In this document: positions 1-31,401 of the stretch, one piece after another | Position numbering within the stretch: the first letter of the stretch is position 1 | How the letters are laid out: every line of letters begins with the position of its first letter | IMG/VR virus record: IMGVR_UViG_3300046673_000201 | DNA length: 31,401 nucleotides | Strand: one strand, 5' to 3' | Source: a virus | Notes under the pieces: generated by a model | The model's database searches: none | What the model was told of the DNA's origin: nothing | The model's input: the letters and a program-made list of their open reading frames with translations, nothing else | Translations under genes and position numbers: made by a program

Positions 1-127
1 CTGTGTCTTACCCAATAGCAATAAATAATGGAGGAACTGGACAGACTACAGCGCAATTAGCTATGAACGCATTAGCTGGCGCAGTCACCACTAAATACTA
101 TTTACGTGGAGATAACACCAATGTAAC
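1..127. repeat. Terminal direct repeat copy 1 (identical to 31275-31401); marks a circularly closed or terminally redundant contig with a unique length of 31274 bp
   Basis: Read directly: ctgtgtcttacccaatagcaataaataatggaggaactgg... at 1-127 recurs base for base at 31275-31401. Confidence 0.95.
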
Positions 128-1706
128 AATGAGTGCTATTCAAGCCGCAGATGTTCCAACACTTAATCAAAGTACTAGCGGAACGGCCGCTAACGTAACA
201 GGAATTGTAGCCTTAGCTAATGGTGGAACTGCTGCTAACTTAACAGCAAATAACGGTGGTATATTCTACTCTACTGCATCAGCTGGAGCTATTTTATCCG
301 GCACAGCTACTGCTAAACAGGTTTTAGTGTCTGGCGCTTCTACTACTCCCGCTTGGAGTACAGCTACCTACCCAACTACAACTACCGTAAGTCAAATACT
401 ATATTCATCATCTGCTAATGCTATTGCTGGTTTAGCTACTGCAAATTCTGGAACATTAGTTACATCATCAACGGGCATTCCTTCTATAATTGCAGCCGGA
501 ACAACGGGACAATTCCTAAGCGCTAGTACCGCTGGTACTCCTGGGTGGAGCACTGCTACTTATCCAACTTCGACCACAATTAGTCGTATATTATACTCAT
601 CAGCGGCGAATACTGTTTCCGAATTAACGACAGCAAATAATGGAGTTTTGTTAACTAATGGGACCGGTGTTCCTTCTATTGGAACAGCTACCTTAGCTGT
701 TGGTGGTACAAGCAATAGTTTGTCTGCTAGTGCTGGTGGCGTTGTTTGGTCTGATGCCTCTAAGTTAAATATTCTAGCTGGAACTGCAACAGCTAACCAA
801 TTATTGCTATCCGGAGCCTCTGCTACTCCAGTGTGGTCAACAAGTACATATCCAACAACAAATGCAGTTAGTACCTTATTATACGCAAGTTCTGCAAATG
901 TAATGTCTGCTCTTGCTACTGGCAATAGTGGAACCCTGATAACCGATGCTGGCGGTATACCATCTATAAGCTCTACGCTTCCATCAACTGTACAAGGAAA
1001 TATTACGAAAACAGGAGCTTTAGCTTCTGGTTCTTTGGCTGCTGGTTTTACTGCGGTAACTGTTCCCTTGGGTGGCACGGGAGTATCTACTACTACGGCT
1101 TACGGTGTTGTATGTGGCGGAACAACCACGACAGCCGCATTGCAAAATGCCGGGGCTGGTACTACAGGACAGGTACTTACAAGTCAAGGAGCTACTGCAA
1201 TACCTACCTGGGCGAATAGTTCTGCTGTAGGTGGATTAGTTTTAATTGCTAGTAGCGCTCCGTCTGCGCAAACATCGGTTACGTTTAGTGGGTTAGGGAC
1301 TGGTTATATTTATAAGTTGGTATATTCTCTCTATCAAAATACCACAGCCGGCCAACCTACCTTAATATTCAATAATGATTCTGGAGGAGGGCTATATTAT
1401 TACGAAAGTTGTTATTTTGTAGGTGGATCATATGGCTCATCTGATATTAATGCGGCATTTATAGGGTTAACTAATAGCACAGATACCGTAACTGTTGGCA
1501 CTGCATTTACTGGCGAATACACATTCTCTACTGTTCAGGGAGCTACACATGACGTTACAATACAGGGAACTAGGGGTTATAATAGTGCTGCCATACTTAG
1601 TATGATGACCGGCATTTATCTTGGATCAGCCACATTGTCATCCATGAAGATAACAACAACTGCTGGAACTTTTACCGGAATTATCAGACTTTATGCGTAT
1701 GAGTAA
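1..1706 (+). CDS. Tail fibre protein, 3' portion of a gene that starts at 30884 and wraps the circle (about 698 aa in total)
   Basis: Open at the window start. It is in frame with 30884-31401 across the 127-bp overlap. Ser/Thr/Ala/Gly-rich, with three internal repeats (P-x-WST-x-TYPT...ILYSS-x-AN...G-x-PSI) and recurring NGGT(G/A) motifs. It lies last in a run of fibre-like genes. Confidence 0.8.
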   Translation, partial: VSYPIAINNGGTGQTTAQLAMNALAGAVTTKYYLRGDNTNVTMSAIQAADVPTLNQSTSGTAANVTGIVALANGGTAANLTANNGGIFYSTASAGAILSGTATAKQVLVSGASTTPAWSTATYPTTTTVSQILYSSSANAIAGLATANSGTLVTSSTGIPSIIAAGTTGQFLSASTAGTPGWSTATYPTSTTISRILYSSAANTVSELTTANNGVLLTNGTGVPSIGTATLAVGGTSNSLSASAGGVVWSDASKLNILAGTATANQLLLSGASATPVWSTSTYPTTNAVSTLLYASSANVMSALATGNSGTLITDAGGIPSISSTLPSTVQGNITKTGALASGSLAAGFTAVTVPLGGTGVSTTTAYGVVCGGTTTTAALQNAGAGTTGQVLTSQGATAIPTWANSSAVGGLVLIASSAPSAQTSVTFSGLGTGYIYKLVYSLYQNTTAGQPTLIFNNDSGGGLYYYESCYFVGGSYGSSDINAAFIGLTNSTDTVTVGTAFTGEYTFSTVQGATHDVTIQGTRGYNSAAILSMMTGIYLGSATLSSMKITTTAGTFTGIIRLYAYE

Positions 1707-1748
1707 AGTTATATATTACAATAAAAAAATGTAATTATTTCTAGATAA

Positions 1749-1788
1749 GCGTGATTATACTTATAATCACGCATAATAATAATCACGC
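1749..1788. promoter_or_regulatory. Operator-like palindrome gcgtgattata-ct-tataatcacgc plus a third aatcacgc half-site; it contains a TATAAT hexamer
   Basis: 24-bp near-perfect palindrome at 1749-1772 with TATAAT at 1762-1767, and a repeated half-site at 1781-1788. It lies just upstream of the 1808 ORF / nuclease / lysis block. Confidence 0.35.
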
Positions 1789-1807
1789 TAAACATTGGGG
1801 AATTAAA

Positions 1808-1978
1808 ATGCCTTTAATCAAAAGTAAAAGTAAGAAAGCTTTTAGGTCAAATGTAAAAGAACTTGTTAATGCATATAAAGAAAAAGGAAAAATAGGAACG
1901 AGCAAACCTAAATCAAAAAAAGCTGCTATACGCCAAGCAATAGCAATATCATATGCGCAAAAACGTAAGAGCAAGTAA
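1808..1978 (+). CDS. Small lysine-rich basic protein (56 aa), function unknown
   Basis: ATG at 1808 preceded by GGGGA (1797-1801). MPLIKSKSKKAFRSNVKELV...AAIRQAIAISYAQKRKSK. The longer track ORF from 1751 has no better start signal. Confidence 0.55.
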   Translation: MPLIKSKSKKAFRSNVKELVNAYKEKGKIGTSKPKSKKAAIRQAIAISYAQKRKSK

Positions 1979-2003
1979 CATCACCGAATTCAGTTAGGTT
2001 AAA

Positions 2004-2360
2004 ATGAAACAAACCGAACACCAGATCCAATCTTCTTTCTTCGAGTGGTTACGATATAAATATCCGCAATTCATCGATACCATGTCAATTTTTGCAATTC
2101 CTAATGGTGGAAAAAGACATGTAGTAACTGCCATAAAGCTTAAGAAAGAAGGGGTACAAAGCGGTGTTTGGGATGTATTTTGCGCGATTCCTCATGCTGG
2201 AAAACATGGACTTTTTCTTGAATTTAAGGCAGGAAAAAACAAATTAACCGATAATCAAAATATTTTTATGAACAATCGACTGATGTCTGGTTACGCTTGT
2301 GAAATAGTTTATAGTCTTGATGAGGCTATAGTTGCCTTGAACAACTACCTAATCAGTTAA
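2004..2360 (+). CDS. VRR-NUC domain nuclease
   Basis: EHQIQSSFFEWL...IPNGGKR...LKKEGVQSGVWDV...GLFLEFKAGKNKLTDNQ...GYACEIVYSLDEA matches the PD-(D/E)xK VRR-NUC pattern (E..IQ, NGG.R, G.pD, E.K..g.LS..Q). Confidence 0.85.
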   Translation: MKQTEHQIQSSFFEWLRYKYPQFIDTMSIFAIPNGGKRHVVTAIKLKKEGVQSGVWDVFCAIPHAGKHGLFLEFKAGKNKLTDNQNIFMNNRLMSGYACEIVYSLDEAIVALNNYLIS

Positions 2361-2408
2361 ATTGCTAAGTCTTAATAAAGTGTTAAAATGTAATTTTAGG
2401 AGATATAA

Positions 2409-2927
2409 ATGGCAGACTTTTTACCAGCGGTAACAATAGTTTTAAAACAAGAAGGTGGATGGTGTAATGATGCCGCAGATTCTGGTGGAGAAACAAATCT
2501 AGGTCTTACATGGACGGATCTTAATGCTGCCATCAAAGCGGGGATTGTTTCACGTGGAACAAAGATAAAAGATCTAACCCAATCTCAAGCAACGGATATT
2601 TATAAAGAACTTTACTGGGATGCGCACTTAAATCTAAATAATATAAACAATCAGTCAATTGCTAATAAACTATTTTCAGAAATTGTAAACCTAGGTCCTT
2701 ATCCGGCAGTTCTGATAATCCAAAAAGCAATTAATACCAACAATGGGAATATTCAAGAAGACGGAAAGTTCGGCCCGCACACACTTGACGCTATAAATAA
2801 TGTTGATAGCGATGCTTTATTAACTTCTTATAAGAAAGCATTATGCAGTTACTACCGAAGTATTGTTATAAGAAATCCTAAGGATGAGATCTTCCTAAAA
2901 GGTTGGCTCGCGCGTGCTAATAGTTAA
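2409..2927 (+). CDS. Endolysin, glycoside hydrolase family 108 with a C-terminal PG_binding_3-like region
   Basis: N-terminus FLPAVTIVLKQEGGWCNDAADSGGETNLGLT is the GH108 signature (L..EGGy.nd..D.GG.T..Gi). DGKFGPHTLDAIN is typical of the peptidoglycan-binding part. It is followed by membrane-protein genes. Confidence 0.85.
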   Translation: MADFLPAVTIVLKQEGGWCNDAADSGGETNLGLTWTDLNAAIKAGIVSRGTKIKDLTQSQATDIYKELYWDAHLNLNNINNQSIANKLFSEIVNLGPYPAVLIIQKAINTNNGNIQEDGKFGPHTLDAINNVDSDALLTSYKKALCSYYRSIVIRNPKDEIFLKGWLARANS

Positions 2928-2938
2928 TAGGCGACTAT

Positions 2939-3016
2939 GTGAAATATATACCAGGTGTATTAATTTTAATTCTTTGTGTATTAATGGGATACGCTTTATA
3001 TCAAACAATATTATGA
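2939..3016 (+). CDS. Possible 25-aa hydrophobic peptide (GTG start)
   Basis: (M)KYIPGVLILILCVLMGYALYQTIL. Its TGA overlaps the ATG at 3013 (ATGA). Weak AGG upstream. Not in the ORF track because it is too short. Confidence 0.3.
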   Translation: MKYIPGVLILILCVLMGYALYQTIL

Positions 3017-3324
3017 CAGAGCCAACGATAATAAACGCGAACGCAGATAGCACAACTATCGTGCAGAATATCCAGCAAGGAACTTTACAAGACTCTACTG
3101 GCAATCTATGTATAAAAAAAATATCAGGCATATCGTTTCTAGTTACTGGAGCTATATTAGGATTGATTTTATTCTGGCGTGGTTTGATTGATCCTGAGCA
3201 TAGTTACGAGGCATCAATGTCGGTGATGACTACATTCCTTGTCAGCGGCGGCAGTTTGATAGGATTAAGCTCAATTGATGGGCTTAAATCAATGTTTAGT
3301 AGAGGAAAACAGGGGGCAGTGTAA
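3013..3324 (+). CDS. Putative holin (two predicted TM helices)
   Basis: Directly downstream of the endolysin. ISGISFLVTGAILGLILFW and MSVMTTFLVSGGSLIGLSSI are hydrophobic segments, with a charged C-terminus. The start is uncertain (GTG 2914 or ATG 3013). Confidence 0.5.
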   Translation: MTEPTIINANADSTTIVQNIQQGTLQDSTGNLCIKKISGISFLVTGAILGLILFWRGLIDPEHSYEASMSVMTTFLVSGGSLIGLSSIDGLKSMFSRGKQGAV

Positions 3325-3464
3325 TGATATATATAATTATATGTGTATTATTAACAGTATTCATAGTTGTTATATTTAGTTTGCTACATATAAATAAATG
3401 TCGTGATTATTTTGATAATAAATATCCTATTAAAACCATTCCAAGGCCGGGATCAAAATTTTGA
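3324..3464 (+). CDS. Small single-TM protein (46 aa)
   Basis: ATG overlaps the upstream TAA. MIYIIICVLLTVFIVVIFSLLHINKCRDYFDNKYPIKTIPRPGSKF. Confidence 0.4.
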   Translation: MIYIIICVLLTVFIVVIFSLLHINKCRDYFDNKYPIKTIPRPGSKF

Positions 3465-3553
3465 AAAATTCATTTTTATTATTAGCATTTGCGTTTTTAT
3501 CTTTAACAATTGTTGTGGTATCTAGTTACGTAATATACTTAACATTTATTTAA
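3461..3553 (+). CDS. Possible small TM peptide (30 aa, TTG start)
   Basis: (M)KNSFLLLAFAFLSLTIVVVSSYVIYLTFI. Overlaps the preceding stop. Non-ATG start. Confidence 0.25.
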   Translation: MKNSFLLLAFAFLSLTIVVVSSYVIYLTFI

Positions 3554-3564
3554 AGGAGTAAAAT

Positions 3565-3777
3565 ATGATTATACTTATAATAACAGTATCTGTATTGATA
3601 GTAGCTGGGATATTTTTATATATTCTGATAAAAGATTCAGGTGAGAAAAAAGAACAACAAAAAGAAGTTGAGGCTGCTATAACAGAGGCTAGAAAAATTG
3701 CAGCAGTTGCAGCAGCAAGCGCCACTACTACCGACCAACAGGTGCAAGAAGACATGAAAAAATTCACGAGAGACTAA
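3565..3777 (+). CDS. Putative i-spanin (N-terminal TM anchor plus charged helical periplasmic part)
   Basis: AGGAG at 3554-3558. MIILIITVSVLIVAGIFLYILI followed by a KE-rich segment. It immediately precedes, and overlaps by 1 nt, a lipoprotein gene. Confidence 0.55.
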   Translation: MIILIITVSVLIVAGIFLYILIKDSGEKKEQQKEVEAAITEARKIAAVAAASATTTDQQVQEDMKKFTRD

Positions 3778-3971
3778 TGAGAAAATTAATACTATTGTTA
3801 TCTGCATTACTATTATGCGGATGTGCTGCAGATAAATTATATTTATCTGATATGTGCTTGCTAGCAAAACCAATTTCGATATCGAAGGCTGATAAAATTA
3901 CCCCGGTTACTTTGCGTGAAATATGGGAATTTAACGCCAAATATGAAGTTTTATGCGGTGTTAAGAAGTAG
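3777..3971 (+). CDS. Putative o-spanin (outer-membrane lipoprotein)
   Basis: MRKLILLLSALLLCGC: signal peptide with lipobox L-C-G-C. Small mature protein with extra Cys. Last gene of the lysis block. Confidence 0.65.
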   Translation: MRKLILLLSALLLCGCAADKLYLSDMCLLAKPISISKADKITPVTLREIWEFNAKYEVLCGVKK

Positions 3972-4227
3972 TTTTTTTGTTCCCTCTTCTTCTCGATACA
4001 TCTCCGGTACTTGTGCTCAGCATATCCTCTAGGGTTATTTCTATGTCAAACATTTTAGCGAACTCAACTAAGCGTTGCGTTACTTGATTGCTAGGTCTCG
4101 CTAAATCATTCTCAAATCTACTAATCCTGTTTTGTGATATCTCTAAAATGAGGGCTAGTTCTTGTTGGTTTATTTCTGCCTTCGATCTCAGATCTATTAT
4201 TTTTTGTGCTAAAGTATTTGTTGTCAT
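3961..4227 (-). CDS. XRE-family helix-turn-helix repressor (CI/Cro-like)
   Basis: LAQKIIDLRSKAEINQQELALILEISQNRISRFENDLARPS is a typical HTH_3 motif. It is divergent from the early operon. Confidence 0.8.
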   Translation of the reverse strand: MTTNTLAQKIIDLRSKAEINQQELALILEISQNRISRFENDLARPSNQVTQRLVEFAKMFDIEITLEDMLSTSTGDVSRRRGNKKTTS

Positions 4228-4278
4228 TTATAGAGTATACATACATGTAAAATTATTTCATAATTATTTTATAGTTAC

Positions 4279-4306
4279 TTGACATAATTAAAAAGTATGC
4301 TATATT
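4279..4306 (+). promoter_or_regulatory. Sigma70-type early rightward promoter
   Basis: TTGACA (4279-4284), 16-bp spacer, TATATT (4301-4306). Faces the early operon, opposite the repressor gene. Confidence 0.55.
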
Positions 4307-4354
4307 AAACATTGTTGCAAACAATAAAATAACAAATTGACAGGAGTTTTAACA

Positions 4355-4495
4355 ATGAATAACGATTTTGATTTTATATCTGAAATTAATGCATATAATG
4401 CCACCGTTTTAAAATCTATTTTCCCTCAAATATTTATTGACGAAGAAAATAAAGTAGAATGGTCTAACGATCAATTATCTTCGGAGGTAGAATAA
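4355..4495 (+). CDS. Small acidic hypothetical protein (46 aa)
   Basis: CAGGAG at 4341-4346 then ATG 4355. MNNDFDFISEINAYNATVLKSIFPQIFIDEENKVEWSNDQLSSEVE. Confidence 0.45.
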   Translation: MNNDFDFISEINAYNATVLKSIFPQIFIDEENKVEWSNDQLSSEVE

Positions 4496-4636
4496 ATGAA
4501 TATATTTTATTCTCGCCATAGAGCTACAGATGTACTACCTAATAAAAAAAGAAAAACTACATATAAAATAGTATATTTTATTGCTGTGGTAACTATCGTC
4601 ACAACGATTTATCTTTTGATTAGTGGGGTATTGTAA
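4496..4636 (+). CDS. Small tail-anchored membrane protein (46 aa)
   Basis: GGAGG at 4483-4487. MNIFYSRHRATDVLPNKKRKTTYKIVYFIAVVTIVTTIYLLISGVL. Its stop overlaps the ATG at 4636. Confidence 0.45.
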   Translation: MNIFYSRHRATDVLPNKKRKTTYKIVYFIAVVTIVTTIYLLISGVL

Positions 4637-5547
4637 TGAATAACAAACAGAACCCATTTAAAAAGGCAGAACGAAAGAAAAGTAAATTAAGGCTTTGCCT
4701 AACCGGTGTTTCTGGTTCTGGTAAAACTTATTCAGCTCTTAGACTAGCGAAAGGAATGGGTGGTAAGATTGCTTTTATTGATACGGAACAAGGTAGCGCA
4801 CAACTTTATTCTGATATGGCAGAATTTGATGTGCTCGAATTGTCAGCCCCTTATAGTCCATCTCGTTACATTGATGCTATAAAACAAGCTGAGTTAGCTG
4901 GATATGAAATTCTAATAGTGGATTCTTTGAGCCACGCTTGGGCCGGTGAAGGTGGTGTCTTAGATATAGTAGATAAATTATCTCAGGCATCTAACAGTAA
5001 AAATAGTTTTATGTCATGGAATAAAGGATCTAAAGAGCAAAATATTTTAGTGGACAAAATATTATCCTCTCCTTTGCATATAATATGTTGTTTGCGTTCT
5101 AAAACAGCATATGAATTGGTTGACGCTGGAAACGGTAGGAAATCTCCAAAGAAATTTGGACTTGCTCCCGTACAGCGTGAAAATATGGAGTATGAATTCA
5201 CATCAGTTTTAGATATTTCTCGCGATTCTCATTTAGCGGTAGTATCTAAAAACCGAACATCATTATTTGCTGATGAAACTCCTTTTCTTATAACAGAAGA
5301 GACAGGAAAAGATTTTATATCTTGGCTTGACAAAGGTGTAGAGCCGCCAGCGAAAAGAGATTTCATTACTATTGATTTGCTTGATAAAATAAATGCTTGT
5401 AACTACATCAAGGAATTAGAGTCTATATTTATCGACGCAAGAAAAGATATGACATGCGAAGCTGAGCAACAAGATCTAATAAAAGATTGTGCCAGAAGAA
5501 AGAAAGAATTGCTTGCTTTAGAAGTTGAAAAGGATATAGATTTTTAA
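4636..5547 (+). CDS. AAA_24-family RecA-like ATPase (Sak4-like recombination protein)
   Basis: Walker A LTGVSGSGKTYSA, Walker B ILIVDSLSHAW, then the RSKTAYE...P.QRENMEYEF pattern typical of phage AAA_24/Sak4 proteins. Confidence 0.8.
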   Translation: MNNKQNPFKKAERKKSKLRLCLTGVSGSGKTYSALRLAKGMGGKIAFIDTEQGSAQLYSDMAEFDVLELSAPYSPSRYIDAIKQAELAGYEILIVDSLSHAWAGEGGVLDIVDKLSQASNSKNSFMSWNKGSKEQNILVDKILSSPLHIICCLRSKTAYELVDAGNGRKSPKKFGLAPVQRENMEYEFTSVLDISRDSHLAVVSKNRTSLFADETPFLITEETGKDFISWLDKGVEPPAKRDFITIDLLDKINACNYIKELESIFIDARKDMTCEAEQQDLIKDCARRKKELLALEVEKDIDF

Positions 5548-5780
5548 TGTTCATAAATAATATGATTACAAAACTAACCACAGAATCAAGAATTAGAACT
5601 AATCTTTATAGCGGACGAGAGATAAATCACAAACTTAATTTTATTAAATCCGTGATTATTTCTCCATGCTCTTACGAAGATATTAAACGTATAGTTAAAA
5701 GCGATAATATTTATGTATTAAATGATAAAGAAAAGTTAAGATTAGTGATATTTTTTCTAAGAACAAAATTTGTTAAATAA
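5547..5780 (+). CDS. Hypothetical protein (77 aa)
   Basis: ORF coupled to the upstream stop. No motif recognised. Confidence 0.4.
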   Translation: MFINNMITKLTTESRIRTNLYSGREINHKLNFIKSVIISPCSYEDIKRIVKSDNIYVLNDKEKLRLVIFFLRTKFVK

Positions 5781-5792
5781 AAGGAAAATAAA

Positions 5793-6284
5793 ATGTACGA
5801 CGAAAAACAGTTACTAAAACCAGGTGTATATAGTTTTATTATATCTTACTGCAATGTTGATTATATCAGCAAAGCTAGCAACTCATCTATCAAACTATCT
5901 TTTGATATAGTTGATAGCGATGGCGCTAATTACACTGTTCATGACTATCTTACAAAGAAAAATGATGAGAAGACGGGCAAACCTTTTGTTTTTATCGTTA
6001 AGAAGATAGCAGCATTATTAAGTTCTATAGGTAAACCTGGTTTGATAGGGAAGGTTTTAAAAAATGAAGATCTACTGGGTGCTACTGGATTTGCATCAGT
6101 AAGTATTATAGATGATAATATTTATGGTAAGCAAAATAAAATAAATAGATTCATTTCTGGAGATGACGCAAAGAATCATTTGATAGCAAATGAAGTCTCT
6201 AGCAGACAGATAGAGTTACCTTTGGATAACTTAGTGCCTGTTTCTGCTGAAGTTAAAGAACCATTCGACGACATCCCTTTTTAA
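5793..6284 (+). CDS. DUF669-like protein (possible ssDNA-binding partner of Sak4)
   Basis: LKPGVYSFIIS...SIKLSFDIVDSDGANYTVHDYL...LLGATGFASVSIIDDNIYGKQNKINRFIS resembles the DUF669 pattern. It sits directly after an AAA_24 gene, as is common in phages. Confidence 0.5.
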   Translation: MYDEKQLLKPGVYSFIISYCNVDYISKASNSSIKLSFDIVDSDGANYTVHDYLTKKNDEKTGKPFVFIVKKIAALLSSIGKPGLIGKVLKNEDLLGATGFASVSIIDDNIYGKQNKINRFISGDDAKNHLIANEVSSRQIELPLDNLVPVSAEVKEPFDDIPF

Positions 6285-6295
6285 TTGGTAGATAA

Positions 6296-6499
6296 ATGAA
6301 AACATATACAATAGATACAGATTTTGATTCTGATCTCAGAGAATATATAGCTTTTTTTGACGGCTACGACGGTACGGTAGAAGAAGGTGTTGAATCAGAC
6401 CCTATTGGTCATGGCGATACAGAAACAGAGGCCATGTTGGATTTACTAGACCAATCATTTATGAGAGAGTGTTTAAAAAAAGATAAGGTGAAAAAATGA
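6296..6499 (+). CDS. Hypothetical acidic protein (67 aa); its 3' end lies in the duplicated region
   Basis: ORF with C-terminus ...ETEAMLDLLDQSFMRECLKKDKVKK. Confidence 0.45.
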   Translation: MKTYTIDTDFDSDLREYIAFFDGYDGTVEEGVESDPIGHGDTETEAMLDLLDQSFMRECLKKDKVKK

Positions 6500-6830
6500 A
6501 AAAAGAAACTGTAGAAAAAAGTATTGATGACGTAACAAATGATATGCGGCTAAAAACAGCAGAGGTTCGTGATGACATAGCAGAATTGATAACAAAAACA
6601 GAGGCCATGTTGGATTTACTAGACCAATCATTTATGAGAGGCAGAATTGATAACAAAAACAGAGGCCATGTTGGATTTACTAGACCAATCATTTATGAGA
6701 GAGTGTTTAAAAAAAGATAAGGTGAAAAAATGAAAAAAGAAACTGTAGAAAAAAGTATTGATGACGTAACAAATGATATGTGGCTAAAAACAGCAAAGGC
6801 TCGTGATGACATAGCAGAATTGATAACAAA
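6425..6830. repeat. Nested tandem duplication: a 43-bp block X occurs three times (6425-6467, 6598-6640, 6659-6701; a shared upstream base makes the last two copies 44 bp, from 6597 and 6658), a 129-bp block Y occurs twice (6468-6596, 6702-6830, three mismatches), and a 61-bp unit is tandemly doubled (6580-6640, 6641-6701)
   Basis: Direct reading of the sequence. The X copies are identical. The Y copies differ at 6547/6781, 6563/6797 and 6567/6801. Confidence 0.9.
6496..6720 (+). CDS. Chimeric ORF created by the duplication (N-terminus equals the 6730 ORF, middle equals the C-terminus of the 6296 ORF)
   Basis: MKKETVEKSIDDVTNDM(R/W)LKTA... is shared with 6730-6999, and TEAMLDLLDQSFMR is shared with 6296-6499. 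The tail is read out of frame through repeat copies. Confidence 0.35.
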   Translation: MKKETVEKSIDDVTNDMRLKTAEVRDDIAELITKTEAMLDLLDQSFMRGRIDNKNRGHVGFTRPIIYERVFKKR

Positions 6831-6999
6831 GAGTTATTTAACTCCTGTACAGGTATTGTCAGCATTGCTAATGAATGTATCAGCCTTATTAGAATATAAC
6901 GTAAAAGAGGAGTGTCTAGACGATAAGAATGATTATCTTGGTAAGCTTCTTATATTGTCTGGAAAGATCTTAGAGAAATCTGGAATTGTTAGGAAATAG
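6730..6999 (+). CDS. Hypothetical protein (89 aa)
   Basis: GGTGA RBS. ORF followed by an intrinsic terminator. Confidence 0.5.
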   Translation: MKKETVEKSIDDVTNDMWLKTAKARDDIAELITKSYLTPVQVLSALLMNVSALLEYNVKEECLDDKNDYLGKLLILSGKILEKSGIVRK

Positions 7000-7059
7000 T
7001 TTACTTATGTACCGGTATGTGTATATTCGAAGTGTAACTTAAAAATTTGTTCCTTTTAG

Positions 7060-7093
7060 CGGGTATTGTTACGCATAGCAATACCCGTTTTTT
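7060..7093 (+). terminator. Rho-independent terminator ending the early rightward operon
   Basis: Stem cgggtattg (7060-7068) / caatacccg (7079-7087) followed by TTTTTT (7088-7093). Confidence 0.75.
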
Positions 7094-7337
7094 ATCTTTC
7101 TTTAAAGCATTTGCTACAAATCCAATTCCCTTCCATATTTACCGTGCCAGGATTACTACACCTACAACCATCAGGTTTATATACAGTACATCTAGTGAAT
7201 TTAACATAGTTACCCGCTGACGTCTTAACGTTAATGTAATCATCTAAGTTTATCGCAGATTTTGACTCTGGTTTTTTATTGTAGTTACCATATGTCCTAA
7301 CCTCTTCACCGGTTCTGTAGTCTTTATAATTGCTCAT
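7092..7337 (-). CDS. Cys-rich hypothetical protein (81 aa)
   Basis: ORF with C..C....C-type cluster RCTVYKPDGCRCSNPG...WICSKCF. No clear SD. Confidence 0.45.
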   Translation of the reverse strand: MSNYKDYRTGEEVRTYGNYNKKPESKSAINLDDYINVKTSAGNYVKFTRCTVYKPDGCRCSNPGTVNMEGNWICSKCFKER

Positions 7338-7418
7338 ATTAATTTTTAGATAAGTATTTACATGTTTAATATATCTGATACATTCAGCGCACTCATAGAT
7401 TCTCTCTATTTGGACCTG

Positions 7419-7448
7419 AAATACCCGGTGAAAACTGGGTATTTTTTT
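7419..7448. terminator. GC-containing hairpin between two minus-strand genes, with a T-run on the plus strand
   Basis: aaataccc (7419-7426) / gggtattt (7437-7444), with the T-run (7442-7448) beginning inside the 3' arm. On the minus strand the tail is weak (auuuc). Confidence 0.35.
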
Positions 7449-7463
7449 ATCTTATATTGATAT

Positions 7464-8006
7464 TTATTCAGCATATTCCCATATGAAACCGCCAGCTGAT
7501 AGCAATCTACCTTTAGCGCATTTACATATATGACCTCTAAATATTTTAAGAGCACGCTCTGCACCTCTTATAGAGGCATAAGATCTTATATAAACATGAC
7601 CCTTAGTGTACTGTATTATTTTTTTGACGCGTTTATTATCTTTACCTATTCTACTTTTTGACCATATTAAATTAATATAAGAATTATCATAAATATCTTT
7701 ATTTATATGGAAAATGTGTTTTTTATTTCCTGGTTTAGGTAAGTATGTCATTGCGACTAGATTGCATACTTTGTAAGATTTCTTAATATTATTTTTACTT
7801 AAATTAAGGCTTGGACCTTGATTGATAACCATAGATTCCTTTAACCACTGACCGTAATGTCTATGTACACTAAAATTACTACCGCTGATCCATTCCTTTG
7901 GGTAACTCCACACTCTGCCATTTTTAGTAATGGCGTACAATCCCTCATACCCAGGAATATCTTTTATTTCTATACGCTTTGGCTTTACATTGCTTGTAAC
8001 TTTCAT
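7464..8006 (-). CDS. HNH homing endonuclease (NUMOD4 N-terminus, HNH_3 core, IENR1/NUMOD1-like C-terminal DNA-binding motif)
   Basis: [21 protein letters not shown] (NUMOD4), [16 protein letters not shown] (HNH_3-like), [36 protein letters not shown] (IENR1-like). Confidence 0.75.
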
Positions 8007-8221
8007 TTTATTTTATCCAAGTATTTTATTTGACTGTCTTCCTCTTCTTTTTCCTTTTTCTCTTTCTGAATTTTTATATATATCTCTTCTCTGTGTACGC
8101 TTATATCTATTGGAGCGTCTATACCTAGACGCGTTTGTCTACCATTTATTTCTAATATAGATATGCAAATATCATTACCAATTCTGATGCGTTCTCCGAC
8201 TCTTCTTGTAAGAATTAACAT
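8003..8221 (-). CDS. csrA: CsrA/RsmA-family RNA-binding translational regulator
   Basis: [52 protein letters not shown] aligns along its length with enterobacterial CsrA ([10 protein letters not shown]...[13 protein letters not shown]). There is an extra KE-rich tail. GGAGG RBS at 8229-8233 (minus strand). Its stop overlaps the HNH start. Confidence 0.9.
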
Positions 8222-8248
8222 TTAAAACCTCCGTAGGGCGAACCCCTA

Positions 8249-8311
8249 TTATTTTTTAATTAATATAATTACCATAAAACTTACGATAGCGAATATTAAA
8301 AATGATGCCAT
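8249..8311 (-). CDS. Hydrophobic micropeptide 1 (20 aa)
   Basis: MASFLIFAIVSFMVIILIKK. Member of a four-ORF tandem paralogous set upstream of csrA. Weak AAGG SD. Confidence 0.35.
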   Translation of the reverse strand: MASFLIFAIVSFMVIILIKK

Positions 8312-8327
8312 TTTATAGACCTTTATT

Positions 8328-8405
8328 TTATTCTTTATAAACTAATATAGCGGTTAAAATAGTAGTTAAAAGAGCGGCTATAACTAACAATAGAAATACT
8401 ATCAT
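8328..8405 (-). CDS. Hydrophobic micropeptide 2 (25 aa)
   Basis: MIVFLLLVIAALLTTILTAILVYKE. Its ATG overlaps the TGA of peptide 3 (ATGA). GGGAAG SD. Confidence 0.4.
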   Translation of the reverse strand: MIVFLLLVIAALLTTILTAILVYKE

Positions 8406-8473
8406 CGTTCTTCCCTACTAATCAAAAGACCTATTAACATACCACCAAGTACGAATAACAAAAATGTTATCAT
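8402..8473 (-). CDS. Hydrophobic micropeptide 3 (23 aa)
   Basis: MITFLLFVLGGMLIGLLISREER. GAGGG SD. Confidence 0.4.
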   Translation of the reverse strand: MITFLLFVLGGMLIGLLISREER

Positions 8474-8485
8474 TTTATAACCCTC

Positions 8486-8539
8486 TTAGTCTTTGAAAAG
8501 TAAAATACAAGCTATTAAAAATAATAATGACACTACCAT
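8486..8539 (-). CDS. Hydrophobic micropeptide 4 (17 aa)
   Basis: MVVSLLFLIACILLFKD. AGGAG SD 7 nt upstream. Confidence 0.4.
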   Translation of the reverse strand: MVVSLLFLIACILLFKD

Positions 8540-8570
8540 TTTATTCTCCTATCGATTTGTTATTAATTTA

Positions 8571-8599
8571 TTATAACTACTTATAGTAAGTAGCTATAA
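8571..8599. promoter_or_regulatory. 29-bp near-perfect palindrome (possible operator) upstream of the micropeptide-csrA operon
   Basis: ttataa-ctactta-tag-taagtag-ctataa. One mismatch, 3-nt centre. Confidence 0.35.
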
Positions 8600-8646
8600 T
8601 TGAATATAGCAGATAATTTATGAAAGTGTTATTTATTTTAAATTTG

Positions 8647-8757
8647 TTTACAAATATAAAAATTATTGTATTATATATCTATCTCTGTCCAAAAGATGAG
8701 ATCAAAAAGTAAAAGACAAGATTTGCCCGAATATTTAATTATATCCGGGCTTTTTTT
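8647..8757 (+). ncRNA. Candidate small RNA unit: promoter, roughly 75-nt transcript, intrinsic terminator
   Basis: TTTACA (8647-8652), TG-extended ATTATA (8667-8675), then hairpin gcccgaatat/atatccgggc (8725-8750) followed by T7 (8751-8757). No SD-led ORF inside. Confidence 0.35.
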
Positions 8758-8775
8758 GGCCTATCAAAAATATAA

Positions 8776-8803
8776 TTGACTAAATTTTAAATAATTATAC
8801 AAT
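8776..8803 (+). promoter_or_regulatory. Sigma70-type promoter facing the G-run element
   Basis: TTGACT (8776-8781), 16-bp spacer, TACAAT (8798-8803). Confidence 0.45.
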
Positions 8804-8808
8804 ACATG

Positions 8809-8937
8809 TTCTTTCTTTTTATTTTTTGTTTTTTTTGGACTTTCCTGAATTAACAGGGCAACTTCTCATAGGGGGGTTGGGGGGGATTTGGTAGTTTTTC
8901 TTCTTTTTTCTTTTTCCTTTCTGTTGTGACTTTCTTA
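8809..8937. other. Non-coding element: two long polypyrimidine tracts flanking a G-rich core with G6-TT-G7
   Basis: T/C tracts at 8809-8836 and 8895-8937. Core ggactttcctgaattaacagggcaacttctcataggggggttgggggggatttgg, with the G runs at 8871-8876 and 8879-8885. Compositionally aberrant in an AT-rich genome. Confidence 0.5.
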
Positions 8938-9147
8938 TAGATATTATTTAAATCATAAGAAATAAAAAATATAGATAAATTAAATTCCCTGAAGTTAGAT
9001 TTTTATAGATACTCACAAATTCTATGGATAAGTCTGTTGATATCTTTGACCGGATCTTATGTGATCTGTTGTTTATTTGCCTCTCCCTTAAATTGCGCAT
9101 AATTTAATCATATTCTCTACTTCATACACATAAGCACAAACTATAGC

Positions 9148-9175
9148 TTGATACTGTGCTTAACAGGTTTATAAT
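9148..9175 (+). promoter_or_regulatory. Strong sigma70-type promoter of the GG-leader peptide gene
   Basis: TTGATA (9148-9153), 16-bp spacer, TATAAT (9170-9175), 32 nt before the ATG at 9207. Confidence 0.55.
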
Positions 9176-9206
9176 ATAATTTCTATTTCTAAATTAGAGC
9201 AATGAA

Positions 9207-9548
9207 ATGAAAACATTGAGCAAGAAAGAGATTGAATGCGTAAACGGTGGTGATTTAAATTGTCCAAAGACAGCTCTGAGTACAGCAAGTGCAATTTGTG
9301 TTGGCATAGGATCAGCATTGCAGGCATGGGGACAATCAATTCATGTTGCTGCCCCTAATCTTGGAGATGCAACCCAGACAGCCAAGCAAAGGGTAATAGG
9401 TATGACTATTAGTATAGGTGGTTTAGTATTAAATTGTTTTAGTTTTGCTTTAGCTGCATTATCATCAGCAGAACAGAGTTGTGATTTTACTACCAATACT
9501 ACTGTAACAAACTCAACTATACCCACCAATTCTACAACCACTCCATGA
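9207..9548 (+). CDS. Double-glycine-leader (bacteriocin/microcin-type) secreted peptide precursor, 113 aa
   Basis: MKTLSKKEIECVNGG-DLN... fits the class II bacteriocin leader consensus. The predicted mature part has two Gly/Ala-rich hydrophobic helices, 4 Cys and a Thr/Asn-rich tail with NTT, NST, NST. Confidence 0.6.
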   Translation: MKTLSKKEIECVNGGDLNCPKTALSTASAICVGIGSALQAWGQSIHVAAPNLGDATQTAKQRVIGMTISIGGLVLNCFSFALAALSSAEQSCDFTTNTTVTNSTIPTNSTTTP

Positions 9549-9673
9549 TAACTAAATACGTCCAGAAAAAAAGTACACGTATATTTATTACTCTTTCAAA
9601 ATAAGGTCTACGTTTCTACCGACTTCGCATTGAAGATATAGCGCTACCCTAATGTTGTTTAAACTAGTCAAGA

Positions 9674-9702
9674 TTGACACCTTCACCTCCCCAATGTATC
9701 AT
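9674..9702 (+). promoter_or_regulatory. Sigma70-type promoter of the 9735 ORF
   Basis: TTGACA (9674-9679), 17-bp spacer, TATCAT (9697-9702), preceded by TG. Confidence 0.5.
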
Positions 9703-9734
9703 TTTTATAACCATTACAAATAAAGGTAGATAAA

Positions 9735-9935
9735 ATGAAAGCATTGAACGGTAAAGAATTAGATTTCGTTAGCGATGTTCCTCCACAAGGATTAAGAAGA
9801 GCTGCTCATTTTGCACCACTTCAAGCCGCCCATGATGATAACCTTGATTTTAGATTCATGGTATTTGCACCGCAAAAAGAACTAGACCCAAATGCTCCTG
9901 ATTTTGAAAGTCAAATGATGAGCAAAGGTTGGTAA
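9735..9935 (+). CDS. Small hydrophilic acidic protein (66 aa) with a degenerate GG-type leader-like N-terminus
   Basis: MKALNGKELDFVSD parallels MKTLSKKEIECVNGG of the neighbouring ORF but ends SD rather than GG. AAGG SD. Confidence 0.45.
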   Translation: MKALNGKELDFVSDVPPQGLRRAAHFAPLQAAHDDNLDFRFMVFAPQKELDPNAPDFESQMMSKGW

Positions 9936-9942
9936 ATGCATA

Positions 9943-10680
9943 ATGTTCAAAATCAAATGTACTTCTAAACAACATCCATTTGACGATAGGCAGAAAAAAG
10001 CCTGTGATCTTTATTTGATAACTAAAGACGCTAGATTATCAGTAAAGAAAGCGGGATATGCTAAAGATACGATAGCGAGACCAAGTATAGTTTTATCTAG
10101 TGTTAATGCCTTGGATTATTTAAAAAGCAAAGGGATGTCTGGGCAAGATCTTATAGAATTAGAAAAAATACGCATAAAAAGACAAACGTTAGTAAAAAAA
10201 TTAAGACATGATAACAAAAAGTTATTACAAGAAGAGATGCCAGAGCGTTTCATTACTCCTATGCAACAAAAATTGTGTGATGCATATTTAATTTTAGGGA
10301 ACATTAGGTTAGCCAGTCAAGCCGCTGGTTATGTTGAATGCAGTGCATACGCATCTTTTAAAAAACCTAATGTTCAGAGATACTTAAAAGGAAAGCAAAA
10401 TATGTATGAAAACGATTTAAGGTCTACTTTTGAATGGAAGGTTAATAAACTGGTTAATTTAGTGGAATCAGTTATTGATAAAAAAGGAAAGGTGGATAGA
10501 CAATATGGAGGCATGGCCATTGCGGCAATTAAAGAACTTAATGCAATGCAAGGTCATATCGCGCCAACATCAACAATAGTAGCAACACTTAACAATGATA
10601 CGGATATACAAAAAATTAACGAACTTACTTTTAAAATTCTTGAGGAAAAAAGAAATGTCAGAGCTATCGAACACAAGTAA
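9943..10680 (+). CDS. terS: Terminase small subunit (Terminase_2-like) with a duplicated N-terminal HTH module
   Basis: QKKACDLYLITKDARLSVKKAGYAKD...DYLKSK and MQQKLCDAYLILGNIRLASQAAGYVE...RYLKGK both fit the Terminase_2 DNA-binding motif (..f...Yl..gN...Aa..AGYs). It lies upstream of terL. Confidence 0.7.
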   Translation: MFKIKCTSKQHPFDDRQKKACDLYLITKDARLSVKKAGYAKDTIARPSIVLSSVNALDYLKSKGMSGQDLIELEKIRIKRQTLVKKLRHDNKKLLQEEMPERFITPMQQKLCDAYLILGNIRLASQAAGYVECSAYASFKKPNVQRYLKGKQNMYENDLRSTFEWKVNKLVNLVESVIDKKGKVDRQYGGMAIAAIKELNAMQGHIAPTSTIVATLNNDTDIQKINELTFKILEEKRNVRAIEHK

Positions 10681-10966
10681 ATGCTCACTATGCGGTGGTT
10701 CAACGATGGTTAGCACCACAAACGGAATGAGAATTAGGTGTCCCGCTTGTTTCCCTGCACAATCTTCGATATCTGAAAATATAAAAACTAATGATTACCT
10801 ATGCGACTTGTATAGGAATATTGTAGAAAAAGAAAAAGATCAGGAAGTCATTATCATAGACGAGCCAAAAGAATCTAAACCACTACACTTAGGCAATTCT
10901 AGAGATAAGATCCTAGAAAGAGTAAGGGATATAGCCGCCAATAGAAAGAAGAAGGGGAAAAAATGA
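10655..10966 (+). CDS. Zinc-ribbon protein (CxxC...CxxC), 103 aa
   Basis: GAGGA RBS at 10642-10646. SKCSLCGGSTMVSTTNGMRIRCPACF. Lys-rich C-terminus. Paralogue of the next ORF. Confidence 0.55.
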   Translation: MSELSNTSKCSLCGGSTMVSTTNGMRIRCPACFPAQSSISENIKTNDYLCDLYRNIVEKEKDQEVIIIDEPKESKPLHLGNSRDKILERVRDIAANRKKKGKK

Positions 10967-11262
10967 AAGAAAATGACAAGGACGGTACAGCGTCGTCAAA
11001 ATGTTTATTGTGCCAAGGAAAGGGTTTTATTGACGTCCAAAAGGTTTTAATGATTAGTTGTCCAGTATGCTACTTCCAAGCGTGGGCAAATCCTACGGCA
11101 CCTAAATCTAGCAGGATGTTAATCAGCAGAAAAGACGCTGATAGGTTAAGAAGTGGTTTTCCTACAGGTAAAGTTAATGTATCTCCTTGGACTCGAAGTG
11201 GTCCAGGAGATTGGAAGAGTAAAATTATATTATCAAGAGCTGGCGTAAAAGATGGCAAGTGA
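10963..11262 (+). CDS. Zinc-ribbon protein with a DnaJ-like CxxCxGxG motif, 99 aa
   Basis: SKCLLCQGKGFIDVQKVLMISCPVCYF. ATGA overlap with the upstream gene. Confidence 0.55.
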   Translation: MKENDKDGTASSKCLLCQGKGFIDVQKVLMISCPVCYFQAWANPTAPKSSRMLISRKDADRLRSGFPTGKVNVSPWTRSGPGDWKSKIILSRAGVKDGK

Positions 11263-12802
11263 AGTTAGGATGAGTGACGAGGAGATATTATTAGCGGCTA
11301 GTGTAAAGGCTGAGTTGCTTGATGATTTACTAGCTTTCACGCGTGTATTTTATAAGCTTAGAACAGGGAGGGATTTTGTTTTGGGAAATCCTATAGGACG
11401 TGAAAATCACTATGCGATTATAGCAAAAGCTTTATATAAATTATTTGAAAGAAAATCATTTAAAACCATAATAAATGTGCCCCCAAGAATGGGTAAAACA
11501 ACTTTATTGATGAATTTTATAGCGTGGAGTTTAGCCAGATATCCAGATTGTAATTTTTTATATGTTTCCTATTCTCATGATTTAGCTTGTCTTGCTACTG
11601 CTGAAATAAAGCAAATAATATCTACTCCATACTATAAAAAAATGTTTGGCGTGGAACTTAGAGACGATTCTCAAGCCAAAGATGCATTTATAACAACTGC
11701 TGGAGGTTCTGTAATTGCGGTGGGGGCTGGCGGCACGATAACAGGTAGGGCAGCCGGTATCTTTAATTGTGATCGCTTTGGGGGAATTTTAGTTGTAGAC
11801 GATATTGGCAAGCCAAGCGAAGCTTCAAGTCAGGTTGTTAGAGAAGGTATAAAGAATTGGTATTATAACACTTTGCAAAGCAGAAGGAATGACGCAGAAA
11901 GAACGGGCATTTGCATTATAGGCCAAAGAATACATGAGGATGATTTGCCGGGCCATCTTATCACTCAAGGCGGATGGGATACGGTAATATTACCAGCTAT
12001 AGATTCCTCCAATAACCCTATTTGCCCTCAATTGATGAATATTCAAGAACTGAGAAACTTAAGAGAGCTGCAACCTTTTGTCTTTGAGTGCCAATATCAA
12101 CAAAACCCTACCGGAGATACTGCATCTTTATTCAAATCCGAGCATTTCCCTGTTTTAGAAAAAATGCCAAATATTTTAATGACGTTTATTACCGCTGATA
12201 CTGCCGAGACGGATAAAACGTATAACGATGCCACTGTATTTAGCCTATGGGGTATATATCGCATAGAACATTTTGGAAAAGAAACCGATTTATATGGTTT
12301 GCATTGGCTCAACTGCGTAGAAATATTTGTACAGCCTAAAGACTTACAGGCGGAGTTTATGCAATTTTATGCCTCTGCATGTTCGGTTAAAATACCTGCA
12401 TTCGCAGCCATAGAAAAGAAAAGCACGGGCGTGACATTAATTAGCGTATTAGAAACTATCCAAGGACTGAATGTAATCTCGGTAGATAGAACATCTGCGA
12501 GCGGAAGCAAGATAAATCGTCATATATCTATGCAGCAATATATAAGTCAAAAATTAATATCATTACCTTATGGCGCTCCTCATACTAAGATGTGTATAGA
12601 GCATATGATAAAAATAAATGCAGCCGGAACACAGCGCCGTTCGGATATTGTCGACTCAGTATTTGATGCTGTTCGTATGACATTTATTGATAAAACTGCT
12701 TTATATTTGATGAGTAATGCTCAAGTTAATAATAAAGATCAAGCAGATAAAATACTTCGATCGCAGATTAATGTAGCTAATGACAGAATAAATAGATGGT
12801 GA
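11252..12802 (+). CDS. terL: Terminase large subunit
   Basis: Walker A VPPRMGKTTL, Walker B GILVVDDIGKP, coupling motif IIGQRIHEDDL. C-terminal nuclease-like half with TADTAETDK...D. About 516 aa, upstream of the portal. Confidence 0.9.
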   Translation: MASEVRMSDEEILLAASVKAELLDDLLAFTRVFYKLRTGRDFVLGNPIGRENHYAIIAKALYKLFERKSFKTIINVPPRMGKTTLLMNFIAWSLARYPDCNFLYVSYSHDLACLATAEIKQIISTPYYKKMFGVELRDDSQAKDAFITTAGGSVIAVGAGGTITGRAAGIFNCDRFGGILVVDDIGKPSEASSQVVREGIKNWYYNTLQSRRNDAERTGICIIGQRIHEDDLPGHLITQGGWDTVILPAIDSSNNPICPQLMNIQELRNLRELQPFVFECQYQQNPTGDTASLFKSEHFPVLEKMPNILMTFITADTAETDKTYNDATVFSLWGIYRIEHFGKETDLYGLHWLNCVEIFVQPKDLQAEFMQFYASACSVKIPAFAAIEKKSTGVTLISVLETIQGLNVISVDRTSASGSKINRHISMQQYISQKLISLPYGAPHTKMCIEHMIKINAAGTQRRSDIVDSVFDAVRMTFIDKTALYLMSNAQVNNKDQADKILRSQINVANDRINRW

Positions 12803-12900
12803 TAAATAGTTTTATGTTTCACGTGAAACTATAATAACTTGCAAATATCATAGAACTAGCGGAAAATTAAGAAAAACTTAACAAATCCAAAAGTCAAGAT

Positions 12901-15072
12901 ATGAAAACCGATAAAGATGATATTCTTAGAATAACTAAAAACGTAGAATTATCGATGGAAACTAATTGGAATAATATCGAAAGATATCGCACCTCCAGGG
13001 AGTTCGTATTCAAATCTACCTTATCTACCAAGGCTAAAAATTCATTATCTGCGCTTAATATTCCTATCCTAGAATTTAATCTATCTGAGGCATTTTTATC
13101 CAGACTTCGCGGTGAGTTTGCTGAACAACAACCTGGCATCATGGTAAGTATTCAAGACGGCGTTAATGTCACCCCAGAGATAGAACAGCAACGCGAGCTT
13201 ATTGAAGGTTATGTTAGGTTTGTAATGGATGAAGCGTCAAGAAATGGCACCCAAACATCGTTATGGGACGAAATCACAAGTGGCGGCTTCAGCGCAGCCA
13301 AGGTTTACGCTAAGTACGATGAAGGTAAAACATTTAAACAAAAAATAGTTTGGGCGAAGTCGTACGATCCAACTTTAACAGGATTTGACCCATTATCTAG
13401 AGAACCTAGCAAATCTGATAGTGAGTACTGTTTCGAGTTATTCCCATACAGCAAAGAAAAATTTGAGAAAATGTTTGATCATAAAATTAAAGACGTTGTG
13501 TTTAGTAATCAAGAAAAATTTAGTTGGTTTTTCAAAATTCATGATATGGAGGTTGTGGTAGTGGCAGATTATTATGAAAAACAACAAAAAAAGATCAAGA
13601 TTGTGGAACTATCTACGGGTGAAGTGATCGAGAAGAAACAATATGCAACTTTAATAGAAGAGAAAATTCTTAACTCGCTAGAAGCTGCGCCCGTGATTAT
13701 TAATGAAAGAGAAGTGGATACCACTAAGATAATTAGATATCAATTGATCGGTAATACGATTCTTAGTAAAGAAGAGATAGATACCTCTGATTCACTTCCT
13801 TTGGTTTGGTTTGATGGCAGTTCGGTTGTTCTAAGTGATGGCGGATCTAAATCCGAGCAGATGACACGCCCATATCTAATGAACTGTATAGGTGTGCAGA
13901 AATTATTTAATAATCTAGGAGCGGCTCTTGCAGATGAATGTCAGAATTTAAGCAGGCATAAGATACTTATAGCATCTGAGTCAATTGATCCTAATTATGT
14001 ACATCATATTACCGAACCTCAGCAGTATGATACGTTAGTATATAGAGCTTTTAACAATAATAACCCAGACAAACCTAATCCACCCCCACAACAGATGGCT
14101 AGAAACGCTTTTCCTCCTGAGATGTTGGCATTATGGTCTAGCCTTCCTCAGGTGTTCCAAAACATATTGGGTAGTTATGATAGCCAACTTGGTATCAATG
14201 GTGGCAACAATCTATCCGGTGCGGCTATAGTTCAAGGGGCTATTCACAGTAGTGCAACTGCAAAACCATTTATAAACCGATATATTCTAAGTCTTAACCA
14301 AGTAGCAAAGATAATATTAGGTCTTATTCCTAAAGTTTATGTTGCTCCTATGTCAATTCCCATGATCGACAAAGAAGGTAATCAACAATATCATCCGGTT
14401 AATGGTGAAGGTCAGCCTTCTTTAAAATATGAAGACAACACTTTCAACATTAAGGTAGAGGCCGGTACATCTTTTATAGCGCAAAAAACTCAAGCACTTC
14501 AGCAGATAATACAGTTGAGTCAGGCTTCTCAAGTATTCAGCCAGTTCATAAATACCAAAGGATTGAAAGTATTGATCGATAATATCGATATGAAGGGCCA
14601 GGATCAGCTTAAACTTTTGGCTGCGCAATTTATGCAAGAACTTGAGCAGCAGAAACAACAGGCCATGCAAGCACAACAAAACCCTCAGCCAAATCCAATT
14701 ATGATGCGAGAAAAAAACCATCAGGATGAAATACAAATGAAGGGGCAACAAAATCAAATTGAAGCTCAAAAATACGAGATGCAGGCTAAACTTGAAGAGG
14801 CAAAGTTAAATCTAGCACAGGAGGAATTAGCCCTAAAGAGAGTTGAGTTAATAGCCAAGACTCAGACAGAAGAAGGTTACATGGCTCTTCAGCAAGAAAA
14901 GAATGACGCAGATATGGCGCGAGTTATAATTGATAAAGCACATGCTGCGACTGACATGAACCATCGGCATGCAAAAGACCACGCAGAGCATGGATTAAAA
15001 CAACATGAGTTGATGCATAAGATAAGTACAGGACATCGCCCAACTGGCGAGCCACATTTTACTAATGAATAA
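12901..15072 (+). CDS. Portal protein, P22-like, with a long C-terminal coiled-coil barrel region
   Basis: 723 aa, directly after terL. FDPLSREPSKSDSEYCFELFPYSKEKF resembles the P22 gp1 segment [23 protein letters not shown]. The last ~150 aa are Q/E/K/A-rich heptad-like sequence. Confidence 0.85.
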   Translation: MKTDKDDILRITKNVELSMETNWNNIERYRTSREFVFKSTLSTKAKNSLSALNIPILEFNLSEAFLSRLRGEFAEQQPGIMVSIQDGVNVTPEIEQQRELIEGYVRFVMDEASRNGTQTSLWDEITSGGFSAAKVYAKYDEGKTFKQKIVWAKSYDPTLTGFDPLSREPSKSDSEYCFELFPYSKEKFEKMFDHKIKDVVFSNQEKFSWFFKIHDMEVVVVADYYEKQQKKIKIVELSTGEVIEKKQYATLIEEKILNSLEAAPVIINEREVDTTKIIRYQLIGNTILSKEEIDTSDSLPLVWFDGSSVVLSDGGSKSEQMTRPYLMNCIGVQKLFNNLGAALADECQNLSRHKILIASESIDPNYVHHITEPQQYDTLVYRAFNNNNPDKPNPPPQQMARNAFPPEMLALWSSLPQVFQNILGSYDSQLGINGGNNLSGAAIVQGAIHSSATAKPFINRYILSLNQVAKIILGLIPKVYVAPMSIPMIDKEGNQQYHPVNGEGQPSLKYEDNTFNIKVEAGTSFIAQKTQALQQIIQLSQASQVFSQFINTKGLKVLIDNIDMKGQDQLKLLAAQFMQELEQQKQQAMQAQQNPQPNPIMMREKNHQDEIQMKGQQNQIEAQKYEMQAKLEEAKLNLAQEELALKRVELIAKTQTEEGYMALQQEKNDADMARVIIDKAHAATDMNHRHAKDHAEHGLKQHELMHKISTGHRPTGEPHFTNE

Positions 15073-15081
15073 TCGGAGTAT

Positions 15082-15282
15082 ATGAAAATGGTAGCAAAAA
15101 AGAAAAATTTTATACAAGCAATGCATATGAAAAAAGGCGCTCTTAGAGAAGAATTAAAAGTCCCTAAGGGTAAAAAAATCCCTGAAAAGAAACTTGAAAA
15201 AGCCGAGCATAGCAAGAACCCTGTAGAGAGAAAACGGGCAACTTTAGCAGTCACGCTCAGCAAATTAAGAAAAAAGAAATAA
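15082..15282 (+). CDS. Small lysine-rich basic protein (66 aa)
   Basis: GGAG RBS. MKMVAKKKNFIQAMHMKKGALREELKVPKGKKIPEKKLEKAEHSKNPVERKRATLAVTLSKLRKKK. Confidence 0.55.
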   Translation: MKMVAKKKNFIQAMHMKKGALREELKVPKGKKIPEKKLEKAEHSKNPVERKRATLAVTLSKLRKKK

Positions 15283-15295
15283 ATAATTTATTTAT

Positions 15296-15335
15296 AATTC
15301 GGTCTACATTGTGGGCCGAATTAGTTTTTATTTTT
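15296..15335. terminator. Intrinsic terminator between convergent genes
   Basis: aattcggtc (15296-15304) / ggccgaatt (15314-15322, one G-U pair), followed by T-rich tttttatttttg. Confidence 0.6.
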
Positions 15336-15342
15336 GTTTGGT

Positions 15343-15564
15343 TTATTCCTCTCTTATCTTTTGTCTATCCTTAAACTCTCTTATCTCCATCAATAATTCT
15401 GTAGCAGCTTCTATACAATAAGATATTTCTGCCTCTTGTTCTTTGGTTAACGCCGCATCTTTTAAAAACTTCTCTTTTCCTTCTATAAATATAGTGCACT
15501 GTTTCTCTATGCTACCTAAGAAATCAAAGAAATATTGTGTCATGTTAGGAGTCGATTGTTTCAT
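15343..15564 (-). CDS. Hypothetical protein (73 aa), last gene of the minus-strand rep unit
   Basis: ORF downstream of rep on the same strand. No motif recognised. Confidence 0.45.
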   Translation of the reverse strand: MKQSTPNMTQYFFDFLGSIEKQCTIFIEGKEKFLKDAALTKEQEAEISYCIEAATELLMEIREFKDRQKIREE

Positions 15565-15670
15565 TTGTTAGTTCATTAAGCGGTATTTGCACCCATCTGG
15601 TTTTGCGGGATTATTATTAGATTATAAAAAGGAAGTTTGTGTATGGGTGCTTTTTGTCTCTTCTTTATTT

Positions 15671-16492
15671 TTATTTTTTTACCCTACCAAAGAATTTTTT
15701 AGCTTCATCGCATAATGGAGCTTTTATTCTTTTGATTTCGTCTTTATATCTTATTGATTTACTATTTATTCTCTTCCCTTTAAATACTTTAAACTTCAGT
15801 GATACAACTTCCCTACCGGCTTTGTTCTCTTCATAATCAAATTGTATATCAGTTTTTTCATTTATTTCTTTTTTTGCTATATTTAATACTTCTTGTTTTA
15901 TATTTCCGTATAACCTATAGGTCTTCTTATCTTTTATTCCCATCATGTCTTTAAATCTATCGAGTGTAAAAGTTTTACCATATTTTTTATTACAAGCTAA
16001 AATCATATAAAGCCTTATTGCATACATTGATTCTAGTTTAAAAATATATGATATTTCCAGTTGGGTAAAATTAGATTTTAATGAAAAAATATGTGGTATT
16101 ATTTCAGGATGAAGCTTGAACTTAATCATGTGATCAATTTCACTGTAAGATATACTATAAAACCAATGTACCATAATCCATTCTTCTTTCTGTCTTATAT
16201 GTATTACTCTTTCTGATAGACTCAGGCATACCTTGTATATTTCTTTTGGCATATCTTTGATATCTAAATTCATATCTTTGATATATTCTTTACCTGAAAT
16301 AGATATTTCTTTTCCAAGATAAATACCGTCTTCAATATACTCACCGCCTTTAAACCAATCATCTTCGTGTGTTTGGCTTAATATCCATAACAACAATCTT
16401 TGCTCTTGAACGCTATATGGTCTTGCCTGTTTTGCTTCTGCTACTAAATTTGACACTACCGCCACCTTTATTACTTTTTTATCATTTTGCAT
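15671..16492 (-). CDS. Rep_3-family (RepB/pi/RepA-like) iteron-binding replication initiator
   Basis: NLVAEAKQARPYSVQEQRLLLWILSQ, FTQLEISYIFKLESMYAIRLYMIL and TLDRFKDMMGIKDKKTYRLYGNIKQEVLNIAKKEINEKTDIQFDYEENKAGREVVSLKFKV match the winged-helix Rep_3 pattern. Iterons lie immediately upstream. Confidence 0.85.
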   Translation of the reverse strand: MQNDKKVIKVAVVSNLVAEAKQARPYSVQEQRLLLWILSQTHEDDWFKGGEYIEDGIYLGKEISISGKEYIKDMNLDIKDMPKEIYKVCLSLSERVIHIRQKEEWIMVHWFYSISYSEIDHMIKFKLHPEIIPHIFSLKSNFTQLEISYIFKLESMYAIRLYMILACNKKYGKTFTLDRFKDMMGIKDKKTYRLYGNIKQEVLNIAKKEINEKTDIQFDYEENKAGREVVSLKFKVFKGKRINSKSIRYKDEIKRIKAPLCDEAKKFFGRVKK

Positions 16493-16566
16493 AAAGATTC
16501 CCTTCAGGTTTATAGTTTTGTTATTCTATATTATTTGCTCCAATCTGCAAGTCTATATTAGAGTAT

Positions 16567-16596
16567 ATTATATGCTGATGTTGTCAAGCATATAAT
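16567..16596. promoter_or_regulatory. 10-bp inverted repeat in the rep promoter region (candidate autoregulatory operator)
   Basis: attatatgct (16567-16576) and agcatataat (16587-16596), separated by 10 bp, between the rep start and the iterons. Confidence 0.45.
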
Positions 16597-16597
16597 A

Positions 16598-16692
16598 AGC
16601 TGGGGCAAACCCAATAGTAGTTGGGGCAAACCCAATAGTTGGAGTAAAAAAGCTGGGGCAAACCCAATAGTAGTTGGGGCAAACCCAATAGT
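16598..16692. repeat. Replication-origin iterons: four 21-bp direct repeats ag(c/t)tggggcaaacccaatagt in two abutting pairs
   Basis: Copies at 16598-16618, 16619-16639, 16651-16671 and 16672-16692. Each pair is followed by tggag. An A/T-rich stretch follows at about 16797-16850, and an 8-bp inverted repeat aggtacca/tggtacct lies at 16696-16703 / 16742-16749. Confidence 0.85.
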
Positions 16693-17025
16693 TGGAGGTA
16701 CCACCCTTCGCTACAGACCGCATAAAACCTATATATTTTGATGGTACCTTAAAAGCCCAAAGCTTTCAAAGTAAAGATATAAAGTTTTCAAAGAGAAAAA
16801 TAGGAATTTTTTTATCAAATTTAAAAGCAAAAAAGCAAAAAAATGAGATTCTCTGATTTATGATTTACAAAACAAACACCATCCAAATAAATACCGGACC
16901 AATCATATTAAAAACGTCTTTACTTGACCGAGGGGTGGTAAGTATACTGCCGGATAGTTTTACGAGGGTTAAATATTAATCCGTCCGTATTTTTAACGGA
17001 CCAAAATCTATTGCAGAACATAATC

Positions 17026-17298
17026 ATGACAGCAATTGACGAAATTCAAAGTTTGAAAGACAAAAATGGACAGATATTTACTACTGAAAAATTATCTAGG
17101 ACTGATGCTATTAAATATTTCTGTGTTCAATGCTTAGGTTTTGAGGGACATCCTGATGATTGCGAGATAGAGACCTGTCCATTGTTTCATTTTCGAGGTA
17201 AGGTTATGTTAGGAAGATTGAGTGATGAGCAAAGACAAAAACTAAGTGACAATGCTAAAAGGCATGGATTTAAGAAACTAGATAAAACAAAAGCTTGA
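17026..17298 (+). CDS. Cys-rich (zinc-binding-like) small protein, 90 aa
   Basis: ATG at 17026. CVQCLGFEGHPDDCEIETCPLFHFRG. Basic C-terminus. Confidence 0.5.
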   Translation: MTAIDEIQSLKDKNGQIFTTEKLSRTDAIKYFCVQCLGFEGHPDDCEIETCPLFHFRGKVMLGRLSDEQRQKLSDNAKRHGFKKLDKTKA

Positions 17299-17322
17299 CA
17301 CGATCCAAACTAAGCTTAAAAT
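17295..17322 (+). promoter_or_regulatory. Sigma70-type promoter for the scaffold/coat operon
   Basis: TTGACA (17295-17300), 16-bp spacer, TAAAAT (17317-17322). Confidence 0.45.
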
Positions 17323-17338
17323 AATCTTATTATATTTA

Positions 17339-17431
17339 CCTACGCCCGTACTGCGGTTAAAGTACACGCCTACGCATGTGTTGCGGTAAAAGCACAGATT
17401 GGCAAAAATTACGCTGACGCGGTTAAAAATC
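17339..17431. repeat. Three imperfect direct repeats (tacgc-N4-6-(t)gcggt(t)aaa) in the leader of the scaffold gene
   Basis: Copies at 17339-17367, 17368-17397 and 17409-17431. Each can form a short cgc/gcg hairpin. Confidence 0.6.
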
Positions 17432-17444
17432 AAAAGGGTTTCAT

Positions 17445-18197
17445 ATGACTGACGAAAATATTTCTATCGAGAATACCGCTGCACCACAGGCAGAACCTGC
17501 AGTACAGCAAAGCAATGTTGTAGATACGGTTGTAAAATCTGAACCAACAACTTTCAATCAGGACCAAGTTAATATTATTTCTGCTGACACAAAAAGGCGG
17601 ACTGAGGAAAGGGTTAGGGCAGAGGTTAAGGCAGAATACGAGTCAAGATATGGTGCTAAACCGAATTTAAGCACCCAAAACGAGGCGATCGGTACAGGGG
17701 CTGTACAGTCATCACCCTCCACCAATCAAATCGAAAATAAGGGCTTTAACGAGGAACAGCTCTATCAGAATTTTAGACAGAGGCAAGAGCAAGAGCAGCA
17801 ACATTTTCAACAACAGCAGATGACGAATGATTTTTTGATGAAGATCCAGGCTAGTGGTAAAGCTGATAAGATCGAATCATCGGGAATAGGAAACTTACCC
17901 ACAAATCATCCACTGATACCAATGTTGAATTCTCTTGATAATATTGCTGATGTCTTAGATGATTTTTCTGATAACCCTGTCAAGGTAGCTAATTTGCTGG
18001 CTGTCACGTATCTAAATCCATTAAACGGATTTAAAGAATTGCAAGGTATTTCTAACTCGATTAAAAGAAACAAAGACGCTCTTGCTAAAGAAAAAGCACC
18101 AGTGCCGTCAAGTCAACTGAAACCATCTAGTTTAGGTTTGGGTGGTGGTGAGTTGTCGATGTCGTCTAAGCGTAGTAACAAAGCGTTTAGATTTTGA
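17445..18197 (+). CDS. Scaffolding protein
   Basis: 250 aa, Q/E-rich helical, immediately upstream of the coat gene. Confidence 0.65.
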   Translation: MTDENISIENTAAPQAEPAVQQSNVVDTVVKSEPTTFNQDQVNIISADTKRRTEERVRAEVKAEYESRYGAKPNLSTQNEAIGTGAVQSSPSTNQIENKGFNEEQLYQNFRQRQEQEQQHFQQQQMTNDFLMKIQASGKADKIESSGIGNLPTNHPLIPMLNSLDNIADVLDDFSDNPVKVANLLAVTYLNPLNGFKELQGISNSIKRNKDALAKEKAPVPSSQLKPSSLGLGGGELSMSSKRSNKAFRF

Positions 18198-18263
18198 TGA
18201 TCTGACATTTACTGTTCCATCCAAAAAATATATTGACAACTAATAATTTTTGAGGAACAAATA

Positions 18264-19619
18264 ATGTCTAACCCTACGATTAATTTTTTGCAGCAAGTAA
18301 GGACGTATAACGCTGATGCACAATTACCTGGATTTTTGAACCAAAACTGTTTTATATCAGACATTTGCAATCATGAATTTGTTGATTTCGAAAAAAAGAC
18401 ACCTGCAAATTTAGGTGATACCATTGCAATCGCTTTGCCAATGGCTAGTGTTGCTAACGCTGGGCTCATAGTATCGGCTCAACCAGTTCGTCAGAACATT
18501 GCTCACCTTTCTGTTATCTCTGCCGCAAACGTCGCTATTGCAGTTACAAACCAACAAAGAATTTTCAATACGAATCATGATGGTTTCTGGAAAATGATCG
18601 GTAAGGGTATGATTTCAGAATTAGGAAGCAAGGTTGAGCAATCTATTGCTATGCATGTTAACTCTTCTGCGATCGATATGCGCCTAGATTCCCCAACTTA
18701 TGGTCAAGAACAATATCTTTCCGGACCAACTCGTTTCGTTGATTGCACCGCTACAGGCCTTTTAAGCTACCAAGCTTTAGATCAGAGCATGTCAGATTTT
18801 ATTTCTATGGGCGCACCTAACGATGATCATTGTGTCGTATTACCTACTAACTATTATTCCCCAATTATTGGATCAGGCTTAAACCAATTCGTACCGATCC
18901 GTAATGATGAGGCCGCGCAAAGTTGGTTAGTCGGTGAATTTGGTTCACCTCGTACTAAATACTACAGATCAAACTACTTGCCTGTTCAAATCGCTGGTGC
19001 TTTCGGTGTTGCTGGCACGGTTTGTACAGTTGTAAGCACTAACGATCCAACTGGTACTAACGTAACACAGTTAACATTGTCTAGTGGTGGTGGTAGTCAT
19101 TCTATCGCTGTTGCTGCTGGTGATATGGGTTGGTTCCTACCTGCTTCCAACATTAATGCATTAACTTTTTATGGTCACATGCAGACTAATCAGCCAGTTC
19201 AATTCCGTGTAATTGCTGATGCTTCTTCTAATGCTGGTGCTGTAGTAGTAAATATTATTACTAATACTCATACAGAAGGCCAAGGCTTATGTAGTGTAGT
19301 CGGTAATGCATTGCAGAATATTAGCGGAACAATTCAAGCTGGTATGACTGTACAATTCGTTGGATCGCATCGTTGTGGACTTAGGATCTGTAGCAAAGCA
19401 TTTTACATAGCCGTACCGAGATTAGATAATGAACACCCATTTACCACATCAGTAGATACCGACGATGAAACTAAAGTATCGTTACGTATGTATTATGGTG
19501 CTGTATTCGGACAAAATAAAAAGTGGTTGGTGAATGACGTCATATGGGGCGGATTGTTATTATCAAGATATAGCCAACGTTTCTGTTTGCCCTTAACTGG
19601 TAACGTTGCATCGGCATAG
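18264..19619 (+). CDS. Major capsid (coat) protein, P22-coat-like by size and position
   Basis: 451 aa, GAGGA RBS, follows the scaffold gene. No enzyme motifs. Confidence 0.75.
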   Translation: MSNPTINFLQQVRTYNADAQLPGFLNQNCFISDICNHEFVDFEKKTPANLGDTIAIALPMASVANAGLIVSAQPVRQNIAHLSVISAANVAIAVTNQQRIFNTNHDGFWKMIGKGMISELGSKVEQSIAMHVNSSAIDMRLDSPTYGQEQYLSGPTRFVDCTATGLLSYQALDQSMSDFISMGAPNDDHCVVLPTNYYSPIIGSGLNQFVPIRNDEAAQSWLVGEFGSPRTKYYRSNYLPVQIAGAFGVAGTVCTVVSTNDPTGTNVTQLTLSSGGGSHSIAVAAGDMGWFLPASNINALTFYGHMQTNQPVQFRVIADASSNAGAVVVNIITNTHTEGQGLCSVVGNALQNISGTIQAGMTVQFVGSHRCGLRICSKAFYIAVPRLDNEHPFTTSVDTDDETKVSLRMYYGAVFGQNKKWLVNDVIWGGLLLSRYSQRFCLPLTGNVASA

Positions 19620-19631
19620 TAGTGATAGATA

Positions 19632-20315
19632 TTGACTCATAAATTGCCCCATGGTATTTTGCAATTTATGATAAAAAATATAAATAGATTAGATTTTGAA
19701 GGCAAGATTCACAGACTCCCTAAAGATGGTTGTTGGGTTTGGACTGGTGCCAAGACAGAAAAGGGTTACGGTACATTTTATACAGATAATAATCGGTATA
19801 GAGCTCATAGAATATCTTATGAACTTTATGTTGGTGAGATTCCAGATGGAATGTTTGTATGTCATAAATGTGATAATCCTTGGTGTGTAAATCCTGCACA
19901 TCTCTGGATTGGTACCAATGCTGATAATCAGCAAGATAAGCATAATAAAGGTAGAGGCAAGGGCTGGATTGTTAACGATGAGGCTAAGTCTAGAATTAGT
20001 GAGTTACATAAAGGTAACACATATAATTTAGGACGAACTCTTAGCGATGATCACAAAGCCAAACTTAGCATTGCTCACACAGGTAAAACGCTTAGCGAAG
20101 AGCATAAGGCTAAGATTACTGCTAGTCTTGTTGGTCATAAAGTTAGTTCTGAGACAAAAGAAAAACTTAGGGCTGGATCTACTGGTAATAAGAATGCTTT
20201 AGGTAAAGTACGTAGTCCTGAATCTATCGAAAGATATAGGAAGGCAGCTATTAAAAGAGAGGCTGTTAAGAAAGCTAACAAATCTTTAAATGATATTAAC
20301 AATTTAATAACTTGA
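19632..20315 (+). CDS. HNH homing endonuclease (HNH_3 core plus NUMOD3 repeats)
   Basis: CWVWTGAKTEKGYGTF...AHRISYEL...VCHKCDNPWCVNPAHLWIGTNADNQQD, then repeated (H/S)KG/TGK..SEEHKAK motifs. The start is ambiguous (TTG 19632 or ATG 19668). Confidence 0.8.
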   Translation: MTHKLPHGILQFMIKNINRLDFEGKIHRLPKDGCWVWTGAKTEKGYGTFYTDNNRYRAHRISYELYVGEIPDGMFVCHKCDNPWCVNPAHLWIGTNADNQQDKHNKGRGKGWIVNDEAKSRISELHKGNTYNLGRTLSDDHKAKLSIAHTGKTLSEEHKAKITASLVGHKVSSETKEKLRAGSTGNKNALGKVRSPESIERYRKAAIKREAVKKANKSLNDINNLIT

Positions 20316-20325
20316 GGTAAATATT

Positions 20326-21219
20326 ATGACATTTCCAAATTCTTTAGACATTATGCCATTCCCAGTTAATGTTGCAGAACCAATTTTTCCTGCTATTAAC
20401 AAACCAATAGCTCGCAATCCAGTTGGTTATATTCGTGGTCTTAACGTTACATTGAATGCAACTACTCCTAACACCTCATTAACTATGAGTGAAGGCGCAT
20501 GCAGTGATATATTAAACAATATTGACATGGTTATACGCGACACTATAACATTTCCAGCCGGTGTATTTACGCGCACATCTTTGGTAATTGATTGTACTAC
20601 AGTTGGTGTTAATGGTTTAGATACTGGTGCTTTAGCTGCGTCTACTTTCTATTACGTATATGTAATTGGTGATTCTAATGGGTTTAATAAACCTGCTGCA
20701 TTAGTTTCAACAAAATGTATATACCCTGATCTTGCTTTTAATCCAGCTAATGTACTTCCTATACTACCATACGGTTATGATAGTTTCCGTTTAGTAGATG
20801 TTAAAGTAACTGATGGTAGTTCACATTTCCTATTGTCATATACTTTTGGCGACTATGGCTATCGTAAATTTGTTTATGACGCTCCTTTAACAACTGGTTC
20901 TTCTGCTTTGACTGCTTCTTATGTAGCTCTTCCTTTGACTGCATGTGTTGCTCCTATTGGCAAAACTGATGTTAACTTTACGGTTGATTATACCCCATTT
21001 ACCGCTGGAAATGTTCTTTATGTACAACCAACAGGCAGTACTGGTAATGAGGCTAGAATGAGTGGTGTCGTTGCTGCTGTTCATCAATGGGCAGACTTAT
21101 CATCTTTAGCATTCTTGAATGTTGGCGGTGTTGCCAGTGTTAGTATTAAAGCTACCGGAACAACTCCTACGTCAGATACAGCCGTAATTTACGTGAAATC
21201 GTTCGGCTATTGTGTGTAA
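20326..21219 (+). CDS. Virion structural protein of unknown role (297 aa)
   Basis: GAGG RBS. Located between the coat and adaptor genes. No motif recognised. Confidence 0.5.
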   Translation: MTFPNSLDIMPFPVNVAEPIFPAINKPIARNPVGYIRGLNVTLNATTPNTSLTMSEGACSDILNNIDMVIRDTITFPAGVFTRTSLVIDCTTVGVNGLDTGALAASTFYYVYVIGDSNGFNKPAALVSTKCIYPDLAFNPANVLPILPYGYDSFRLVDVKVTDGSSHFLLSYTFGDYGYRKFVYDAPLTTGSSALTASYVALPLTACVAPIGKTDVNFTVDYTPFTAGNVLYVQPTGSTGNEARMSGVVAAVHQWADLSSLAFLNVGGVASVSIKATGTTPTSDTAVIYVKSFGYCV

Positions 21220-21263
21220 ATAGATTTACTTACTATGTTTAGTGTTTGGTTTGATATTATATT

Positions 21264-21289
21264 CATCCGCCAGGGAGACTTGGCGGGTG
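21264..21289 (+). terminator. GC-rich hairpin after the coat-module genes (possible attenuator or terminator)
   Basis: catccgcca (21264-21272) / tggcgggtg (21281-21289). Only a short tctt tail. Confidence 0.35.
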
Positions 21290-21316
21290 TCTTACTGATC
21301 TGATAATGGGGAGTAT

Positions 21317-22027
21317 ATGAGTTATACTTTAAATAATTTAATTACTGACGCATTTTATATAAGCAAGGTAAGGTCTCCTGATTTTCAGACAGTGACCGGG
21401 GCCGACATTACGCGTGGTCTTGATTTGATGAATTCCGTTCTTTCTGCTACTTCTAGCAATACAAAAATGATTCCATATTATTCGGAATATACATTCAATG
21501 CTGTAATTGGTCAGGAAAAGTATTTCATTCCAAATTTGATGGAACCGTTCTCAGCAACATTTATGGATTCTGTAGTTAGGTACGCAACTTTCGATAAATC
21601 GCGTCGAGAATTTCATAGCACTACAAAAATATATGGAATTGAAGCCTACCCATTCGACACATCATTTGAGCGATGTTTAAATGGATGCAATTTGTACATG
21701 TATTTTTTACCATGCAAAGCATTTCCATTTCATGTCTGGGGGAAATTCGGTTTAGAGGCGGTGACTGTTGATGATTTAACAACTGATTTATTATTAACAT
21801 ATGACCGATGGTATTGTGATTATTTATGTCATGTTTTAGTAAAAAGGATATGCAATTTTTATGGCATGTCTATAAGTCCGGAAGTACAAAATATTATTGA
21901 TCAAATCTCAAATAATGTAGCCGATATGAATGTCATAGATTTATCGAGCAGAAAGATTGATTTGTATAACCAACGTAATCAGCTGTCTTGGGCGCAGATA
22001 AATATTGGTAAAGGTTTTGAGCCATAA
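21317..22027 (+). CDS. Head-to-tail adaptor, P22 gp4-like
   Basis: The N-terminus L..LITDAFYISKV......VTGADITRGLDLMNSVL resembles the gp4 pattern (L...A...LGV....L...E.....D.L..M). It directly precedes a gp10-like gene. Confidence 0.45.
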   Translation: MSYTLNNLITDAFYISKVRSPDFQTVTGADITRGLDLMNSVLSATSSNTKMIPYYSEYTFNAVIGQEKYFIPNLMEPFSATFMDSVVRYATFDKSRREFHSTTKIYGIEAYPFDTSFERCLNGCNLYMYFLPCKAFPFHVWGKFGLEAVTVDDLTTDLLLTYDRWYCDYLCHVLVKRICNFYGMSISPEVQNIIDQISNNVADMNVIDLSSRKIDLYNQRNQLSWAQINIGKGFEP

Positions 22028-22029
22028 AT

Positions 22030-23814
22030 ATGCCACAATTACCACTCAAACTTACATGTAGTTCAAAATTCGGTGTCTCGAAGAAGATATCGGCAGAACA
22101 AGTTTATAACATGTTTATGTCTGATGGGTGGATGATAGATTATGCCGGACATGAAAAAGCTGTTACCTTTCCCATAACCAATGGAACGGGTCGCGGAATA
22201 TTCTATAGCTCTCGTTCTGATAAACTATTTGTAGTCATCTCTCAAAACATTTATACCGTTGTCGCCAATTATGGCAATCTAACATACACCCTAGTTGCAA
22301 GCATTGGATCAACAACAACAGATGTTTTCATAGATGAAAATTTACAGAATCAAATAGCATTTTGCGATAAAACTGATATTTATATTTATGATTACTCAAC
22401 TAGCGCTTTTGCTAAACTCGCTTTAGATTTCTCTGCTGGCTATGTAACCTTTCAAGATAATCGATTCATTGCCACGGCAAATAATTTGCCACAATGGAGA
22501 CTTTCAGATTTCAATCTATTATCCATTGCTACCGCTGCTGTAGTTTCTGGTGGTTCTGGTTATCATGTTGGGGACGTTTTAACTGTGGTGAATGGTGGGT
22601 TGAATCAAGGGACGCTAACAGTTACAGGACTTAGTGGAACTGCTGTATCTACTGTAATAGTTAATATCCCTAGTGCTGCTAGTGGCGCAGGATCTGGTTA
22701 TATTAACACTACCTATCCTGTTTCTGGTGGCTATGGAATTGGTGCTACATTCGCCGTTACGATAACCAGTGGATTTACCCCATCATCTCAGCAGATAGGT
22801 ACATTCCAGTCTAAACCTGACAGTTGTTTGGCCTGTGTGCGTGTTCCTGGGCGTTCTGGGCAAATATTAATAATGGGTTCTGTAGTTACTGAGATATGGA
22901 CAGATCTTGGATTACAGTTATTCCCATATCAGCGTAATAGTGGTTATACCATAGACTATGGATGTTTAAATCCCGCTACTATCGCAGCTAGTGATGACTT
23001 TGTTGTTTGGCTTGGTAGTAATGAAAAATCAGGTCCTACCATAATGATGTGTTCCGGCAGTGGTGTTCAACAGATATCATCTGATGGAATAAATTACACA
23101 TTATCTACCATGGTTAATCCTGAGAACTCCCACGGATTTATTTTTAAACAAGCCGGGCATATGTTTTATCAAATTACATTTCCCGATCCTAAAGATAATG
23201 TAACTTACATATATGACTTTAATGCAAAGAGTTTTTATACTCTCTGTGATACAAATCAAAACTATCATATAGCAAGACGCGTGGCATATTTTAATAATGA
23301 TTATTACTTCATTAGTTTTAATGATAACAATCTTTATCAATTATCTGGAGAAATTAATACCGCCGATGGAGAAGAGATACCAAGGATTATAATTACCGCT
23401 CCATCTGCTATGCCTGATAGAAATCCATTTATTATAAATAATCTAACTTTCCCTATAAAACAAGGTGAAGATACTGGCGAAGAGATAGGTTCTTACGCTG
23501 TCGATTCTTATATAATAGATAATGACGGAAACTATTTAATAGATAATGATGGCGATCAGATTATCTATCAGGTAATGGATTACTCCGCTATAGCATCAGC
23601 AACATCAAATTCTAGGGTTGATTTGAGTACGTCTTCAGATGGTGGCGTTACTTTTGGCAATCCAGTGGGAATTTATTTAAACAGTACGGGACATCGTAGA
23701 AATATATTTAAGTATTACAATCTAGGACGGTATAATGAAGTAACTTTCCAATTTAGATTTTGGGGTTTGGGTCGTTTTGTCCTCACTGATGGGGTCTGTG
23801 ATTGTACACAATAA
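22030..23814 (+). CDS. Tail hub / packaged-DNA stabilisation protein, P22 gp10-like
   Basis: MPQLPLKL...GTGRGIFYSS...IYTV N-terminus and C-terminal SSDGGVTFGNP...YNLGRYNEVTFQFRF...FVLTDG parallel P22 gp10 (MPIQQLP...SRGVEY..., TTDGINYG...IGFKLRV...VTLSG). It contains an inserted GGSGYHVGDVLTV-type segment. Confidence 0.55.
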   Translation: MPQLPLKLTCSSKFGVSKKISAEQVYNMFMSDGWMIDYAGHEKAVTFPITNGTGRGIFYSSRSDKLFVVISQNIYTVVANYGNLTYTLVASIGSTTTDVFIDENLQNQIAFCDKTDIYIYDYSTSAFAKLALDFSAGYVTFQDNRFIATANNLPQWRLSDFNLLSIATAAVVSGGSGYHVGDVLTVVNGGLNQGTLTVTGLSGTAVSTVIVNIPSAASGAGSGYINTTYPVSGGYGIGATFAVTITSGFTPSSQQIGTFQSKPDSCLACVRVPGRSGQILIMGSVVTEIWTDLGLQLFPYQRNSGYTIDYGCLNPATIAASDDFVVWLGSNEKSGPTIMMCSGSGVQQISSDGINYTLSTMVNPENSHGFIFKQAGHMFYQITFPDPKDNVTYIYDFNAKSFYTLCDTNQNYHIARRVAYFNNDYYFISFNDNNLYQLSGEINTADGEEIPRIIITAPSAMPDRNPFIINNLTFPIKQGEDTGEEIGSYAVDSYIIDNDGNYLIDNDGDQIIYQVMDYSAIASATSNSRVDLSTSSDGGVTFGNPVGIYLNSTGHRRNIFKYYNLGRYNEVTFQFRFWGLGRFVLTDGVCDCTQ

Positions 23815-23835
23815 TAATAAAAAATAGGTGATTTT

Positions 23836-24738
23836 ATGTGGCCAGCGTTAATAGCAGGTGCAGCGAGCAGTGGAGGCGGTCAAGGTGGTGGTCAAGGCGG
23901 TGGAATGATCAAAGATATAATGGGTATAAAAGATCAACAAGCCGCTAAGATGATGGGGTTGGGGAGTCTTGTCGGTGGTTTATTTGGTGCACGTAATGCA
24001 CAAGACCCGGGAAAAATAGCTGGCCAATATTATCAACAAGCTAACCAATATTTAGGCCAAACCCCTGGATATGTAGATCAATATCTTTCTCCATATATGC
24101 AAGCTGGTCAAGGAGCTATGGGGACATTGCAAGGACAGTATCAAGGACTTTTAGGACAAAATCCATCGGGGCAATATCAAAATCTTGTAAATCAATCTAA
24201 CCCTATGGAAAATTACTTGGGTTTAACACGTAATCCAGGCGAGATAATGAATCAAATGGGTTCAGGATATCAACAATCCCCTGGTTATCAATATAATGTA
24301 GACCAAGCAACAAAAGCATCTAATAATGCCGCAGCTGCTGGTGGTTTTATAGGTAGTCCCCAACAACAAGAACAGTTGGCGCATCAGGTTAGCGGAATGG
24401 CAAGCCAGGATTACAATCAATATTTAAATAATGCCATGGGGTTATACGGCCAAGGTTTACAAGGGATGAATAATTTATATGGTCAAGGTTTGCAAGGCAT
24501 GGGAAACCTTTACGGTGCTGGCATGCAAGGTATGCAAGGTCAACAGCAATTAGGTTATGGTGCGGCGCAAGGAGCAAATCAAACGCTGTCAGATATGTTA
24601 AGAGCGCAGGCGCAAAATGCACAGTCACAAGCTGAAATGCAATATTATAATACACAAGATCGTAATAAAGCTAAAGCAGAGCAAGGATCTGCTATGGGCG
24701 GTTTATTTGGTGGATTGTTGGGCGGATTATTTTTCTAA
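23836..24738 (+). CDS. Gly/Gln-rich low-complexity internal virion (ejection-type) protein
   Basis: AGGTGA RBS. SSGGGQGGGQGGG, a tandem LYGQGLQGM(N/G)N motif, and C-terminal GGLFGGLLGGLFF. Confidence 0.55.
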   Translation: MWPALIAGAASSGGGQGGGQGGGMIKDIMGIKDQQAAKMMGLGSLVGGLFGARNAQDPGKIAGQYYQQANQYLGQTPGYVDQYLSPYMQAGQGAMGTLQGQYQGLLGQNPSGQYQNLVNQSNPMENYLGLTRNPGEIMNQMGSGYQQSPGYQYNVDQATKASNNAAAAGGFIGSPQQQEQLAHQVSGMASQDYNQYLNNAMGLYGQGLQGMNNLYGQGLQGMGNLYGAGMQGMQGQQQLGYGAAQGANQTLSDMLRAQAQNAQSQAEMQYYNTQDRNKAKAEQGSAMGGLFGGLLGGLFF

Positions 24739-24763
24739 AATAAATTAAAAAAAGAGCACTTTT

Positions 24764-26308
24764 ATGGCATACGGTTATCAACCACAGTATTACGGTCTTT
24801 ATGGCGGTAGAGATATCAACGATATATATCAAACGATGCTTAAGAATGGTGAAATGGCAGTTCGCAATAGAGCTTTGCCTGGATCGTTGCAAGAAGAGTT
24901 AAGGAAATCGCAGTTATATAATCAGTATTACGGACCTACACAACAAGCTAATATTGATTTAATTAACCAAGGACAAATTCCGCATTATCAAGCTGGTTCT
25001 AATTACCTTAACCAACAGGCGCAATGGCATGGTCCTAATATTGCTTCTGAAATAGCTCTAAGAGGAATGCAAGGAAATCATCTAGGGGCACAAAATGCTT
25101 TGTTAGGAGAGCAAGCAAGCGAATTACACATGGGTAATAATCGTCAGCAAAGAATTATTGATCTACAAAGATCAATAGCTGAAATGGAGCAGGGTGTAAG
25201 TCCTCAGCAAGATTATGTTGCTCCACAGCAGTCATATAATCCTTCTCCTGCTTCATTAAGTAATGCGATGCAGAATGGAATTAATGCGTCTGGACAACAA
25301 ATGTCAGCCAATCAGCCTCAAGTTGCTGCTCAAAATCCTAGAACATTATCAGAATTAAATCAATTAGGGGCAATACCAAAACCAATAAATAATCCAAGAG
25401 AAATAACTGGTGAGCAAATACAGCAGTCAATAAATGATATAATAAAACAATATCCAGAACAAAATCAAGGAAGAGCTATAGCTCCTATTGGTCAGAAAAT
25501 GAATCAACAGCCTATAGCTGCTGAGCCTACTGCTTTGCCACAACCACAATTGTCGCAATTGGATAGAGCAAAACAAGAATTATCAATGTTACAAGGGTTA
25601 AGAACAGGTGGTAAAGATACTTTAGAGGCTAAAGAAGAGCGTGCGGTTAGTACAACCGAAAGAAAAGAAGATATTAAGGAATATAATAAAACTATAAATG
25701 CAGCTAATGCTTCTGGTAAAGCCGCGCATGAGGTAAATAAATATTTAGACAAATTTGAAAATTCATATGGAAAGTTAGGATCAGCGGAAAAAGGTGTATT
25801 AGCTGGTAGAGCTCCTGCTGTTAGTTCAAATGCGCAGCAAGCTGATTTAGCTGCACAGAATATCCAAGCTGGATTAATGATATTGTTTAAAGGCGGAAGA
25901 ATTACAGAGAAACAATTAGAATTTTTAGGAAGATTAAAACCAAATAGAACCATGAATCCACCTGCAGCTAAAGCAGCTATGGATTCTTTGCGTGCATATT
26001 CAACTAGATTTACTGAAGAGCAACCTTTCTTAAATGCTGCGAGAGCAAAAGGGTTGAATTCACAAGATGCGAAGACTCTTTGGAATGCTTATGATACCGA
26101 ACGTCCTGCATATGATGAAGTTAACCAAAAACCTTTAATAAAGAATCTTCATTCATTCAAAGATTATTTATCTCCAGAAGCTTTAAATGCAGTCAGAGAA
26201 GGTAATCAATATTCTCCGAAAAAAGGTGGGATGGAGAATATTGAGGATGAAAAAATGTTTAATGGGCAAAGGTATGTAAAAATTAATGGTGAGTGGCATC
26301 AATCATGA
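24764..26308 (+). CDS. Gln-rich internal virion (ejection-type) protein, 514 aa
   Basis: Position after the tail hub, as in P22 gp7/gp20/gp16. Q/N-rich. No enzymatic motif seen. Confidence 0.5.
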   Translation: MAYGYQPQYYGLYGGRDINDIYQTMLKNGEMAVRNRALPGSLQEELRKSQLYNQYYGPTQQANIDLINQGQIPHYQAGSNYLNQQAQWHGPNIASEIALRGMQGNHLGAQNALLGEQASELHMGNNRQQRIIDLQRSIAEMEQGVSPQQDYVAPQQSYNPSPASLSNAMQNGINASGQQMSANQPQVAAQNPRTLSELNQLGAIPKPINNPREITGEQIQQSINDIIKQYPEQNQGRAIAPIGQKMNQQPIAAEPTALPQPQLSQLDRAKQELSMLQGLRTGGKDTLEAKEERAVSTTERKEDIKEYNKTINAANASGKAAHEVNKYLDKFENSYGKLGSAEKGVLAGRAPAVSSNAQQADLAAQNIQAGLMILFKGGRITEKQLEFLGRLKPNRTMNPPAAKAAMDSLRAYSTRFTEEQPFLNAARAKGLNSQDAKTLWNAYDTERPAYDEVNQKPLIKNLHSFKDYLSPEALNAVREGNQYSPKKGGMENIEDEKMFNGQRYVKINGEWHQS

Positions 26309-27537
26309 GAAAAATAACAGACCCAAATTTGCTTGCTCAATTAGAAGCGGCGCCTTCAAATTATAAGAAAGTAACTGATCCTAATATTATTGCGCAATTA
26401 GAAGGGAATGAACCACAGCAACAAAATTGGCAAAAAAGATTAGAAAATTCATTTCCTGGCGGTTTAGCTACAAGCGTAGGAAATCAAGTTATGGATTTCG
26501 CCTCAATGCCAGAGCAATTATTAAGAGGAGGGGCACATACCATAAATTCACTTCTTAATAAAATTCCTGGTGTAAATATTCCTCTTCCAGATTTAAATTA
26601 CAGAACATTGCCAAGAGCAGAAGAACCAGAGAACCCGGGGTTAGGATATCAAGCGGGCCATTTTGTTGGTGAAGCTGCTCCTTGGATGGTACCTGGAGCT
26701 ATGGCTGGAAAAGCAGCATTGAAGTTAGGGGGAAAGGTCTTTGGTGCGGTAAATCCAGGAAAGACGGCGCTTACATTACAAGAACTTTTAACGAAAGAAT
26801 CTGGAAATGCTGTTAGAGCTCCATCTGGTAATTTATATAACAAGGTATTCGAAGGAACAAAACATACTAATATATATGGTGAAAATATTGGCAATAAAAA
26901 TATAGCTATTCAAGACTTAATTGAGAATGTAGAGAAAAATGAATTACCGGATCTTGTGCATAGATATATAGATTTAAATCCTCAGGAAATTAAAACAGCG
27001 TATGTAGACTCTGGATTAAAAAGATTACACAATGTTTTTGAAAAACATCCAACATTGGAGAATGCTCATAAATTGCAATCTCAATTAGGAACTGAGGTTA
27101 GGGGGATAAATAAAAAAGGTAAATTAGCTGATGCTGCTGACAAAGCGCATAAAGAAAGTTATGAATATGCTAGGGATATTTTAAAGAATGATATAAATAG
27201 TTTTTTAGAAGGCTCTGAATCTGGGTTGGGTAAATCATATAAAGAAGCCACTAGACTTCATAGAGAAAATGTTATTCCTCATGAAAATGCGATTGATATT
27301 ATTGGCCAACATGTTAATGCATATACCAATAAGATAAATCCAGGATCATTATCTAAAGCACTGGAAAATGCATATAACATTAAATCTTTAAAGAACAATC
27401 CTATTCCCCAGGAAGTTATGAAACTAAATGAATTATTAAAAAATCAATTAAGAAATAAAAATTATGCAATTAAAGCGGCTAGCATTACTGGTGGGGCATT
27501 AGGATTAAATAAAATTAGACATTTATTGGGATATTAA
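26305..27537 (+). CDS. Internal virion (ejection-type) protein, about 410 aa
   Basis: ATG 26305 overlaps the upstream TGA. N-terminal tandem motif (I/V)TDPN(L/I)(L/I)AQLE occurs twice. C-terminal hydrophobic anchor AIKAASITGGALGL. Confidence 0.5.
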   Translation: MRKITDPNLLAQLEAAPSNYKKVTDPNIIAQLEGNEPQQQNWQKRLENSFPGGLATSVGNQVMDFASMPEQLLRGGAHTINSLLNKIPGVNIPLPDLNYRTLPRAEEPENPGLGYQAGHFVGEAAPWMVPGAMAGKAALKLGGKVFGAVNPGKTALTLQELLTKESGNAVRAPSGNLYNKVFEGTKHTNIYGENIGNKNIAIQDLIENVEKNELPDLVHRYIDLNPQEIKTAYVDSGLKRLHNVFEKHPTLENAHKLQSQLGTEVRGINKKGKLADAADKAHKESYEYARDILKNDINSFLEGSESGLGKSYKEATRLHRENVIPHENAIDIIGQHVNAYTNKINPGSLSKALENAYNIKSLKNNPIPQEVMKLNELLKNQLRNKNYAIKAASITGGALGLNKIRHLLGY

Positions 27538-27541
27538 AAAT

Positions 27542-29107
27542 ATGAGTTTAAATACTTTATACGTTCCTCTTACAGGAATACAACAACAGTTAATAGATAA
27601 ACTTACAGATCAGCCGTTAGCTGGCGGTACAGTATCATTTTTTAAAGATTCTCAAAGAACAGTGCCAAAGGATGTGTATGCTCTTACTAATTCCCCGCCT
27701 GATTATGCATATGCTAACATTGGCTCTGTATTAACTCTTAGCTCGATTGGAACTTTTAACGACTCACTTGGTAACAACCTTGTTCCTTACATATATCCTT
27801 ATGTTGAGAATGGTTTGGCAGGAGCTGGCGATATAGATTTGTACTATATAGTTGTCGCAAATTCTGGTGGACAATTTCAATTTTCTGTAGCAGCTGTGCC
27901 TAATATACCGGAAGTCGCAGGACCTGAAGAAACTGCCGATCAACAAAATTTCATTACCAACGGACAATTCCTTTTGGGGCAATTACCAGCGCCAGGAACT
28001 ATAAGCGCAACCACTACAACCATTGCATACGGCGGTTGGCAATATGTTCGTTCTTCTAATCTTTCTACTGGAGACAAAGTTACTTTTAATAGGTTTAATT
28101 CTCCTCTTAATGGCATTCCTTCCGGTAATCCTAGATATGCTTGTAGGGTTGCTTGTAATGCTCCTAATGCTGGCGATACTTCTAAAATATTGCAAATGGT
28201 ATTTCAGGATGTAAATAGGTTTTCTGACCCCGCTCAACAATTAACATTATTCTTTTCTGGGTTAAATAATATTACTGGAATAATGCAATTAAACGTAAAT
28301 CTGTATAAAAATTTTGGTACTAGTGGATCGACACCAACAACAACCCCAATAGGATCTTTTGTAGTTAATAGTACTGGATATTCTAATATTGTATTTCCAT
28401 TTTCTTTTGGTTCTAATTATACACAAACATTAGGCTCTAATAACGATGATTATTTTGCGATACAGATTTCATTTCCGCCGACATCAACATTTGATGTATC
28501 GCTAACTGATTTTGTATTGTATTTAGGAGCTGTTAATATAACTGCATATCCATTTGGTGTAGATCCAATTGAGCCATATGCCGTTGATGCTAGTATGGTA
28601 ACTAATCCTACTACAGCATCATTATCTACAGTAAATACCGCTTTAGCTAATATATATAATTCCGTTATAATATCTCCTTATTATACTAGCGCTGTTATTT
28701 CTAGTCCTTTTACTTTTTCCCTTGGGTCACCTGGGGCATGGCAGGTAATAACAGGAACCGATATTTCTGTTATTCCTGGAACGTATATGATTAGTTATAA
28801 TTGTTCGCAACAGATTTCCGGGCTACAGACAATCGAGGGGTCGGTGAATACTATTGCATATTCCTCTTTATATAATGCTAATCCAACGGTAGTAAATATA
28901 ATTTCATCAACTTTTCAACAAAACATGGCTGTAAGGACTACGTATGTAGGAGGATTTTTTGGAGGAGGTTGTGCGTCATGTACGATTATTCTGGTTGTCG
29001 CTGTCCCAACTGTGTTTAAAGTAGCTGGAATGATAGATAGCAACAATGGATTACAATCTTATAATGCAATTGAAGCAAATATTACAGCTGTTAGATTAGG
29101 TAATTAA
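27542..29107 (+). CDS. Tail fibre / receptor-binding protein 1 (521 aa)
   Basis: Ser/Thr/Asn/Gly-rich and beta-rich. Shares NPTTASLSTVNTALANIYNSV with motifs in two downstream fibre genes. Confidence 0.6.
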   Translation: MSLNTLYVPLTGIQQQLIDKLTDQPLAGGTVSFFKDSQRTVPKDVYALTNSPPDYAYANIGSVLTLSSIGTFNDSLGNNLVPYIYPYVENGLAGAGDIDLYYIVVANSGGQFQFSVAAVPNIPEVAGPEETADQQNFITNGQFLLGQLPAPGTISATTTTIAYGGWQYVRSSNLSTGDKVTFNRFNSPLNGIPSGNPRYACRVACNAPNAGDTSKILQMVFQDVNRFSDPAQQLTLFFSGLNNITGIMQLNVNLYKNFGTSGSTPTTTPIGSFVVNSTGYSNIVFPFSFGSNYTQTLGSNNDDYFAIQISFPPTSTFDVSLTDFVLYLGAVNITAYPFGVDPIEPYAVDASMVTNPTTASLSTVNTALANIYNSVIISPYYTSAVISSPFTFSLGSPGAWQVITGTDISVIPGTYMISYNCSQQISGLQTIEGSVNTIAYSSLYNANPTVVNIISSTFQQNMAVRTTYVGGFFGGGCASCTIILVVAVPTVFKVAGMIDSNNGLQSYNAIEANITAVRLGN

Positions 29108-29144
29108 ATATAATATAAAAACAATTAAAATTGGAGAAAGCAGC

Positions 29145-29366
29145 ATGAGCACCACTAAATTACAAATCATCCCAGATATAAACGGTAGACCAACATATGT
29201 TATACCCCAGTCAAATGTTATATACACAGGGTTATTATCTGCTAGTGAACAACAAAGCATAACTGCCCCCGCTGACGCGCCTGCATATGCCGTAATAATT
29301 GGTGTAGCTAATGGTGCTGATACTTATACGGTTAATGCTACTATTACAGCAGTTAACTTAGGGTAG
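29145..29366 (+). CDS. Small fibre-associated protein (73 aa) whose C-terminus mirrors the end of the upstream fibre
   Basis: GGAGAA RBS. It ends ...NATITAVNLG, compared with ...EANITAVRLGN in the 27542 ORF. Confidence 0.5.
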   Translation: MSTTKLQIIPDINGRPTYVIPQSNVIYTGLLSASEQQSITAPADAPAYAVIIGVANGADTYTVNATITAVNLG

Positions 29367-29448
29367 GTGATATATCTTAGTTCCCTCGTTTGATAATATA
29401 AAAGTTGTTGGTGATGATGGCTACTTTACTCCAGAGTATAGAGCCATC

Positions 29449-30141
29449 ATGCAGCAACTTTTTGAGGGATTACAATCGACTGTAGGGAATGAGGGTTTGG
29501 TAATGCCCTCTCAGTCTATAAATAATATAAATCTACTGACAAATTCTACAAATGGGTCGCTTGTCTACGATAGTACAAATAATTTAGCTAAAGTTCTTAT
29601 TAATGGTATATGGCAAGATATAAATTTTTCACCATCACCACTTACATTGCCTATATCTATCGCAAATGGTGGAACGGGTAAAACTACGCAAGCTGATGCT
29701 ATAACGGCATTATCTGGGACACAAATATACGGGTATTATTTACGTAGTGATGGTACTAACACTTATTTGAATGCTTTAAGCGCAGGAGATTTGACAGGTA
29801 TATTATCCGCTATAGATATAGGAGCTGGATTAGTTACCGATCCCGTAACGTCGTCAAGTGCTAGTATAAATACGGCATTAAATGATGTGTATAACGCTAT
29901 TTTATCGCCAATACCAATCCAATTAAGTGTTGATACAACTATAAATAGTGCTAGTTTGGTTGTTGGAGTTTCCTATATATACGAAAGTATTTCGGTGTCG
30001 GTTATCACGTTAACTATAATTGGGGGCGCCACAATAAGAAATCCTCCTACACTTAATGGCAGCAGTACTACAATAGGTTTTAATCAAGAGGATAATTTTA
30101 CATTAACCAAATATTCAGATAATACTATTTTATTAACTTAG
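29449..30141 (+). CDS. Tail fibre-like protein 2 (230 aa from the ATG; the true start is uncertain)
   Basis: PISIANGGTGKTTQADAITALSG..YYLRSDGTN and DPVTSSSASINTALNDVYNAI modules are shared with the wrap-around fibre. Confidence 0.6.
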   Translation: MQQLFEGLQSTVGNEGLVMPSQSINNINLLTNSTNGSLVYDSTNNLAKVLINGIWQDINFSPSPLTLPISIANGGTGKTTQADAITALSGTQIYGYYLRSDGTNTYLNALSAGDLTGILSAIDIGAGLVTDPVTSSSASINTALNDVYNAILSPIPIQLSVDTTINSASLVVGVSYIYESISVSVITLTIIGGATIRNPPTLNGSSTTIGFNQEDNFTLTKYSDNTILLT

Positions 30142-30149
30142 AGAAAATT

Positions 30150-30881
30150 ATGACTACTAAATTTGCAAATCAAACAGAATTAAGCATTAACTATGTCACT
30201 ACAAATAAAGCAGTTGTTGCCATAGGTGATAGTGTTGAAGTAGCTATTGGTAAATTACAAACACAAAATTTTTTCGCAGGAGATGGCACATATATAAGTG
30301 GTTGGAGCGCCGCAACTAATACCCCAACGCTATTGAATTCTACTGTAGAAGCTGCTGGTGATTGGTATAATGTTACTGCCGCAGGAACTGTAGACTTTGG
30401 GGCTGGTAATATTGTTTTTGCAGTTAATGATACAGTTTATTCTAATGGCACGACATACCAAAAAGGAGTTGCAATTACATCGGATGTGATACTCGCTGAC
30501 GGTCAATTACTTATAGGTCAAGCTACTGGTCTTGGCGCTGGTAAGACGATGAGCGGCCAAGCTACCATTAACGATCTTGGTGTACTTAGTCTTGCTTTCG
30601 GCTCGCATTTAGTTGCCGGTGCTTTTGATGGGACGATAAAAGGTGGTGGTGTCCAATATTTCAATACTGATATTAATATTGCTATAACTGATATGGTTAT
30701 TGGGACGCCATATGTTTTATATAATAGCCATGCTTCTCTAAACAAAAATATCACAATCACGGGGGGTGGTGCCGTCGTAATAGGTGGAGACGCTTTAACA
30801 TCTTCTCTTGTTCAAACAGTAAACGCCGGAACTGGGTACACACTCACTTTACAAAATGCTACTACAGTATTGATTAATTAA
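30150..30881 (+). CDS. Tail fibre-like protein 3 (243 aa)
   Basis: Gly/Thr/Ala-rich ORF tightly packed between fibre genes. Confidence 0.5.
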   Translation: MTTKFANQTELSINYVTTNKAVVAIGDSVEVAIGKLQTQNFFAGDGTYISGWSAATNTPTLLNSTVEAAGDWYNVTAAGTVDFGAGNIVFAVNDTVYSNGTTYQKGVAITSDVILADGQLLIGQATGLGAGKTMSGQATINDLGVLSLAFGSHLVAGAFDGTIKGGGVQYFNTDINIAITDMVIGTPYVLYNSHASLNKNITITGGGAVVIGGDALTSSLVQTVNAGTGYTLTLQNATTVLIN

Positions 30882-30883
30882 TT

Positions 30884-31401
30884 ATGGCTAATACTAAATA
30901 TTTAAACCAAGTTAAACTTACGGCAACAGTAACGCCAAGTAATACTGCTATAGCGGCGGGTAATGATGGCCAGGTTGTAGCACAAAACTTACAAGGACAG
31001 ATAAATTATATTAATTCTACTAGTTCCGCCGCTTATGCAGCAGATATAGTTGGTGGTATAGCTAACGATATCCCATATCAAACAGCAGCTAATGTTACGT
31101 CATTTATAACCCCTGTAAACTCAGCTGTATTAATTAGTAGCGTTGCTGGCGTTCCATCGATGGCCACGACTTTACCGGCTGTTGGTATTGGAACATGCAC
31201 GGTAACCGATCCTAAAACTGCAGGATCTGCTAGTATAAATACTGCCTTATCTGATGTATATGGCGCTATTCCATCTGTGTCTTACCCAATAGCAATAAAT
31301 AATGGAGGAACTGGACAGACTACAGCGCAATTAGCTATGAACGCATTAGCTGGCGCAGTCACCACTAAATACTATTTACGTGGAGATAACACCAATGTAA
31401 C
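30884..31401 (+). CDS. Tail fibre protein 4, 5' portion; continues through the circular junction into 1-1706
   Basis: The ATG at 30884 overlaps the upstream TAA (TAATTATG region). Hand translation MANTKYLNQVKLTATV...DPKTAGSASINTALSDVYGAIPSVSYPIAINNGGTGQTT has no stop to the window end. Absent from the ORF track because it is open-ended. Confidence 0.8.
   Translation, partial: MANTKYLNQVKLTATVTPSNTAIAAGNDGQVVAQNLQGQINYINSTSSAAYAADIVGGIANDIPYQTAANVTSFITPVNSAVLISSVAGVPSMATTLPAVGIGTCTVTDPKTAGSASINTALSDVYGAIPSVSYPIAINNGGTGQTTAQLAMNALAGAVTTKYYLRGDNTNV
31275..31401. repeat. Terminal direct repeat copy 2 (identical to 1-127)
   Basis: Same 127 nt as the window start. The reading frame of the ORF starting at 30884 continues into frame 3 of the window start. 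Confidence 0.95.

Follow-up and report, generated by a model that had tools for sequence, protein, structure and literature searches.

CsrA on chromosomes, plasmids and phages

CsrA acts as a dimer that recognises GGA motifs in the leaders of mRNAs, in many cases at the Shine–Dalgarno (SD) sequence, and alters translation. A CsrA copy carried by a mobile element is thought to let that element seize a global post-transcriptional network, and experimental proof of this exists only for a plasmid homologue, RsmQ of pQBR103, which rewires host behaviour (Thompson et al. 2023, PMC9928087). For phages, takeover through CsrA is so far a bioinformatic inference; the literature that we searched held no functional study of a phage-encoded CsrA and nothing linking CsrA to phage-plasmids. 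The phage genes themselves are an already documented category, with a PHROG family and two surveys. One found csrA in 30 of 2,517 phage genomes (Sobrero & Valverde 2020, PMC7366521). The other reported many more phage copies and proposed phage RsmA proteins as anti-CRISPR-like regulators, RsmA being a repressor of three CRISPR–Cas systems in Serratia (Campa et al. 2021, PMC8450108). Relatives of CsrA are present in 86 GenBank phage records, mainly those of Pseudomonas and Vibrio phages, in at least 252 IMG/VR contigs and in 252 PLSDB plasmid records, and are common on plasmids of Legionella and Piscirickettsia. A preliminary description of the locus studied here implied that a CsrA gene on a phage was novel, which overstated the case, as homologues had been surveyed earlier (PMC7366521, PMC8450108).

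Our analysis covered a 31,401-nt stretch of viral DNA (hereafter, the window) that carries one such gene. Its product resembles the chromosomal proteins CsrA of Escherichia coli (1y00), RsmA of Pseudomonas aeruginosa (1vpz) and RsmE of Pseudomonas fluorescens (2jpp) in length class, gap-free alignment and predicted fold. It differs from them in being phage-encoded, in having Ile in place of K38 and in a longer K/E-rich tail that is predicted to be helical, and, unlike for the chromosomal Csr systems, the window shows no sign of a linked sponge sRNA or of control of the BarA/UvrY type. The locus also resembles the CsrA/RsmA genes of other phages (phrog_9500; RsmM of P. aeruginosa phages; those of Vibrio, Serratia, Erwinia and Burkholderia phages) in being an accessory gene of a tailed-phage genome, and it shares with the phrog_9500-type copies that it was identified by sequence alone. 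All GenBank phage copies are nevertheless less than 60% identical to the window CsrA, the best IMG/VR copy reaches 70%, and 80 viral CsrA loci have no other genes in common with the window phage in the flanks retrieved (up to 6 kb per side). Compared with those copies, the window csrA is set in a phage-plasmid-like genome with a Rep_3 initiator and iterons, where it comes after four micro-ORFs and overlaps a putative homing endonuclease gene.

With RsmQ, the CsrA genes of Legionella and Piscirickettsia plasmids and the CsrA paralogues of integrative conjugative elements, the window csrA shares its residence on a mobile element, again one with a plasmid-type replicon, and mobile-element CsrA of the RsmQ type can join the host Rsm/Csr network. 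RsmQ differs in its carrier, a large conjugative plasmid, and in having been studied experimentally; the window copy, known from sequence, belongs to a phage genome of 31 kb. The window thus adds a canonical-type CsrA in a new, uncultured and probably plasmid-like phage lineage. The gene opens no new question by itself; the new points are contextual, namely the unsampled phage or phage-plasmid lineage, the recurrence of CsrA-like genes within it and an unusual array of four micro-ORFs before csrA.

An intact CsrA gene

The csrA gene (positions 8003–8221, minus strand) starts with ATG and is predicted to encode a 72-aa RNA-binding protein of the CsrA/RsmA family, with matches in Pfam, NCBIfam and PHROG. 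The product aligns with positions 1–52 of the 53-position Pfam CsrA model (PF02599) with an E value of 1.7e-21 and a score of 76.4 bits (gathering cut-off 27 bits); it passes two NCBIfam equivalogs (NF002469, 92.6 bits with a cut-off of 73; TIGR00202, 81.4 bits with a cut-off of 70.1) and matches the PHROG 'CsrA-like regulator' phrog_9500 (E = 1.4e-26). Its alignments with E. coli CsrA (1y00, E = 1.2e-17, 31 of 58 residues or 53% identical) and P. aeruginosa RsmA (1vpz, E = 3.7e-18) are free of gaps, so that residues can be numbered as in E. coli CsrA.

Residue conservation was read from alignments of 35 to 37 sequences together with 1vpz, 1y00 and E. coli CsrA. The phage protein keeps L2, L4, R6 and R7 in β1 and V42, H43, R44, E45, E46 and I47 in the β5/helix region, and position 40 carries the conservative replacement V40I. 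We take the critical RNA-binding residues to be L2, L4, R6, R7, V40, V42, R44, E46 and I47, following published mutagenesis. Every invariant column of the 35-sequence alignment of closest homologues is retained; position 38 is Ile, where at least 90% of the aligned homologues have K38.

The core of the protein comprises residues 1–52, beyond which a K/E-rich C-terminal extension is predicted to be helical through residue 71. An AlphaFold2 model of the monomer (mean pLDDT 77.4) has strands at residues 11–14, 18–26 and 29–35 and a helix at 44–71, and all 15 of its top Foldseek matches in the PDB are CsrA, RsmA or RsmE chains (probability 1.00; target TM 0.49–0.77, with the ten best at 0.65–0.69). 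In this model β1 and β5 are unpaired, as expected of a strand-swapped dimer; conservation suggests that phage CsrA forms a homodimer and binds GGA-motif RNA. The gene is a genuine, intact accessory gene of the CsrA/RsmA family. The preliminary description had called its product a full-length CsrA with the equivalents of R44, E46 and I47 conserved, and both statements hold: the family on the PF02599 match, the two equivalogs, the PHROG hit, the gap-free alignments and the fold, and the three residues at the same positions in the gap-free alignment with E. coli CsrA and RsmA. It had further singled out the Lys/Glu-rich tail as a special addition, a view that we do not retain, as the closest CsrA homologues commonly end in variable, charged tails, among them chromosomal proteins like that of Coxiella.

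The 55-residue core is up to 73% identical to that of uncultured homologues and 69% identical to that of Coxiella burnetii CsrA. Core identity levels off at 67–73% over many unrelated sequences, and the phylogeny that had been suggested as a route to host clade and origin gave no resolution and was dropped for donor inference. An identical CsrA protein is encoded on 18 metagenomic contigs from several samples; because these contigs are at least 99.9% identical, with gene order unchanged and no polymorphism, purifying selection on csrA is not demonstrable from them.

A phage genome with a plasmid-type replicon

The first 127 bases of the window recur at its end (1–127 and 31275–31401). This 127-nt terminal repeat indicates that the window is a complete, circularly assembled genome of 31,274 bp. 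PHROG and profile searches identified a small terminase subunit (TerS), a large one (TerL), a P22-type portal, and head-closure and DNA-ejection proteins, and the endolysin is a GH108 enzyme with a PG_binding_3 domain; these genes bear out the phage origin that had been proposed. The phage that carries csrA is thus a small, uncultured, podovirus-like phage of 31.3 kb that probably persists as a plasmid.

Plasmid persistence is suggested by a Rep_3 plasmid-type initiator gene (rep, 15671–16492, minus strand; Rep3_N E = 3.3e-24, Rep3_C E = 4.2e-19) and four iterons, TGGGGCAAACCCAATAGT, at 16597–16697, about 100–200 bp upstream of it. A gene for an HTH_3 repressor-like protein is present as well, and no integrase or recombinase family was detected among the scanned window ORFs of at least 160 aa. 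Together, the Rep_3 initiator, its iterons and the lack of a detected integrase make a phage-plasmid probable. Neither ParA/ParB nor a type II toxin–antitoxin system was found in the window, and since it has no recognisable partition system we put a plasmid lifestyle as probable for this phage. Three relatives (L096, L114 and L115) encode a ParA-type ATPase, and L096 also a ParE/RHH pair. The TerL proteins of related phages are 62–70% identical to that of the window, none of the contigs that bear the 120 best TerL relatives exceeds about 41 kb, and the lineage looks like an uncultured phage-plasmid group.

Searches for a host were largely empty: megablast against GenBank phages gave no match, a portal scan across GTDB genomes found nothing, a TerL-profile scan found only three short contigs of metagenome-assembled genomes with mutually inconsistent taxonomies, and a comparison of TerL with 5.8 billion proteins returned no match from a named organism. 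The nearest cultured phages are very distant (about 22% identity for the portal and about 31–33% for TerL), and all are from Gammaproteobacteria; the best matches to full-length Rep_3 are Piscirickettsia plasmids, at 31% identity. The type of CsrA, the endolysin, these nearest cultured phages and the Rep_3 match to Piscirickettsia are weak hints of a low-G+C gammaproteobacterial host.

Two of the related phages carry divergent CsrA-like genes of their own (L096, 149–373, minus strand; L115, 288–497, minus strand). Their products begin MITL[TS]R, are 42–47% identical to the window CsrA and score below the NCBIfam cut-offs. Both genes lie in the leftward operon of an HTH_3 repressor, a placement that suggests expression in the carrier state. 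The recurrence of CsrA-like genes next to repressors in this lineage hints that CsrA activity matters in that state.

A predicted homing endonuclease behind csrA

The stop codon of csrA overlaps the start codon of the next gene in an ATGA at 8003–8006 (minus strand; TCAT on the plus strand), as had been reported. That gene (7464–8006, minus strand) is predicted to encode a free-standing, I-HmuI-like HNH homing endonuclease of 180 aa. The assignment draws on NUMOD4 (24.6 bits, cut-off 23.4) and on the PHROG HNH endonuclease families (E = 7.6e-17); matches to HNH_3 (14.8 bits, cut-off 24.8) and I-HmuI_NUMOD-like (20.4 bits, cut-off 27) fall below their cut-offs, alignment with I-HmuI (1u3e) is weak (E = 0.064), and inspection by eye picks out the His and Asn residues of the H-N-N motif (FH...DN...INL). 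In its combination of NUMOD4 with an HNH_3-like core and a C-terminal NUMOD-like segment, a predicted DNA-binding domain, over about 180 aa, the protein resembles free-standing phage HNH enzymes of the I-HmuI family, and in following another gene so closely that its start codon overlaps the stop codon of that gene, the locus resembles intergenic insertions of the T4 mob/seg style. It differs from the I-HmuI family in that it is not intron-encoded and in that its HNH_3 score is under the Pfam cut-off. Ahead of the HNH start codon, SD-like sequence is limited to a GGA at about −13, and for this reason translation of the endonuclease is probably coupled to that of csrA by termination–reinitiation.

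Homologues of the endonuclease (27–41% identity) occur in six related loci (L096, L097, L098, L099, L114 and L117), in each of which they lie between TerL and portal, where the window has a 98-bp gap. The interval between TerL and portal is a classic homing-endonuclease site, and the presence of homologues at different sites in otherwise syntenic genomes marks the gene as mobile. No HNH gene adjoins the CsrA-like genes of L096 and L115, no related HNH gene lies downstream of the closest CsrA homologues elsewhere (P0002 and P0006, both in phage-like contexts), and none of 80 IMG/VR CsrA loci contains a homologue of the HNH gene. Variants of the window phage with an empty site were not found, so the more distant relatives are the informative ones. 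Because relatives have their HNH homologues in the TerL–portal interval and their CsrA-like genes have no HNH neighbour, the adjacency is best read as a lineage-specific insertion of a selfish endonuclease with no functional pairing with CsrA. Of the two possibilities raised in the preliminary description, that the endonuclease had lodged next to csrA agrees with these comparisons, and that it mobilises csrA found no support.

A second HNH gene (19632–20315, plus strand) immediately follows the capsid-like gene o18264, and a counterpart with 62% identity occupies the same site in relatives (L100, 18433–19185). One relative has tandem HNH genes, and the TerL of some relatives contains inteins (PF14528). 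Homing elements are plentiful in the lineage.

The putative leftward operon and its signals

We infer that csrA lies in a leftward operon of its own, in which four micro-ORFs are followed by csrA, the HNH gene and a gene for a Cys-rich protein of 81 aa; rightward early/replication genes and rightward packaging genes flank it. The best promoter match for the operon is a candidate sigma-70-like site at 8738–8767 (minus strand; TTGATA-18-TATAAT, 11 of 12 positions). The SD sequence of csrA, GGAGG at 8228–8232 (minus strand), stands six bases before the ATG in the context ACGGAGG and is the strongest of the region, in agreement with the strong ribosome-binding site noted earlier. A short G+C-rich hairpin, TAGGG-loop-CCCTA (8233–8249), separates the last micro-ORF from csrA and scores as terminator-like on the plus strand. 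A second GGA is found at csrA codons 9–10, 27 nt into the ORF, and with the GGA of the SD it makes up a candidate autoregulatory site pair. The csrA leader folds no better than shuffled sequence (z = 0.68), and a structured presentation of GGA in the leader was rejected on this score.

The four micro-ORFs of the preliminary description are present upstream of csrA on the minus strand at 8249–8539, each with an SD-like motif: m1 (17 aa, 8486–8539), m2 (23 aa, 8402–8473), m3 (25 aa, 8328–8405, with an ATGA overlap with m2) and m4 (20 aa, 8249–8311). All four encode single hydrophobic helices with charged C-termini, arranged back-to-back in an otherwise ORF-free stretch and at a density far above that of such hydrophobic micro-ORFs elsewhere in the window (about 0.3 per kb per strand). 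Their products might be type-I-toxin-like or membrane-active peptides. We also considered whether such micro-ORFs generally accompany phage csrA genes and rejected this, with 2 found upstream in 79 viral loci against 6 on the control strand. At the other end of the operon, the last gene (7092–7337, minus strand) encodes the Cys-rich 81-aa protein, which matches no family and has a homologue in two relatives (L100 and L101), there on the other strand.

Several signals on the opposite strand accompany these genes. Terminator-like hairpins with T-runs read on the plus strand lie inside the minus-strand csrA cassette at 7058–7089, 7418–7445 and 8233–8249, and the cassette region holds 5 terminator-like sites against 1.0 expected from shuffles; such hairpins may stop transcription of the rightward early operon from reading through. 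There is a promoter-like site, TTTACA-16-TATTAT (8647–8674, plus strand), and about 50 nt past it a strong hairpin, GCCCGAATAT...ATATCCGGGC, with a run of seven T (8724–8757). Between them, 8647–8757 (plus strand) could give rise to an RNA of roughly 75 nt, spanning 8681–8757, in antisense orientation to the csrA operon leader. A palindrome with 14-bp arms lies near this putative antisense RNA, at 8570–8600.

It is a long shot that the leftward operon serves the phage-plasmid in maintenance or host control, as a module in which m1–m4 would be type-I-toxin-like and the translation of m1 and m3, from SDs containing GGA, would be restrained by co-transcribed CsrA; the putative antisense RNA, running from the promoter-like site to the terminator hairpin, may contribute too. 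Were this so, it would be a CsrA-based toxin-control circuit of a sort not described before.

Proposed role of phage CsrA and alternatives

From what is known of the family, phage CsrA would form the usual domain-swapped dimer and bind GGA in mRNA 5′ leaders, typically over the SD, with changes in translation or stability. Its main targets would most likely be host transcripts, so that CsrA activity would be added to the host Csr/Rsm network and the expression of host motility, biofilm, carbon-flux or defence functions shifted in favour of the element, as shown for plasmid RsmQ. We favour host targets because the window offers few of its own. Rfam gave no Csr/Rsm sRNA match at E values up to 1 over the whole window, and a GGA-density scan found no GGA-dense non-coding stretch. 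The phage ribosome-binding sites are mostly of the AAGG, GAGG or AGGT type and contain no GGA. The scan of the genome for GGA that had been suggested at the outset thus yielded few ribosome-binding sites, among them those of csrA itself, m1, m3, rep, the endolysin and the capsid-like o18264. The preliminary description had raised host reprogramming, titration of sRNAs and control of late phage translation, all of which stay candidate roles. With no sponge RNA in the window, a sponge, if there is one, would be that of the host. The GGA in the csrA SD would probably also let phage CsrA repress the operon that encodes it, and the HNH gene would be an independent selfish insertion that uses csrA transcription and terminating ribosomes for low-level expression. 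We assign a probability of roughly 0.7 to this reading as a whole, that is, an intact accessory csrA aimed at host transcripts and repressing its own operon, with an independent, selfish HNH gene behind it; the steps past sequence and fold conservation are ones that we infer.

The main rival, which we regard as unlikely but weigh seriously, is that CsrA mainly controls the genes of the phage-plasmid itself, in the decision between lysis and carrier state, in replication or in maintenance. A parallel for such a role comes from the CsrA paralogues associated with integrative conjugative elements of Legionella, and the abundance of CsrA genes on Legionella and Piscirickettsia plasmids points the same way, as do the GGA-containing SDs just listed and the divergent CsrA-like genes in the repressor operons of L096 and L115. 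The window csrA is, however, outside the repressor operon, GGA is missing from most of the phage ribosome-binding sites, and the window CsrA belongs to the canonical chromosomal type and scores above the equivalog cut-offs that the copies of its relatives fail; given how low their identity to it is, a common role is not required. A special case of host manipulation, in which the extra CsrA would repress host CRISPR–Cas or other defence mRNAs, takes its appeal from the repression of three Serratia CRISPR–Cas systems by RsmA and the anti-CRISPR-like role proposed for phage RsmA (PMC8450108); nothing in the window bears on host CRISPR–Cas or on GGA sites in cas leaders, and we judge it improbable.

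Two further accounts bear on the csrA gene more narrowly. Phage CsrA could act as a decoy that titrates host sRNAs of the CsrB/RsmY/RsmZ type and so frees host CsrA, or, through altered residues and its tail, could escape sponge control. Its RNA-binding residues are intact and the window has no sponge RNA of its own, so that host RNAs would be the partners in any sponge interaction, but the outcome of titration would be indistinguishable from plain addition of CsrA activity and nothing apart from K38I speaks for altered specificity, which leaves this account quite improbable. Very improbable, in our view, is that csrA is flanking DNA co-converted during HNH homing, with no selected function in the window phage. 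The ATGA overlap does join the two genes, the cassette is below the genome average in G+C (csrA 30.6%, HNH gene 32.0%, genome 35.9%) and the lineage abounds in homing elements, among them the second HNH gene, the tandem HNH genes of a relative and the TerL inteins. Against hitch-hiking, the csrA ORF is intact and keeps every invariant residue, its SD is the strongest of the region, CsrA-like genes with no adjacent HNH gene recur in at least two related phages, and a csrA–HNH pair that could have served as donor occurs in 0 of 80 viral CsrA loci.

Further features of the genome

To the left of the csrA operon, a tandem duplication at 6416–6830 includes an exact 61-nt doubling and has created three small ORFs with partly repeated sequence (6296, 6496 and 6730). 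A metagenomic variant (L004) is missing one copy of this duplication.

To the right of the operon lies an ORF of 113 aa (9207–9548, plus strand) that has no match in Pfam or NCBIfam. The start of its product, MKTLSKKEIECVNGG, resembles a double-glycine leader and is followed by a Gly/Ala-rich hydrophobic peptide; the product may be microcin-like or class II bacteriocin-like. A homologue with 39% identity and the motif ...SEVSGGG is encoded in relatives (L100, 7404–7709, minus strand).

What the first reader, a model, noticed from the sequence alone, without database searches (positions are those of the whole stretch)
9148..9548. Promoter-equipped phage gene encoding a double-glycine-leader bacteriocin/microcin-like peptide with no exporter or immunity gene
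ORF 9207-9548 starts MKTLSKKEIECVNGG then DLN. This fits the class II bacteriocin / microcin / peptide-pheromone export leader position by position (M-K-x-L-S-x-x-E-[ILM]-x-x-[VI]-x-G-G). The predicted 98-aa mature part has two Gly/Ala-rich amphipathic or hydrophobic helices (ALSTASAICVGIGSALQAW and VIGMTISIGGLVLNCFSFALAALS) and four Cys. It also has a Thr/Asn-rich tail, TTNTTVTNSTIPTNSTTTP, with three N-x-S/T sequons. That tail loosely recalls the modified Ser-rich tails of class IIb microcins or glycosylated bacteriocins. The gene has its own near-consensus promoter (TTGATA-16-TATAAT) and sits in the accessory gap between the csrA operon and terS, which is the classic moron layout. The closed 31-kb genome has no C39-peptidase ABC exporter and no obvious immunity protein. 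The product would therefore have to use a host exporter. A virion-borne GG-leader toxin or signal peptide is uncommon. It could act in lysogen-mediated killing of competitors, superinfection exclusion or signalling.
Basis: partly seen in the sequence, partly recalled or inferred. Interest (0 to 1): 0.75.

Follow-up and report, generated by a model that had tools for sequence, protein, structure and literature searches.

The report
Phage-borne double-glycine-leader microcin-like peptide
A small gene in an uncultured 31-kb phage encodes a peptide with the export tag that bacteria put on small antibacterial toxins, yet the phage carries no exporter or immunity gene, so the peptide may depend on host export machinery; its function is untested.

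Summary
The ORF at 9207..9548 is real and encodes 113 aa. Its first 15 residues (MKTLSKKEIECVNGG) match the double-glycine (GG) export-leader consensus at every key position. It is not an orphan: exhaustive HMMER found about 18 relatives (29-52% identity). Every relative with usable genomic context lies on a related uncultured phage contig.

All 17 N-terminally complete family members keep hydrophobic residues at -4, -7 and -12, and 16 of 17 keep G-[GAS] at -2/-1. After the leader, AlphaFold predicts a helical hairpin rich in Gly, Ala, Ser and Thr and only moderately hydrophobic. A Cys just after the leader and a Cys after helix 2 are present together in 14 members, absent together in 2, and never found singly (Fisher p=0.008). 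That implies a disulfide, so both ends should sit in an oxidising compartment.

The circularly closed genome has no C39 peptidase, ABC exporter, membrane-fusion protein or conserved immunity gene, and it has a separate complete lysis cassette.

Best reading (confidence about 0.5): a new phage-restricted family of class IIa-microcin-like peptides that need a host peptidase-containing ABC transporter.

The "classic moron" layout and the class IIb or glycocin tail analogy are not supported. No curated GG-leader model matches. Host, export and activity remain untested.

The parts
9148..9175 (+). Sigma-70-like promoter candidate TTGATA-16 nt-TATAAT, about 32 nt upstream of the ATG
   Evidence: 11 of 12 consensus positions. 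Promoter-like sites are not enriched in this AT-rich region (15 found, 12.0 +/- 3.2 expected), so this is plausible but not demonstrated. It is not conserved in relatives, where the gene is operon-internal.
9207..9548 (+). Gene for the 113-aa GG-leader pre-peptide (P0001), stop codon included
   Evidence: ORF; 13 homologues by exhaustive phmmer, E 4e-16 to 4e-4; further members; the identical protein occurs on 16 contigs from JGI and Logan samples.
9207..9251 (+). Predicted 15-residue double-glycine leader MKTLSKKEIECVNGG. Key positions are M-15, L-12, S-11, E-8, I-7, V-4, G-2 and G-1. Predicted cleavage is after Gly15.
   Evidence: 14 of 17 N-terminally complete members match the strict pattern, and 16 of 17 have G-[GAS]; leave-one-out PSSM 17.2 bits against 4.6 for the next best start; short helix at residues 6-12. 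Cleavage itself is inferred.
9252..9545 (+). Predicted mature peptide, 98 aa, 9.9 kDa, pI 5.4
   Evidence: mass and pI. (47% Gly+Ala+Ser+Thr, net charge about 0).
9261..9263 (+). Cys19 codon, proposed disulfide partner of Cys92
   Evidence: present together with the C-terminal Cys in 14 members, absent together in 2 (P0005, P0009), never one without the other; Fisher p=0.008.
9264..9350 (+). Helix 1 (residues 20-48), weakly hydrophobic and rich in Gly/Ala/Ser/Thr. It carries the conserved L-Q-A-x-G-Q-x-[LI]-H core and the invariant His46.
   Evidence: AlphaFold helix 20-48, block pLDDT 77-85. (KD19 0.7-1.5 in all full-length members; approximate insertion energy +3 to +8 kcal/mol). (His46 invariant).
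9369..9470 (+). Helix 2 (residues 55-88), the more hydrophobic arm, with invariant Gly72 and the conserved Q61-R62 at its start
   Evidence: helix 55-88. (KD19 1.6-2.3). (conserved columns).
9480..9482 (+). Cys92 codon, proposed disulfide partner of Cys19 at the open end of the hairpin
9483..9545 (+). Disordered Thr/Asn/Ser/Pro-rich tail (residues 93-113) with three N-x-S/T sequons
   Evidence: pLDDT below 50 for residues 95-112. (sequons at N97, N102, N108); about 9 of 17 members have a tail of similar composition, but length and sequence vary, and two members have no tail.

Best explanation
The gene encodes the precursor of a class IIa-microcin-like peptide. It belongs to a previously undescribed small protein family that is carried as cargo by one clade of uncultured phages (possibly phage-plasmids) of a diderm host.

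Proposed mechanism:
1. The 113-aa pre-peptide is made in the infected or carrier cell.
2. Its 15-residue amphipathic leader docks in the C39 peptidase domain of a host-encoded peptidase-containing ABC transporter (PCAT). The key contacts would be hydrophobic residues at -4, -7, -12 and -15, Glu at -8, and Gly-Gly at -2/-1.
3. The leader is cut after Gly15, and the 98-aa product leaves through the host type I secretion channel.
4. Outside the cytoplasm, Cys19 and Cys92 form a disulfide that staples the two helices into a hairpin.
5. The moderately hydrophobic hairpin then acts on a cell envelope, most likely the inner membrane of susceptible cells, as class IIa microcins do.

Shown here: the leader motif and its conservation; the predicted hairpin; the Cys co-variation; the restriction of the family to phage contigs; and the absence of an exporter or immunity gene on the phage.

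Inferred: recognition by a host PCAT, cleavage, export, disulfide formation, and any antibacterial or exclusion activity.
For: - Leader. P0001 matches the published class II microcin signal regex, Motif 2 of PMC12219008. The strict position pattern holds in 14 of 17 N-terminally complete members. G-[GAS] at -2/-1 holds in 16 of 17, and hydrophobic residues at -4, -7 and -12 hold in all 17. In the background, only 3 non-family hits occur among 18,022 candidate starts. The leave-one-out PSSM gives 17.2 bits against 4.6 for the next best start. The one apparently leaderless member is truncated at a contig edge.
- Not a Sec or lipoprotein signal: the N-terminus has no hydrophobic core (sequence).
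- Cys19/Cys92 co-variation: 14 members have both, 2 have neither, none has only one; p=0.008. The two double losses lie in different sub-branches of the family. This argues for a disulfide, and so for both ends of the hairpin being outside the cytoplasm.
- Helix 1 is below the usual transmembrane threshold in every member (KD19 0.7-1.5). By that criterion only helix 2 could span a membrane, which would put the two Cys on opposite sides. A secreted hairpin resolves the conflict.
- Size (9.9 kDa), composition (47% Gly+Ala+Ser+Thr) and leader length (15 aa) lie within the published class II microcin ranges.
- L015 carries two adjacent, overlapping GG-leader genes, an arrangement seen in multi-peptide bacteriocin loci.
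- The phage has its own full lysis cassette: endolysin, two-TM holin candidate, i-spanin-like and o-spanin-like proteins. The peptide is therefore not needed for lysis, and the host is a diderm.
- Precedents: SPbeta encodes sublancin (bioRxiv 10.1101/2020.10.01.322628), and the NapC GG-peptide has a homologue in Inoviridae phages (PMC11798529).
Against: - No curated GG-leader or bacteriocin model reaches significance for any of the 17 members scanned.
- There is no detectable homology to any known microcin or bacteriocin. The PDB sequence search, PHROGs and PADLOC are all empty. The MccE492 motif resemblance is not significant.
- Three of the five canonical components are missing from the phage: the immunity gene, the PCAT and the membrane-fusion protein.
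- The host is unknown, so whether a suitable PCAT exists could not be checked.
- In most relatives the gene sits inside lytic-cycle operons. That is unusual for a lysogen-benefit weapon, and it leaves open how a producer without immunity survives, or whether it needs to.
- One member has G-Q at the predicted cleavage site.
- The structure model has only moderate confidence (pLDDT 67).
Confidence: 0.5

Rival explanations
1. An uncleaved small inner-membrane hairpin protein that acts in the infected cell itself, for example in superinfection exclusion, lysis timing, or membrane depolarisation during host takeover. On this reading the GG-like N-terminus is a conserved tail with some other role. 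An N-out/C-out topology would still allow the Cys19-Cys92 disulfide to form in the periplasm.
For: - Helix 2 is hydrophobic enough to span a membrane (KD19 1.6-2.3), and two-helix hairpins are common among small phage membrane proteins. The BFVD hits are generic hairpins and 'transmembrane proteins'.
- The conserved K/R at the loop-helix 2 boundary (Q61-R62) would suit a cytoplasmic loop.
- The phage has no exporter and no immunity gene.
- The gene is embedded in early or late lytic operons in relatives.
- Curated GG-leader models do not match.
Against: - Helix 1 is below the transmembrane threshold in all 17 members.
- The residues conserved in the N-terminal 15 aa are exactly the ones that define C39 recognition, which would be an unexplained coincidence.
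- An N-out topology would require translocating a charged 20-residue N-terminus (K2, K6, K7, E8, E10, D16).
- The protein lacks the charged C-terminal tail typical of holins, and a complete lysis cassette exists elsewhere.
Confidence: 0.25
2. An exported GG-leader peptide that is not a competitor-killing toxin. Instead it would be a self-directed or signalling effector, for example a Nap-like peptide that promotes envelope breakdown or autolysis of the producing population, or one that blocks a surface receptor used by phages. Processing would be by a host C39 peptidase, not necessarily one fused to an ABC transporter.
For: - Neisseria Nap peptides carry GG motifs, have an Inoviridae homologue, show no antimicrobial activity and promote autolysis (PMC11798529).
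- The missing immunity gene and the gene's placement in lytic-cycle operons fit a function during infection better than lysogen warfare.
Against: - Nap peptides are short (16-36 aa) and cationic, whereas this product is 98 aa with pI 5.4.
- Known GG-leader pheromones are also much shorter (own knowledge).
- No sequence similarity to Nap peptides or to any signal peptide family was found.
- The phage already has spanins for outer-membrane disruption.
Confidence: 0.12
3. A chance ORF, or a chance resemblance to a GG leader in a protein of unrelated function.
For: - The region is AT-rich and promoter-like sites are not enriched.
- No curated family matches.
- The broad published regexes have a noticeable background rate here: 40 hits among 18,022 candidate starts for Motif 2.
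Against: - The protein is conserved at E down to 4e-16 across divergent phages whose terminase and portal are only 53-56% identical.
- The leader positions are conserved in all complete members.
- The PSSM separates this start from every other start in the window by more than 12 bits.
Confidence: 0.03

Closest known systems
Class IIa microcins of Gram-negative bacteria (MccV/colicin V, MccL, MccN; definition in PMC10233263 and PMC12219008)
   Same: - A 15-aa N-terminal leader ending in GG, with the same spacing of conserved residues. Compare MccV MRTLTLNELDSVSGG, which three papers print, with MKTLSKKEIECVNGG here.
- A mature product of about 10 kDa.
- Gly/Ala/Ser-rich, moderately hydrophobic and unmodified apart from a likely single disulfide. 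MccV and EN43 also carry one disulfide.
- A diderm producer.
   Different: - No sequence homology in the core.
- Encoded on a phage rather than a plasmid or chromosome.
- No adjacent transmembrane immunity gene, and no PCAT or MFP in cis.
- The disulfide links the two ends of the peptide rather than forming a C-terminal loop (the MccV disulfide position is from my own knowledge).
- Activity is untested.
Sublancin 168 (a glycocin) on Bacillus prophage SPbeta (bioRxiv 10.1101/2020.10.01.322628)
   Same: - A phage-encoded peptide bacteriocin with a GG-type leader (the leader type is from my own knowledge).
- A disulfide-stapled helix-loop-helix fold (own knowledge).
- Shows that phages can arm their hosts with such peptides.
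   Different: - SPbeta carries the whole cluster: the transporter SunT, immunity protein SunI, glycosyltransferase SunS and the BdbA/B oxidoreductases. This phage carries only the precursor gene.
- The host is Gram-positive.
- The sublancin core is 37 aa with two nested disulfides (own knowledge), against 98 aa with one conserved Cys pair here.
Neisseria autolysis peptides NapA-C (PMC11798529)
   Same: - GG-motif peptides in a Gram-negative bacterium that are linked to phages (NapC is 69% identical to an Inoviridae protein).
- They show that GG peptides need not be competitor-killing toxins.
   Different: - Nap peptides are 16-36 aa and cationic.
- Their island encodes its own C39 peptidase (NapP), export channel (NapF) and immunity-like protein (NapI).
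- No sequence similarity to this family.
Bacteroidetocins (as described in PMC12219008 and PMC10233263)
   Same: - A 15-aa GG leader and a total length below 100 aa, in a Gram-negative producer.
- Reported to lack an immunity protein.
   Different: - They are encoded next to a PCAT that is required for production.
- The host phylum is Bacteroidota. The AGGAG-type ribosome-binding sites in this window argue against a Bacteroidota host.
- No sequence similarity was detected.
Class II (two-TM) phage holins
   Same: A small phage protein with two helices, one of them hydrophobic.
   Different: - Not adjacent to the endolysin.
- No charged C-terminal tail.
- Helix 1 is too polar to span a membrane.
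- A separate two-TM holin candidate lies directly after the endolysin.

Membership tests
Class II microcin (PMC10233263) | Pre-peptide with an N-terminal 15-18 aa signal ending in GG or GA | tested here: met
   The 15-aa leader ends in GG. It matches Motif 2 of PMC12219008 and the strict position pattern, and it is conserved across the family. Curated HMMs give no hit. Actual cleavage was not tested.
Class II microcin (PMC10233263) | Mature peptide of about 5-10 kDa, unmodified or disulfide-bonded only (class IIa) | tested here: met
   98 aa and 9.9 kDa. One co-varying Cys pair. No modification enzymes on the genome.
Class II microcin (PMC10233263) | Adjacent small immunity gene, typically a predicted inner-membrane protein | tested here: not met
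   No conserved TM-containing ORF lies next to the gene in the window, L010, L012, L015, L041 or L043. The downstream 66-aa ORF is soluble and acidic.
Class II microcin (PMC10233263) | C39-peptidase ABC transporter (PCAT) in the cluster | tested here: not met
   No Peptidase_C39 or ABC domain in any of 42 ORFs or in the junction-spanning protein of the closed genome. None in the relatives' contigs either. Presence in the host genome cannot be tested because the host is unknown.
Class II microcin (PMC10233263) | Membrane-fusion protein (HlyD family) and a TolC-type outer-membrane factor | tested here: not met
   No HlyD-family hit on the phage. Host components cannot be tested.
Class II microcin (PMC10233263) | Antibacterial activity against related bacteria | not testable with these tools
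   Requires expression, secretion and inhibition assays.
Class IIb (siderophore) microcin | Gly/Ser-rich C-terminal motif that accepts the siderophore | tested here: not met
   The tail is Thr/Asn/Pro-rich (TTNTTVTNSTIPTNSTTTP) and ends in Pro. It varies in the family and is absent from some members.
Glycocin (sublancin / glycocin F type) | Dedicated glycosyltransferase in the cluster, and two nested disulfides across a helix-loop-helix | tested here: not met
   No glycosyltransferase domain on the genome. Only one Cys pair co-varies. Cys31 and Cys77 are not conserved and do not co-vary.
NCBIfam TIGR01847 (bacteriocin-type signal sequence) / TIGR03949 / Pfam PF10439 | Score above the curated cut-off | tested here: not met
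   Only TIGR03949 is listed, and only for P0001: E=2, 8.2 bits against a cut-off of 21.5. The other 16 members scanned hit none of these models.
Phage holin | Strongly hydrophobic TM segment(s), charged C-terminal tail, linkage to the endolysin | tested here: not met
   The gene lies about 6 kb from the lysis cassette, which has its own holin candidate (3013..3324).
Moron (independently transcribed phage accessory gene) | Own promoter and own terminator, inserted between conserved modules | tested here: inconclusive
   A promoter-like site is present, but there is no terminator. In relatives the gene is operon-internal, at three different genome positions. The variable position does fit mobile cargo.

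The most novel reading that the evidence does not exclude
A clade of phages of diderm bacteria carries only the precursor gene of a GG-leader peptide and parasitises the host's own peptidase-containing ABC exporter during infection or carriage. The exported product would be a disulfide-stapled hairpin that acts outside the producing cell. It might kill or block uninfected neighbours, or occupy a surface receptor. This would be a phage strategy of 'borrowing' a bacterial type I secretion system, with no exporter and no immunity gene of its own.
Probability: 0.2. Interest if true: 0.8.

Novelty: new variant of a known kind. Interest (0 to 1): 0.52.

Why it matters
Class II microcins were recently shown to be far more widespread than thought (PMC12219008). 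They are still described as chromosomal or plasmid clusters that carry their own exporter and immunity gene.

A family found only on phages, reduced to the precursor gene, would show that phages can exploit host type I secretion with a 15-residue tag. It would also add a new scaffold, an end-to-end disulfide-stapled helical hairpin, to the microcin repertoire. And it would offer a handle for linking uncultured phages to hosts through exporter compatibility.

If the rival membrane-protein reading is right instead, this family is a warning for motif-based microcin mining, which would flag it as a microcin.

Tried and rejected
1. Curated models. Pfam, NCBIfam, PHROGs and PADLOC were run on P0001, and Pfam and NCBIfam on all 17 members. 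Nothing was significant.
2. Word-indexed homology search. It returned only the protein itself. The divergent L015 paralogue also returned only itself.
3. Annotated collections. tblastn against GenBank phages and PLSDB plasmids found no match.
4. Pattern scans for family members. GTDB genomes, IMG/VR and JGI metagenomes gave none. Several alignments were too divergent for the tool to use.
5. Fold comparison. Foldseek against PDB and BFVD returned only generic helical hairpins, with E above 0.1. The PDB sequence search returned nothing meaningful.
6. Resemblance to microcin E492. I noticed by eye that the conserved ALQAFGQxLH core resembles ALQTVGQGL in MccE492 (sequence verified in PMC11274894). 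hhalign gives a probability of 9.7% and P=0.0033, and 11 of 2000 shuffles score at least as high. Because I picked it from about ten microcins, I reject it as evidence of homology.
7. The downstream 66-aa ORF (9735..9935, MKALNGKELDFVSDV...) looked like a GG-less pseudo-leader. The leader PSSM ranks it only 6th of 721 starts, at 2.8 bits, so I reject it as chance. It is nevertheless conserved ahead of terS in L015.
8. Immunity gene hunt. All ORFs of at least 25 aa within 900 nt of the gene were checked in six loci, and no conserved TM candidate was found.
9. Holin hypothesis. Rejected, because a complete lysis cassette lies elsewhere.
10. 'Leaderless' member P0011. This is a contig-edge truncation.
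11. Host identification. terL relatives in GTDB are MAG contigs binned inconsistently to Pseudomonadota and Sphingobacteriia. Rep3 is 31% identical to Piscirickettsia plasmid initiators. CsrA is about 60% identical, over part of its length, to Pseudomonas and Legionella plasmid copies. The portal is 22% identical to Vibrio phage portals. There are no tRNAs. The host is not resolved beyond 'diderm that uses Shine-Dalgarno sites, probably an AT-rich gammaproteobacterium'.
12. Within-lineage selection analysis. All nine copies are identical across the gene and its flanks, so there is no signal.
13. Rfam on the window. No hits.
Full report
**1. The observation.**

ATG 9207 is the first start codon in its open frame.

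The sequence features hold up:
- Cys residues lie at 11, 19, 31, 77 and 92.
- Three N-x-S/T sequons lie in the tail.
- Removing 15 residues would leave a 98-aa, 9.9-kDa, pI 5.4 product.

TTGATA-16-TATAAT is present at 9148..9175 and matches 11 of 12 consensus positions. However, the same scan finds 15 promoter-like sites in 2.2 kb where shuffles give 12.0 +/- 3.2. The site is therefore well placed but not statistically remarkable.

No terminator follows the gene. The scan finds none, and the downstream 81 nt fold no better than shuffles (z=0.77).

The window has a 127-nt exact terminal repeat, so it is a closed circle of about 31.27 kb. The same element, with an identical copy of this gene, occurs on 16 contigs from JGI and Logan samples.

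**2. It is a real, conserved gene family confined to phages.**

The word-indexed search found only the protein itself. The exhaustive phmmer search of 1.84 billion representatives found 13 homologues (E 4e-16 to 4e-4, 68-118 aa). A profile search added four more. Identities to P0001 are 29-52%.

Wherever context could be retrieved, the contig is phage-like and related to this window. These contigs carry a GH108 endolysin, CsrA, ERF, a primase, terS/terL and a P22-type portal. terL and portal are 53% and 56% identical between the window and L015.

The gene occupies at least three different positions:
- before a 64-66-aa ORF and terS (window, L015);
- 12-18 nt behind a 146-153-aa gene of the recombination/replication module (L010, L041, L043, L045);
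- after a ParE toxin gene (the P0014 contig).

No member was found in GenBank phages, PLSDB plasmids, GTDB representative genomes, IMG/VR or the JGI contig collection. L015 also carries a second, divergent GG-leader paralogue, METLSKQEISCVGGA..., which overlaps the start of the main copy.

**3. The leader.**

All 17 N-terminally complete family members (16 from alignment A2 plus the L015 paralogue) keep hydrophobic residues at -4, -7 and -12. Sixteen of the 17 keep G-[G/A/S] at -2/-1, and 14 of the 17 keep an acidic or Gln residue at -8, which gives 14 of 17 full matches to the strict pattern. The fragment P0013, which is not in A2, also matches. The single apparently leaderless member is cut off by its contig edge.

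P0001 matches Motif 2 of the published microcin screen, <M...[KEQI]x[IL]x9G[GAS] (PMC12219008). It also lines up residue for residue with the MccV signal MRTLTLNELDSVSGG, which the literature prints.

Two background tests show the match is not chance:
- The strict pattern hits 10 of 18,022 candidate starts in 462 kb, and 7 of those are family members.
- A PSSM built from the other members, excluding the GG residues, scores P0001 at 17.2 bits. The next best of 721 starts in the window scores 4.6 bits.

The residues under selection are the ones known to define recognition by C39 peptidase domains (established knowledge of ComA/PCAT1-type transporters). In contrast, no curated HMM recognises the leader (TIGR01847, TIGR03949, PF10439). 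I judge it weak evidence for a 15-residue motif.

**4. The core.**

AlphaFold, run with the 17-sequence alignment, gives a short helix inside the leader (residues 6-12), two long helices (20-48 and 55-88) that form a hairpin, and a disordered tail. Mean pLDDT is 67, and 75-85 in the helices.

Hydrophobicity across the family:
- Helix 2 is borderline transmembrane (KD19 1.6-2.3).
- Helix 1 is below the usual threshold in all 17 members (KD19 0.7-1.5; approximate insertion energy +3 to +8 kcal/mol).
- The mature part is 47% Gly+Ala+Ser+Thr and near neutral, with no charged C-terminus.

His46 and Gly72 are invariant.

The most informative feature is co-variation. Cys19, just after the leader, and Cys92, just after helix 2, are both present in 14 sequences and both absent in 2 (P0005 and P0009, which lie in different sub-branches). 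They are never present singly (Fisher p=0.008). In the model they sit together at the open end of the hairpin. A disulfide implies that both ends are outside the cytoplasm. With only one credible transmembrane helix, this fits a secreted hairpin better than an integral membrane protein.

The Thr/Asn/Pro-rich tail recurs in composition in about 9 of 17 members. It varies in length and sequence, and it is not Gly/Ser-rich.

**5. What is missing.**

Pfam scans of 42 ORFs, plus the junction-spanning 762-aa protein, find no Peptidase_C39, ABC, HlyD or glycosyltransferase domain.

No conserved transmembrane ORF flanks the gene in six loci.

The phage has its own lysis cassette:
- GH108 endolysin at 2409..2927;
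- a two-TM holin candidate at 3013..3324;
- a 46-aa single-TM protein;
- an i-spanin-like protein at 3565..3777;
- a lipobox o-spanin-like protein at 3777..3971.

The peptide is therefore not needed for lysis, and the host is a diderm. Most genes have AGGAG-type ribosome-binding sites.

Host clues all point loosely to Gammaproteobacteria but do not identify the host:
- Rep3 is 31% identical to Piscirickettsia plasmid initiators.
- CsrA is about 60% identical to Pseudomonas and Legionella plasmid copies.
- terL is about 31% and the portal about 22% identical to those of gammaproteobacterial phages.

Whether the host has a PCAT could not be tested.

**6. Mechanism and rivals.**

Best explanation (about 0.5): this is a class IIa-microcin-like pre-peptide. 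A host PCAT recognises and removes its leader, and the product is exported through the host type I system. The product is then stapled by a Cys19-Cys92 disulfide and is active on a cell envelope.

Main rival (about 0.25): an uncleaved N-out/C-out inner-membrane hairpin that acts in cis, for example in superinfection exclusion. This explains the missing exporter and immunity gene and the operon-internal position. It does not explain the polar helix 1 or why precisely the C39-recognition positions are conserved.

Second rival (about 0.12): an exported but non-bactericidal effector of the Nap type (PMC11798529).

Chance is essentially excluded by the family alignment.

The 'moron' picture is weakened. 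There is no terminator, and in most relatives the gene is co-oriented with, and tightly packed into, lytic-cycle operons. Its changing position among related genomes does fit mobile cargo.

**7. Comparison with what is known.**

Against the published five-part definition of class II microcin systems (PMC10233263), the pre-peptide features are met: leader, size, and the class IIa type with a disulfide. The immunity gene, PCAT and MFP are not encoded in cis.

Phage-encoded bacteriocins are known, but SPbeta's sublancin locus brings its own transporter, immunity gene and modification enzymes. A local resemblance to MccE492 (ALQTVGQGL) is not significant.

I therefore file this as something that works like a class IIa microcin precursor, and as a new variant of that kind rather than a demonstrated member. 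It is a new, phage-restricted sequence family reduced to the precursor gene.

**8. Verdict.**

- Interest is moderate (0.52). The leader conservation and the Cys co-variation make a coherent and experimentally easy hypothesis. Against that, the family is rare, the host is unknown, and nothing about export or activity has been shown.

Noticed in passing
window 15671..16492 (-) and 16594..16697: A Rep3-family plasmid replication initiator (Rep3_N and Rep3_C) sits next to four copies of the iteron GGGGCAAACCCAATAG, at 16602, 16623, 16655 and 16676. Together with an HTH repressor-like gene (3961..4227, -) and the absence of an integrase domain, this suggests a phage-plasmid lifestyle.
   Followed up: partly
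window 7464..8221 (-): The phage encodes a CsrA homologue (8003..8221) that overlaps by 4 nt with a downstream HNH/NUMOD homing-endonuclease-like gene (7464..8006). CsrA is also present in the relative L010. The nearest annotated copies are on Pseudomonas and Legionella plasmids and in Vibrio and Pseudomonas phages.
   Followed up: partly
window 8222..9206: A 985-bp gene-poor stretch of 26% GC (genome average 36%) lies between csrA and the peptide gene. It holds two imperfect 33-nt direct repeats at 8290 and 8452, each containing the palindrome AAAATGNTNNCATTTT. There are no Rfam hits. It could be a regulatory, pac or second origin region; it is unexplained.
   Followed up: partly
window 9735..9935 (+) and L015 889..1083: A 64-66-aa acidic soluble ORF ending in ...M[GS]KGW is conserved immediately upstream of the terS-like gene in both lineages. 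Its N-terminus (MKALNGKELDFVSDV) looks leader-like by eye but is not significant by PSSM (rank 6 of 721). A strong promoter-like site, TTGACA-17-TATCAT at 9674..9702, precedes it.
   Followed up: yes
L015 385..621 (+): A divergent 78-aa paralogue with a GG-type leader (METLSKQEISCVGGA) lies directly upstream of the L015 family member and overlaps its start. It lacks the Cys pair and has a charged loop and C-terminus. No other homologues exist in the 5.8-billion-protein collection.
   Followed up: yes
window 6496..6720 and 6730..6999 (+): Two adjacent ORFs (74 and 89 aa) begin with the same 25-nt upstream sequence, including the ribosome-binding site. Their N-termini are nearly identical (MKKETVEKSIDDVTNDM[R/W]LK). 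This looks like a recent local tandem duplication. L002 lacks one copy.
   Followed up: no
window 2409..3971 (+): A complete lysis cassette in an unusual order, with the endolysin first: GH108/PG_binding_3 endolysin, a two-TM holin candidate (103 aa), a 46-aa single-TM protein, an i-spanin-like protein (70 aa, N-terminal TM) and an o-spanin-like lipoprotein (64 aa, LLLCGC lipobox).
   Followed up: partly
window 1..127 and 31275..31401: A 127-nt exact terminal direct repeat, the assembly signature of a circular or terminally redundant genome. A 762-aa protein with no Pfam domains spans the junction.
   Followed up: yes
contig of P0014 (JGI 3300075153, no DNA available): In this relative the family gene lies between a ParE-toxin gene and a 114-aa ORF only 16 nt downstream. 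That ORF could not be inspected and might be a candidate partner or immunity protein.
   Followed up: no
L016-L019 (GTDB MAG contigs): The closest terminase relatives (42-48% identity) are whole 28-39 kb contigs binned into a Pseudomonadota MAG and into Mucilaginibacter, Pedobacter and Bacteroidetes MAGs. The inconsistent taxonomy suggests mis-binned phage contigs. None of them carries the peptide family.
   Followed up: partly

Follow-up and report, generated by a model that had tools for sequence, protein, structure and literature searches.

The portal gene of this uncultured, tailed, 31-kb phage (12901-15072, plus strand; Pfam P22_portal, E = 2.9e-66) is separated from the scaffold gene by 2372 bp (portal stop at 15072, scaffold start at 17445), in agreement with the distance of about 2.3 kb given in an earlier note on this DNA. 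The window, that is, the whole stretch of 31,401 nucleotides that was analysed, has an exact terminal overlap of 127 nt and closes into a circle of 31274 bp, so the genome was rightly called closed. The elements that the note had listed for an iteron origin, namely a Rep protein, four 21-bp iterons, an A/T-rich stretch, a terminator, and a 73-aa ORF, are all found in the portal-scaffold segment.

Judging from sequence and predicted fold, the 273-aa product of the gene at 15671-16492 (minus strand) is a two-domain (WH1-WH2) Rep_3 (PF01051/PF21205) replication initiator of the iteron-binding kind, with a RepE-like fold. It matched Rep3_N (E = 3.3e-24, 86 bits; cut-off 22.4), Rep3_C (E = 4.2e-19, 69 bits; cut-off 21.1), and phrog_4402, "replication initiation protein" (E = 1e-36), and RepE sequences in the PDB match it at 1e-8 to 1e-10. 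An AlphaFold model (pLDDT 68, core 70-90) retrieved RepE54, R6K pi, and the WH1 domain of pPS10 RepA in Foldseek (E ~1e-10, TM up to 0.76), with E values of ~1e-9 to 1e-10 and TM (target) of 0.67-0.76 against 1rep, 2z9o, and 2nra; the modeled N-terminal part fits the pPS10 RepA WH1 domain (1hkq). The proposed Rep_3 assignment is therefore upheld by both of the checks suggested for it, the family HMM and structure prediction. The motif AKKEINEKTD is invariant and common to the homologues, and binding to iterons and opening of the origin are predicted from the family. Rep is no more than 39% identical to any known protein, its closest relatives are located on plasmid-like contigs, and its matches comprise 4241 plasmid records versus 21 phage records. 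As a single-protein query it had no match in IMG/VR, and an alignment query retrieved one distant viral contig (L041). The GC content of rep is 28.2%, as compared with 35.9% (64% A+T) for the genome.

The array upstream of rep consists of four exact copies of a 21-bp iteron, AG[C/T]TGGGGCAAACCCAATAGT, in two abutting pairs (16598-16618 and 16619-16639; 16651-16671 and 16672-16692). The copies start at 0, 21, 53, and 74 nt, which corresponds to about 2, 5, and 7 helical turns, and the array ends 105 nt upstream of the rep ATG; TRF describes it as a 53-nt unit repeated 1.9 times at 100%. No further match was found in the genome at three or fewer mismatches, none occurred in 100 shuffles, and no other iteron-like sites or arrays that might serve handcuffing or incA-like control were found elsewhere in the genome. 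We rejected the explanation that the iterons are an assembly artefact, because independent JGI assemblies agree on them exactly and the short-k Logan contigs merely break there. Between the iterons and rep, an inverted repeat (16566-16576 / 16587-16597) surrounds the -35 hexamer TTGACA; its presence and place had been noticed correctly, while its perfect arms are 11 bp rather than 10 bp long, with a 10-nt spacer. Inverted repeats of this kind occur at four loci in the genome, against ~0.3 per shuffled genome. By analogy with plasmids it is a putative Rep-dimer operator for autorepression of rep, and its arms are only weakly iteron-like (ATTAT versus ACTAT in the iteron, ~4/5 bases in common). 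The putative rep promoter, as read from the sequence (16557-16586, minus strand), comprises TTGACA (16586-16581), an 18-nt spacer, and TCTAAT (16562-16557), and is absent from the output of a consensus scanner because position 2 of its -10 hexamer is C. Beyond the iterons, as seen from rep, a stretch of 78-82% A+T (16760-16860; genome 64%) is a candidate DNA-unwinding element, and two 13-mers, AAAG(C/T)TTTCAAAG, lie 22 nt apart at this stretch (16759 and 16781). No DnaA box (TTATCCACA) was found in 15000-17500 at one or no mismatch. The iterons and the A+T-rich stretch agree with the canonical theta-replicon layout by which the locus had been described, but the lack of a DnaA box makes the layout less than fully canonical.

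On the left, the last conserved gene before the cargo encodes a 66-aa basic protein (15082-15282, plus strand) and ends the terminase-portal operon; in the closest relative, L007, its homologue (71% identity) also directly follows the portal gene, and it is present in L016, L018, L021, and L024 as well. The left edge of the cargo is an intrinsic-terminator hairpin (15295-15323; 13-bp stem, 5 G-C pairs, T-run) between the convergent portal and rep operons, which we infer to terminate in both directions; the region contains five terminator-like sites, versus 1.3 expected. Downstream of rep, the 73-aa ORF (15343-15564, minus strand; a JGI gene call) has no family match in Pfam or PHROG, and it retrieved only itself among 5.8 billion clusters and 1.84 billion representatives. 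Its identification as OrfX was rejected, since these large protein searches yielded no homologues.

To the right of the A+T-rich stretch, a promoter-like sequence (TTTACT-18-TATACT, 16919-16948), a hairpin (GTCCGT-N7-ACGGAC), and a Cys-rich ORF of 90 aa with the motif CxxC-N9-CxxxxC (17026-17298, plus strand) form a unit at 16915-17298. The only homologue of the Cys-rich protein, P0008 (69% identity), retains the promoter and leader hairpin, yet it adjoins a homologue of a 113-aa gene and has no rep beside it. We therefore rejected this gene as a part of the replicon, although it had been counted within the replicon block; from its sequence context it belongs to a moron unit of its own. On the right, the cargo is bounded by a late promoter, TTGACA-16-TAAAAT (17295-17322, plus strand; 11/12 consensus matches), which restarts the scaffold-coat operon and is conserved in L007 and partly in L005. 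The flanks are conserved in both of these relatives: the portal is 62-63% identical, the scaffold (17445-18197, plus strand; assigned by position and size only) 50-51%, and the coat protein encoded after it (18264-19619) 80-81%.

The P22-type order of head genes (portal, scaffold, coat) is kept, but in every relative something intervenes between portal and scaffold, with a distance of 1-4.3 kb in 11/11 of those that hold both genes. Accordingly, the gap is not the departure from direct succession of portal and scaffold for which it had been taken. Cargo in the relatives differs, including ParDE (a toxin-antitoxin pair carried here by L007), a 4xHTH protein, and HNH; the suggested comparison with related phages at this junction showed that Rep is absent from all 11. 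Homology to L007 is lost just past the stop of the 66-aa ORF (~15283) and regained at the late promoter (17295), and these borders match the foreign, cassette-like block that had been proposed. Since the cassette is identical (100%) in contigs from at least six samples, it belongs stably to the genome. On these sequence comparisons, the interval that separates the portal operon from the scaffold operon is a hot spot for cargo throughout the clade.

The virion, packaging, and lysis set is complete (TerS, TerL, portal, coat homologues, head-closure, ejection, and tail proteins, and a GH108 endolysin). As claimed in the earlier note, no integrase, polymerase, primase, or helicase was found among all ORFs with Pfam, PHROGs, and precomputed Pfam, and an XRE repressor gene is present (3961-4227, minus strand; 88 aa, HTH domain only), divergent from the early operon. 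The same searches of all ORFs gave no match to ParA/ParB, a toxin-antitoxin system, or a resolvase, consistent with the supposed lack of dedicated par genes, and a search of the genome for dif-like/Xer sites found none. The phage also encodes an AAA_24 (Sak4-like) ATPase and a VRR-NUC resolvase-like nuclease. Rfam and tRNA scans of the window gave no match. GC skew, which had been recommended for mapping the origin, proved uninformative, because it follows gene orientation and the direction of transcription and gives no origin signal. A blastn search of 15000-17500 against 50,697 phage records found no match, and the best portal identity among cultured phages is only ~22%. Because the coat protein has no match in cultured phages and the portal none in 72,556 PLSDB plasmids, these searches point to neither a cultured relative nor a particular host; the host is probably a low-GC gammaproteobacterium.

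An initiator is encoded in each of the four relatives whose early regions were examined, with lambda-O-like proteins in L007, L003, and L012, DnaB in L003, and a Toprim-AAA_25 primase-helicase in L016; L021 and L034 have ORFs of a size similar to the latter at the same position. In the nearest Rep loci, L001 and L037, a T-rich stretch is followed by 21-bp iterons, then by an inverted repeat at TTGACA, and finally by rep; L001, a plasmid-like contig, also carries PemK/MazE and a second Rep_3. Iteron arrays of 21-22 bp occur at the matching position in L001, L037, and L041, all with ACTAT in the rep sense, and this sub-motif is thus common to the iterons of four related Reps.

We consider it probable that the block at 15283-16900 represents a minimal but complete theta replicon that came from a plasmid, was caught in the hot spot, and is now the only initiator and origin of this phage. 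Because the relatives have O-like initiators, DnaB, or primase-helicases and this phage has none, the cassette is most likely its sole initiator, and the absence of a polymerase, primase, and helicase of its own supports the earlier inference that it must use the cassette origin together with host replisome proteins. The replicon would have been captured in the space between two operons, after the terminase-portal terminator and before the scaffold-coat promoter, and would replace the lambda-O-like initiators or primase-helicases of the early region in relatives. By comparison with RepE of F, pi of R6K, and RepA of pPS10, Rep monomers would bind the four iterons; as in the Rep_3 family generally, binding would melt the adjoining A+T-rich stretch, the host DnaB/DnaG/Pol III replisome would be recruited, and Rep dimers on the inverted repeat over the -35 hexamer would repress rep. 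The AAA_24 ATPase and the VRR-NUC nuclease could then convert theta products into concatemers for headful packaging. Owing to its own promoter and its insulation from the phage operons, rep could be active at times when the late genes are not transcribed, which would permit, without proving, plasmid-like carriage; we put this forward tentatively.

Some observations count against such a swap of replicons. The phage has no DnaA box, whereas both plasmid homologues, L001 and L037, have a perfect one. The arms of its inverted repeat are weakly iteron-like, whereas those flanking TTGACA between the iterons and rep in the homologues are clearly iteron-derived. Iteron replicons limit themselves via handcuffing, and a replicon limited in this manner is an odd choice for a lytic burst. 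In addition, small early ORFs may encode unrecognised initiators.

How the phage lives with this replicon can be read in more than one way. It could be a true phage-plasmid, in which the phage lysogenises and the replicon keeps it as a stably inherited extrachromosomal circle, XRE silences the lytic genes, and a sufficiently high copy number makes partition genes unnecessary; we regard this as a real possibility, albeit short of an even one. The genome has no integrase (a distant relative, L022, has one beside the host obg), rep appears from its sequence to be transcriptionally autonomous and autoregulated, the XRE gene is divergent from the early operon, and the closest relative holds its ParDE pair at the hot spot. 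A 32-kb phage with a Rep_3-type initiator, KS14, was isolated as a plasmid prophage (PMC3091744). KS14 has ParA, however, while no ParA/ParB, recognised addiction module, dif-like site, or resolvase function was found here; the XRE protein is an HTH domain of 88 aa only, and no portal of any relative is among the 72,556 PLSDB plasmids. None of 13 contigs exceeds ~31.8 kb or has host flanks, but genome-length contigs without host flanks are equally expected from a virulent phage, and a GTDB genome scan retrieved just two MAG contigs, neither longer than the phage, which are uninformative on integration. The absence of maintenance functions would also suit a phage that is virulent or never plasmid-resident, in which the Rep_3/iteron unit stands in for lambda O/ori in productive infection, a possibility that we rate as highly as the phage-plasmid. 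The cassette functionally replaces the O-like initiators of the relatives, and, by analogy, lambda O likewise binds four repeats beside an AT-rich region. Against this stands the apparent arrangement of rep, which is off the early operon, on the opposite strand between late operons, and under what looks like its own autoregulated promoter, and which fits constitutive low-level expression better than an early burst; handcuffing-type control would moreover limit copy number.

It is quite improbable that the cassette is a passenger, either the remnant of a plasmid-phage cointegrate or a device for incompatibility or exclusion against resident plasmids, with phage replication starting by recombination (AAA_24 ATPase and host). 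The low GC content, the ORFan neighbours (73-aa and Cys-rich), and the accessory cargo of the hot spot elsewhere (toxin-antitoxin pairs, HNH endonucleases, HTH regulators) fit this reading, but it would leave the phage without any initiator, although L007, L003, L012, and L016 each encode one, and every element of the replicon is intact, with 100% conservation from sample to sample. As to history, a lineage of small podovirus-like phages with ancestral early O-type initiators, and an integrase in at least one branch, may have been converted in a single step, by capture of a ~1.6 kb replicon, into a minimal partition-less phage-plasmid; we think this rather unlikely.

Among phages as well as among plasmids, roughly 5-7% are phage-plasmids (PMC10879196), and phages using plasmid initiators are already known, so the principle is not new. 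Compared with its relatives, this phage offers a clean case in which a replication module has given way to a non-orthologous one, a minimal plasmid replicon at a different locus. In this uncultured clade of phages it also marks out a cargo hot spot between portal and scaffold, at which a sister phage carries a plasmid-type ParDE addiction module, and the compact ~1.6 kb fragment is a potential replicon or vector for an uncultured host. If plasmid carriage is real, the phage shows how few genes turn a phage into a phage-plasmid; if the single-step conversion is real, it is a natural, datable example of that change.

Among known systems, the repeat-bearing initiation modules of lambda (O/ori-lambda; here in L007, L003, and L012) fill the equivalent functional slot in the genome, likewise with an initiator, four repeats, an AT-rich region, and reliance on the host replisome. 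Lambda O belongs to an unrelated protein family and to the early operon, and its repeats are inside the O gene, whereas the unit described here is autonomous and lies on the opposite strand in the morphogenesis region. As in moron and cargo hot spots of structural operons, a variable terminator-to-promoter segment holds self-contained cargo that differs per relative; what is carried here, however, is replication, a core function and not an accessory gene. Other phages or phage-plasmids carrying Rep_3 include E. coli phage D6, C. difficile phiSemix9P1 and HGP05, and Burkholderia FLC10. Burkholderia phage KS14, for which carriage as a plasmid has been demonstrated (PMC3091744), is a P2-like plasmid prophage of similar size (~32 kb), and its Rep_3-type initiator also adjoins the portal gene. 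It differs in being a myovirus of an unrelated lineage, in also having ParA and a serine recombinase, and in the position of rep, at the early/late border rather than inside the head-gene series; the two Rep proteins share only 23.5% identity, over 63% of the query. The unit also resembles the Rep_3 iteron plasmids (mini-F RepE/ori2, pPS10 RepA/oriV, R6K pi/gamma-ori), which share the two-winged-helix initiator and, upstream of rep, four 21-bp direct repeats at a distance of ~100 bp; an inverted repeat likewise covers the rep promoter, and an AT-rich stretch lies past the iterons. The phage unit differs from them in its divergent Rep (at most 39% identity to known proteins), in the lack of a DnaA box, in inverted-repeat arms that are hardly iteron-like, and in its location inside a phage genome. 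The Acinetobacter Rep_3/OrfX plasmids also share the small ORF downstream of rep, and in their backbones four 22-bp iterons precede repA by 56 bp (PMC13141974).

The first and last 127 nt of the window are identical, indicating a circularly closed assembly of 31274 bp. Its rep gene (15671-16492, minus strand) encodes a 273-aa protein with both Pfam domains of plasmid Rep_3 initiators (Rep3_N, E=3.3e-24; Rep3_C, E=4.2e-19), each well over the curated cut-off, and it matches phrog_4402 ("replication initiation protein," 1e-36). A PDB sequence search with Rep matched RepE of mini-F, and the AlphaFold model, for which six sequences were the input, has a confident core that superposes on RepE54, R6K pi, and the pPS10 RepA WH1 domain (Foldseek E ~1e-10, TM up to 0.76). 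Pfam profiles and structure prediction thus agree with the Rep_3 assignment of the earlier note. Rep is divergent, with 39% identity to its best full-length relatives, which sit on small plasmid-like contigs (L001 and L037), and the public records that it matched comprise 4241 plasmids versus 21 phages. The GC content of rep (28%) is below that of both the genome (36%) and the head genes on either side (41%).

Upstream of rep are four exact 21-bp iterons, AG[C/T]TGGGGCAAACCCAATAGT (16598-16692), arranged as two abutting pairs 53 nt apart; no further match with up to three mismatches was found elsewhere in the genome or in shuffled sequences. Between the iterons and rep, a perfect inverted repeat (16566-16576 and 16587-16597) encloses a TTGACA hexamer, followed by an 18-nt spacer and TCTAAT; the genome has 4 loci with such an inverted repeat, versus ~0.3 per shuffled genome. 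An A+T-rich stretch (16760-16860, 78-82% A+T) lies beyond the iterons, and a strong terminator hairpin was found at 15295-15323. The earlier listing of these replicon elements is thus confirmed apart from small corrections, the arms of the inverted repeat being 11 bp rather than 10 bp. The 73-aa candidate ORF downstream of rep had no homologue in large protein searches.

In both L001 and the 1.7-kb contig L037, the rep locus has the order DnaA box, T-rich stretch, iterons (four to five, 21-bp, in abutting pairs), inverted repeat around TTGACA, and rep. The window origin, which has no DnaA box within one mismatch, departs from them in this respect. L001 (5.5 kb, 1-5473) carries a PemK/MazE pair and two distinct Rep_3 genes with a separate 21-bp iteron array for each (2176-2281; 4573-4655); no terminal overlap was found in this contig, which may be a two-replicon cointegrate. 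A distant Rep (33% identity) with four 21-22-bp iterons upstream is encoded by the viral contig L041. Read in the rep sense, the iterons of the window (ACTATTGGG), L001 (ACTATACCG), L037 (ACTATAGCA), and L041 (ACTATTACT) have ACTAT in common at all four loci, while the remainder of the repeat differs. The shared ACTAT is consistent with recognition by the conserved WH2 domain, in which the motif AKKEINEKTD is invariant among Rep and its homologues, and is indirect evidence that Rep binds at the iterons. By analogy with the family, Rep monomers on the iterons would open the AT-rich stretch, while dimers on the inverted repeat would repress rep. Taken together, the Rep relatives, the shared layout, the plasmid-heavy matches, and the low GC content of rep indicate that the replicon was probably captured from a plasmid.

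Searches with the portal and coat proteins retrieved related phages, of which L005 (IMG/VR) and L007 (JGI metagenome) are the closest at 62-63% portal and 80-81% coat identity; about ten further relatives follow at 30-40% identity. DNA homology with L007 is lost at ~15283, just past the stop codon of a conserved 66-aa ORF 3' of the portal gene, and regained at a conserved TTGACA-16-TAAAAT promoter (17295-17322) ahead of the scaffold gene, so that the cargo spans 15283-17294, flanked by a terminator and a promoter, i.e., between two operons. In all 11 relatives that encode both portal and scaffold, 1.0-4.3 kb of sequence separates the two genes, and its content differs from relative to relative: minus-strand operons like that of the window in L007 (13236-13731, with a ParE/ParD-like toxin-antitoxin pair) and L005 (6543-7694, with a 383-aa protein containing four HTH_3 domains), an HNH endonuclease in L016 and L024, and unknown ORFs in others. 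Rep was found at the junction in none of the 11. The direct adjacency of portal and scaffold assumed in the earlier note is a feature of P22 itself that this clade does not share, the "P22-like" relatives being only cultured phages at ~22% portal identity; the junction is a cargo hot spot of the clade.

The Cys-rich ORF (17026-17298, plus strand; CxxC-N9-CxxxxC) had been counted as part of the replicon, which our searches contradict. Its single homologue (69% identity) among 5.8 billion protein clusters is encoded by a contig, L036, that shares the -10 region (TAAGTATACT) and the leader hairpin GTCCGT-N7-ACGGAC of the window gene; next on this contig comes a homologue of the window 113-aa gene (9207-9548), and rep is not adjacent. 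Because the homologue keeps its leader yet adjoins the 113-aa homologue instead of rep, the Cys-rich ORF is an independent moron that lies beside the replicon by chance, making the cassette a composite. The hairpin, a possible attenuator or protein-binding site, lies between promoter and start codon (window 16981-17003; L036 ~176-218, as ACGGACG-N11-CGTCCGT with a T-run). The 113-aa protein, perhaps bacteriocin-like or a membrane protein, has an N-terminus (MKTLSKKEIECVNGG) resembling a double-glycine leader and a Gly/Ala-rich hydrophobic body; relatives conserve it, but at varying positions and in varying orientations (window, plus; L007 5301-5606, minus; L036 640-972, minus).

Several other features were observed around the head genes and elsewhere. 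A ~30-nt direct repeat, CCTACGC...TGCGGT(T)AAAAG(C/T)ACA (17339-17396, 1.9 copies), between the late promoter and the scaffold start codon is conserved as one copy in L007 and L005 and may bind a late regulator. An HNH endonuclease gene (19632-20315, plus; phrog_1872, 1e-33) separates the coat gene from the head gene after it; L007 and the further relative L006 have this gene and L005 lacks it, a pattern that looks like a homing-endonuclease polymorphism. In the distant relative L009 (1-8081), the portal gene is inverted within the head module, opposite to TerL, scaffold, and coat. The window also encodes a CsrA homologue (8003-8221, minus; Pfam CsrA, E=1.7e-21), adjoined by a NUMOD4-type endonuclease-like ORF (7464-8006, minus). 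A tandem series of four hydrophobic ORFs, each 17-25 aa, comes after the CsrA gene on the minus strand (8249-8311, 8328-8405, 8402-8473, 8486-8539), an unusual combination of phage-borne CsrA with membrane-peptide-like ORFs; next to these, ~0.7 kb (8540-9200) is very AT-rich and without long ORFs.

All window ORFs were covered by Pfam and/or PHROGs or by JGI precomputed Pfam, and no integrase, polymerase, primase, helicase, or other initiator was recognised among them, as already noticed for the first four. Apart from small unknown ORFs, the early region encodes just an XRE regulator and an AAA_24 ATPase (phrog_1366, a weak Sak4-like match); a VRR-NUC/resolvase-like nuclease is encoded just 5' of the lysis genes. 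Relatives encode lambda-O-like initiators in the early region (L007, 348 aa; L003, 304 aa; L012, 343 aa), with a DnaB helicase in L003, or a Toprim-AAA_25 primase-helicase (L016, 626 aa; similarly sized ORFs occupy this position in L021 and L034). The O-like gene of L007 is flanked by homologues of the window 163-aa and 81-aa genes, and the corresponding window site has only three small, partly duplicated ORFs, variable between samples. This unstable stretch (6296-6999), where L007 carries a PLD nuclease and the O-like initiator, contains a perfect 61-nt tandem duplication (6580-6701); the same-genome contig L027, from SRR23247701, lacks 6597-6648. The most parsimonious interpretation is that the replicon was swapped, with the Rep_3/iteron unit as the only initiator and origin of the phage; this unit must then cooperate with the replisome of the host.

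Thirteen contigs, assembled from six or more samples, represent this genome at 99.7% identity or higher; all are within ~31.8 kb and lack host flanks, and the breaks in short-k assemblies fall within the iterons. This fits an episome and a virulent phage equally well. We consider it possible, if somewhat doubtful, that the element is a true phage-plasmid, carried as a plasmid: no integrase was found in the window, rep is autonomous, apparently autoregulated, and free of phage operon control, the XRE gene is divergent from the early operon, and Burkholderia phage KS14 is a documented precedent, but the window has no partition system and no recognised addiction or multimer-resolution function, and no relative was found in PLSDB. 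A distant relative, L022 (43-kb contig, portal 38% identical), has a lambda-type tyrosine integrase (830-4034; Arm-DNA-bind_1 and Phage_integrase) adjoining a host obg GTPase gene and is thus a member of this broad clade that resides as an integrated prophage.

Rep_3 initiators are already established in phages and phage-plasmids (PMC10879196). What is new here is an uncultured phage lineage without a cultured relative, a replicon positioned in a head-gene hot spot, and comparative evidence suggesting that an O-type module was displaced. KS14, isolated as a plasmid prophage (PMC3091744), resembles the window in its size (32 kb) and in its Rep_3-type initiator beside the portal gene, while it differs in having ParA, the window being without a partition system.
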